Below are positions 1-64,000 of a DNA stretch of 64,000 nucleotides, piece by piece. Within the stretch, counting starts at the first letter, position 1, and every line of letters starts with the position of its first letter. A program made the translations under genes and the position numbers. This DNA is from Heterodontus francisci. Its lineage: Eukaryota. The notes under the pieces were generated by a model. That model was not told where the DNA came from. It saw only the letters and a program-made list of their open reading frames with translations, and searched no databases. The stretch lies in assembly GCF_036365525.1 (NCBI RefSeq), contig NC_090389.1:45426356-45490355 (forward strand), written 5' to 3'.

Positions 1-2015
1 AATGTATGATGGCATGAAGAGAGCTCTTGGGCCAACCATCAAGAAGATCACCCCCCTCAAATCTAAATCGGGGGACATAATCACTGACCAACGCAAACAG
101 ATGGACCGCTGGGTTGAGCACTACCTAGAACTGTACTCCAGGGAGAATGCTGTCACTGAGACTGCCCTCAATGCAGCCCAGCCTCCACCAGTCATGGATG
201 AGCTGGACATACAGCCAACCAAATCGGAACTCAGTGATGCCATTGATTCCCTAGCCAGCGGAAAAGCCCCTGGGAAGGACAGCATTACCCCTGAAATAAT
301 CAAGAGTGCCAAGCCTGCTATACTCTCAGCACTACATGAACTGCTATGCCTGTGCTGGGACGAGGGAGCAGTACCCCAGGACATGCGCGATGCCAACATC
401 ATCACCCTCTATAAAAACAAAGGTGACCGCGGTGACTGCAACAACTACCGTGGAATCTCCCTGCTCAGCATAGTGGGGAAAGTCTTTGCTCGAGTCGCTC
501 TGAACAGGCTCCAGAAGCTGGCCGAGCGCGTCTACCCTGAGGCACAGTGTGGCTTTCGTGCAGAGAGATCGACTATTGACATGCTGTTCTCCCTTCGTCA
601 GATACAGGAGAAATGCCGTGAACAGCAGATGCCCCTCTACATTGCTTTCATTGATCTCACCAAAGCCTTTGACCTCGTCAGCAGACGTGGTCTCTTCAGA
701 CTACTAGAAAAGATCGGATGTCCACCAAAGCTACTAAGTATCATCACCTCATTCCATGACAATATGAAAGGCACAATTCAACATGGTGGCTCCTCATCAG
801 AGCCCTTTCCTATCCTGAGTGGTGTGAAACAGGGCTGTGTTCTCGCACCCACACTTTTTGGGATTTTCTTCTCCCTGCTGCTTTCACATGCGTTCAAATC
901 CTCTGAAGAAGGAATTTTCCTCCACACAAGATCAGGGGGCAGGTTGTTCAACCTTGCCCGTCTAAGAGCGAAGTCCAAAGTACGGAAAGTCCTCATCAGA
1001 GAACTCCTCTTTGCTGACGATGCTGCTTTAACATCTCACACTGAAGAATGCCTGCAGAGTCTCATCGACAGGTTTGCGTCTGCCTGCAATGAATTTGGCC
1101 TAACCATCAGCCTCAAGAAAACGAACATCATGGGGCAGGATGTCAGAAATGCTCCATCCATCAATATTGGCGACCACGCTCTGGAAGTGGTTCAAGAGTT
1201 CACCTACCTAGGCTCAACTATCACCAGTAACCTGTCTCTAGATGCAGAAATCAACAAGCGCATGGGTAAGGCTTCCACTGCTATGTTCAGACTGGCCAAG
1301 AGAGTGTGGGAAAATGGCGCACTGACACGGAACACAAAAGTCCGAGTGTATCAGGCCTGTGTCCTCAGTACCTTGCTCTACGGCAGCGAGGCCTGGACAA
1401 CGTATGCCAGCCAAGAGCGACGTCTCAATTCATTCCATCTTCGCTGCCTTCGGAGAATACTTGGCATCAGGTGGCAGGACTATATCTCCAACACAGAAGT
1501 CCTTGAAGCGGCCAACATCCCCAGCTTATACACACTACTGAGTCAGCGGCGCTTGAGATGGCTTGGCCATGTGAGCCGCATGGAAGATGGCAGGATCCCC
1601 AAAGACACATTGTACAGCGAGCTCGCCACTGGTATCAGACCCACCGGCCGTCCATGTCTCCGTTATAAAGACGTCTGCAAACGCGACATGAAATCGTGTG
1701 ACATTGATCACAAGTCGTGGGAGTCAGTTGCCAGCATTCGCCAGAGCTGGCGGGCAGCCATAAAGACAGGGCTAAATTGTGGCGAGTCGAAGAGACTTAG
1801 TAGTTGGCAGGAAAAAAGACAGAGGCGCAAGGGGAGAGCCAACTGTCCAACAGCCCCAACAAACAAATTTCTCTGCAGCACCTGTGGAAGAGCCTGTTAC
1901 TCCAGAATTGGCCTTTATAGCCACTCCAGGCGCTGCTTCACAAACCACTGACCACCTCCAGGCGCGTATCCATTGTCTCTCGAGATAAGGAGGCCCAAAA
2001 GAAAAAAAGAAAGAA
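1..2015 (+). mobile_element. Young RTE/BovB-like LINE, 3' ~2 kb
   Basis: Intact ORF, short 3' UTR and A/G-rich tail (cccaaaagaaaaaaagaaag). The same 3' end recurs at 28.7, 46.6 and 62.4 kb. Confidence 0.93.
2..1951 (+). CDS. RTE-clade (BovB-like) LINE ORF: RT domain and C-terminal CCHC/C2H2-type finger; 5' part outside the window
   Basis: Uninterrupted 649-aa frame with non-LTR RT motifs KAPGKDSI, NYRGISLLS, QCGFR, FIDLTKAFD, GVKQGCVLAPTLF, LFADD, FTYLGS and a terminal CSTCGRACYSRIGLYSH. Confidence 0.95.
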   Translation: MYDGMKRALGPTIKKITPLKSKSGDIITDQRKQMDRWVEHYLELYSRENAVTETALNAAQPPPVMDELDIQPTKSELSDAIDSLASGKAPGKDSITPEIIKSAKPAILSALHELLCLCWDEGAVPQDMRDANIITLYKNKGDRGDCNNYRGISLLSIVGKVFARVALNRLQKLAERVYPEAQCGFRAERSTIDMLFSLRQIQEKCREQQMPLYIAFIDLTKAFDLVSRRGLFRLLEKIGCPPKLLSIITSFHDNMKGTIQHGGSSSEPFPILSGVKQGCVLAPTLFGIFFSLLLSHAFKSSEEGIFLHTRSGGRLFNLARLRAKSKVRKVLIRELLFADDAALTSHTEECLQSLIDRFASACNEFGLTISLKKTNIMGQDVRNAPSINIGDHALEVVQEFTYLGSTITSNLSLDAEINKRMGKASTAMFRLAKRVWENGALTRNTKVRVYQACVLSTLLYGSEAWTTYASQERRLNSFHLRCLRRILGIRWQDYISNTEVLEAANIPSLYTLLSQRRLRWLGHVSRMEDGRIPKDTLYSELATGIRPTGRPCLRYKDVCKRDMKSCDIDHKSWESVASIRQSWRAAIKTGLNCGESKRLSSWQEKRQRRKGRANCPTAPTNKFLCSTCGRACYSRIGLYSHSRRCFTNH

Positions 2016-2147
2016 CAAAGCTTAAATAATAAGAAATATTTAGTATTACAAAGCACCCTTTTCTGAATATGTAAACTTAGACTTTGCATTTTAGTCAAGT
2101 GGAATTTATTTCATGGATTCTAATGTAATAATTAAACAGAAACAAGG

Positions 2148-2243
2148 CAGATAGATAGAGTTAAGATACACTTCAGCCATGATCTAATTAAATGGTAGAA
2201 CAGGTTCCAGGGGCTGAATGGGCTACTCCTGTTCCTATGTAAA
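2148..2243 (+). mobile_element. CR1 LINE 3' tail fragment
   Basis: gagttaagatacacttcagccatgatct...gggctgaatgggctactcctgttcctatgt; matches the tails at 26110-26205 and 61360-61460. Confidence 0.7.
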
Positions 2244-2299
2244 TAATGGAACAGAGGACTCATTTAGAGGCTAATGCCACTCCTAAATGATGAAAGTAT

Positions 2300-2902
2300 G
2301 GCTGAGATTTTTCAGCACGAAGTAAGACCAAATGTGGGTGCCGAGCCCACGGTGGCAATCTTCCTGGCGGCAGCCAATTAAGGGACTGCCGCTGGGCCCG
2401 CCATCCAATTAAGGACTGCAGGCTGGGTCTGAGGGCTGGCATCTCAGCAGCTCGGCAGCGCCGCCAAGAGAGGTGGCTGCTGCTGAGGCTGCAAGAAGAA
2501 CAAGAGGGACTTCCATTTTGATGTGCCCTCAAAGTGGTGAGAAATTTGTTGCTATGTTGGGGCCAGGAAGGCAGGATCTGGCAATCAGAGGGGTAACCCC
2601 ACCAGTGGAGGCATCGGGGCTGCAGGGTGGCTATTGCTGCTGGGGGCCCCTCCTTGAGCCATGAAGCAGAAACCAAAGCATCCCCACCCTAGCCCCCGGG
2701 AAATGGCCACCAATTGGCCCTTAAGTTATTTAACTTGGCCGCCAGCCTCCAGTTGGTGGATGGCCCAGCCACTGCCGTTCCCGCCACTGGGAAAAGAGCC
2801 CGGCAGTGGGACTGCATTGGGAAGCCCTCCCAATGCAGCTCCCCAGCATTTTACCAGCACCCACTTCTTAGCCCACACTCGGGGACCAGTAAAATCCCAG
2901 CC
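2300..2902. mobile_element. Non-autonomous Harbinger/PIF-type DNA transposon (MITE)
   Basis: TIRs ggctgagatttt / aaaatcccagcc (11/12 match), 3-bp TSD TAT at 2297-2299 and 2903-2905, GC-rich interior. Confidence 0.8.
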
Positions 2903-3159
2903 TATGTTTTCTTGGCGAGGCAAGGTGGGTTCTTTAGCAACATTAAGAAACTTTTTCTATTTGAATTTAACTAAGGTTTTGTGAGTGCTATTATTTTTCA
3001 TAATTTGGGAGATGAATCAAGTTTCAAGTTTGCCTTTCTCTATGCCATACCAATCACTGCATCACAAGACACAACTTGATGTCCAGTGAGGAGAAATGTT
3101 AACTAATAGTTTATCAATTCTCTACAGGTTGAGAGTCTGCCAGTTGTTATGAATTACAT

Positions 3160-3530
3160 GAAAGCCTTGGACAAAGTTTCCCAGGAAAGGCTGCTACATA
3201 AGCTCAAAGCAGTAAAAGCTCAAATTCAAGATAAAATCTGGGAAAGGACAAGAAACCAGATGAAAGAAAGCAAACAGGTGGTGTTTGTTAGGGCGTGATA
3301 TTAAAGTAGGGTAAGGAAGTACTGAGCAGAGTAGCTCACAGCTTGCGCCTGGGAACCCTTCTCTTTCTAGTCTAGATCAAATTGGTCATGTTCACCGATG
3401 ATACAAAACTGAGTGGGGGAGGAAGGCTGACATCAGGGAATGTATCCAGGACAAAATCTGTTTAAGTATAGAACAGTAGCAGATGAAATTTAATAAATGT
3501 AAATGTAAGATACTACATATTGGGAGAAGA
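3160..3530 (+). mobile_element. Old CR1 RT fragment
   Basis: Degenerate KALDKVS, FTDDTKL and MKFNxxKCKILHIGRRN motifs. Confidence 0.6.
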
Positions 3531-3589
3531 AATTGCCAACTGAAAATTAACTATTACATGTGTGGAGTCTCATTTATTCATGTTGTGAA

Positions 3590-3962
3590 TTTTGTTTTTG
3601 GATATCTTGCAAATGTCAGATTTTTATTTTTTTCTTACTTTTCCTTTCTGTTTCTTTTTTCTCTCTCTTAATCCAATCTTTCTTTCCTTCTCTATTTCTC
3701 TTCCTGTACATCATTTGATATTGAATTGTCTCCTTTAATTCACCCTCCTTCTCAGCTTTCTGTTGTTAATTTCCTAATCCTTAAATCTCATTGGTTAAAG
3801 AGGTACCCTATTGTTTGCCCTGTCCCTTCAGGTCTCAGATGCCCTGTTTCCCTTCACTGTGCCGTTATCAGCTCACACAATGTTTTTGAGCTGAAAGGTG
3901 AAAGGAAAAGTGTAGCTAACAGCAAATGCCATTAGATACCCTGCTACCACAAATTCTTGCCC
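3590..3962 (-). mobile_element. Partial MITE, same family as 43496-44250
   Basis: 3740-3870 resembles the reverse complement of 43610-43740; terminal cacaaattcttgccc resembles the TIR. Confidence 0.55.
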
Positions 3963-4027
3963 TTTGAGTATTATTCCAGTTCTAGTTGCCATGACAGAAG
4001 TGAAACATTCAAGTCTTAGACACAAAT

Positions 4028-4175
4028 CTAACAGCACTGTTGGTGTACCTACCCCACATGGACTGCAGCAGTTCAAGAAGGCAGCTCACCACCACCTTCT
4101 CAAGGGCAATTAGGGATGAGCAATAAATGCTGGCCTAGCCAGTGACGCCCACATCCCATGAACAAATAAATTTTT
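4028..4175 (+). mobile_element. CR1-Zenon-like LINE 3' tail
   Basis: ctaacagcactgt...ttcaagaaggcagctcaccaccaccttctcaagggcaattagggatg...cccacatcccatgaa. Confidence 0.8.
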
Positions 4176-5269
4176 AAAATCTGAAAGACCGATCTCATGG
4201 GTCAGTGGGCTAAGCTTTATAGAAGTAGGCTTTATAGAAACTAGGGCTCTTTTATCTTGAGAAAAGGTGATTAATATAGTTTACTTATATAAGTCATCCC
4301 TTAAACAGTGTAGAAAGGGTAAGCCTGGAGCATTTTTCCACAGTAAACCAAGAGTGTGCGATTAGGGGGCAGAGGTTCAAACTAGTGAAGGGCAAATTGA
4401 GGACTAATGTGAAGAACACTTGCAATACACTTTACAGAGAAACAAAAGGGAACTAAAATATGCCAACTGGCCATCCTTATTTGTATTCATCTTGTAAACA
4501 GAGACAGAAAGATGGGAATGGATTAGAGATGACAGAGGCTTTGAATATTTGCTGCCATATTTTGCCCATATCAGTTCCTCATAAATGCTGTATAAATGCT
4601 GTGGATATCTAGGTCACTGCTTTTAGTCATTTTCAGATATAAATAATATGGAACATTTTTCCCCATTTATGTTGGGAATAATCGTTTGTTAGGCTATTCT
4701 TGATGAAATTATAAACCTTCTGTCTAAAAATCACTGGGATTAACTTAGTGCGTAACCCAAGGGTAGTAGTCCTTAGCGATCTCTTTGAGCTAGTGCCTGC
4801 TTTGAAGTGTTGAAAAAAAGTGTACTGGTTGTGCGCTGCTTGTTGTCAAATGAATTGATTTATAAAAATGTTGTTATGGCATCTCAGCCAATTTCATACT
4901 GATGAAATTCCATATTGAATTTGATAATTAAGGTGCTAAAATGGTTGCATTTGATAGGTTTGCTTTCAATCCATTTCTGTCACCTGATCATGCTGCCTTT
5001 ATTTTACATCTGTTACATATCATACATTGATGTCTGAGCTGCATACATTTCCTTGTAATATTATTTTTCTGAGCTTTTTACTTCTCTTTTCCCGAGAACA
5101 CTAAATCATGCTGGGCTGTGTTCCATAAGTCTTGGCTGCTCTCCAATACCTCCCCAGGGTGACCATTCTTCAGCTACCTGGACAATAAAGCCCACATTTA
5201 CCAAACAATTTTGTGGTGGAAGTAACTGTGTTCTAAATCTGTCCAAATATGAACATACAAACATATGAA

Positions 5270-5880
5270 TTAGGAAAATATTTCTCCTCGTCTCTGTCTT
5301 AAATGGGCAACCCCTTATTTTTGAACAGTGATGCCTAGTTCTAGATTTGCCCACAAGGGAAAACATCTTTTCCACATCCACCCTGTCAAGACCCCTCAGG
5401 ATCTTATATGTTCTCTTCACAACTTACTTTCCTACTTATCTTTGTGTCATCATCAAATTTAGCAGCCACACCTTCGATCCCTTCACCCAAGTCATTTATA
5501 TAAATTGTAAAAAGTTGAGGCCCCAGCACTGATAACTGCGGCACACCACTCATTACATCTTGCCAACCAGAAAATCACCTATTTATGCCTACTCTCGGTT
5601 TCCTGTTAGCCAATCTTCTATCCATGCCAATATGTTATCCCCTACACCATGACATTTTATTTCCCGCAATTACCTTTGATGTGGCACCTTACAAAATGCT
5701 TTCTGGAAATCTAAGTACAGGACATCCACCAGTTCCCCTCTATCCACAGCACATGTTACTTCTTCAAAGAACTCCAGTAAATTGGTTAAACGATTTCCCT
5801 TTCACAAAACCATGTTGTCTCTGACTGATTACCTTGAATTTTTCTAAGTGCCCTGCTATAACGTCTTTAATAATAGCTTC
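5270..5880 (-). mobile_element. CR1 LINE fragments (RT/3' region, internally deleted)
   Basis: Minus-strand YKILRGLDRVDVEKMFSLVGKSRTR; plus strand gtggcaccttacaaaatgctttctggaaatctaagta reads YLDFQKAF on the minus strand. Confidence 0.8.
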
Positions 5881-6304
5881 TAGAATCCAAGGTTCTGCAA
5901 ATGAGCTGGCTGCAGTAAACTAGGTGCAAACAGTAGCTTTCCATTTGAGTCTGCTTAAAACCTACCAATTGACATTCAGATTTAAATAACACCAAAAGCA
6001 GAAAATCTAGGCTTGAATGTTAGAAGTCTAGTTGATGATGGAGTGCGTTAGAGCTGATTCGAATATCTGTTCATGCTATGTAATTCATCCAGATAGACTA
6101 CCTAGCAGGGAGTCAATTTGCTGAGATTGCTCTTTTTGCCTTCCTATTGACACCCTGACTGCAGCTAATTCAGTATCTTTTGATTGTAACCAACTAAGGC
6201 CAGGTCTAAGAATGTATTGTTAAAAGCTATGAACATCATTGTGCAACTGAGTTACTGATATAATAATGTATTCTACAAACCAGGCAATTAGTCTGCTTTT
6301 CTTT

Positions 6305-6870
6305 GAATTCATTCATAGGATGTGAGCGTCACCAGTGAGGCCAGCATTCATTGCCCATCCCTAATTGCCCTTGAGAAAGTGATGGTGAGCCACCTTCTTG
6401 AACCCTGCAGTCCAGGTCTGTCAGTATACCAGTAGCGCTATTAGTGAGGGAGTTCCAGGATTTTAACACAGCAACAATGAAGGAACAGCAATTTAATTTC
6501 AAGTCAAGATGGTGTGTGACTTAGAGGGGAATTTTCAGGTGGTGTTCTCATGCGTTTGTTGCCCTTGTCTTTCTAGGTGGTTGAGGTCGCAGTTTGGGAG
6601 GTACTGTTGAAGAAGCCTTGGCGAGTTGCTGCAGTGCATCTTATAGATGGTACACGCTTCTGCCACTCTGCGCTGGTGGTGGAGTGAGGGAGTGCTTAAG
6701 GTTGCCAATCAAGTGGCTGCTTTGTCCTGGATGGTGTTGAGCTTCTCGAGTGTTATTAGAGCTGCATTCATCCAGGCAAGTGGAGAGTATTCCATTACAT
6801 TCCTGACTTGTGCCTTGTAGATGATGGAAGACTTTTGGGAGTCAGGAGATGAATAACCCGGCACAGAATT
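6305..6870 (-). mobile_element. CR1-Zenon-like LINE 3' fragment
   Basis: Same tail and C-terminal coding region as 19808-21918. Confidence 0.85.
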
Positions 6871-6974
6871 CATATGTATGCATTGTTCATATGTAAATTA
6901 ACTGAACATATTGGAAATGCTGCAGTCCATACACAACTGGTGAAAAATGCACAAAATGGAGGTGAAGTGGATTT

Positions 6975-7865
6975 TTAAAAATTCTTTCATGGGATGTTGC
7001 ATCGCTGGCAAGGCCAGCATTTATTGCCCATCCCCAATTGCCCTTGAGAAGGTTGTGGTTATCCACCTTCTTGAACCGCTGCAGTCCATCTGGTGCAGGT
7101 ACTCCGACAGTGCTGTTAGGGAAGGAGTTCCAGGATTTTAATCCAGTGACAGTGAAGGAACAGTGGTATAGTTCCAAGTCAGGATGGTGTGTGGCTTTGA
7201 GGGGAACTTGAAGATAGTGATGCTCCCATATGTCTGCTGCCCTTGTCCTTCTAGGTGATAGAGATTGCAGGTTTGGAAGGTGCTGTCGAAGGAACTTTGG
7301 TGAGTTGCTGCAGTGCATCTTGTATATGGTGCACACTGCTGCCACTGTGCGTCAGTGGTAGAAGGAGTGAATGCTTTAAGTTGATGGATGGGGTGCTGAT
7401 CAAGCGGGCTGCTTTGTTCTGGATGTTGTCATGCTTCTTGAGTGTTTTTGGAGCCGCAGTCATCCAGGCAAATGGAGAGTATTCCATTACACTCCTGACT
7501 TTATGCCTTGTAGATGATGGACAGGCTTTGGGGAGTCAAAGTGAGTTACTCACCTCAGAATTCCCAGTCTCTGACCTGCTCTTGTAGCCATGGTATTTAT
7601 GTGACAGGTCCAGCTCAGTTTCTGGTCAATGGTAACCCCAGGATGTTGATAGTGGGGGATTCGGCGATGGTAATGCCGTTGAATGTCAAGGGAAGATGGT
7701 TAAATTTAAATCGTGTTGGAAATGGTCATTGCCTGGCACTTTTGTGGCATGACTTACTCTGTTACTTGCCATTTATCAGCCCAAGCCTGAATGTTGTCGA
7801 GGTCTCGCTGCATATGGACATGGGCTGCTTCACTACCTGAGGAGCTACAAATTGTACTGAACTTT
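6975..7865 (-). mobile_element. CR1-Zenon-like LINE 3' fragment
   Basis: MQRDLDNIQAWADKWQVT, MEYSPFAWMTAAPKTLKK, AAVCTIYKMHCSN and the family tail. Confidence 0.88.
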
Positions 7866-8120
7866 GAAATGGTAATGGAAGAGCAACTCCTGTGGTGCAA
7901 TGCATTGATCATTCTTGGTATGCAAGTTTTGAATTGGACCCAAAAGCTGGAAAGAGACAACTATGTCATAGGTTTGATGCAATTCCAACATAATTTAGTA
8001 TAATTGTGGATACTCTAGACTCTCACCCCTTATGAACTCGTAAGCAGAGATAATACCCTTACAATCAAATACGAAGAAACTTGAAGCCGGGTTCCAGATC
8101 GTGATTTAGAGTCATAGATT

Positions 8121-8517
8121 CTTTTTTTTTTATTTGTTCATGGGATGTGGGCGTCCCTGGCTAGGCCAACATTTATTGCCCATCGCTAATTGCCCTTGAA
8201 CTGAGTGGCTTACTAGGCCATTTCAGAGGGCATTGAAGAGTCAACCACATTGCTGTGGGTCTGGAGTCATATGTAGGCCAGGTATGATGGCAGATTTCCT
8301 TCTCTAAAGACATTAGTGAACCAGATGAGTTTTTACAACAATCAACAATGGTTTCATGATCACTATTAGACTAGCTTTTAATTCCAGATTTTTTTAATTA
8401 ATTGAATTCAAATTTCACCATCTGCCATGGTGGGATTCAAACCCATGTGCCCACAGCAATAGCCAGGGCCTCTGGATTACTAGTACAGTGACATTACCAC
8501 TATGCCACCACCTCCCC
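8121..8517 (-). mobile_element. tRNA-derived SINE with CR1-Zenon 3' tail
   Basis: Minus-strand head GGGGAGGTGGTGGCATAGTGGT (A box), GGTTTGAATCCC (B box); tail matches the Zenon LINE tail. Inserted in the tail of a CR1. Confidence 0.85.
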
Positions 8518-9212
8518 TGTATCGGCATAGAAGGAAGCTATTTGGCCCTTCGAGTCTATGCCAGCTCTCTGTGGAGCAATCCAGTCAGTCCCACTCCTCT
8601 GCTCAATCCCTGTAGCCCTGTAAATTTATTTCCTTCAAGCACCCATCCAATTTCTTTTTGAAATCATTGATTGTCGGCACTTCCACCTCCCTCATGGGCA
8701 GTGTATTCCAGGTCACTACCACTCACTGTGTAAAAAAAGTTCTTTCTCACATTTCCCCTGCATCTCTTGCCCAAAATCTTCAATTTGTGTCCCCTAGTCC
8801 TTGTACTATCAGTTAATGAGAACAGTTTTTCTTTGTCTTGTACACCTCTATCAAATCTCCACTCAATTTTATTTGCTCCAGGGAGAGCAACCCCAGCTTC
8901 TCCAACCTAATGTTGTAGCTAAAATCCCTCATCCTTGGTACGATTCTGGTAAATCTCCTCTGCACCCTCTCAAGGACCCTCACATCCTTCCAAAAGTGTG
9001 GTGACCAAAACTGGATATAATACTCTAGTTGGGGCCTAGCCAGAGGTTTGTAAAGATTCAGCACAACTTCCCTGCTTTTGTACTCGAGAGCACTATTTAT
9101 GAAGCCCAAGATCCCATAAGCTTTGCTAACCACTCTCTCAATATGTCCAGCCACTTTCAAAGATCGATACACACACACCCCTAGGTCCTTCTGTTCCTGC
9201 ACACTCTTTAGA
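8518..9212 (-). mobile_element. CR1 (HER1-like) LINE 3' fragment
   Basis: ORF 8813-9202: KDLGV...LYKPLARPQLEYYIQFWSPH...LERVQRRFTRIVP. Confidence 0.9.
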
Positions 9213-10369
9213 ATGCTTCAGAATTGTGGATAAGCTTTCCATCTCTTCTCTTCATACTGCCAGGGCTAGCACAGAAAGTCATCTAATGTGTGCTTGCTAT
9301 CCACGTAACTTTCTTACTTGTGTCCCTGTCCTCTTTCCTTAGGTTGGACAGACTTTGACATGATGAGGAAATCCCTGATTAAGAGGCATCATCACTGGAT
9401 TTTACATTGCGTACGCACCAGCTGTAAAACAGGCAGCCAGTACGATTGACACAGTGACTTAGTCAGGTGTGTTCGTTCTGAATGTCTATGGTGAAAGTGA
9501 AGAAGACATTTACTTTCTCTGGTAAGGTGTCAATCACCTGCTTGATACCTGCATAGACTGCAGATTGACTGATATTACTGATGTGCTCTGTGGCAATCTG
9601 GAAGGAACCAGTTCAGGACTACAGCAAACATTGTTGGTTACAGGTCATCTTCAAATCTTTCACTGACTCCATGAGAAAACCTAACTTTTTCATGTACAGC
9701 TCCTCATTTAAGCTTATCCTGTACAGTTGGTTTGGTGGTTCAAGTGCATCTTCTATCTACATCTTGACCTTCAAGTAGCACGACCCTCCCTCCCTCCCTT
9801 CCTTCCTTCCTCCCTCCCTTCTCCAAATAGAATTGGATTCCCAATGGCATCCAAGGAACAAGAGCTAATGCAGCTAAATCTTACTGCAAACTCCATTCGT
9901 GCACACAACCAATAATATTCAGTAAGTCACTTATAACATATCAAAAAATATTTATTCTTTTCTTGTAAATGTTACCTGGGTTCAGCTGTTCAACCATTTC
10001 AGTATCATTTGAGACTGCCATCTGACTTCAGCTACCCTTAGCTTGTGAGCAGGAATAGGAAGTTAAATTAAGAAGGTTCAAAGGTCATAGAACGGCATCA
10101 GGGTTGTAATGACATCATAACAGCCTCATTAAAAATTTCATGAAGCTTCTGCCTGTTTCAGACAGGAATATGCATGAAAATTAGGTGGGTCAAAAATTTG
10201 GTGAGAATTCCTGGCTGATTTCCTGGTCTTTGCCATTCCACTTATACTTAAAGTCAGGGCAGTAAGCAAAAGAAAATCTACCCTGTGGCTTGGGGCATTG
10301 GGACTTAAAGAAGCAAAGCATACTTACTAGCACCACAATCAGTTTGTTACAACTGGCAAACATTATTTG

Positions 10370-10475
10370 AGTTGAGTTCTGATGAAGGGTCACTGACCTG
10401 AAATGTTAACTCTGCTTCTTTCTCCACAGATGCCGCCAGACCTGCTGAGTATTTCCAGCATTTCTTGTTTTTATT
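10370..10475 (+). mobile_element. Penelope-derived mini-element with minimal type I hammerhead ribozyme
   Basis: gagtt CTGATGA agggtcactgacct GAAA tgtt aactc; 12-bp TSD aaacattatttg at 10358-10369 and 10476-10487. Confidence 0.8.
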
Positions 10476-11914
10476 AAACATTATTTGGCAATCTATTCTC
10501 AGATTAATAATGATTTTGTGCCATTTGACTTTTTAGATAAAGCAAGAGTTACATTTTCCCCAGCTAACATATGGCAGCAATATTTCTATATCCTCATCTT
10601 GAAGCAAGTGCTGGAAACAAGAGATTAAAAAATCCCCGAACGTCTAATACTTTGTAATATTTGACATCCACCTGCTGTTCATGCACTTGTGGACTTTAAA
10701 CTTACTTACAATCTCCACTGGGTAGCATATTGGTTTTAATGTCCTGAAAATTCAAGCAGAAAAATCAATCTTAAAATTTAAACTCTGTATAAATTGAATG
10801 CCCAGTGTGTGCTGGCAATACAGAAATGAAGTTAAAAGAAGGAATAGATTTAATTGTTTATATCATTCAATATTTACGTGTCTAACATGGTGGCATTAGT
10901 ATTTCAATGCCATTTATTCCCTTCTGGACTGGTTCACTTGATTACTTGGTTGGGTCATATTAAGTATTATAACTTTCTTTGAAAAACACCACAGGTAGAA
11001 GTTTGCTTCTACTCACATTAGAGACTTAATGCTGAAACCATAACATTCAAGTGCCAATGGACATATTATACTTTTTTTTGTTGAAACAGAGTCAACCTTT
11101 TTCATAATGACCCCCAATCCAAACAGCAGATAAGCATGAATTTGCTACAGGCAATTTCTTGTAACATGAATTGGTACTTGACTGACAACATTGGTCAATC
11201 ATGACATAATTGTAATGATGTTCGTTTCACACTTTTAGAGTAGCTAACAAGCCATTCAGTGGGTATAAATGATAAATAGTTTGTTAAGCCCGCCGTAGAA
11301 TGTGGAAAGCATTAGAGTAATGGAGCAGAAGCAAATCTGTTAAGCTTGTTTTGTGACTGAACACGCAATGCATGACCTCATAGGTTGCATATCTAAGAAA
11401 TGGGAGAAACTATTTTGGACAGATTGAGCATCCTACAAATATGCCCTGGAAACAAATAGCCATGGCAAAATGTCACAGAGCATATGAACTCAGGTTTGAT
11501 AATAGTTTGAGCTAATAGGAGGTCTGGAAGAAGATTCATGACTTGAAAAGGAACACGAAAGTAAAGAAAGACTATCATTGTAAATTAACAGCACAGTACA
11601 GTGCTGATTTGGAGATGAAGTTAAATAGTAGTTGTTAAAGAAACACATGTAAAACATTGCTGTATTCATGGAGGAAAGAATTTCCATGTATTATATAACC
11701 CTCCCAAATATGGAAATGAAAGAAACTTTAACGAGTCTTAGCATGTCACAACACTGCATGCTAAAAATTATTTTGGAATGCAATGAAATAGATTCAATAG
11801 TGAATCAGCAGCCCATTTACCTCTCTCCCAATTTTTATTCCCATAGCCAATCACTAGCACTCATTTTACACTATCACACAAAGTCATAATCTACCACAAT
11901 GGCTCTTCTCTTGT

Positions 11915-12215
11915 ATTCAGCAAGATTGCACAAGCAGCGGGGAGATGTATCATCAGTTAATCTGTTTTTGTGGGGTTGCTCAATCTAATATTATGGGCCA
12001 GGTCACTGTGGAACTCCTAACTCTTCTTTGAATAGTGTCACCATGTGTTTAATATCCATCTGAACCAGAGGATGTTTCTATCAAGAACAGCACACCCATC
12101 AAAGCAATACTCCCTCAATATTGCTTGCGTGTTACATTGGATTATATGTTCAAATGTTGAATCCAAAACCTTCTGATTCAGAGGTGAGGGTGTTACTAAC
12201 TGAACCAAGCTGATA
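11915..12215 (-). mobile_element. Diverged DeuSINE (SacSINE1-like)
   Basis: Recognisable ctcttctttgaatagtg, atactccctcaata and aaccttctgattcagaggtgagggtgttactaactgaacc segments. Confidence 0.6.
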
Positions 12216-12234
12216 AAGACATGTGTGGAGATGG

Positions 12235-12733
12235 AGTTACAGTTCTGGTCGCCACTCTATAGGAAGGATGTGATTGCACTGGAGAGGGTGTAGAGGAAAT
12301 TCACCAGGATGTTGCCTGGGCTGGAGCATTTCAGCTATGAAGAGAGACTGGATAGGCTAGGGTTGTTTTTCTTAGAGCAGAGAAGGCTGAGGGGGGACCT
12401 GATTGAGGTATACAAAATTCTGAGGGGCATAGATAGGGTAGATAGGAAGTAACATTTTCCCTTAGCGGAGGTGTCAATAACCAGGGGGTATAGATTTAAG
12501 GTAAGGGGCAGGAGGTTTAGAGGGGATTTGAGGAAAAAAGTTTTCACCCAGAGGGTGGTTGGAATCTGGAACACATGCAGGAACCCTCACAACATTTAAG
12601 AAGTACTTAGATGAGCCTTAGTACTTAGTACTTTGAAACGCCACAGCATACAAGGCTATGGGCCAAGGTGCTTGATGGCTGGTGCGGACACGGTGGGCCA
12701 AAGGACCTGTTTCTGTGCTGTATAACTCTATGA
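12235..12733 (+). mobile_element. CR1 (HER1-like) LINE 3' end
   Basis: QFWSPLYRKDVIALERV... and tail gtgggccaaaggacctgtttctgtgctgtataactcta, shared with the V-SINEs. Confidence 0.9.
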
Positions 12734-13015
12734 CAGCGCTATAGATTGTTTCTTTCATCAAAGCAGAAAAATGAATAAATTTCCATGTGCCAAATCATCC
12801 TGTCTTAAACCCAAATGTTGAAAGATGATACTCACATAAAATAGGAGGGTGCAGGGTATAACAGGTGGTGGACTTTCCTGAAGAGAAACTATGAACTTAA
12901 CGGGAGCAAAAAATTCTAGAATGGGAAGGAAAGTACTTGAATATGTTGGGCAGGTGAGAAGACAAGCTCATGTAAACCATATTTTCTATAATTTGCTCCA
13001 TATGTTATACTGAAG

Positions 13016-13434
13016 TTTTTTTTACTCTTTAATGGGATATGGGCATCGTTGGCAACGCCAGCATTTATTGCCCATCCCTAATTCCCATTGACAACTGAGA
13101 GGCTTGCTAGGCCATTTCAGAGGGCAGTTAAGAGGCAACCACATTGCTGTGGATCTGGACTCACATGTAAGCCAGACCAGGTAAGGGCAGCAGATTTCCT
13201 TCCCTAAAGGCCATTTAAAGGCCATTAGTGAACCAGATGGGTTTTTATGACAAATGATGTTGTTTCATGGCACCATTACTGAGACTAACTTTCAATTCCA
13301 GATTTTTAAAAATGAATTAATTGAATTTAAATTCCAGCAGCTGACATGGGATTTGAACCTGTGTCCCCAGGGCATTAGCCTGGGCCTCTGAATTACTAGT
13401 TCAGTGGCATTACCACTACACCACCACCTCCCCC
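13016..13434 (-). mobile_element. tRNA-derived SINE with CR1-Zenon tail (same family as 8121-8517)
   Basis: A box TGGTGTAGTGGT, B box GGTTCAAATCCC, same body and tail. Confidence 0.85.
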
Positions 13435-13584
13435 ACATTCAAGTTCAAGTTTAATATACAATCTTTTTTGCTGCAAAGACTAATTTTATGTAAAGATTTA
13501 AGGACTAGCACTCCTCCTTTATCCTAATGGAAGGAACCATTTATCAGTGTAGGTTCTAGCCTAGGTTTAGAATCGTAATAACAA

Positions 13585-14395
13585 TGGCATCTGTGGACAG
13601 AAAAGCAGAGTTAATGTTTCAGGTTGATGACCTTTCATCAGAGCTGGCAAAGATTAGAAATGTAATACTTTTTAACCAAGTGAAAAGTGGGGGGGGGAAG
13701 AAGAACAAGAAGGAAGGCCTGCGATAGGATGGAGGGCAGAAGACATTAAATAGCAATAGGTTTCATGGTGCAAAGCCAAGTGAAGAAACAAAAGATGTGT
13801 CTGAATGAGATGTAGATGACAGTATAGCAGCCATCCAAACGCAAAGTAAAGCGATTAATAAAGAAACAGGGGGAGGGGGGTGTGGGGGGGGAACCTGCAA
13901 AAAAAAATGAGAAAAGGAAAAAAAAGGGGGCAGAGTTTATGATCTAAAATTGTTGAACTCAGTGTTGAGTCTGGTAGGCTGTAAAGTGCACAGTCCAATG
14001 ATGAGGGCCTATTCCTCAAGTTTGCATTCAACTTCATTGGAACACTGTAGCAGGCTAAGGGCAGAAAGGTCAGAATGGGAGTAAGGTGGGGTGGAAGGTG
14101 AGGGGGACCTTATCATGGTTTTGGGAGAGAGGGGAAGGTGTGAAATAGACTGGATACAAACGAGGGCCCTGTCAACCACGGTTTGGGGGTGGGGGGGTGG
14201 AATTCCTTGATTGAGGAAAAGGGAAGATATATCGGAAGCACTAGTATGGAAGGTTGCAACAGAGACAGAGAAAATAGGAGAATGGAATCAAGTCCTTGCA
14301 GGAAGTAGGGGTGTGAGGAAGTGTAGCCCAGGTAGATGTAGTCCGTGGGCTTATCGTGAATTTTGGTTGATAGCTTTTCCCCAGAAATGGAGACT
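13585..14395 (-). mobile_element. Penelope-like element fragment (RT C-terminus and 3' end with decayed hammerhead), inverted arm
   Basis: Minus-strand HPTSCKDLIPFS motif; 13940-14090 mirrors 14925-15060; ctgatgaaaggtcatcaacctgaaacattaactc at ~13608-13642. Confidence 0.8.
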
Positions 14396-15462
14396 GACCT
14401 ATTTCACGGACTTCTGCTTTCACCCCTTTTCCTCCCTCCCAGAGACATGATAGGATTCCCCTTGTCCTCACCTTCCACCCCACCAGCCTCTGTATTCAAC
14501 GGATCATCCTCCGCCCTTTCCACCACCTCCAGCGTGATACCACCACCAAACACATCTTCCCCTCCCCTCCCATTTCAGCATTCCAAAGGGATCATTCCCT
14601 CCATGACACCCTGGACCACTCCTCAGTTACCCCCAAAACCCCTCCCTCTCCTAGGGCATGTTTCTATGCAAGCACAGGAGATGAACACCTGCCCTTTTAC
14701 CTCCTCCCTTCTCACCATCCAAGGCACCAAACTCTCCTTCCAAGTGAAACAGCAATTTATTTGTACTTCTTTCAATTTAGTATACTGTATTCACTGCCCG
14801 CAATGTGGTCTCTACACTGGGGAGACTAAACGCAGACTAGGTGACTGCTTTGCAGAACACCTCCGTTTAGTCTGCAAGTGCAACCCTGAGCTTCCTGTCA
14901 TTTGTCATTTTAATTTTCCACATTACTCCCATTCTGACTTTTCTGTCCTTGGCCTGCTACAGTGTTCCAATGAAGCTCAACACAAGCTCCAGGAATAGAC
15001 CTCATCTTACAACTGGACACTTTACAGCCTTCCGGACTCAACACTGAGTTCAACAATTTTTGATAATAACCTCTGCTCCCATTTTCCCCCATTTTTTTTA
15101 GTCTTTTTGTGGGTTCCTCCCCCTTGTTTCTTTCATATCCCCTTAACTTTGTGTTCGTAAGGCTACTGTACTGTCATCTACACCTCATCCCGACACATCT
15201 TTTGTTTCTTGACTTGGTTTTGTGTTTTTGATTCATGAAACCTGTTGTCATTTATTGTCTTCTGCCCTCCACCCTTTCACAGACCTTCTTTTTTGCTCTT
15301 CTTCCCACCCCTGCCCCCTATTCACTTGCTCAAAGTCTATTACATTTCTAATTTTTGCCATTTCTGGTGAAAAGTCACAGACCTGAAAGGTTAACTCTGC
15401 TTTTCTCTCTACAGATGTTGCCTGACCTGCTGAGTATTTCCAACATTTTCTGTTTGTGTTTT
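14396..15462 (+). mobile_element. Penelope-like element 3' part with GIY-YIG endonuclease remnant
   Basis: FICTSFNLVYCIHCPQCGLYTGETKRRLGDCFAEH...CHFN in ORF 14363-14998; terminal decayed hammerhead at 15362-15397. Confidence 0.88.
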
Positions 15463-15589
15463 AGAATTGTAATGTTCAGTCGTCATTGTATACCAAGTGA
15501 AATTACAAAGAATTTGTGAATTTTACAAATATGTTTTCAATACAGTGTACTGGCAAATTATTCTCACTTATCTTCAGGGAAAATGTTTT

Positions 15590-16843
15590 TAAAAAATTAT
15601 TCATTCATGGGATGTGGGCATCGCTGGCTATGCCAACATTTATTGCCCATCCCTAATTGCCCTTGAGAAGGTGGTGGTGAGCCGCCTTCTTGAACTGCTG
15701 CAGTCCATGTGAGGTAAGTACACTCACAGTGCTGTTAGGAAAGGAGTTCCAGAATTTTGGCCCAACGACAGTGAGGGAACGGCAATATAGTTCCAAGTCA
15801 GGATGGCGTGTGACTTGGAGGGGAGCTTGGTGGTGTTCCCAGGCATCTGCTGCCCTTGTCCTTCTAGGAGGTAAAGGTCACGGGTTTGGAAGGTGCTGTC
15901 CAAGGACCCTTGGTGCGTTGCTACAGTGCATCTTGTAGCTGGTACACACAGCTGCTACTGTGTGTCGGTGGTGGAGGGAATGAATGTTTGTGGATAGGAT
16001 GCCCTCTAATCCTTCTACCAATCACCTTAAATCTGTTCCCCTGGTAATTGACCTCTCCACTAGGGGAAACAGGTCCTTCCTGTCTCATCCTCAATGATGC
16101 CAGAGTCCAGCACATCAGTGCAAAAGATAAGGCTGAAGCATTTGCAAAAATCAGTAGGTGGCAATCTGCAGGAAGTTTCCTTGCCCATGTTTGGCCTGAT
16201 GCCATGAGACATCATGGGGTCTGGAGACAATACTGAGGACTTCCAGAGCAACTCCCTCACGCCTGTATACCACTGCCGCCACCTCTGCTGGGTCTGTCCT
16301 GCCGGTGGGACAGGACATACGCAGGAATGGTGATGGCAGTGTCTGGGACATTGGCTGTGACGTCTGAATCCGGAAGTATGACTATATCAGCTGTTGCTTG
16401 ACTAGTCTGTGGGACAGCTCTCCCCACTTTGGCACAAGCCCCCAGATGTTAGTAAGGAGGACTTTACAGGGTCAGCCATTGTCGTTTTCTGTACCTGGGT
16501 TGATCCGTCTGGTTTCACTCCTTATTGATTTTGTAGCAGTTTGATACAACTGAGTGGCTTGCTAGGCATTTCAGAGTCAACCACGTTGTTGTGGGTCTGG
16601 AGTCACATGTAGACCGAACCAGGAAAAGACAGCAGATTTCCTTCCCTAAAGGACATTAGTGAACCAGATTTTTTTTTTAAATGACAATTGTTTCACAGTC
16701 ATCACTCGACTAGCTTTTAATTCCAGATTTATTAATTGAACTTAAATTCCACCTTCTACTATGGTGGGATTTGAACCCACGCCCCCAGAACAATCCCCTG
16801 GGTTATTAGTCCAGTGACAATACCACTACACCACCACTTCCCC
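15590..16843 (-). mobile_element. Internally deleted CR1-Zenon-like LINE with a tRNA-derived head directly upstream of the APE endonuclease
   Basis: Head 16549-16843 (A box 16822-16833, B box 16766-16777). APE N-terminus VLLTNIWGLVPK...ELSHRLVKQQ...VSWHQAKHGQGNFL at ~16150-16470. Tail at 15590-15995. Small CR1 piece at ~16000-16080. Confidence 0.8.
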
Positions 16844-18542
16844 TTGAGCATCATTTTATTTTCTTATTTCATCTCCCTTTCCTGTTCGAGAAGAGGTTTC
16901 ATCGTCATATATCCATCAGATTAATGCCTGTAGGTAGAATTGGCATTCTGACAGTCTCCTATTTAACTTTGCCACTGCGCTGACCTCTTTTTATGACTCC
17001 TTTCTTCCTTATGACTGCATCTGGTCATAGATTTACTGCTTCAGTCCTGCAATTATAACCCCAGTTGTTATTGGTACTGTATAAATCTTCAGTTTTATGT
17101 AGAGCTTCATCAGTTGGTTTTCACAAGCATTTCTTTACACTCATTACTTGGTCCATGGTGATATTTTTACAAGTTTCATTAGAGGACTATCCATCTCGGA
17201 CACTGATGCTCATTTAAGAGTTGCCTTGATATGTCATGTTCATTCAGATTTTCTGCATTGCTCTTATTTCAAAGTGTTAAGTGGCAAAGCCAACATAGTT
17301 GCTTTTATGACTCTTTTATACTTCTTATGACTAGTAAGTGAAATGTCAAGTGGCCTGATGTGTGTACGTTCCATGTCTAAATTTACGACATTTTTATAAT
17401 GGTCATTTTCCATAACATTGAATTGTAAATTGGATACAAAATTTGTGTATTTGTTGCAAACCCCGATCTTTTATACCTTGGTAAAATCAGCCAAAACTTT
17501 ATAATTAATGGGCCATGTGACTGGAAATTAATTCAATATAGCTTACATCAATATTGTAAGCTAAATAAATAGACTGAACATACCATCAAATCACATGACC
17601 AAAAATGGGCAAATCAGTTTGATGAATTTGTTAGAAGATAAATTGCTGATTAAAAAGAATACAAGTCACCTTTACCGATCAATTTGCTCATCTAGAAAAT
17701 GATTCCTCACATTTAATAGCTGAGCAATGACTTATATTTCCAGCTGAATGCAAATCAAAGGAAAGCAACAAAGCTCCTACATATTATATTTTGCAATACT
17801 TAAATAGGACTTTAATCAGGTAGGTTCAATGGAATTATATAAGCTCATGCCAGAAGCTCAATCATGTAAAAAAGTTAAATGGATTTAATTAGCGTTTATA
17901 TATGCAAGTATTGAAACAAAATAAAGAACATAGCCAAAAAACTAATCGAAACAGGCACGTACATTGGACTGAGTTATTTTTTCCTGCATGGGTTATGTAG
18001 TTAGAGATCTATGTGAAAGATAGTGCACTAATGCCATCTACTGTCCTCAGAATCAATACTGAGAACAGTTACAAGATTTCTTACTGTTCCTGATATGATC
18101 CAAGAATAGATCAAACCACAAATGACAGCAGTTTAACAGTATTTTCAGGTCAATCACATAGATTTGAGTCATTTTCTTTATTTTTTCTGCATAGCTTTTT
18201 TGTTTCCAAATGAAACACATCACTGAAATGACCAATTAATTAAATTGCTTTACATTCTTATATATTTGTATTCAATGTTATTAGATTCTGACTACATTGT
18301 GTTGCTAGTGTTTATATTGTTTTGCAATTCTTATTGTATTGTCCTCTCTGGCTGACGCATCTATGACTACACTGATAACTCATGCTATTGCTCACTATGC
18401 AATCTCCCTTAAGTAGTACAGAGACCTTTCATTGATGCATTATCTACCAGTACCTCAGTTTAAGTAGTCATGGCCAAAGTGTCCTCTGTCCCTACATTAT
18501 TGCTGGTGGAAGAATATTCTGGTGACAACTAATGCACTAGAT

Positions 18543-19781
18543 TGTTACGACCAGGTGAGGAAGGGGCCTCAGGCGCACCTTTCGCCCCTTCTCTGGTTTG
18601 ACTGCAACAGGGTTTATCTTTTTAACACAATGATTTAACTTACCACCTCAGTGAGCACTTGCTCCTGTTCCTCTAATATATAATGGCAAATGTACCAATC
18701 AGAGAGGTATTCTTGTGTTTAAACTAGAATTAACCCTAACACTCTAAACTGATTAAAAATTACTAAAATACGCTATGCATCCATGCCCACATTCTCACAA
18801 GAGCCACACATACACACAAATAGATTACAGAGGGAAAAACAGAGTTGGGAGGTTTAGTTTAGTTTAGAGATACAGCACTGAAACAGGCCCTTCGGCCCAC
18901 CGAGTCTGTGCCAACCATCAACCACCCATTTATACTAATCCTACACTAATCCCATATTCCTACCAAACATCCCCACCTGTCTCTATATTTCCCTACCACC
19001 TACCTATACTAGTGGCAATTTATAATGGCCAATTTACCTACCAACCTGCAAGTCTTTTGGCTTGTTGAAGTAAAGTCCGTAATAAATTGAACTTAAATAC
19101 TGAGTCTCAGTGTCTTTAGGTGAAATTGCAGTCCTGAAGTCCTCGCTGGGCCATGTGCACAGTTCGGGCTTGCTCCTCAGGTTCCAGAAGGCAGAAGAAG
19201 GGCTTTATTCATATTCCCTGGTTGTTGACTGTAAGGATCTGTAGATTTGAGGCTTGGTAGATGCAGCCAAAGCTTCCCTGGGACTTTACTGGAGAGGGGG
19301 AGGCAGAGATGCCTTCTTGCTGGATCTCAGTTACCGACTGACTCCTGAGTCACCACTCACAAATCTCCAGAGTGGCCCAAGCAGTCATGTGATGTGACCA
19401 CCTCTTTGTCTGAAATGGAAGCTTCTGGAAAAAGATCTTTGAAATTTAAGGTTCTCCTCGCAAGCTGTTCAAACATACTTGGTAGGGGGGGTTTGGCTCT
19501 TTCAAAGTCAATGGGTGTCAATGGCTTTTGACAACCCCCATTGATAAAGCTATCCCAGATAAGTGAATCAGAGAGCACACCATTGTTCTGGCTAAACTGG
19601 ATAATCACCTCTGCCTCCATCTGGCCTTTGGCTTCTCATGTGCAAATTGTGTGTGGCCATCTTGGCTGCTCACTATTCTGTTTTTTAAAAGTTATTTGGA
19701 ACAATCTCTGTAAAAGTCTCAGGCAAAGTTCCACATGATGAAATGAATATTTTCCATTTGGCATGTGGGATCCTCGTCACA
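18543..19781. mobile_element. Solo LTR
   Basis: TGTTACGACC...GTCACA termini; 4-bp TSD AGAT (18539-18542, 19782-19785); ends similar to 56877-57811. Confidence 0.88.
18852..19062 (-). mobile_element. 5'-truncated V-SINE (HE1-like) inside the solo LTR
   Basis: (tttag)n tail then agatacagcactgaaacaggcccttcggcccaccgag; matches 22340-22660. Confidence 0.85.
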
Positions 19782-19807
19782 AGATATTGTAGATACTATA
19801 GTCCACA

Positions 19808-21918
19808 TTTTTTTTTATTCATTCAGGGGTGTGGGCATCACTGACTAGGCCAGCATTTATTGCCCATCTCTCATTGCCCTTGAGAAGGTGGTGGTGAGCT
19901 GCCTTCTTGAACCGCTGCAGTCCATTTGGGGTAGGTATACCCACAGTGCTGTTAGGAAGGGAGTTCCAGGATTTTGACCCAGTGACAGTGAAGGAACAGC
20001 GATATAGTTCCAAGTCAGGATGGTGTGTGACTTGGAGGGGAACTTGCAGGTGGTGGTGTTCCCATGCATTTGCTGCCCTTGTCCTTCTAGTTGGTAGAGG
20101 TCACGGGTTTGGAAGGTGCTGTCTAAGGAGCGTGGTGCATTGCTGTAGTGCATCTTGTAGATGGTACACACTGATGCCACTGTGCGTCTGTGGTGAAGGG
20201 AGTGAATGTTTGTAGATGGGGTGCCAATCAAGCGGGCTGCTTTGTCCTGGATGGTATCGAGCTTCTTGAGTGTTGTTGGAGCTACACCGATCCAGGCAAG
20301 TGGAGAGTATTCCATCACACTCCTGACTTGTGCATTGTAGATGGTGGACAGGCTTTGGGGAGTCAGGAGATGAGTTACTCGCCTCAGGATTCCTAGCCTC
20401 TGACCTGCTCTTGGTATTTATATGGCTACTCCAGTTCAGTTTCTGGTCAATGGTAGCCCCTAGGCTGTTGATAGTGGGGGATTCAGTGATGGTAATGCCA
20501 TTGAATGTCAAGGGGAGATGGTTAGATTCTCTCTTGTTGGAGATGGTCATTGCCTGGCATTTGTGTGGCGCGAATGTTACTTGCCACTTATCAGCCCAAG
20601 CCTGGATATTTTCCAGGTCTTGCTGCATTTCTACACCGACTGCTTCAGTATCCGAGGAGTCACAAATGGTGCTGAACATTGTGCAAACATCAGCGAACAT
20701 CCCCACTTCTGACCTTATGATTGAAGGTAGGTCGTTGATGAAGCAGCTGAAGATGGTTGGGCCTAGGACACTACCCTGAGAAACTCCTGCAGTGATGTCC
20801 TGGAGCTCAGATGATTGACCTCCAACAACCACAACCATCTTCCTTTGCGCTAGGTATGACTCCAGCCAGCGGAGGGTTTCCCCCTGATTCCCATTGACCT
20901 CAGTTTTGCTAGGGCTCCTTGATGCCATACTTGGTCAAATGCTGCCTTGATGTCAAGGGCAGTCACTCTCACCTCACCTCTTGAGATCAGCTCTTTTGTC
21001 CATGTTTGAACCAAGGCTGCAATGAGGTCAGGAGCTGAGTGGCCCTGGCGGAACCCAAAATGAGCGTCACTGAGCAGGTTATTGCTAAGCAAGTGCCGCT
21101 TGATGGCACTGTTGATGACACCTTCCATTACTTTACTGATGATTGAGAGTAGGCTGTTGGGGCGGTAATTGGCCGGGTTGGACTTGTCCTGCTTTTTGTG
21201 TACAGGACATACCTGGGCAATTTTCCACATTGCTGGGTAGATGCCAGTGTTGTAGCTGTACTGGAACAGCTTGGCTAGGGGCGTGGCAAGTTCTGGAGCA
21301 CAAGTCTTCAGTACTATTGCCGGAATGTTGTCAGGGCCCATAGCTTTTGCAGTATCCAGTGCCTTCAGTCGTTTCTTGATATTGGCTGAAGTCTGGCATC
21401 TGTGATGCTGGGGACTTCAGGAGGAGGCCGAGATGGATCATCAACTCGGCACTTCTGGCTGAAGATTGTTGCAAATGCTTCAGCCTTGTCTTTCGCACTG
21501 TTGTGCTGGGCTCCCCCATCATTGAGGATGGGGATATTTGTGGAGCCACCTCCTCCAGTTAGTTGTTTAATTGTCCACCACCATTCACGGCTGGATGTGG
21601 CTGGACTGCAGAGCTTAGGTCTGATCCGTTGGTTATGGGATCGCTTAGCTCTGTCTATCGCTTGCTGCTTACACAGTTTGGCACGCAGATAGTCCTGTGT
21701 TGTAGCTTCACCAGGTTGCCAACTCATTTTGAGGTATGCCTAGTGCTGCTCCTGGCATGCCCTCCTGCACTCTTCATTGAACCAGGGTTGGTCTCCTGGC
21801 TTGATGGTAATGGTAGAGTGGGGGATATGCCAGGCCATGAGGTTACAGATTGTGGTTGAGTACAATTCTGCTGCTGCTGATGGCCCACGGCGCCTCATGG
21901 ATGCCCAGTTTTGCATTG
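19808..21918 (-). mobile_element. CR1-Zenon-like LINE, 5'-truncated, frameshifted RT
   Basis: GPDNIPAIVLKTCAPELA, NPANYRP, ALDIKAAFD, GVSQGSVLGP, MFADV, MEYSPLAW. Confidence 0.92.
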
Positions 21919-22099
21919 CATATGTCTACTTCCTCATCAATAGACCACCGGCTATTTGTTCCACATTATCTGCTTTAACTTTAAAAGAAGACAACAGGAT
22001 GTTGATTTTCTATAAGGAATGGACAGCGAAAGGCCGCGAATATCTTTTTTTATAACATCCAATGTTCTCCCTTTCTCTTTTAGTGAAATTTCAAAATAT

Positions 22100-23090
22100 A
22101 AATCATAAAATCATAGAATTTTACAGCAGAGAAGGAGGCCATTCAGAAGAAGTTTTGAACGAGCTACTCCCCTGCACTTTTCCCATTGCCCTGAAATGTT
22201 CTGCCCTTCAAGTTTTTATTCAATTCTCTTTTGAAAGTTATAGTTGAACCTGCTTCCCCTACTTTTCAGGCAATGCATTCCAGATCAGTATAACTATCTG
22301 CATAAAAAGATTTCTCCTCATCTGACCCTGGCTCTTTTGACAGTGGCACAGTGGTTAGCACCGCAGCCTCACAGCTCCAGGGACCCGAGTTCAATTCTGG
22401 ATACTGCCTGTGTGGAGTTTGTAAGTTCTCCCTGTGACCGTGTGGGTTTTAGCCGGGTGATCCAGTTTCCTCCCACCGCCAAAGACTTGCAGGTGATAGG
22501 TAAATTGGCCATTGTAAATTGCCCCTAGTGTAGGTAGGTGGTGGGGAATATGGGATTTCTGTAGGGTTAGTATAAATGGGTGGTTGTTGGTTGGCACAGA
22601 CTCGGTGGGCCGAAGGGCCTGTTTCAGTGCTGTATCTCTAAATAAAAAAAATAAATAAATCTCTGTCCTCTGGTTATCAACCCTTCTGCCACTGGATATA
22701 GTTTCTCCCTACTTACTCTATCAAACCCTTCAAAATTTTGAACACCTCCATTAAATTGCCCCTTAACCTTTTCTGCTCTAAGGATAACAATCCCGGTATT
22801 TCCAGTTTCTCCACATAACTGAAATCCCTCATCCCTGGTACTATTCTAATATGTTTCCTCTGCACACTCTCCAAGGCCTTTCTAAAATATGGTGCCAACA
22901 TTTAGGCACAATACTCCAACAGAGATGCAACCAGTGATTTATAAAGCTTCACCATAACTTCTTTGTTAATAGCCTTATCAACTTGGCCTGCCACCTTCAA
23001 AGATTTCGGTACACAAATCCCCACGTATTTCTTCAAAATAGAACTGTTTATTTTATATTGTCTCACCTCATTCTTTCTTGTCACTTTTCT
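22100..23090 (-). mobile_element. CR1 LINE 3' fragment interrupted by a V-SINE
   Basis: ALESVQRKHIRIVPGMRDFSYVEKLE; LYKSLVASLLEYC. Confidence 0.8.
22340..22660 (+). mobile_element. V-SINE (HE1-like)
   Basis: A box gtggcacagtggtt, B box gagttcaattct, V-domain ctgtgtggagtttg...tttcctccca, CR1 tail gggccgaagggcctgtttcagtgctgtatctcta, A-rich end. Confidence 0.9.
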
Positions 23091-25799
23091 CATTGTTACC
23101 CACATGTAATCGTGTAAATTGTGGAAATTTCAATCTATTGAGAAAGAGGCATGATGCCCTTAATTATACATAATTCTCTATCTTCTCAACTTCCACTCGT
23201 GTGCTGAGCAGAAATTGCTGAGAAATAGGCCATTGCATTTATTTCAGTTTTTGTGCTGCCCTTTAATTGTATAAGTTGAGGCAGTGTAAAATCCAATCAA
23301 TTGTCCATCCCTACCATCCCTGCAATCAATTGTCCATCCTCTGGAGCCTTCTGGGCATCATGACACTTCTACTCACCCCATTCCTAGATGCCCGTATCAG
23401 GGTATTAGCATATTTTGAGCAGATATCCAACGTCCTTTTCAGTGCAATTGGAGTGCCTACTTCACTAGAGGACATCTTCTCGCAGAGTAATGGTCATACT
23501 ATGCTGCTCAATGATCTTGCACTCCATTTCTGAATGCACCAGATTCCCAATAATTAATTGTCATAGGGAAACCAGCCTTTTGTAAATGGCACTGGCCCTA
23601 TTTCTGATATGGATAGGAATTCCAACCAATAATATAATTCCAATAGTCCCGCTTCTTGTTATGAGGTCCACGCAGAACGGGGTAGATGCAAGACAAGTCT
23701 GTCCCCACTTCTGATGGAACTTTAAAATGCAACAAGAAGTGGGTGCTTAGCATCATTTAAGTACTGCACCAAATTTCTTCCCTCACCCAGATTATACAAT
23801 TGAATGTTTTAATCTCTGTGAAGCTTTGAGATGCTTTTCTACATTAAATGTACTATAAAAATGTAAGCTGATGCTTTTATTATACTGTACATCTCTTTCA
23901 CTTCTCTCCTATTATATACAGTAAAGCTGGGGTCCATTTGTTCTCCAAGGTACCTCCCTGTTGAAAACAAATCAAAGGATTTTCACTTTCTTCAGTCATC
24001 CATGCCACTTACTTTTAATCTGACATGATCTGGGAATGCTAACTTTCCATTTCTATCCCAGTTCCAATTCCATGCAATGCTTTGTAGCCTATTTGGAAAC
24101 AATTTTTATGAGTCTGGTGGTATTTATATATCAATTCCATCTCTGACCACTAGATGACTCTATTATAGTTTTAACAAATTGAAGTTCTTAAAACATAACA
24201 TCTCTTAGCATACTCCATTTTACATTATGTTATCACTAGGCAAACAGAATATGATTTATTACCAAAGGTCAAATGCTTAATTTCCTGCTGTAAAACTGTT
24301 TAATTTGGGTGATTATATCCAGCATTTTAATGGATACCTAAATTGGCTGTTAGTTTTAAGATGTGAAAAGATGATAAATCAGAAGGATAATTACCCACAT
24401 TTACCAATCAAATAATCTTAATGGTTGCACAAGATGTTTTCCCATAAATGTTCATCCCATTGATCCTAAAGAGGACCTAGATATATCCTGATGAAATTCT
24501 GGTCTGGTATTTGAAAAGTGAACATATTTCTCCAATAAGTGTGATTGTTAATAAAAGAAACACTAAAAGGTACAAAACACAATATTTGAATAGATGAAAT
24601 GTTAAAAATATCTATGTTCATTCAACAGCTCTCTGAAACTGTACAGGCAGTAGCTTCATATGTAGCTAAAGTATAATAATTAATTGAGTGCCATTAATCA
24701 TTTAGAATAGTCACCAAATCCACATTGTAACTACAGGCTTTGGAGAGTTTATTTTGGTTGTCAATTGGCAAGGCACTATGTTTGAATTTCTCTCTCTTTT
24801 ACATACAGGGCAGCAATATGCTATCTCAAGTCATTTCTCAGATAAGTCAATAGTCAAAATGTGTAAGAGGATTATAAATACGAATTTATTTAAACCAAGA
24901 AAATTATATTACATTAAAAAATAACTTTTATTTCTGTACCTAAAATGTATTACAATTTTATTAAATTATTGAAGAACTGCTGGAACTTAATAAATGTTTC
25001 CTTTTGTAAGATGTCCTTTTTTATATTTTAATAACAGACTTTAGAAATTTGCACAAAACTAGCATTTGCGTCTTTGGAAGAAAATTGAAAGCTGACAATA
25101 AAACAGTGTAACTGAAGATGAAGTCTCACCAACCAGAATGACTGATTCTTGATAAAACATGCTCTGACTTTTTAATTTTGTTCTTTCACTCTGTGCTGCA
25201 ACTCCTTCCTGAAGCCTAAAGCCCAAATGAGATTGCTAAGTGATGGAGTGGAAAGAATATGAACAGAATATTTTATATATTGTTCAAACATAGCCTGAGT
25301 ATCAGCATTTTGTTTTGAGATAAGACTTTTATCTTGAGCACTGATGAGAAAGGATGGTGAGGCAATATTCAAACGGTTCCTTTTTACTTCAGCTGGTGTA
25401 AGAGATAAAACTCTTATCTTGCCATAAAATGCCAGACCTCAGCATATAAATCTATTATAAATCCTGAAATCTAAATTATTTTCCCTTCCTAACATTCCAA
25501 TAGTCTTTCCAAGAAAAACCACACCAGTGTTGTTGAATGTTTCAATTTAATGAATGCACTACAAAAGCAAAGGATCATCTGTTTTCTTTGTCAATTTTTG
25601 TTGTTGTTTTACTCAGCTAATATTGAATAATTGGTTAATATCAAATACTATTTAGGATATTATTCTGCACTTATACACAAGAACCTTTGCGTTCAAGCAC
25701 CATCATTTACAAGCAGTGTACTAACTGATGAAAGTCAACGTGTTGTCTAGATACAATTTCCTATTGAAATATCTGATATAAAAGGGTGTAATTATAAGA

Positions 25800-26205
25800 C
25801 TAGCCTTGTATTTTCTTGAGTACAGAAGATTAAAGGATGATCTAATTGAGGTGTTTAAGATGATTAAAGAAGTTGATGGGGTAGATAGAGAGAAACTATA
25901 TCCTCTCATTGCGGAGTTCAGAACAAACCGTAAAATTAGAGCTAGGCCATTCAGGGAAAATACCAGGATACACTTATTCCCACAAAAAATAGTGGAAATC
26001 TGGAACTCTGTCCCTCAAAAATCTGTTCAGGCTAGGTCAATTGAAAATTTAAAATCAGACTGATAGATTTTTGTTAGACAAGAGTATGAAGAATTATGGA
26101 ACTAAGAAAGATAGATGGAGTTAAGATACAGATCAGCCATGATCCAATTGAGTAATGGAACAGGTTTGAGTGGCTGAATGGCCGACTCCTTTTCCTACAT
26201 TCCTA
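25800..26205 (+). mobile_element. CR1 LINE 3' end
   Basis: LEYRRLKDDLIEVFKMIK...VEIWNSVP followed by the tail. Confidence 0.85.
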
Positions 26206-26238
26206 AGTCTATCAACTATGAAAGTCTCTTCTTAATAT

Positions 26239-27394
26239 TGTTATGACCAAGGCGAGAGTAATGCACTGTTAATTCAGTCCCACTACTCCACAGGTCATAG
26301 CATATTAGTAAAATTTCCCACCTATTGGAAAATAGCCAAATTAAACATACTATCTGTCCCCCAGAATAAAGCACACCAAATGAGGTTTCTTTAAACAACA
26401 ACAAAATTATCTATTTATTAATAAACTAAGTCTTAAACAATAATGAGATAACTCTATAGGTGAAAAGCTTCTTTTAAAACTTCTTATTCTTCCTAACTCT
26501 CATACACACACACATACACATACATACAAAAAAAAGGTTAACTAGTTTTAAAAAGATGTTTTGGTTTACAACTGTTTCTTAGGAATCATGAAATAACTGG
26601 GTTGTAATGTTCTGATAGTATATTTCTGGGTCAGTGAGGTGTCCCAGAGTTGAATAGACAGATGCCACTCCATGTCTCTCCAGGAGAGGTTAATGAACAG
26701 TCTGTGATGGTTAGGCAGTCAAGGCAATTTGTCTGCAGCAGGCATCACACAGTTCTTTCAGCAAAGGGTGTAGCAACAGGTCTGTTTGTTTTGAAGTAGC
26801 AGTCTAGCAAGAGAAGCTTTCTTGAGCTTTTCAGATCTCCCAAAACACAAGAGGCAACAGGAATCACTCCTGAGGCAGAGACTTTTCAGAGTCTGGAGGC
26901 AATAGAATCTGCTACCTTTTAAAATGCAGGGCTTCCTCTCAGGAAAGGAGCCTTTCTCCACAGAGAGCAGCAACGCCTCTTTTCCTGGGTCTTTTCCTCC
27001 CCAGGGGTCTTTTCCCTCTCCAGGCAGACCATAGCCACCACCCCAAATGTAGAATTTCTTTTTACAAGAGAGGTAAGCCTTCTTTTCCAGAGAATAGGTC
27101 TTTTTTCTCTGGTCCCTGCCAGCTCACTGCTAGCTGCTTCCAGCTCCCTGGTCTTTTTCACACTGCAAAACCGGAACTAAAACCCTAACAATAAGTTATG
27201 TGACAGTCATAAATCTTCCTGTCATTTCCCTGTTGAGCTGCTTGGAAACAGCTGCCTTGCAGTCTATGCACTCAGTTCAAACACTAAGTTTCAACATTTA
27301 ATGCTCACAGAAAATCCTTTTTCTCAGTCTTTAAAAGCACACGGAATGCTTAGCTTTCAATAAAAAAGCTTTCAATAAAAAAGCTCTTGTGACA
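26239..27394. mobile_element. Solo LTR
   Basis: TGTTATGACC...GTGACA termini; TSD ATAT (26235-26238, 27395-27398). Confidence 0.85.
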
Positions 27395-28655
27395 ATATGA
27401 GGGTTAGAGTTAATCAGTATCAAATGTAATTATTGTATTCATTGCTGTGGTTAATAAAAGAGATATTGCTTTTCCCATATTATGAAATTGAATAGGAGAA
27501 GTCAGGCACACTGTAAGTTCATACATTTGTAAGTATCATTCATATGACACTCAATATAATGTTAACAGAAATAAAGATGGAGTGCAATGAATCATCACAA
27601 AGGACTACCATTTTTACGATTGTTAGTCTGAGTGGTAATCATTGGAGGAAAAACCTGATAACCGACTTAATGTTACATACAAAACTATTTGAAGTTAAAA
27701 GGGAGGTGCTAGACCTTGATAAATCTTAGGAAATCATCATGTCTGGATACGGTTTTAGAGCAGTTTGATAAAGTTACTGATGTGGATATATATAAGATGT
27801 ATTAGATAGGTTAAAGTTCCAAATCTATGACAAAGCTCTTTATTTTATTAATATGTAAACTGGGTAATGATTTATTTAATTAAAAAAAAACTCTTTTTTT
27901 CTTGGCTGCTGATCATAAAATACTTTTGAAAGTCATTCCACCTCACTGATGTTCTGTTACTACTAAGTGACCACATTCTGAGCTGGCGAATTCTATCTTA
28001 GGTCCTGCCTTGACAGTAGGTGAAGATCCTGGATATACAGTCTGTATCCTGCTGTTGATGCAGAGAATGTTTCTCTCTAAATATCCAATACAAATGAATA
28101 AATATCTTGTGATGTGGTCCAAACATTTTACTTGGATCTCTTCTTTGATAAATACAAGTTTTTAACCTACCATATTATAAATAGTATGTCTTGTTTGAAT
28201 ACTAATTTAAATGTGCTTCTTTACATTTGAATTCCATTCTCTGCTGATGTCACTTTGCAACAATGCCCACTATGTTTTAGATTAGAAGTCTGAATTTTTC
28301 AGTATTTGAATTACAAAAAATGTATGATAAAATAAATTGAAATTCTAAACAAATTGATTACTTCTATTTTCCTGTTTCATACATGCTTTCAGTTTTATAT
28401 AAAAGAACTAATTGTAGCTTGGCCCAATGAAACAGCATGGAAATGGACAGACCATCTCATGCAAATTAGCCAACATAATCAAAAGTAAAACTCAAAGAAT
28501 AATGAATGAGAGAGAGCATAAAAGCATGACTGAATGATTGGTTACCAACAAAAACAGCTGCTGCTAATTTGAGTTAAATTGCCTTGTTTGATTAATAAAA
28601 AGCTAGAAGTTTTATTTTCTCAGAGACAGAATATCACTGTGCCAAACTGTATCAG

Positions 28656-29632
28656 AATTGTTATATTATTATGAACCATAATTACAATCTTGGCATCAGG
28701 TGGCAGGACTATATCTCCAACACAGAAGTCCTTGAAGCGGCCAACATCCCCAGCTTGTACACACTACTGAGTCAGAGGCGCTTGAGATGGCTTGGCCATG
28801 TGAGCCGCATGGAAGATGGCAGGATCCCCAAAGACACATTGTACAGCGAGCTCGCCACTGGTATCAGACCCACCGGCCGTCCATGTCTCCGTTATAAAGA
28901 CGTCTGCAAACGCGACATGAAATCGTGTGACATTGATCACAAGTCGTGGGAGTCAGTTGCCAGCATTCGCCAGAGCTGGCGGGCAGCCATAAAGACAGGG
29001 CTAAATTGTGGCGAGTCGAAGAGACTTAGTAGTTGGCAGGAAAAAAGACAGAGGCGCAAGGGGAGAGCCAACTGTGCAACAGCCCCAACAAACAAATTTC
29101 TCTGCAGCACCTGTGGAAGAGCCTGTCACTCCAGAATTGGCCTTTATAGCCACTCCAGGCGCTGCTTCACAAACCACTGACCACCTCCAGGCGCGTATCC
29201 ATTGTCTCTCGAGATAAGGAGGCCCAAAAGAAAGAATTACAATCATAGTTTTTACACTTCCATTAAAAGTAGAGGGGATTTTATAAATCATGAAATGAGC
29301 TTTTGTAGATCCACAGTACTTGCTGAAAACATATTTTAAGAAATTCAATGTATTCATTACAAATAGCACTCCTTGCTTCTCTGGAAGAACATTCAGTTCA
29401 TAGTCTGAAAGTTTGATGAATCTGTTGAACATCTGGAATTCAAACACTAGAGTGATAGCAGAGGTGTTCAAGAAGGGTAATTATATTTACGTTAGGTTGG
29501 TTCCTAAATGTTGTGGAGGATTCATTTATTCATATTGCTAAAAAGATTCTTTAGCAATGCCAATGGTTGTCAGCAGTGGTTATCTAATCCAGTTTAAGAT
29601 TTAAGATTATGGTTCATAATAATATAACAATT
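28656..29632. repeat. Perfect 27-bp inverted repeat pair (28656-28682 / 29606-29632)
   Basis: aattgttatattattatgaaccataat and its exact reverse complement attatggttcataataatataacaatt. Confidence 0.9.
28690..29234 (+). mobile_element. 5'-truncated young RTE LINE copy
   Basis: Nearly identical to 1461-2005; 10-bp TSD aattacaatc (28680-28689, 29235-29244). Confidence 0.95.
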
Positions 29633-30392
29633 TAATTATACGAGTAACAGGTTGACTTTGAAAGCTACTAACTGCTTAAGCTAAGTTACTGTTTAATCAA
29701 GCTGCTGTGATGAGAGGAATTCAGTCTAATGGTAATGCTGCTGTTTCCTTGAACTTGTGGAATAGATCAAAACTTATCTCCATATGGATTTCCATAAGGG
29801 CATGCAAACAAATGCAAATAATTACCTTTTTAAAAAATCAAAAGGACTGTCGCTAAATTTTCATTAATCTTGAGTGCAAGAACAATTGATTATAAAAACA
29901 TTGTAAGAGCCATCTGTAAATAGAATAGTTCTCTGCAATCAATAAACCATATCCACAAAACCAATTTATCTTAACTTGCATCTATGCCATTTGTTTTTCA
30001 TGTTTTTCCAATACATCAGCGAATTAATCTTTGTTACATTTCATTTCCTCAGGATGTCCCAAAGTATTTTACAGCCAGTTAAGGGCTGGATTTTGTCTAG
30101 AGGCGGGGCTCCCGGCACCAGTTAAAAAAGGTGGGGAAAACCCTGCCTCATTCTTTTTGTGCCCCCTCCGGAGTAATATTAATTGCGGGGGCTCATTTCC
30201 ATCGAGGCCGCGTCCCGCCCCCTCCCCACCCCCCATATAACTTGGGGACAGGTGTGACATTCGGCACAGCGAGAGTTTTGACAGTTGTGCAGCAGGTACT
30301 GGGGCCCTATTTTAAGCACCCCAGCACCTGCTTCCTGACAGCTGTCAAAGAATACTGACCTGACTGCTGAAAAGTGGGGCTGCTGTCAATCT

Positions 30393-30560
30393 GGCAGCAA
30401 AGCTGAAAGTGCTGCAGAAATCCAGCAGGTCAGGCAGCATCAGTGGAGAGAGAAGCAGTTAACTTGTCCAAGTTCACAGACCTGAAACTTAACTCTGCTT
30501 CTCTCTCCACAAATGCTGCCTGACCCACTGAGTTACCCCAGCACTTTCTGCTTTGCCGCC
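30393..30560. repeat. Fold-back (inverted) pair of Penelope terminal sequences
   Basis: Arms ~30393-30462 and ~30489-30560 are imperfect reverse complements around a partial hammerhead (gacctgaaacttaactc). Confidence 0.8.
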
Positions 30561-30662
30561 ACATACTTACATTGCTGTGTCCCAGTGTCCTGTGAAGTTG
30601 CGATCCTCTTCTCTCACACAAGTGTAACATTCCTTCTTGTAGGCATGCCGCACCTGGGTGAA

Positions 30663-31330
30663 TTTTTTTAAAAATTCATTCATGGAATGTGGGCATAGCT
30701 GGCCAGGCCAGCATTTATTGCCCATCCCTAATTGGCCTTGAGAAGGTGGTGGTGAGCTGCCTTCTTGAACTGCTGCAGTCCATGGGAGGTAGGTATACCC
30801 ACAGTGCTGTTAGGAAGGGAGTTCCAGGATTTTGACCCAGCGACAGTGAAGGAACGGCGATATAGTTCTAAGTCAGTGTGACTTGGAGGGGAAGTTGCAG
30901 GCGGTGGTGTTCCCATGCATTTGCTGCCCTTGTCCTACTAGTTGGTAGAGGTCGCGGGTTTGGAAGGTGCTGTTTAAGGAGCCTTGGTGCGTTGCTGCAG
31001 TGCATCTTGTAGATGGTACACACTGCTGCCACTGTGCATTGGTGGTGAAGGGAGTGAATGTTTGTGGATGGGGTAATAATCAAGCGGGCTGCTTTATCCT
31101 GGCTGGTGTCGAGCTTCTTGAGTGTTGTTGGAGCTGCACCCATCCAGGCAAGTGGAGAGTATTCCATCACACTCCTGAGTTTCTGCCTTGGAGATGGTGA
31201 ACAGGCTTTGGGGAGTTAGGAGGTGAGATGCTCGCCGTAGGATTCCTAGCGTCTGACCTGCTGTTGTAGCCACGGTATTTATATGGCTACTCCAGTTCAG
31301 TTTCTGGTCAATGGTAGCCCCTAGGATGTA
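30663..31330 (-). mobile_element. CR1-Zenon-like LINE 3' fragment
   Basis: ILGATIDQKLNWSSHIN, MEYSPLAWMGAAP and tail. Confidence 0.9.
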
Positions 31331-31899
31331 CATTTGCACATTCCAGGACGTGAGACTTAAATAGACCAGAAAAGGTATTACAGAGGTTTACAGAGAACAC
31401 ACTGAAACAAATGGGTATACATGGATGTCGCAGCAATGTAAATACGTCTTTCTCCAAATGTTCCTCACCAACATGTGTGTCCTTTTCTCTGTGTGAATGA
31501 TGTGTGCCAACATGAAGTACCGATGTCACATCCCGCAGCACCATTGGCCTTTCAGGAGAGCCAACATATTCAATAACATCATTGCCATGCCACCATTACT
31601 CATGAGCGTCTCCACGGATGCAGTGCCCTGGACATAGGCTCAGTCAGCTGCTGCCTCTAATGGTTTACACAGGGATGCTGCAGATGTGGACTGGTGCACA
31701 GCAGGTGAGCGAGGGTGATGTGTGACTTGCAGAGCTCATGTCGGTTCCTATGGTGCAGAGAGCCTTTGTCTGATAAGTCACTTCCGTACATCCCTACCTC
31801 ACTGCTAGCCCTGCGTGCAGAGCCTGGGTGCCATCTGCCCTCCCACGCGTCTTTCATATTGTAGGTCCTCAGTGTCCTCATAGTCCGAGGAGGAATCCT

Positions 31900-33845
31900 G
31901 TTGCCGTCTCTCCTCATCATGCCAGGCCTGGTCCTTATTGGGTGCTTAGTTGTGCAGAGCAGCAAAGAAAGGAGTTGGTCTTTTTGGCCTATCCATCCAG
32001 GCATTGGAGGCGCTCTTTCAGCATGCCAATCTCCTGCTCAGTGGTGGCTCATGTAGCTCAGTGGCTGGTGTTGCATCTCTCCTTTGCAGAAGAGGTGGAG
32101 TCTCTCACTGGTGTCAGAAGCCATGTCTGCAAAGGATAGCCCTTATCTCCAAGATGCCACCCCTCCATCTGAGCCAGTTCAGTGAACAGCGGTGGCAGCC
32201 GGGACTGGCACAAGACCCAGGTGTCATGGCAGCTGTCTGAGAAGCGGTCACACATTCGCTGCAAGCATCTGCGGTGTTCACATACCAGCTTCACCCAGAT
32301 TGAGAGGTCTCCTTTAATGGTGAAGTCTGTAGGTGGTAGCCTGGCAGTAGGCCTGATGGCACATGAGTGCAGTTTATGAACATTACAACCTATGGTTCTC
32401 CGGCAATGGTGCCAGAACCAATGGCCCTCTGGGTCTGGCTGTGAGAGTCTGCCCTGAAGCGGCCATCCTCCGGTGCAGGGCATTGGTGACCTCCCTATTG
32501 CAGTGATGCATTGCTGACTGTGTGACCCCACAAATGTCTCTGGTGGGCCCCTAAAAGGCTGCAGAGGCGTCAGGCTTGAGAACCGCTGCCACTTTTTAAA
32601 AATATTCATTCATGGAATGTGGGCGGAGCTGGCCAGGCCAGCATTTATTGCCCATCCCTCATTGCCCTTGAGAAGGTGGTGGTGAGCTGCCTTCTTGAAC
32701 CGCTGCAGTCCATTTGGGGTAGGTATACCCACAGTGCTGTTAGGAAGGGAGTTCCAGGATTTTGACCCAGCGACAGTGAAGGAACAGCGATATAGTTCCA
32801 AGTCAGGATGGTGTGTGACTTGGAGGGGAACTTGCAGGTGGTGGTGTTCCCATGTATTTGCTGCCCTTGTCCTTCTAGTTGGTAGAAGTCGCGGGTTTGG
32901 AAGGTGCTCTCTAAGGAGCCTTGGTGCATTGCTGTAGTGCATCTTGTAGATGGTACACACTGCTACCACTGTGCGTCGGTGGTGGAGGGAGTGAATGTTT
33001 GTAGATGGGGTGCCAATCAAGCAGGTTGCTTTGTCCTGGATGGTGTCGAGCTTCTTGAGCGTTGTTGGAGCTGCACCCATCCAGGCAAGTGGAGAGTATT
33101 CCATCACACTCTTGACTTGTGCCTTGTAGATGGTGGACAGATTTTGGGGAGTCAGGAGGTGAGTTACTCACCTCAGGATTCCTAGCCTCTGACCTGCTGT
33201 TGTAGCCACGGTATTTATATGGCTACTCCAGTTCAGTTTCTGGTCAATGGTAGCCCCTAGGATGTTGATAGTGGGGGATTCAGCGATGGTAATGCCATTG
33301 AATGTCAAGGGGAGATGGTTAGATTCTCTCTTGTTGGAGATGGTCACTGCCTGGCACTTGTGTGGCGCGAATGTTATTATGAGGAACAAAGGCATGGGAT
33401 GTCCACCAGAGCCCATGAGCTGCAGGTCTTCCTTGAGCAGGGCACAGAGACGTTTCACCAACCTCTCTATATGTGCAACCTCCTCTGACACTGGTGCTCT
33501 GACATCCGATGGCATGTCATGTTGGGCCTGTAGATGCACGGCAAACGTAGTGGAGAGCTCCCCTTGGGGGCTGCTGCTCACAACCGGGGGCCTCTACATG
33601 GATCGCATCTGCCTGTTGGTATTGACTCTGGCGCATACGGATCTTCACGAGCAGAGGATCACACAATGTAGGATGAGCCATACCTATTTCCATGTGATAA
33701 ATAAAGTTGAACCCTGCACGTATTCAAAGGTTCCTAACAGGGCAGGGATTGGTGTTGACGAGTATATCAGCTGCTTTCCTGGATCAACTATGTGGCGTGC
33801 CATGGTATTGTCCATCTTGGCCAACACTCAGAGTGGCACAGCATG
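31900..33845 (-). pseudogene. Harbinger (HARBI1-like DDE) transposase remnant split by a Zenon LINE
   Basis: LCALLKEDLQLMGSGGHPMPL (33380-33450) continues as KVAAVLK below 32592; GWHLGDKGYPLQTWLLTPVR...RCNTSH (32060-32165). Confidence 0.85.
32592..33377 (-). mobile_element. CR1-Zenon-like LINE 3' fragment
   Basis: TFAPHKCQAVTISNKRESNH through to the tail. Confidence 0.9.
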
Positions 33846-36559
33846 ACCACATCAAGATCCTACCAGCTGAATCGATAGCCCCCACCATCCATAAAACCTT
33901 AATGCTCCTACCCTTTCTGGCACCCTGCCCACACACAGGGTGCCGAGTGAGCCATTGACTCCTCACAAACACAGAGCATACACTGTTAATGGAGGGATGG
34001 TACACGGTACCTCCCTTCATGCCAGCACAGCTTTCCCTCCAATAATCCCAGACCCACTCCCTTTAAGAATGCAGAGTTAGACCCCTGAATATCCCCCCTC
34101 CCTCCTGTAATGCAGAGTGAGACCCCTGAATAACAGAACTTACCTTCGCTGGCGACAACTTCTGCCTCTGAGGACCCGCCAGCTTTTCAAATTGTGAACG
34201 GTACGGCACATGACGGCCGCCTGTTCAGAGAAAAATCGGGAAGCGTCAGTGGAGAGGCGGCGAGCTGCATAATCAGCAAAGGTAAGTATTCTTTACCATA
34301 TGCTAATTATGGTGCCGCCACCGTGTGGCAGGGGGCTGCACTGAGGTCCCGCTGCTGCTGGTAATATGCGGCAGGCCCTTCTCGACGTCGTGGGTCGTGG
34401 CGGGCCTCTCCCCGTATCATTTTACCAGCCCCTGCACCACGATCTGCAGCGTCGAGGGGCCAGTAAAATTCAGCCGAAAATTTCAGGAGGTGAGATCCCC
34501 GTCCCTTTAAAGACTTTAAAGGGATGGGGATCCTGCCTCTAAGAGCTGCTGGCCAATCAGTGGGCCAGCAGCTCAGCAGTATCAGCAGCGCCACTGGGAG
34601 CCGGTAATGCAGAGGCCTCGGACCCAGGCTCAGCGGTGCAACCCTGAAACAAAGGTAGGTGAGGCAGGGTCGCTAGGACCAATCCAGAGGGCCCCAGTGA
34701 GGGGGGTAAGAGGGGGTGGTCATGCAGTCCAGGGGAAAGGGTGTCCCGGGGGTAAAGTTGTTCCTAGTGGGGGGGGGGTCCTCCGTAGGCCACAAATTTC
34801 CCACAAAGGTGGAACTTGTCGCCCCCAAGCCCGCAGGGAGGCACCTCATTTTACAAGGCATCCTCCCTGCATGGTGGAGACCCCCCTGCCACTGGTAAGA
34901 TCCCAGCGGCAGCGGAAAGAGGCCCTTAATAAGCCTCTGGATGGGAAGGCCTTCGTCGGCCTAGCCCACCCTTCGGAAGATGTTTGGGCGACGGGCCCTC
35001 CACCTCATCGCCCACCCATCCCGCCCACCACACAGCCCCCCCCGCCACCCATCACGATACTCCGTGCCCCACTGCCTCCGACCCCGCATCGGGGAGACTC
35101 ACAAAATCCTAGCCTATGTATTTTTGAAGAGTAATCACTGTTGTAATATAGAAAACATGGCAGCCAATATGCACACAGCAAACTCCCATAATCAGTAATG
35201 TGATAATGACCAGATAGTCTGTTTTCGTAATTTTTATTGTTGTTCATCCATGGTATGTGTGGTATTACTGGTAAGGCCAGTATTTATTGCCCATTGATAA
35301 TTGCCCTTGAGAAGGTCGTGGTGAACTGCCTTCTTGAATCCACCAATACGTCACAATCTCACATTTAATGCATAGACACTTGGCAATACAGAGATACATT
35401 TTCCTCCATCTGCAAATGTTAGAGAAAATGTTTGTGCAATACTTTGTGGAACATAATGAGGACAAAGTGTGTGTACATGGAAAATGTATCTATTTTGAAA
35501 GAGGAACGTCGATCCATCTGGATTCTACCATGTCTCCAGGTCAGGAGTGGTCCTGCCCCCTCATTGTTATTAAGTTTGAACACAGCAGTTAGATGCAAAT
35601 AAAGTCAATCCATTGAGACAAAATAAACAAGTTGATGCTCAACACAGGCCAGATGACATGCTATGCCACACATCAGTTCAATCCACCATGATGAATGCAA
35701 CAACAGCACATCAAACTGGGCCAGCAGGTTCTCATTTGTGCACAAAGTGAAATAAGGCAATTTGAACCACGCAATTACTTTCATTTCATATGTAGCACAA
35801 CCAAAGTTATTGGCAGAGATATTACTTTAAAACAGAAGCTACACAAAAGCCTGGCACCAAAGTTATCTATTTTGCCTCAGCCCACAGCCTGGGTCCAGAC
35901 CAAAGCTGTGGACTACTAAAGGCTGGAGAAACAAATCCCTGCGCTCTATCCTGTGGGTAAACTAGAAAGAAGAGACAATGTTTGAAACTGTGGACTTAAT
36001 TATGCCCATAAGATGTTGCCTAGAAACACAAGCCACCTCTTGTATCCAGGCAGCCAATCATTCTTTTTCCAGGCAGTTCCTCCCCAGTGACTAATTTGCT
36101 TTTCAATAGTTGCATTGCCATGGTGATATTGAGGGTCCTTCCCAGAAGCAACAGAACAAACAAAGATCATGCCAAGAGCAAGATGTCTTCTCAATTAACC
36201 AAGTCATCTGGAATTATTTTCTGTTTATATTTAAATGACTTGTGCGGGTTCCCATCCCCTGCAAAGATGCCTGTTATTAGAAACTGTTATGCCTATTGTT
36301 TAAAAAAAAACAACTTGAGTTTTTATAAGAACCATAACAGAAGTAGAATATCTATTACACACAGAGCTACCTGCAACATAGAAGCATCAACAATCACTGA
36401 ACCCAGATACTAAAAGTAAATAGGTAGGCGCACAGAAAACTATCAGGACTCAGACATTATGTAGTTTCTGCCTGTGCTGCAATGGAAGCTGAGACATCAG
36501 CCGTGCAGCTTGGAAGGGAACTTGCAGGTGGTGGTGTTCCCATGCATCTGCATCACAGC

Positions 36560-37524
36560 TGAGTCTGCAAGTCCTGTCATGCAGTCGGCCACCACTTCCA
36601 TGCAGGAAGCGGTCCAGGCAGCATAACCATTGTTTCAGGACGGTAATGGTCTGCTTCACAACGTTCCTAGTTTCAGCATGGCTCGCATTGTATGAGCGCT
36701 GTCTATGTGTGATCAGGTGGTGAAGTGGAGTCATTAGCCACATGTAGAGTGGATAGCCCTTATCACCTAGCAACGAGCCTCTGGTTTGACGTGACGGCTC
36801 AAAGATGGCAGGAACTGCAGACTGATGCAGGATGAAAACATTGTGACTGTGGCCAGGACAGCAGGCACTAACCAGCATGATGTTCTGAATGTGGCCACAC
36901 ACCAACTGTACTTAGAATGAGTGGTAACCCTTGTGGTCTTTGTACATTTCCCCATTGAGATGCAGCGCTCGGAAGACCATGCGCGCGTAGTTCATGACTC
37001 CCTGCACCATAGGAAAGCCTGCTATCCTGGCAAAGCCACATGCTCATTCCTGCTGCTTCTCTCTGTTTCGAGAGAAGACACTGAAGTCCCCCTCTCCTGG
37101 TGTACAGGATCTCTGTGACCTCTCGGATACAGTGATGCATGGCGAACTGTGAGATGTTAGCAATGTTGCATGTTCCAGCCTGGAAGGATCCTCTGGTATA
37201 GAAATTGAGGGCCCCAGTCACCTTGAAACCCACTGGTAGAGCCGTCCTTGTCCCGCTCTGAGGCTGCAGATTTGGGTTGAGGAAATGGCCACAGTGCTGT
37301 GACCACCTCCTCGGTGAAGTGCAGCCACCGAATGAACTACTCTTGGCTAAGGTGCAGGTAGGAAAAATGCTTTCTGAAGACACTAGGCTGGTACATCCTC
37401 CTGCTGAGAGCCCTCCTCCTCCTCCCTCAGGGAACAGCTTGTCTTCTCTGCTGCCTCTGCTCCAGTTCCCTGTGATTCTACAGCACAAGGGAACTGCAAC
37501 AATAGTCCTCATGTCTGGGAGCAA
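36560..37524 (-). pseudogene. Second Harbinger transposase remnant
   Basis: LPVGFKVTGALNFYTRGSFQ...ISQFAMHHCIREVT; LLGDKGYPL...YNASHAETRNVVKQTITVLKQ. Confidence 0.88.
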
Positions 37525-37929
37525 CTGGGGTACTTAGAGGCTTTTCAAAAGAACAATACTCCTTCCAAAGGTCCTGCACCACTCCCTTCTGGCTTACAGA
37601 ATATCTGCCAACTCTTCCAACAACCCAGTACTTCCACTAACTCTGCAGCAGCAAGTAGATAGTCAAAAGCACTTCAACTGCAAGCTGACTGGTGATGACT
37701 TTAGATAGCTCTGGGAGTCATGGGGAGGTCCCTCATGCAGCTGAACACATGTTCAGCTGTACATGTTAAAGAGAGGGTGAAAACAGGAATGGCAAGGTCC
37801 AAAGTGGCAATTACACGCTGACTGATGTCACAATTTGGCCACTAGGCATGCTTCCAGTGCCCGCATGGAATGTCCATGCTATCATCCTCCACAACATGGC
37901 AATCTTAACAGGCCATGACCTCTACTGTT

Positions 37930-38205
37930 TAGAAGAACAAGTGTAGCAGGCACATGGCAACACCACTGCCTGCAAGTTCCCCTCTAAGTCATGCGCCATC
38001 CTGACTCGTAAATATATCGCCATTCCTTCATCATCGCTGGATCAAAATCCTGGAACTCCACCACCTAACAGCACTGTGGGAATACATTCACCACACAGTC
38101 TGCAATGATTCAAGAAACAGCTCACCACCACCTTTTCAAGGACAATTACAGATGGGCAATAAATGCTGGTCTTGCCCACATCCCATGACTAAATAAGAAA
38201 AAAAT
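37930..38205 (+). mobile_element. CR1-Zenon-like LINE 3' tail
   Basis: caccactgcctgcaagttcccctctaagtca...caataaatgctgg...cccacatcccatga. Confidence 0.8.
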
Positions 38206-38987
38206 TGTCGGAATTAGAACCCCCCTCAACCATTTTTTTCATCACCTGCCTCCCGCAGTGCCAAAACCAACAGCTCTACAAAAATGAATTTTGAGGCCAT
38301 TATTTAACATTAGCATGTCCTCTGAACTCAAATTTAACATATTGACATTTTATATTTCTCTCACCTTTTAAAGGTATTAACATTCAAAACATATTTCCCA
38401 AAACTGTTGCAATAGGAAGAAGATAATTCAACATTTAATTCTTGTATTGTGAATAAAAAGTTCCACCACATAATTTAAGTACATAAGTATCTTTTCTGGT
38501 CTTAAGTTTATATCTGATATTTCCTAATTAGAAGTGTCAGCTAATTTTTGATGGAGTTTAAGTCAAGTTCACAGATGCAAAGCCAAATACTCTTTTCTTT
38601 TCATTAAAACATGAGCCAATTAATATTATAAGCTGATTGGCTTAAATTTCCAGAAACATTGCCATTTTATCTAGCAGCAGTAGCAGATATTGAAGACGAA
38701 GAATTAAACGAGGAATACTGTTTAAGAATTGTTATTACTATAGAAAACTACATAGTGAAAGCTTCACTGAAAATATATTACAAAGAAGAGTAAATGGCTC
38801 TTCCAAGAAAGGTGAAAATATTCGGTGTGCAGATTCAGATGCAAAGGGCTCTGGCATCATTAATTGCTTGGCTTGTTGTATATTTATTGGACGGGTGAAT
38901 CTTTCAGAGTTCTGCATACCACACCATATAGACAATTCCTTTTACAGCACATCCTATTTATTATGGAGCAAGAATTAAGAAATAAAT

Positions 38988-41900
38988 AGTCATGGAGTCA
39001 GAGAGTATTTACAGCACAGAAGGAGACCATTCAGCCCATCAGGTCCATGCTGGCTCTACAAGGAACAATCCAGTCAGTTCCATTCCCCAGCTTTATCCCC
39101 ACTACCCTGCAACTTTATTTTTCTCAAGTGCTCATCCAATTCCTTTCTGAAATCATTCATCCTCTCTGCTTCCACCACCCTTGTAGGCAGCAAGTTCCAG
39201 GCCATTACCACTCGCTGCATAAAAAAGATCTTCCTCACATCCCCCTGCAACTCTTGCCCAAAACCTTTAAACTGTATGCCCTAGTCTTTGTACTGTCAGC
39301 TAATGGGAATACCTTTTCTTTGTCTACCTTATATAAACCTGTCATAATCTTATACACCTCTAACAAATCTCCCCTCAATCTCCTTTGCCCAAGTAGAACA
39401 ACCACAGCTTCTCCAACCCAACCTTGTAGCTAAAATCCCCCATCCCGGGAACTATTCTGGTAAATCTCTTCTGCATCCTCCCAAGGACATCCTTCCGAAA
39501 GTGACCAGAACTGGATACAAAACTCTAGTTGGGGCCCAACCAGAGCTTTAAAAAGGTTCAGCATGACTTCCCTATTTTTGTACTCAATGCATCTATTTAT
39601 TTAGTCTATATCGCCTGTCCCTATCCTTTCTTCCAAAATGCATCACCTCACACTTCTCTGTACTAAACTCCATCTGCCACTTGTCTGCCCATTCTGCTAA
39701 CCTATCTATGCCCTGTTGCAGTCGATTGGTATCAACCTCAATCTCTGTCACACCTCCAAATTTGGTATCATTGGCAAATTTTGAAATTTTACTCTATATT
39801 CCAAAATCCGTATCATTTATATATATCAAAAAACAATAGTCCTAGTACTGACCCTTGGGAAACACGACAGTCTACCATCCTCCAGTCTGAAAACAACCAT
39901 TTACCATGACTCGCTGTTTTTTTATCCAATTGGACACTGACCCTCCTATTCCATGAGCCTCAATTTTGTTAACCAGCCTTTTATGCAATACTTTGTCAAA
40001 CGCTTTCTTACAATCCGTGGAGACAACATCCATTGCTTTCCCTCCATCAATCTTCATCAAAAGAAATTGAATTAGATTATTCAAGCACGAGCTGCCTTTT
40101 ACAACTCCATGCTGGCTCTCCTTAACTAACTCAAACCTCTCCAAGTGCCTGTTGATTTTTTTCCCTGATTATTGTTTCTGAAACCTTTCTCACTACTGAT
40201 GTTAAACTGACCAGCCTGTAGTTACTAGGAATGTTCTTACACCCTTTCATGAATAAGGGTGTCGCATTTGCCACTCTCCAATCCTCTGACACCTTTCCCA
40301 TATCTATGTAAGATTGTAAGATTATGGCAAACCCTTCCACTATCACCACTCCCAACTATTATGCAAGTCATCCAGACTGAGCGACTTATCCACTCTAAGC
40401 ACAGCCAACCTTTTTAGTACATCCTTCCTATCAATTGTCACCCCATCCATTATCTCTACCATCTCTCCTTCTACTGATATTTTGTCAGCATCCTCTTCCT
40501 TAGTAAACACCAATATAAAGTACTCATTAAACATTCTAGCCTTGTCCTGTGCTTCTAAACATATATCACCCTCTTTGTCCCTAATAGGCTTCACCCCATC
40601 TCTTACTACCCACTTATTATTTACATACTGGGAGAAGAGATTTGCTTTCCCTTTTATGTTAACTGCCATTCTATTTGTTTATTCTCCCTTTAATGTTCTT
40701 ATTTTTCTCTTCACTTCCCTTCTGAACTTATTGTATTGGGCTGGTCCTCAGCTGAAGAATTTATCATATCCTCTATCTCGTTTGTCATTCAAAAATCCCT
40801 GGCTTTGGTTCCCTTACCTTTTGCCCTTGTTGTAATGTACCTAGCCTGTTCCTGAAACATCTCCTCCTTAAAGATCATCCATTGTCTTTTACAGTTTTTC
40901 CTGTCAATCTTTGGTTCCATTTTACCCTGGCTAGATCCCCTCCCATCCCATTGAGGTTAGCCCTTTTCCAACTTAGAAATTCTACTTTAGATTGTGCCTT
41001 GCTCTTCTCCATTACTAATCTAAACCTTATGATACAATGCTCACTCTTACCCAAGTGCCCCCCCACAGGTACTTGTTCCACTTGGCCCACCTTATTCCCC
41101 AGCACCAGATCCAGCAATGCCTCCTTCTTGGTTGGACCGAGAACATACTGGTCAAGGAAGTTCTCGTGAAAACATTTCAGAAATTCCTCCCCCTCCTTAC
41201 CCTTTACTCTAACAATATCCCAATTGATATTTGAGTAATTGAAGTCTATCAAAATCACCACCCTCTAGTTCTTGCACATCTCTGTTATTTCCCTGCAGAT
41301 TTGCTCCTCTATCTCTCTCCCTTACTATTTGGAAACCTATAGAATCCTCCAGTAATCATATCCTTTTTGCTTTTCAAGTCTAACCAAATAGATTCTGTCT
41401 TTGCCCCCCTCAAGGACATCCTCTCTTTCCAACACTTTAGTGTCTTCGCTAATCAGTATTGCCACCCACCCCTCTTTTTCCTTCCCTATCTTTCCTGAAC
41501 ACTTTGTATCCTTGAATATTAAGTGCCCAGTCTTTATCATTTTAAGCCACTTTTCAGTTATTGCCACTGCATCATATTCCTACCTGGATATTTGTGCTTG
41601 TAGCTTATCCACCACACTTAATGTGTTTACATAAATGCATTGTAAATCTATCATTATATTCCTTTTTAGTCTGCTCCAATCTAATATGGTACTACTTCCT
41701 TCTCTAGTACTATCTGACACTCTCACTCCTTTATGCATCTTATTCCTCTTTTCGACTTCGATTAACTGGACTCCCACCCACGGCCAATTTAGTTTAAATC
41801 CTCCCCAACCACACTAGTGAACCTCCCTGCGAGGTCATTGGCCCCAGTCCTGTTGAGGTGCAACCCATATTTTTTGAATAGGTGACTCCTGCCCCAGAAC

Positions 41901-43060
41901 TTGTCCCAATGTCCCAGGAATCTGAAGCCCTCCCTCCTGCACCATGCCTCAGCCACACATTAATCCTCCCTATCTTCTTATTTCTACTCTCGCTAGCTTG
42001 TAGCATTGGCAGTAATCCGGAGATTACTTCCTTCGAGATCCTACTTTTTAACTTTCTCCCTAGCTCCTGAAAATTTGCCTGCAGGATCTGAATACTTGCT
42101 CTCTCTATACCTTTGGTACTGATGTGTACCACAACTTCTGGCTCACTCCCTTCCCCCTGCAGAATATTCTTCACTCTCTCTATGATGTCCTTTAACTAGG
42201 CACCAAGGAGGCAACACACTATACGGGACTCACGATGATGGTTACAGAAATGCCTACCTCCTGACAATGGAATCTGCTAGAATGACTGCATTTCTACTTT
42301 TTGCTGTTCCCTCCTGAACATCCCCTTGCCAAGTGGTGCCACGGTCTGGACTGCACTCTTTCAAGGTGTTGTCACTCGCAACAGTCTCCAAAGCTGAGTA
42401 GCGTTTTGAGAGTGGCATACGCCTGCATTTTCTGCCTCTTCCAGATGGCCACCTATCTACTATCCTGAATTCTCACTGTCTGTGGGGTGATCACCTCTTG
42501 GAATGTACAATCCAGGAAAATCTCATCCTCCCTGATGCTCCACAGTGACTCCAGCTGCCCCTCATGCTGAGCTTGAGCTCAAGCAGCTGGAGACATTCCC
42601 TACACACGTGGTCCCCCCAAGATACATGAACTGTCTTGAAGTTCTCACATGGTGCAGGAATTGCAAGCAACAGTTCTCAGCTGCCCATCTATGATCTAAA
42701 AAAAATTTCTATTGCCTCCTTTAGAATCTAGTTGGTACATTGTTTAAACTATCAATTTGAATTAATGTCTCTAGACCTGCTCTGTGCTAATACTCCTCTG
42801 TATTCACTTACTGCTATACTTATCCTGATTGATATTTTTAATAATTAATTTAAGTAGTTAAGCTATAAATTTAATACAGTAATTTATAGTTTCCCAGTCC
42901 TAGTTTAAACCACTGCCCTAGTTTTAAAAAAAACCCTAATACTCACCAACAATCACCTGCCTGCTGTCCTCTGACGTCACTCCTTGCTTTTTTGGATATA
43001 CACCAGTCAGGTCTGCTCTCTCTCTCTCTCTCTCTCTCTTTTATTCTCCGCCACCGCTGC
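38988..43060 (-). mobile_element. Near full-length degenerate CR1 LINE (ORF1 zinc finger and SGNH esterase; ORF2 APE and RT)
   Basis: ORF1 EPEVVVHIST...ELGRKLKSRISKEVISGLLP; APE MAITEKWL, DFNYSNINW, LDLVLGN, SEHCII; RT DWRVANATPLF, NYRLVSLTS, KAFDKV. Confidence 0.9.
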
Positions 43061-43495
43061 TGGTATCTCTGATCAGACCACACTGTTGGTGAATGATGAA
43101 ACGATTGCATTAACCAAGAACAAATTAAAAGCAATATGATGTCTCCTTGATCTTTAGCTCTAATAAACATTGCTTTATCTGATGAGCAGTAAGTGTGCTG
43201 CTTAGACTGTGCATACAATCGGTGGGTAAAAGCAACCCACTCCTCCACTATAACCAAATGCATCAGGCTCTCCTTATTCAGTTTTTGCTTTCTCAATTTT
43301 TCCTTTTTATCCTCTTCTCTTCTGAATGCAACAACAGCTGTTGTGATATAATTCTATAAACACCAGCAGTCTTCTCCATCAGTAAATTTTATTTATTAAG
43401 GTATAAATAATTTTCCATAATTTTGTAAACATTTATAAGATGATAGGTGGTGCAACAGTAAGTCACTTTTGAATTAAAATAAACTAAAATAATTA

Positions 43496-44250
43496 GGCCA
43501 TGATTTGCTGTGACAGGACATTCAACAGCAGCTGACATTAGTTAGACTTGCCCTTGCACGTTTAGGTTTTAAAAATTTTTGTGTGGTAAGTTGTCAAAAG
43601 TGCGAGTTGATAATGGTGCAGTGAGGGAAATAGGGCCTCCGGGACCTGAGTGAACAAGGCAACCAACTGTGCATCTCCTTAACCAATCAAATTGATGGAT
43701 TGTGAAATTAACAGTGCAAGGATAGAGAAGGAAGTTTAAACTGGAGTTGGTGAACTTAATGACAAATCAGATGCAGAAAGAGAAATGAAGAGAGGGAAAG
43801 AAAGAGAGAGAAAAAAGGAAAAGTAAACAAAAATTAAAATTTTACATTTTTAAAATCACCAAAATTTAATACCTGAAGGAATGAGTATCTGCACTTGTTA
43901 CAGTTAATTTTCAGTGTCAGAAAGGTTGATGCGCACTGATTAACACTTACTGTGTCATTTAAAGGATACTTAGACTGGAATGGACAAGACTTAACTTGCT
44001 GTGGTGAGATTAGTTCATATCTATAGTGCAAGTACAACTTCATGCAATTAAATGCATTTCAATGGTGAGGCAGAGTGTGAAATGCAGTTTTCGTGAATCT
44101 AAAGACATAATGGCACATATCTGACAGTAACCTTTGGATTTCTGCATTTATTTGAATATGTGTCCTTGCTTGAAGTTGCTGTGGCTTTTGCGCTTAAATA
44201 ACAGCAAACACTATTAGCCTCACTGTTATTTTGAGAGCAAATTAGGGGCC
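43496..44250 (+). mobile_element. MITE with Harbinger-like TIRs
   Basis: ggccatgatttgct / agcaaattaggggcc; internal homology to 3590-3962; TSD not preserved. Confidence 0.6.
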
Positions 44251-46576
44251 ATGAAGCCACTGTGTAAAAACTGTAGTTCAGTTGAGATATTCTGTGAAAT
44301 GATTTTAACGTACTATCACATAACATGTATTGAAATAAACTGTTTCAGGAAAATTATTTTCTAGAAGCTTAGAGTATGTTGTTCAGTGAATTGAGCTGGG
44401 AACACATTAGCTTTTGCATTAATGCAGAAAAAAACTGGTATGAGAGTTATATAATAATACAGCTTAAACACATGTCCCTCGTATTGTACATTTAGAAAAT
44501 CTGCCATGTAAACTAATCATTTGGGTAAATAGAACTAAAAGTAAATGTCGGACAGAATTTGCTGTTTGACTGAGCCTATTATATCATTGTAAATAATTAT
44601 TTGAATTTCATCTAACCTCCATTATGTGGTAAATATACATTTGAAAATTGATTCAAATATAAATCCTCATGCCAGCCACCAATTGCCTTGTTAGATATGA
44701 CAGAAATGAGAGGTAGATTTCCATGGAGTACATGTAATGCATCAGCAATCTGCCATCACTCTGCAGTTATCCTAAATGATCATGACAATCAAAGCCAGGA
44801 GAGAAATTTCATATCAAACAAAAAATTGAAGCAGTGATGACCTTTGATCAAATCAACTTCTGATGTGCTGCCACAAAAATTGCATTAAAAGCATTTACAC
44901 TGGATTGTTATGTAAAGAATAACATTCGTGTGTGTTATAAAACAGCAGTGAGGTTAAATATGTGTCTTATTAATAAACATGGCTGCAGGAAATTTGATTG
45001 ATGTCCAGAGTTGGGAAACATGGTTCAGCTCTAAAGGTCCTTTGATGCCTTAACTCGAAGGAACTAAAAATATATCGTAACTGTACAAAATTAAACAGAT
45101 AAATTTCCTTGAACACATTTCCTTTCAATATTCTTTGAGTGTATTTGCATTCATAATTTAATATTTTCCCAAAGAGCATAAGCCAAACCATTGTTTTTGA
45201 TGTATTACATCTCCATAAATGTGTGTGAACTGGAATGAATTTCAATTAAACAAAATGAAATTTACTCTTTTCTGAACGTTGAAATCACACAAGATTCACA
45301 CATTAAGAATTTACTTCCATCAGTAAAGATCCTCTGGTAATGACTACATCATAGCAATTTGATATTTTACTATTTTGTCTTTCTGCTTGGGGCTTCTGTT
45401 ATTCTGTTTGTACTACAAAGGCACTATTTTATTTAAGTCAAATTTTCTATGATAATTTTTAATTTCTGTTTTATGCAACTTTCCTAAGTCTAAAACATTG
45501 ATACTACCACTGAATATGTCAATTTAAAAGTCTCTCATAGTTAGAATCTAAGTAATTTATAGTCGCAAGTTTATCTCAAGATGCTGTCATTATATTTGTA
45601 ATGCACTTATGTTAAAGCTACAGTCTGTTACAAAAAGGGATGGATGAAGCCATCTGTGGAGTGTAAATTTTATAGATTCTGAGAAAGCTTTTGGGAATAC
45701 AGACAGATTGTTGTGGGAAATTACAGGATTGTATGAAATACCAGAAACATTTGCAAATGGTTTTGGAAAGTTATGCAATGGAATGAAATGTTGTGTGAAA
45801 GTGGATAAAGGGATGGTAGCATGTTTTCCAAAAAAGCAGAAAATGGCCAAAATTGAAAACTAGCAAAAGCTAACCAACAGCTCTAGCAAAGGTGTTAACT
45901 TAAAACTGGCACTGACATGCAAAATCAAGTTAGTTACATGGGTTTCGTACCTTAAGTGTTAGATGCACGCAACATTTCTTTGCCTGAAATGGAGAAAAAA
46001 ATATCGGTACATGAAAGGGACAATAAGCATTTTGAATAAGTTCTCCACTTGAAAATAACCTAATTTCAAATCATTAAACATTACTTTAAAAAGCTATACT
46101 TAACTATTAATAGTTTCAATGGTGTACATAAGTCTGTTTCTTAGTAAATTAAGTGCACCTTAATATGAAAAAAAATCTCTTAAGAAGTGCCCATTAGTGC
46201 CTGCGGGGCAAAGATGATGAATGGAATTTGATGAGGCTTCAGGAATCAGCACAATTGATGGAATCTCACTGGGGAACCAGTTTTGTGGGTGGGGCTTAAT
46301 TCAGATATATTGAATCTTGAAGCAGTTTAAATAATGCGGAATGCACAAGCATAAGTGGTTTTGTGCGTAACTCACTTACCCTTAAAATTTCCTAATCTTT
46401 TGCACGAATTCGGCTGATTCCACCTGGATTTCGCTTACAAATGGCCGCATCCAGTCAAAATTCAGGATTTTGAGACAGACTGAAGCATTCAAGCAAAAAC
46501 TTTAATGGAGGCTTTACAAGACACAAAACACAAGTCAATGGATAAATAAAAATGTGATTTTTAACATTTTATTTCA

Positions 46577-47686
46577 CTCTTACTCTTTGGCCTCCTTATT
46601 TCGAGAGACAATGGATAAGCGCCTGGAGGTGGTCAGTGGTTTGTGAAGCAGCACCTGGAGTGGCTATAAAAGCCAATTCTAGAGTGACAGACTCTTCCAC
46701 AGGTGCTGCAAAGAAATTTGTTTGTCGGGGCTGTTACACAGTTGGCTATCCCCTTGCGCCTCTGTCTTTTTCCCTGCCAACTACTACGTCTCTTCGACTC
46801 GCCACACTTTAGCCCCGTCTTTATGGCTGCCCGCCAGCTCTGGCGAACGCTGGCAACTGACTCCCACGACTTGTGATCAATGTCACAGGATTTCATGTCG
46901 TGTTTGCAGACGTCTTTAAAGCGGAGACATGGACGGCCGGTGGGTCTGATGCCAGTGGCGAGCTCGCTGTACAATGTGTCTTTGGGGATCCTGCCATCTT
47001 CCATGCGGCTCACATGGCCAAGCCATCTCAAGCGCCGCTGACTCAGTAGTGTATATAAGCTGGGGATGTTGGCTGCCTCGAAGACTTCTGTGTTGGAGAT
47101 ACGGTCCTGCCACCTGATGCCAAGTATTCTCCGGAGGCAGCGAAGATGGAATTAATTGAGACGTCGCTCTTGGCTGACATACGTTGTCCAGGCCTCGCTG
47201 CCATAGAGCAAGGTACTGAGGACACAGGCCTGATACACTCGGACTTTTGTGTTCCGTGTCAGTGTGCCATTTTCCCACACTCTCTTGGCCAGTCTGGACA
47301 TAGCAGTGGAAGCCTTTCCCATGCGCTTGTTGATTTCTGCATCTAGAGACAGGTTACTGGTGATAGTTGAGCCTAGCTAGGTGAACTCTTGAACCACTTC
47401 CAGAACGTGGTCGCCAATATTGATGGATGGAGCATTTCTGACGTCCTGCCCCATGATGTTCATTTTCTTGAGGCTGATGATTAGGTCAAATTCATTGCAG
47501 GCAGCCGCAAACCTGTCGATGAGACTCTGCAGGCACTCTTCAGTGTGAGATGTTAAAGCAGCATCGTCAGCAAAGAGGAGTTCCCTGATGAGGACTTTCC
47601 GTACTTTGGACTTCGCTCTTAGACAGGCAAGGTTGAACAACCTGCCCCCTGATCTTGTGTGGAGGAAAATTCCTTCTTCAGAGGAC
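46577..47686 (-). mobile_element. 5'-truncated RTE LINE copy (second subfamily, frameshifted)
   Basis: Reverse-complement match to ~900-1995; probable TSD tatttca (46570-46576, 47687-47693). Confidence 0.93.
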
Positions 47687-47939
47687 TATTTCAACCTTTA
47701 TGAAATTAGAAATTTCAATTATTGAGAAAAAAGTGTGAATCAAAAATACTCAGTTGAAGGTGGCCAAAACTGGTCCACAGTGCAACTGAGTGAACAGAGT
47801 GTGCAATTACAGATATTGGGGTTGTATGTATCCAGATAGAGCAGTGAGCAAAGAATAACCACTGGTCGGAAAGTTCATTACATTTGCCTGCCTTTCAGTT
47901 TTCATGCAGAATAATAAATCTCAGCATAAAACCAAACAT

Positions 47940-48038
47940 TTCTGATGTTGGGTCACTGACCCGAAACGTTAACTCTGCTTCTCTTTCCACAGATGCTGCC
48001 AGACCTGCTGAGTGGTTCCAGCATTTCTTGTTTTTATT
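47940..48038 (+). mobile_element. Penelope-derived hammerhead mini-element
   Basis: CTGATGt t gggtc act gaccc GAAACGTT aactc...gtttttatt; degenerate TSD (accaaacatt / cccacaacatt). Confidence 0.75.
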
Positions 48039-48396
48039 AGCCCACAACATTATGCTGAAATGAAAATAGTCATCAAACATTGGAGTAAACTCGGTCCAAA
48101 ACTAATGCATGAAAGATGTTATACATCACTTGATGTGAAAGGACAAAATTAAGGCATTAGATATATACTTGGGCAGCTTGAAACTATAGGGGAAGATTTT
48201 CTCTTTTCATTAGGTGTAGTGAGGTGTTTGTAAAGAACATTATTTACAATTTGAATGCACACAGCAGACAGAGGGAATCTTCTCAACACATTACACAGGA
48301 ATGAAGCTTCCTGTATTTTGACATTTAGCTTCCATGGACAACAGTGTCCTTTTTTAAATAGATCTGGAACTGGAGACAAGATCACCCCAAAATTAT

Positions 48397-49134
48397 GAGC
48401 TGAATTTTTCCAGCTCGCCACCGATCAGCTTCAAAACAGCACGGCTCACCCGTGAGATGTGCACTGTGGAGCTGCCGTGATATTTTGTCCAGCGACTCAT
48501 TTAAATGGACGGGGTGGACGTTGAGGGTGTGGACTCTCCATCCCCGACAACGGCTTCCGGCACCATTTTTAAAGGGCTCCAGGCCCCTCCGCATCATTTC
48601 AACATTTGCAGTGAAAGGAGAGAGAAAAATAAACACAGTTTCAATCCCCTCTCCCACCCCCCCATAACTAATCATTTTATTAATTGCCCTCTCCTCCCAA
48701 AAACACTTTTCTTCTGATCCCGAACTTTACTAACTTTGACCTTCAACCCCTTCCCACCATCCCCTCAACCAATAGCAAGAGTTTTCCCTGGTCCCCTCCC
48801 CCCACCCTGAAAACTTCACTCCTCCTCCCTCCCCACCAGAGTTCCACCTCAGAGATCTGAAGGCGCGGGACTTCCAGCAACCAGCTGGAATATCGGTGTG
48901 GGATGGCCATCGCAAAGAGGTAAGTACTTATGCATTAATTAAAATTTATTTAAATAAAGTTCCTGTCGCCGAGCGGTGGTGGGGGTGGGCGATCTGCCAT
49001 GAGGCCTCACCGCCGGTGGTAATATGGGGCGGGGCCTTCCCGGCATCGAGGCCCATGGCGGGCCTCTCCTGAAGGTATTTTCTGGGTCCTCCCGCCACAA
49101 CCCCCAACATCAGGGGGCTGGTAAAATCCAGGCC
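48397..49134. mobile_element. Non-autonomous Harbinger-type element
   Basis: TIRs gagctgaatttt / aaaatccaggcc, flanks TAT/AAT; right end resembles 34330-34475. Confidence 0.7.
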
Positions 49135-50879
49135 AATGAGACTGAAATTGATAAATCACTTGAGTGAGATGAGGAATAAAGCCAGTAGTTCTTCCTTGTA
49201 TGGTCACATGTTGCTACTCCAGGGTGTTGCACCACTTTTTGGATTGGTTTGTAGGTTTTGCATTCCTCTGCATTTTTGTAATCCTCTCTGATTGAGAAAG
49301 CAAAGTAGTCATCCTTCATTACCTAGGTGTCATCGATGCTGCTGCAACTTCAACCACTGCCTGGTGCTGCTGTGATAAATTAAGTTCTCTTTCCCACCCC
49401 CAGTCCCTTCATTCCTTGGCAAGCCTCACACTTTTAGACAATGCCACGCCTGACAATGCAGCGAACATTGACAATTCCCATTCCAGTAGATATTGGTCTG
49501 AATCTTAGCAGCACCTGAGCATCAGACCTAAGCTTTCCAGTTCTTGACAATACTGTGTCTCATTGCTTTGTCACGCATTTGAAGTTTACCAGAAACCAGT
49601 GCATTTCAGAGTAAAGAATAATTTCAAAACCTGAATAAGTTCCAGCATTTAAAATATATACCAATATGCTAAGATCATTTATTTTCGTGGAGAATTGTGA
49701 TCCCATGAACTGAGATTGACTTTCTGGGAGTTTTTCCTTTTCACATTGCAGAGACTGAAATGTCACACAAAGCTCAAGTCTTCTGATTTGTTTCTAGTTA
49801 AGTTTGTGAAAGGGGCAATATTTAATTGAGAATTATATATGTGACACTGTCTGTGCTAAAAACTGAGCTTATTTTGTAGCATAGTGGGATTTCAATTTTC
49901 ATTAATTTGGCTCAGATGGACAGCACTTAAAAATTAATTAAACAACCTTAGACTTGTGCCCAGAAAGCAGAATAGTTTGAACTTGTGAGATGAAGAAATG
50001 GCTCCTTTCGAAAACTCTGAGGTCTTATTCAGCTGGTATAAGATGTCAAAGTTATTTGAGCTATATAAGTGAATGGTTTGACATCCAGTTGCTTTTGAAC
50101 AGTAAGTTAGCCCCAGTAGCAGCTGGTATCAATGAGTAAAGTTGTGAGCTCTTCCTTCCTATGCCAGCTGATTCCCAATTCCGGCTGACAGATGTTGCCT
50201 TGTAATTAGTTTTTAATGTGGAAGGCCATATATCAGTGCTGCAGCTACAGCCTTTTATAATAATATACCTTGTACAGTCAGCTGTATGAAGGGTCAAATG
50301 TTATGAGTTCTAATAAAACTGTGCTCAAAACAGCATTGCTCTTTTCAGAACTCATCAAATTATGTTCAGTTGTGACTGCAATGACACTCTCACTCTCCAG
50401 ATCGTTTCCGATAATCATTTCACTAATAATGTACATCTAAACTTTGTGAGAATAACAAATAGGATAGAATTACTGCCTAATATGGCTATCTGTATAAATG
50501 CCATGGTATCCATATTTCATTCATTCTTACACCCATCCATGACTGGTTGTTCCAGGGAATTCCAGTCTCCCTGTGTCCACCATTCTCATACACTAAAATA
50601 TAACAATGCAGCTGTCCCTCAATACATATTGGATTTTGTGATGTAGCTGCCAGTTCTGCTGTCAGGACTGGAAATGGGTGTGACTTATGCAGGGCCATGA
50701 GCGGTTGGTCAATTAAGGCAAATGAGGCATAGGGGCTGACCAATTATGTGGATGGGGGTGGGGCAGGGGTGGAGGCGGAGATGCCGGTGTCAGCTGATGC
50801 TGTGTCAGGTGCTGACACCATTTTTAAAGGACTGCCAGACCTGTATTCAATGTTGCTATCCGTATTAATAGGATTTCCA

Positions 50880-51600
50880 GAGAACCTCTCCTCTGCATCT
50901 GTGTGAGGGTTGCTCACAGGAATCAGTAACCATATCCTCAGTGGATAGTCTTTGTCTTCAAGGATCCATCCTTGAGGACATGCGGGTAGCCGATAAAGCT
51001 CTGGCACCTTGGACTGCCTCAAAATGTAGGCATTGTAACAATTCCCTGGGAAGCATGCACACATCTGCAGGATCCGGTTACAATGGTTGCAGACTAGTTG
51101 TACATTGAGGTAAAAGCAAAATACTGCGGATGCTGGAAATCTGAAACAAAAACAAGAAATGCTGGAATCACTCAGCAGGTCTGGCAGCATCTGTGGAAAG
51201 AGAAGCAGAGTTAACGACATTGAGGCCTTGATGGCCACGTGCATGCAATTGATGGCACCCTGCACCTGGGGGAATCCAGCAATGGTCCTGAACCTGATGA
51301 ACCTCTCAGCCTGAGAGTTGGGATCCGTGCAGAAGCGCACATAGTCACTGGCCCTCCTGTAAAGGGCATTGGTGCGCTTTTTGATGCAACGGCAGGCTGC
51401 TGACTGTGAGATCCCATACATCTCCTCAGTGGATCCCTGGAATGATCCAGACGTGTAGAAGTCAGTGCCACAATGACCTTCAGCGCCTCTGGCATTGGAT
51501 TTCTACCAAGTCCCCTGGGGCACAGCTCATCCTGTATCATAGCGAATAGGTCAGTGATGGCCTCCCTAGCTTTGGACATTTGCAAGTAGTTGAGCCTTAG
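50880..51600 (-). pseudogene. Third Harbinger transposase remnant (host of the large LTR element)
   Basis: PMPEALKVIVAL; YGISQSAACRCI; IAGFPQVQGAINCMHVAIKA; LNVQLVCNH; GWILEDKDYPL. Confidence 0.88.
51111..51216 (-). mobile_element. Penelope-derived mini-element starting 4 nt before the predicted hammerhead cleavage site
   Basis: 9-bp TSD acattgagg (51102-51110, 51217-51225); the minus strand begins cgttaactctg. Confidence 0.8.
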
Positions 51601-51805
51601 TCGGTCAGGGAAGCCACCTATTTTTCCTCTCTGCCATCTTCACTACTGTCTGGAGGCTACTGCTGACCCTCACCCTCACAGGTGGTTGAGGTGCCGCTGA
51701 TAGTGCCTGGACCTCCCTCCCACTCTGCTGTACCTCCTCTTCAGAGGGGTCCCCGAAGCCTGGATGAATGAGATCCTTGATAGGTGGCCTCTCCCTAAGT
51801 ACAAG

Positions 51806-52688
51806 TGTAAGATCTGGGCTTTGCTTTAATTTAATTGTAAGACTTAGGTCAATTACAATTACTGTCTAAGTTGGGCGAGCAGTTGTAACAGGGACTTAGA
51901 GCTCAGACTAGCTACAAAACCACACGGGTATGAGAGTGCTTTCACAAACTTCACAAATTTTATTAAGTTTTCCACAATAAGCACAAAATCATTAAACTTA
52001 GCAAAGGGCAGTGATCAGCAGTTGCATTCACTATGGAACACAGGTCCTCAACCTCTGGTTAACTGCAGCGTCTTGTCTCTTGATTGAAATCTATCTTCTG
52101 TCTTCTTCTTGATGATGATGTGCGCTTTTGGGGACCCAAAAGTTCTTAATTTATACACCTTTTCCAGCTTGGTTCTGTGTCATATTAGATAAAACCCCAT
52201 TTCTGTTCATTTGATTGGTCAGTTGTTAGCTAACTGCCCTTCCATGATGGTACTTTGAGCCTGATTTAAGTCATTGGCATTGTCATCCAGTGGTGAGGTG
52301 GGGGGTGGGGGGGAGGGTGCGACCCTCCAGTTTTGTGATTCCTTGCTGTGTGTTCATCAACAAAGACCATTTAATGTGATTGACATGCGCTTGTCCTGTT
52401 TCACAGCTATTTGGCTAGACATGTTTCCAGTCTTTACTGTTTAAAAATCTAACAGGCTCTCAGAGGTTATCCACATTCTAACAACTTTTAAACAAAGGAT
52501 CTTTGCATGGTCTGAATTAGTCCTTTTCATCATTCTCGACATACCATGACATGAACAGAACTCTAGCTAACATTCAACTGAGCTTATCCATCATGCTTTT
52601 GTGGTTATGTTACAATTTTAAACGATGTACTTAAGGATATGACAACTAAGTTCTAACAGTACTATAATAAAATAAACTCAACCCTACA
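51806..52688 (-). repeat. 3' LTR (883 bp)
   Basis: Direct repeat of 62161-63823 once insertions are removed; minus-strand CCAAT (~52215), TATAAA (~52152) and AATAAA (~51960) in the expected order. Confidence 0.92.
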
Positions 52689-52829
52689 GTATCCCCACCT
52701 TAAGGGTGAAGGAAACAGATACCTCATAATCAAGGTTTGAAAATATCCTAAAGTTTTCCGTAACAATACACTATATCCTTCTACTATCATTTACATCTGA
52801 TCCCAGTGCTGCTCATACCCTTGTTCACA

Positions 52830-53185
52830 GCTACCAGGAGGGCAGAGGAAATGCTACAAGGATGTCCTTAAAGCCTCCCTGAAAAAATATGACATCTCCA
52901 CTGCTTCGTGGAAATCTCTTGCCTGAGACTGCCCAAAATGAAGAAGCATCACGACGGTGTCAGCCAATTCCAACAATGTCGACATGTCCAGGCAGTGACC
53001 AAGTGCAAACAGAGGAAAGAGCGTTCGGAAATTCGAGCATCCCATTCTCTCGCCTCACCAAACACCACCTGCCCCACCTGTGGCAGAGTGTGCAGATCCA
53101 GAATTGGACTATTCAGTCACTTAAGGACCCACAACCTTGGAGTGGAAGAACGTCATCCTCATTCCCAAGGAACTGCTTAAGAAGA
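52830..53185 (+). mobile_element. 3' end of a different RTE-family LINE
   Basis: GGQRKCYKDVLKASLKK...TTCPTCGRVCRSRIGLFSHLRTH. Confidence 0.8.
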
Positions 53186-53579
53186 TTAGGGGCAAAGATG
53201 TCACTGTCATCCCAGTTGAAGTTTTACCCCTTGGCTCCTGATTTGGATGCATAATGATCTCTCTGCAAATGTGCCAGGCTGTTAACTACGATTACAAGCA
53301 TGCAGTAGAACGCTGGAGAATACTTCATCTTGCTTACCTTTACAACAAAAGAAAACCAAGTTTAGCATTCATTCTTTACAGTTTTTAACTGATTAATGTG
53401 AAACCATTTCAACTTTGGTTCCTGCTTAGGCCCAAATGGAATCTTTAATAGGTAAGTGGCCGGATTCAATTTGTCCATGATTGTGTACGCTCCTGTCCAT
53501 TTCACATCAAATAAGTGTTTCTCATGGGCATAGTTTTGCAACATCATGTGATCTCCTACATTATACTCAAATGGGTTTA

Positions 53580-54732
53580 CTTTTTTTTTTAGAGATACAG
53601 CACTGAAACAGGCCCTTCAGCCCACCGAGTCTGTGCCAACCATTAACCACCCATTTATACTAATCCTACACTAATCCCATATTCCTACCACATCCTCACC
53701 TGTCCCTGTATTCCCCTACCACCTACTTATACTCGGGGCGATTTATAGTGGCCAATTTACCTATCAACCTGTTTCCAAACAGCACCAAAAAATACAAACA
53801 TTGCAAAAGAGATCAGTTTCTTTCAATAATGTCATGAGTTTCTTCCCAACCCTTCCGTTTCACAATTGTCATGTCAATTACAGTTTTACATTTACAGCAA
53901 TTGAGAATATTAACGATACAGTTCGAGGGGTTTCCCATGGTTCCAGCCCCTCAGTCCAGCTTGGTGGGGGAACCTTACACTGTGGTCTTTCCCCATTGAG
54001 CCTTTGCTGCGGCTGCCCCAAGCTTTAGTGCGTCCCTCAGCACGTAGTCCTGGACCTTGGAATGTGCCAGTCTGCAACATTCGGTGGTGGACAACTCTTT
54101 GCGCTGGAAGACCAGCAAGTTTCGGGCAGACCAAAGGGCGTCTTTCACCGAATTGATAGTCCTCTAGCAGCAGTTGATGTTTGTCTCGGTGTGCGTCCCT
54201 GGGAACAGCCCGTAGAGCACAGACTCCTGTGTTACAGAGCTGCTTGGGATGAACCTTGACAAAAACCACTGCATCTCTTTCCACACCTGCTTTGCAAAGG
54301 CACATTCCAGGAGGAGGTGGGCGACCGTCTCTTCCCCACCACAGCCAACGCGGGGGCACTGTGCGGAGGGGGCGAGACTTCGGGTGTGCATGAAGGATCT
54401 GACGGGGAGGGCCCTTCTCACCACCAGCCAAGCTACGTCTTGGTGCTTGTTTGAAAGTTCTGGTGATGAGGCATTCCGCCAAATGACTTTGACGGTCTGC
54501 TCGGGGAACCATCCGACAGGATCCACCGTTTCCTTTTCCCGTAGGGCCTTAAGGACATTCCGTGCAGACCACTGCCTGATGGACCGGTGGTCAAAGGTGT
54601 TTTTCCACAGAAACTGCTCCACGAAGGATAGGTGGTATTTACCTATCAACCTGCAAGTCTTTTGGCTGTGGGAGGAAACCGGAGCACCCGGAGGAAACCC
54701 ACACAGACACAGGGAGAACTTGCAAACTCCAC
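53580..54732 (-). mobile_element. V-SINE inserted in the integrase, itself split by a Tx1/L1 fragment
   Basis: Tail at 53580-53771, V-domain at 54637-54732; host frame KYFDIKVNPFEY is restored on removal. Confidence 0.88.
53772..54636 (-). mobile_element. Tx1/L1-clade LINE 3' fragment (zf-RVT)
   Basis: AWLVVRRALPVR...CPRVGCGGEETVAHLLLECAFAKQVW; 17-bp TSD atttacctatcaacctg (53755-53771, 54637-54653). Confidence 0.88.
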
Positions 54733-55844
54733 ACTTTTATGTCAAAGTATTTCTTAATTTGATTCCATGATTTGCCTGTGTTTCTCACCACCAGTTTGTT
54801 TACTTCGGTTATGTGGTCAATCAAATTCTGTAGCCATTTATGAGTGCATGGCTGTAATGTTAATAGAGTGTTCCCTCCCAAAGTCAAGTGTCCTGGGATT
54901 TGCATTTGCCATCTAGTCATAGCCTCATATGAACTTACACCTGTGGTCTTATGTGGAGTAGATCTTATTGCCATTAGACACAGCGGAAGCATATCTGCCC
55001 ATTTTAGTGGGATGTTCTGTACGTGATTTATTCAGCATAGTCTTTACAGTTCTATTTCCTCTCTCCATGATCCCCGAGAATTGTGGATGGTGGGTGATGT
55101 GCAATTTATGCTGAATCTGCAGCAATTGTTGTAGAGCTTTAAAAATCTCCCCGGAAAGTATGGACCTTGGTCGCTGTCCACTTGGAGTGGTATTTCCCAC
55201 CTACAGAACATCTCACTAAGCAAGATATGGGCCATGGTGCATGCCTTATTATCCCTGGTAGGAAATACCACTGTCCATTTAGTAAATTGATCAGCTACTA
55301 CGAAGACGTATTCATAAATCCCCTGAGCTTTAATGAATAGGCCTACAAAATCAATTTGCATGTGCATCCAGGGACCATCTATGACCTGAGCAAGGCTCAG
55401 TTGGACTGAGATGGGGGATTGATCTGCAAACACAGTAAACACCGGTTCACGTATTGCTCCTCGACCACTGGCCACCAACAGACATGTGATATCTTCTGGA
55501 GTGTAGTGGGAGCTGAGTAGTGAACTGCTGTCAGGTGGGAGTAGAATAATGCCTACATCTCTTCTCTTAACTGTGGTGGCAGACAGAGAACCAGATTTCC
55601 TTTTTTATTACAAACCACCAACAGAGAGGGGTTACCTCCCTGAGCTTGAATGCGTGTGAGATGAGTCCATGACATGTGTTGCGGAAGCAAACACTTCTGC
55701 TGGTGCTGGGCCTTAACTTTACAGTCAGGATCATACGGATCCTGTAACTCAGAAACGTCAGGTTCAGTTACTTTAAACATAGCCGCAACTTCTATGGCTG
55801 GGTTAGATAGAACCCACCCTGGAAGTGTGAAACCTTCCATGCTG

Positions 55845-56290
55845 CTTCTTTAGCTAGGTTGGCAGCTTGGTTGTTATCTTGCATGTGTGGCAAGGAATTT
55901 TTTCTATGCGCTGATACCTTACCCACCTGACATGGAGTTCTCTGCTGTTTGAGCACATTTCAGAGCATGTGTAATAGGTTTGCATTTAGTAAAGCTTTAC
56001 CATCTAATGAACAGTACCCATTCTTGTGATATAGTGGTCATGCTAGGACTGCATTACACACATACCCACTATCAAACCAGATGTTAGTCGGATCCGATGA
56101 GGTGTAGTGGGCGGTAAGGATGACTGCGATTAGTTCAGCCTGTTGTGATGAATGGACAGGAATTTAGAACCCCATAGACTGATCAGAATTCGCCATGTCC
56201 ACTATTGCACATCCTGTTTTTGGTGTCCCATCTGCATGATATTATGATCTGTTCCATCTCTAAAGAGGGTAGTGAACACTGGCGAGGACT
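55845..56290 (-). pseudogene. Retroviral-type RNase H remnant (second RNase H)
   Basis: Manual minus-strand translation: DGTPKTGCAIV...HSSQQAELIAV...NIWFDSGYV...GYCSLDGKALLN...KVSAH...DNNQAANLAKEAA. Confidence 0.85.
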
Positions 56291-56299
56291 CCCATCATA

Positions 56300-56872
56300 A
56301 ACTAACATCAGGGGTAGAAGTGTTGTTCGTTTGGGGGTTATATCTAAATCACATTGACACAGCTCGCGTGTCTATTTACTAATTCGCTGAGAGGACACTT
56401 TCGTGTTTCCCAGCCTCATCAGGAGGTTAAGTGGAATGTGTGGAGAGTGAAGGATAATCTTCTGTAAGCCAGTCATGTAAGTAAAATGGTTAACTGCCCA
56501 AAAGGTAGCTATGAGGTGTTGTTCACAGGCCGAATAGGTATTCTCTGCCCCCTGCAGGAACTGGGAGGCATATGCAATTGGTCTCAAGGATTCTCCCCTT
56601 CGCTGGCTTAAGACAGCCGTAAGACTGGATGCAGTGGAGCTTACCTCCAGGTGGAATGGCTGCTCTGGGTCTGGTGACATTAGTGCTGTAGCCTGCTTAG
56701 TCGCTGTTTTCAAGTTCTGTGCAGTTTGTGTCTGTTCTCCTCCCCAGGTGGGTTGAATGGTCTCTCCTCATTCTCCTTTTAACAGTTTTAACAGTTCATA
56801 CAAAGGTTTAGCCATTTCTGCGAAATTAGGAATAAAATTTCTCTGATATCCCACTAACCCTAAAAAGAATTG
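56300..56872 (-). pseudogene. RT thumb and degenerate RNase H-like tether
   Basis: FLGLVGYQRNFIPNFAEMAKPLY; ALMSPDPEQPFHLEV...RPIAYAS...YSACEQHLIATFWAV; LVYDGSPRQC. Confidence 0.85.
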
Positions 56873-56876
56873 TAAT

Positions 56877-57373
56877 TGTTATGACCAGGTGAGGAAGGGG
56901 TCTCGGCATTTTCCTGGTTTGGCCATAACTGGGTTTAACTTTTAAAAACACAGTGTTTTAGCTTCCCCTCAGTGAGTCCTTGCTCACTGGTCTCTAATTG
57001 TAAGTGTAAAAGAATCAACCAGACAGGTTTTCTTAGGTTTAAACAAAAAAGGTGTAAGTTTATTAACGTTAAAATTCTAACTCAGTTAAAACTACTAAAA
57101 ATACACGACGCAACCGCACTAGCATGCACACCTGATAAACACACACACAAATTGATACAGAGGAGGAGAAAGAATTAAAGGGAAAAGGTTTGAAGTAGTA
57201 GATGGAATTCAGTTACTGGTTTTGAGTTGGATGTAAAGTCTTTGATTGAAGTTAAGTCTTGCAGTTCTCATTGGGGCCCAGTGCACACTTTCAAACTTAT
57301 TTTGCTGGTACCAGAAGGCTGCAGGGTCTTCTGTTTTGAGGCTAACGTTACTTTGGGTCCCTGGAACTTTGCG

Positions 57374-57405
<32 letters not shown>

Positions 57406-57811
57406 GTGGTTTACTATTGAAGTTCCTTTCTGTGTCAGGCACAATTCAAAAGGACTCAGGTTGGCCAGCAGGTTAGACATGTGACTAGCTCCTTTTTTGA
57501 AACAGCCTCACCTGCGAGGTTTGTGGATTCCTCCAAGCTTACCAGACACACTCAGTGGGGGGTGGAATGCTGGCTGTTACACATTCAATGACTCTCAATG
57601 TCTTTGATCATCACTATTGACGAAACCCATCCGACTAGTTGAATCCATTGTCTCTCTGGGCAACTGTCTCTCGGAATGCAAATGTGCAGCCATGTTTTCA
57701 GCCACTCAGTCCTATGGACAAAACGAGTTATGTTCAAAGTCCAGTGTTCAAATAGTGTTCCATATGATGAAATTAATATGTTTCCATTTAGCAGGTGTGG
57801 TTTCCATCACA
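56877..57811. mobile_element. Solo LTR nested in pol
   Basis: TGTTATGACC...ATCACA termini; TSD TAAT (56873-56876, 57812-57815). Confidence 0.9.
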
Positions 57812-57815
57812 TAAT

Positions 57816-59400
57816 ACTGTTTGAGATACAGGTAGGGGAAGGCTCTGTATAGTGGCTACTTTTTGCTGATCAGGTGTGTGTCCAGTGGCTGAAATCCTAA
57901 CACCTAAAAAGGTAACTTCGTCCTGCACCGACAGTGCCTTTTTTGGATTCACTTTCTGTACTGCCCTCTTTAGTAAGTCTAAGTTCATTTAAGAGGGTAA
58001 TGTGTTCTTCCACTGTCAAGGTAGCCAATAACAGATTATCTATGCATTGCAGAACTGCTTCTGGTTTAGAGAAAGTCTTAATTGCTTGTGCCATATATTG
58101 ATGGAAAATAGAGGGAGAATTATGAAATCCTTGTGGGAGACAAGTCCATGTATATCCCTGGCCCTCAAACATAAAGGTAAATTTATACTGGTCTTCATTG
58201 CAACTGGAATACTCCAAAAGCTGTGGTACAACCAGGTGAGAAAGTGGTCTAGGGTTTCCTTTCAGCCTTCACCTGGTCTTACTTTAATAGGGTTTAATTT
58301 TAAACACACCGTGTTTTTAGCTCCCCCTTGGTGAATCCTTGTTCATCACTTTCCAATTATAAGGCACAAACAGGATTTCTTAGGTTTAAAGAAGAAAAGT
58401 TGAAATTTATTAAACTTAAACTCTAATTTGCTTGATGCCTATGGATACACGACACACCCACACTAGCATGCTTACACTATACACACATGCAGATAGGGTC
58501 AGAAAGAGCAGAAGAAAAATAAAGTGGAAAAGTTTGAGGCAATCTCTGAAGAGGGTTTTTTTGTTACTGTGCTTCGAGCTCGCTGTAGAGTCCTTGATTG
58601 TAGGTAGATTTTGCTTGTTGTTGGGACTCAGTATTCTTCTTAAACCTTGTTCACTGTAGGAGACTTTTCTCTCTTGTGTCTTCAGTGGGTTTTGGAGTTC
58701 CGTGAGAAAGAGATGGGAACAGACAGGAGAGGTTGTGGTGAGCCAGCCAGGAGAGGTCTTTTCAATCCAGGAGCAAACAGCTTTCTGCAGACTCTCAGTT
58801 CAAACTGTACATTTCAGAAAAAAATCCAGACTGCCAAGCATGTTAGTCATGTGGCTGACTGGTTTGATCATGTCTGTTTGTGGATTGTATTGGAGCAGGG
58901 GATAGCTGCTTTGTTCCAAGCACTAAACTCTGTTAATATGCAAAAATATCCTTCGAGCCAGGGGCTGGAAAAACTCTTGACACAGGCCTTCCCTTCTTCG
59001 CAGCAACAATTTGAAATTTAATGTCCATGTGGCAAAATTAATGTGCCTCATTTTTGGCCTGCATGACATATGTCAATTGTGAAAAAGATAGTGGCACGGG
59101 GTGGAATAGCTGACAATAAGGAAGGGGCCTGACTGACTGTCGGGTTTTGTTTAGTGTTACCTTGTTAATGGCTCTGTAATCAATAGTCAGCTGCCAGGAA
59201 CCATCTGGCTTCCTAACAGGCGATATAGGGCAATTAGTTGTAAAAAATCCTGCCCATAAAACCTCTTGCTGCATTAATAAGGCAATGACTGTCCGTATGC
59301 AAGGAACACTTTCCCAGGGGATGGGATACTGCTTACAGGCCTTGTGTGGGTTCCCATTAATCCGAACCTCAGTATCTAATCATCCACAAATCATATTTAG
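57816..59400 (-). pseudogene. Reverse transcriptase remnant
   Basis: CPISPVRKPDGSWQLTIDYRAINKV; FWSIPV; YTWTCLPQGFHNSPSIFH; QCIDNLLL (decayed YxDD); VTFLG. Confidence 0.9.
58224..59068. mobile_element. Second solo LTR nested in RT
   Basis: TGGTACAACCAGGTGAG...ATGACA; homologous start to 18543 and 56877; no clean TSD. Confidence 0.8.
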
Positions 59401-59539
59401 AGAAAGCAAAAGCCTCGGCATTCTGTTGGATTATTATTTTTACTGTTGGCAGCTGTTGATCATGGAAAGGCAGTGTCTCATCCTTTTCAATCGCAGAAAC
59501 TGAATGAACATCCGAAATCTAGACTACACTCTCTTTCAA

Positions 59540-59880
59540 GGGTGTTCGCCACAAATAATTTTGGATGTAATCAATAATAACTCTTGCCTCCTTTAAAGCA
59601 TCGCTTCCTAGGATTCCTTTTGTATCAGACGCGGGCTATGTAGAAGAGTTCTCTTATTTTAGGTTCTTCTCTTGCTATCCTCAACTTAGTACCTTCTCCA
59701 TGGAATGCTAATGTTTCTGCCCCCGTGACTCCCTTAATCCGTTGAGGGTTTTTTTCCTGGCGCTAACTGTCTGTCTGAGTGTGGGGTATGAATGATGGTC
59801 ACTGAAGAACGGGTATCTATTAGCATTGTTTGCTGTCGGCCCCCTGGCAGCAGAGTAGTGATTACCAGTCTCCCATGTCG
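59540..59880 (-). pseudogene. Aspartic protease remnant
   Basis: MLIDTRSSVTIIH (D-T-G-like motif) at ~59790-59826; GILGSDAL near 59600-59620. Confidence 0.75.
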
Positions 59881-59929
59881 GTCATGTCTGAACCCCACCT
59901 CAGAGTGACTCTGTGGGATCTGTACCTGT

Positions 59930-62100
59930 CAATTAGCACCCTGTCCTCCTTGCCACTCTGGTGGCGAGGGACCAGGTGATGCTTCGATAATAGCTGGGCA
60001 AGCAGGATATAATCTTTGTGTTCAGCTGCTGGGCTTGGGTAGTGGCCATTGTCTGCATCATGGCTGACAACATTTCTACAGTACTAGCCAGAGCTTCTAT
60101 CCGATCCCGTGGGTGCAGTGCATAATCAGGCATATTACCCCGGGGACAGGGGGTCCTCTCCTACCCTGCAATTGGTCCAACTGTGGCAGACCTCACTTTT
60201 CCCTGCTTTCTTATTTCTTTTGGGGTCCTACACTCCTTAGCCACATGTCCTCTCCTCCCACAATTGTAACATTTCAAAGAGGGAGCTGAGCCTTAGGCCC
60301 CTCCACTACTGGTTTTTCCATGCTTTTCCCTTTATCAGTTTCAGTTCTTGCCTGACTCCTGATAAATGTCTAAGCACTCTCTGACCATTCTAGTATTCCA
60401 TCCCATGCTAACTGCTCACTAGCTGTGTGTCCCAGAGCATTCCGTGGGAAAGGTTGGATCCTTTGCAGAAATAGCTTTTTAAAAGAAGCAAACTGTCAGC
60501 TGGATTTGCCTGCATCATATTGAAGACCGTATACAATCTTTCTGCAAAAGCCATGGGGCTCTCCTGTGGACTTTGTGTAGTTCCTTTTAAAACCTTGGTC
60601 ATATCTAACTGTTTGAAGCCCAGGACCATTTGTAGTTCCTTTATAAAATATTTCCAGGGCACTGCAATATTCAATACAACCTGGGGAAGCACATCCCTCT
60701 CATCACTCTTGAATGTGGACAGGGTGACTCACTTCATGTCCTCATCAGTCAACTGGGGTTGTAATTTTTAAAAGTCATTAAACTCTGAAGGGAAAGTTTT
60801 AGTTTTGATTGGTCCCAACTGATCAGTTAACGCTTTTAAATCTCCATAGTTAAGGAGCACGGAAGTGGTGGACTCAGTAACCTCCTCCTCAGGAGGAACG
60901 GGCAGTCCTGGTTCCCCTTCCCCCCTTCTCTCGGGTCTAGCTAGTCTCCTCCATGTTGGCGTTAACTTTGCAGGACAGACAGGGAAAAGCTCTCCTTCCC
61001 TAACGTCATCCTCCTCTGAGGACTCCTGTCCTGTCTCATTATCACCTATGTGATACTCTGCTTTTGTGATGGCTGTTACAACCGCCTGCTGCTTTCCCAT
61101 CTGGTTCCACAGCCACTTATTGAAAAAAATGTTTCCTGTTGTGGGTGAGTCCAGAACTAGGGGGGCACTGTTTTAAAATTAGGGGTCACCATTTTAGGAT
61201 AGAGATGAGGAGAATTTTTTTTCTCTGAGGGTTGTGCGACTTTGGAACTCTGACTCAGAAGGTGGTGGAGACAGGGTCATTGAATATTTTTAAGGCGGAG
61301 GTAGATAGATTCTTGTTACGCAATGGAATCAAAGGTTATCGGGGTAGATCGGAGTGTGGAATTCGAGACACAAACAGATCAGCCATGGCTTATTGAATGG
61401 CGGAGCAGACTCGAGGGGCCGAATGGCCTACTTCTCCTCCTATTTTGTATGTTCGTAGGTATGTTCATATGTATGTGCATGGTCTGCCTCTTGTTGGGGT
61501 CGCTCCTGTAGCACCTTAAGGGTGCTCCGCAAGTCCTCTAACTTCTGGGTCAACTGGGTGTTTTCCTGTGTGAGAGTGACAATATTCCTCTCTGCCAACT
61601 CTAACCGCTGCTGAACTGCACCAGCCTACACAGCATTAAGCGCCTGTTGCTGTATAGGGGCAGTAGAGGATGCTAGCTGATTTTGTAACATTTCCAGCTG
61701 TGTCTGTTGCTGCTGGATCTGTTCACTTTGAGCTACCATCTGTTTTGCCTGTGACTGTATCACTTTCTCATTGTGCTGCGTATGCAACTAGATTTAAAGC
61801 CCTGTCATTCTTCCAACATTTAGCCAAGACCTGCGCCTGGATAAACTCTACTATTTCTTTGAACGGAAGTCGCTCATGTTTTCGTACACATTCTTTTAAC
61901 AGGGACTGGATACTGTCTATATTACATGTAGTAATAAACTTTTCCTCATATGTTTCCCAGAGATCCTTCTTTACACTATTCTTTCACCACACATCTTGTA
62001 CTTTAAAGAGACAGCACTGGGTCAATTTAATCTGCTGGCCCTCCTAAGAGGTTATCCCCGTAAGAATTATCGCTGGCCGAACGAAGTTCCTACATTTGTG
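59930..62100 (-). pseudogene. gag remnant: N-terminal coiled coil, capsid and CCHC knuckle
   Basis: QAKQMVAQSEQIQQQQTQLEMLQNQL...RLELAERNIVTLTQENTQLTQKLEDL (61500-61760); QSPQESPMAFAERL; KCYNCG..GHVAKEC (frameshifted, ~60228-60278). Confidence 0.82.
61120..61475 (+). mobile_element. CR1 3' end inserted in gag
   Basis: aatgtttcctgttgtgggtgagtccagaactagggg...gggccgaatggcctacttctcctcct followed by a (tatg)n-like tail. Confidence 0.85.
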
Positions 62101-62140
62101 AAACTTGCTTCAACACCCTCGGTTTACATACTAGTCAAAG

Positions 62141-62158
62141 TCCCAGGATCCGGTACCA
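62141..62158 (-). promoter_or_regulatory. Primer binding site
   Basis: TGGTACCGGATCCTGGGA starts 2 nt after the 5' LTR; the TGG start is typical. tRNA identity is uncertain (TGGTACC resembles Leu-UAA). Confidence 0.7.
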
Positions 62159-62354
62159 CTTGTAAGGTCTGGCGTTTGTTTTAATTTAATTGTAAGACTT
62201 AGATCAAGTACAATTACAGTCTAAGTTGGGCGAGCAGATCTAAAAGGGACTTACAGCTCAGACTAGCTACAAAACCACATGGGTATGAGAGTGCTTTCAC
62301 AAGCTTCACAAACTTTATTGATTTTTCCACAATAATCGTGATACTTAGCAAAGA

Positions 62355-62624
62355 TACTTAGCTGGCGGGCAGCCATAAAGACGGGGCTAAAGTGTGGCGA
62401 GTCGAAGAGACTTAGTAGTTGGCAGGAAAAAAGACAGAGGCGCAAGGGGAGAGCCAACTGTGTAACAGCCCCGACAAACAAATTTCTCTGCAGCACCTGT
62501 GGAAGAGCCTGTCACTCTAGAATTGGCCTTTATAGCCACTCCAGGCGCTGCTTCACAAACCACTGACCACCTCCAGGCGCGTATCCATTGTCTCTCGAGA
62601 TAAGGAGGCCAAAGAAGAATAGAA
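62355..62624 (+). mobile_element. Short RTE 3' end inserted in the LTR
   Basis: TSD tagcaaaga (62346-62354, 62625-62633); absent from the other LTR. Confidence 0.92.
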
Positions 62625-62646
62625 TAGCAAAGAGCAGTGGTCAGCA

Positions 62647-62744
62647 ATAAAAACAAGAAATGCTGGAAATATTCAGCACATCTGGCAGCATCTGTGGAGA
62701 GAGAAGCAGAGTTGACGTTTCAGGTCAGTGACCCTTCATCAGAA
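62647..62744 (-). ncRNA. Hammerhead mini-element with intact core and GUC triplet
   Basis: Minus strand tt CTGATGA agggtcactgacct GAAACGTC aactc; 12-bp TSD cagtggtcagca (62635-62646, 62745-62756). Confidence 0.75.
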
Positions 62745-63013
62745 CAGTGGTCAGCAGTTGCGTTCACAATGGAACACCGGTCCTCAATCTCCGGTTAACT
62801 GCAGCGTCTTGTCTCTTGATTGAAGTCAATTTTCTGTCTTCTTGATGATGATGATGACGTGCGCTTTTGGGGTCTTAAAATTTTTTAATTTATACACCAG
62901 CTTGGCTCTGTGCCATATCAGGTAAAATCCCATTTCTGTTCATCTGATTGGTCAGTCACTACCTAACTGCCCTTCCATGATGGTACTTTGGGATTGATTT
63001 AAGTCATTGTGAT

Positions 63014-63268
63014 TGAAGCCTGGCTACCCAACCCGAACCCGAACTACATGTGTCAGGTTTGGGGTAGGTCGGGATTATATTCTATGTCCAGCATTCGGGC
63101 TCGGGTTGGGTCAGGTTCGGGTTGGCTATGGTCGGGTTTGTTTTGTATTGTTTTCTTTTTAATCTACGTTTTGACGCGATTTTTTTTCTGTATGAATAAC
63201 ATGTTTGATATTTTCGGGTCGGGTTGAGCCCGGGTCAGGTTTTAATGTTCTACCCGAGCCAGGCTTTA
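63014..63268. mobile_element. Small inverted-repeat element (HINE/Helentron-like or MITE)
   Basis: aagcctggct / agccaggctt terminal IR, subterminal hairpin, tcgggt repeats; absent from the other LTR. Confidence 0.7.
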
Positions 63269-63364
63269 ATTATCATTGTCATTCAGTGGTTGGGGGGTGG
63301 GTACCAGATTTCTGATTCCTTGCTGTGTATTCATCAACAATGACCACTTAACAAGATTGATATG

Positions 63365-63514
63365 CGCCTTATATGCTTCAGGTTCTGATGAAAGGTCACT
63401 GACCTGAAACGTTAACTCTGCTTCTCTCTCCACAGATGCTACCTGACCTGCTGAGTATTTCCTGCACTTTCTGTTTTTATTTCAGAATTCCAGCATCTAC
63501 AGTATTTTGCTTTT
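63365..63514 (+). ncRNA. Hammerhead mini-element (long 3' form)
   Basis: ggtt CTGATGA aaggtcactgacct GAAACGTT aact; TSD attgatatg (63356-63364, 63515-63523). Confidence 0.75.
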
Positions 63515-64000
63515 ATTGATATGGCTTGTCCTGTTTCAAGGCTATTTGGCTAGATATGTTTACAGTCTTTAGTAGTTAAAAAGCTAACAGTCTCCCTGGG
63601 GTTATCCACATTCTAACAACATTAAACAAAGGATCCTTACATGGTCTGAATTAGTCCTTTTCATCGCTTCTCAATATGTCTTGACTTGTACAGAACTCTA
63701 GCTAACATTCAACTGAGCTTATCCATCATGCTTTTGTGGTTATGTTACAATTTTAACTGATATACTTAAGGATATGACAACTGAGTTCTAACAGTACTAT
63801 AATAAAATAAACTCAATCCTACACAAGGCCTTCACTGCCAGCGGCCCCTTCCTTCCCCCTAACTTATCACCTCTGACGAGGTGGCACATGCCCTTTGCCC
63901 CTCTGGAATGGCAGCCTCACAGTTCTGGGAGCTTTGTCCCCACTTCTCAGATGGTTCCTGATGCCCTCCCTTCTCCACCCTGCCTAGCAATTGATGCTGC

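Follow-up and report, generated by a model that had tools for sequence, protein, structure and literature searches.

A tRNA-like head at the 5' end of elasmobranch Zenon LINEs, shared with head-to-tail SINEs of Heterodontus francisci

A tRNA-like head is, with hardly any doubt, the true 5' end of the Zenon LINE family of elasmobranchs. It opens a LINE copy of Heterodontus francisci at positions 15590-16843 of the window (the whole stretch of 64,000 nucleotides analysed, to which all coordinates refer) and is found again in two SINEs of the same window. The architecture is real and family-wide and, for a known LINE family, apparently undescribed. The LINE is assigned, as a probable member, to Zenon (CR1 group) from its 5' identity with published Zenon consensus sequences and from the 43-58% identity of the window LINE to full-length RT relatives.

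The promoter is the usual mark that separates SINEs from LINEs: non-coding SINEs have Pol III heads, coding LINEs have Pol II UTRs. This split becomes less sharp with a vertebrate LINE family that spans several species and has a SINE-type head, and shark repeat annotation will miscount such LINE 5' ends as SINEs. The arrangement also raises a question that can be addressed in cell culture, namely whether a long Pol III transcript is translated into reverse transcriptase.

The headed copy and the 5' end of the family

Read on the minus strand, the copy starts with the head (16548..16843), a 5' unit common to LINE and SINEs that was delimited by alignments and consists of a tRNA-like part of ~85 bp followed by a body of ~210 bp in which no known domain was found. 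A motif pattern identifies a Pol III A box (TGGTGTAGTGG, 16823..16833, minus strand) and B box (GGTTCAAATCC, 16767..16777, minus strand). The combined A and B box pattern has three matches in the window, in this copy and in both SINEs, and none in any of 100 shuffles. A LINE-specific linker of ~85 bp follows (16463..16547, minus strand), shortened here by small deletions and with GTG at the AUG position. The N-terminal third of the APE endonuclease, ~310 bp and frameshifted (16153..16462, minus strand), begins after the linker with the first APE motif (VLLTNIWGLVPK) at 16462. It was recognised by profile matches and by tblastn with P0019, P0022, P0025 and P0026. The profile, built from four full-length relatives, matches with positions 19-71 at 16430-16269 (iE 2e-6) and with positions 6-31 at 16468-16391 (iE 0.05), in two frames overall; the four short APE pieces were not recognised by Pfam. 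The succession of A/B-boxed head, linker and APE start proposed in the initial annotation is confirmed by the box pattern, the alignments and the APE profile.

Beyond the endonuclease the copy holds an inverted 67-bp stretch that derives from a more internal part of the same LINE (16086..16152, plus strand; 88% to 21464-21530), an 88-bp piece of a different CR1-type LINE (15999..16085, minus strand; 77% to 12440-12527) and, as recognised by sequence comparison, ~410 bp of the Zenon 3' end (15590..16003, minus strand) with the end of the ORF, a ~55-bp 3' UTR and the A-rich tail. About 2.2 kb including the RT are missing, judged by consensus length, and deletion, inversion, frameshifts and stops leave no intact APE-RT ORF. 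The copy had been taken for an autonomous LINE; with its deletion, its inversion, a foreign CR1 piece and the RT gone, it is instead a dead, rearranged relic of 1.25 kb. These breaks are not typical of the family: at 16086 and at 16147-16154, thousands of reads of run X24 depart from the alignment and run on into different sequence. No convincing TSD was found around the relic or uniting its head and tail: the best exact repeat (relic 5 nt, SINEs 6 nt) never directly adjoins the ends, and truncated copies likewise yield 4-6 nt.

ARAGORN called both SINE heads tRNA-like and made no tRNA call for the head of the more decayed relic, where Rfam matched the T-arm alone (E 0.12). The relic's head folds no better than shuffles (z -0.65). 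A three-sequence consensus fold hints that the two ends of the head pair, with 2 of 85 pairs covarying, and is not relied on.

The window contains no other headed LINE. A 2.1-kb Zenon copy with an RT domain (19808..21925, minus strand; RVT_1, E 1e-14 and 9e-13) lacks the head because it is 5'-truncated; APE is thus represented by the profile match in the relic and RT by RVT_1 in this sister copy. Seven more 5'-truncated fragments of the Zenon 3' region lie at 4028-4179, 6307-6874, 6972-7866, 30661-31375, 32593-33376, 35240-35338 and 37913-38206. The longer ones are ~73-94% alike in pairwise comparison, which suggests a long period of activity. The A-rich tail is present in Zenon copies and is interrupted by T-rich stretches in some of them.

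Several other repeats surround these copies. The LINE at 35-2015 (plus strand), which we take to be RTE-like and which serves below as control for T runs, has an unbroken frame of ~620 aa and further copies at 28689-29236 and 46569-47685; since its copies are 95-99% alike, it was recently active. Reading frames at 32058-32609, 36450-37533 and 50744-51639 look to us like decayed pieces of a Harbinger-type transposase, and 54639-61172 (minus strand) is presumably the broken pol of a gypsy-like LTR retrotransposon with RT-, RNase H- and integrase-like frames. An inverted fragment pair at 13588-15417, 77% alike and with a GIY-YIG-like peptide, is assumed to be probably of Penelope type. Other short repeats, at 22340-22655 and 18858-19068, are inserted in a CR1-type fragment, and one of them presumably resembles a V-SINE such as HE1. 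The window is rich in repeats, and these match published shark and ray families.

The supplement of PMC13343379 provides 10 vertebrate Zenon consensus sequences, which are compared here over the first 400 nt of each. All seven from elasmobranchs (2.9-3.3 kb) open, by eye, with tRNA-like head, body and linker. They come from five shark and ray species (white shark, whale shark, catshark, spiny dogfish with three, and stingray), and in the stingray and dogfish-3 consensus sequences the first 400 nt extend to the first APE motif. A- and B-like boxes are seen by eye at the extreme 5' end in the five species, degenerate in some. When the ~1,003 rows of the consensus table are searched (first 400 nt per row), one exact head motif is present in six, all elasmobranch Zenon, and a second in seven, six Zenon and one unrelated L2. 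The two hagfish and the single coelacanth Zenon consensus sequences do not start with the head (0/3), which marks it as acquired and derived; with an endonuclease coverage of 39%, the coelacanth consensus may lack part of its 5' end, and this weakens the outgroup. Denominators in Table S3 of the same work for three elasmobranch Zenon families (2313, 1419 and 612 copies) indicate that the families hold many copies. The published consensus sequences were lengthened by software, a step that SINE copies could have biased, but the shared linker argues against this.

Individual loci and read data were also inspected. An HMMER search with the APE piece gave 14 matches, 10 of which were examined, the four long ones (P0018, P0027, P0029 and P0031) being left out. 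In the whale-shark gene model P0022 the last codons of the head read through the linker into APE, and in P0026, possibly a spliced model, head-body sequence is joined to the end of the linker and APE. In run X1 the contig depths add up to 0-8 in the flanks and to between 2e4 and 7e6 over 15552-16877, linker included, which shows repetition and not copy number; the element boundary defined by run depth coincides with the tRNA start. No contig piece bridges 16548 to 16462 among the 24 listed of ~173,000. The junction of head, linker and APE, claimed at first to be the 5' end of a LINE family, is borne out beyond this locus by seven of seven consensus sequences in five species and by P0022 and P0026. 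Only ~380 nt stand upstream of APE in the relic and in the consensus sequences. The absence of ORF1 had been correctly noted, though, like the poly-A tail, it is already published for all Zenon elements.

Transcription and translation of the LINE

The candidate role of the A and B boxes is to have the LINE RNA made by Pol III, a proposal from sequence whose chances are about even. They would then form an internal promoter carried inside each full-length copy, which is held with the same even confidence. On its sense strand, the sister copy (2,111 nt) lacks T5 runs and has T4 in one place only. This single T4 run is to be compared with 1.2 expected by dinucleotide shuffle (P 0.67) and 2.4 by a codon null (P 0.26), neither difference being significant; it is probably a private mutation, since it falls at a codon where the relative P0001 has Q, not H. 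T3+ runs number 6 against 12.9 expected by a synonymous-codon null (P 0.009, one of several tests) and, more weakly, against 9.3 by a codon-permutation null (P 0.08), while the RTE control is not depleted (14 against 17.6, P 0.19). T4 runs per kb of sense strand amount to 0.5 in Zenon versus ~6 in older CR1 fragments and 1.5 in RTE, a comparison confounded by age and T content. The T-run counts are compatible with read-through by Pol III, no more.

A rather unlikely alternative accepts the head as 5' end but sees it as a passenger, or as a Pol II promoter or IRES-like 5' UTR, the LINE mRNA being made by Pol II (its own or by read-through) and the A and B boxes mattering for the SINE only. It agrees with the general assumption that LINEs are Pol II transcripts (Kojima 2018, PMC5786205) and with the lack of significant T4 depletion. 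Long transcripts also look rare: in two runs guessed to be RNA, depth over the head body (16572-16673) exceeds that over the endonuclease start (16419-16469) ~25-fold, versus a ratio of ~0.7 in the DNA run, although these RNA-guessed runs are contigs in which strand and start are not readable, so that depth is a poor measure and no evidence of expression. The RNA may stem mainly from copies that are short and of SINE type, or embedded. Against this alternative stand the persistence of the boxes at the extreme 5' end in five species, some of them degenerate and all read by eye, the coincidence of element boundary and tRNA start, and the low density of T4 runs with its confounders of age and T content.

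The few sequences at hand make an unconventional start of translation likely, since the AUG conserved upstream of the endonuclease seems to lie in another frame. The linker AUG is kept, by eye, in six of the seven elasmobranch consensus sequences. In that of the stingray the first APE codon follows 80 nt after it and in another frame, the APE frame having no upstream AUG of its own. P0022 keeps the same spacing between the basic stretch of the linker and APE, its AUG being linked only via a local insertion; P0026 has an in-frame spacing, unlike the stingray consensus and P0022. The frame offset is thus taken from one consensus read by eye and from P0022. No large indel at the linker/APE site is seen among the rows listed for the reads. 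Translation would start by frameshift, reinitiation or a cap-independent route, and for the single-ORF LINE R2 cap-independent translation has been proposed (PMC12203849). A bolder version, which we put forward only tentatively, is that no in-frame AUG is used in translating the LINE RNA, the 300-nt head serving at the same time as a structure that recruits ribosomes, and that this LINE gave a SINE by one deletion and persisted in sharks and rays.

SINEs composed of head and LINE tail

The two SINEs, both on the minus strand, share the head of the LINE and have it fused to the LINE's last ~70 bp, with tail identities of 91% and 85%, in agreement with what had been annotated. The SINE at 8121..8518 has the CAGTT/CAAGGG join type, its joint connecting 15665 and 16548 of the relic, and the one at 13016..13433 the CAGTTGT/CAA join type, with the joint at 15665 and 16546. 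Their tails comprise the four last codons of the LINE and its 3' UTR. Their heads align with that of the relic at 86.6% and 86.8%; the three heads, 86.5-86.8% alike over ~290-310 ungapped columns, diverge just past CCACTCAGTT at 16548. At most 2 nt of the SINE are foreign to either LINE end, and a short CAA/TCAA match flanks both sides of the break. The joint of 15665 to 16546/16548 is present in four of four runs, in 8 + 6 contigs of X1, six reads of X24 that come from two starts, six contigs of X21 and two contigs of X15, X1 and X21 being one sample. Both joint types of the runs correspond to the two SINEs of the window. With an A/B-boxed tRNA-like head, the tail of a LINE partner and multiple copies, both are tRNA-derived SINEs (SINE2).

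Joints of low support with other breakpoints were also observed (16474-16803, 15685-16547, 15694-16628 and 15700-16565), for instance one of the head with a tail extended by 20 nt; each could be an additional, independent deletion derivative or an artefact of alignment. A CR1-type fragment (8525-9217) has the SINE at 8121-8525 at its 3' end, where the SINE seems to interrupt the fragment's terminal repeat-like sequence.

Identity with SacSINE1 or the DeuSINEs was rejected. The elements bear no likeness to Deu by eye and give no match to one 17-nt Deu core motif at three mismatches; as the body has no Deu-domain match they are not filed as SacSINE1, from which they are set apart by the Deu alignment and this one motif. 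The motifs searched in the body do not point to UCON3 or to SINE domains of bivalves, and no link of the nurse-shark NSRE1/2 to the element was found.

The initial annotation had presented the SINE as a head-and-tail deletion of the LINE. The join stands as observed, in every run and with next to no foreign sequence; for its direction we infer, with good probability, an internal deletion of the LINE. Capture of a finished SINE by the LINE needs a switch exactly at the border of body and tail, and deletion is therefore the simpler reading.

Such a capture, in which an ordinary tRNA-SINE with Zenon tail came first and the LINE took over its head and body by template switching, is improbable. Zenon tails do serve tRNA-SINEs in bivalves and ZenoSINEs in butterflies, module exchange among SINEs is common, and the sister vertebrate Zenons without head speak for an acquired head. 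The switch must nevertheless fall within ~2 nt of the body/tail border of a body of ~210 nt, for which the chance is roughly estimated at ~2%. An older SINE with a different tail as donor of the head would fit the explanation preferred here.

That explanation, a tRNA-headed Zenon LINE with internal promoter, a SINE born by one deletion and unconventional translation, is as a whole somewhat favoured. The elasmobranch Zenon LINE is an element of ~3.3 kb with one APE-RT reading frame, an A-rich tail and the tRNA-derived head as its 5' end. A single gain of the head, in the common ancestor of sharks and rays or earlier, is probable; the RT would have jumped template onto the RNA of a tRNA or tRNA-SINE, and for R2 such jumps have been documented with tRNA and U12 as targets (PMC3414825). 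One internal deletion would have brought the last four codons and the 3' UTR directly behind the 296-nt head. Promoter and RT-recognition tail would be left intact, yielding a ready-made SINE copied in trans by the LINE.

That a SINE merely inserted beside a LINE fragment, or recombined with it, at one locus has virtually no chance of being correct: the relic is heavily rearranged, without TSD and the only headed LINE of the window, but the order of head and linker in seven consensus sequences of five species and at two whale-shark loci already contradicts it, and the linker is highly repeated.

Comparison with known systems

The elasmobranch Zenon LINEs reported in PMC13343379 (CarCar, RhiTyp, ScyCan, SquAca and HypSab_Zenon) have the same 5' 400 nt, no ORF1, an A-rich tail and a length of ~3.3 kb, and are the same family. 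The main text of that work gives no match for tRNA, promoter or polymerase and one for 'sine', the head standing unremarked in its supplement. The whale-shark preprint, in the text covered, has no match for tRNA, and the full-text literature searched, a scope outside which lie most subscription journals, Repbase and Dfam, yielded no description of a tRNA-headed shark LINE. PMC11481361, PMC7245038, PMC4824008, PMC2746220, PMC1513397 and PMC6685494 were drawn on as well.

Pattern matches at 30 viral, metagenome and prokaryote loci were all dismissed as chance, the best longer match having 31 nt and an E of 2.9. No relatives of P0002 were found in viral contigs, and when the 63-aa APE piece was used in a word-index search of proteins, none of 63 candidates passed at E 0.01.

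The tRNA-derived SINEs of sharks, SacSINE1/DeuSINEs and the V-SINE HE1 (PMC5499810, PMC3747384), have LINE-type tails like the Zenon SINEs. The tail of SacSINE1 is of L2 type and HE1 pairs with HER1, whereas the SINEs of the window have a Zenon tail and no Deu core was found in them.

The initial suggestion that this origin reverses the usual picture of SINEs is too strong, since SINE bodies that derive from deleted LINEs have already been described in the RTE and Vingi clades (PMC5786205). The Zenon case offers a one-step SINE route and a visible origin for a SINE body, an origin called enigmatic by Kojima 2018 (PMC5786205). The bipartite non-autonomous LINEs of RTE, Vingi, Ingi and R2 described there are likewise short elements made from the 5' and 3' ends of a LINE. 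In those elements the tRNA head was added after the deletion, while in Zenon the autonomous LINE is already headed, and the CR1/Zenon clade is absent from the clades that the cited text of PMC5786205 lists as making bipartite elements. The same paper mentions RTE-1_DAn and relatives, LINEs with a tRNA-like sequence that matches many SINE2 elements, a likeness to the Zenon head. The matches were taken as accidental and removed, position and function are not given in that text, and the clade differs from Zenon.

Further parallels are offered by R2. Its template jumps put tRNA or U12 at the 5' end of the LINE and its internal-deletion derivatives (R2 SIDEs) exist, as here (PMC3414825), and translation of the uncapped RNA of this single-ORF LINE has been proposed (PMC12203849). 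The tRNA-headed junctions of R2 are single cases, whereas those of Zenon belong to a multi-species family.
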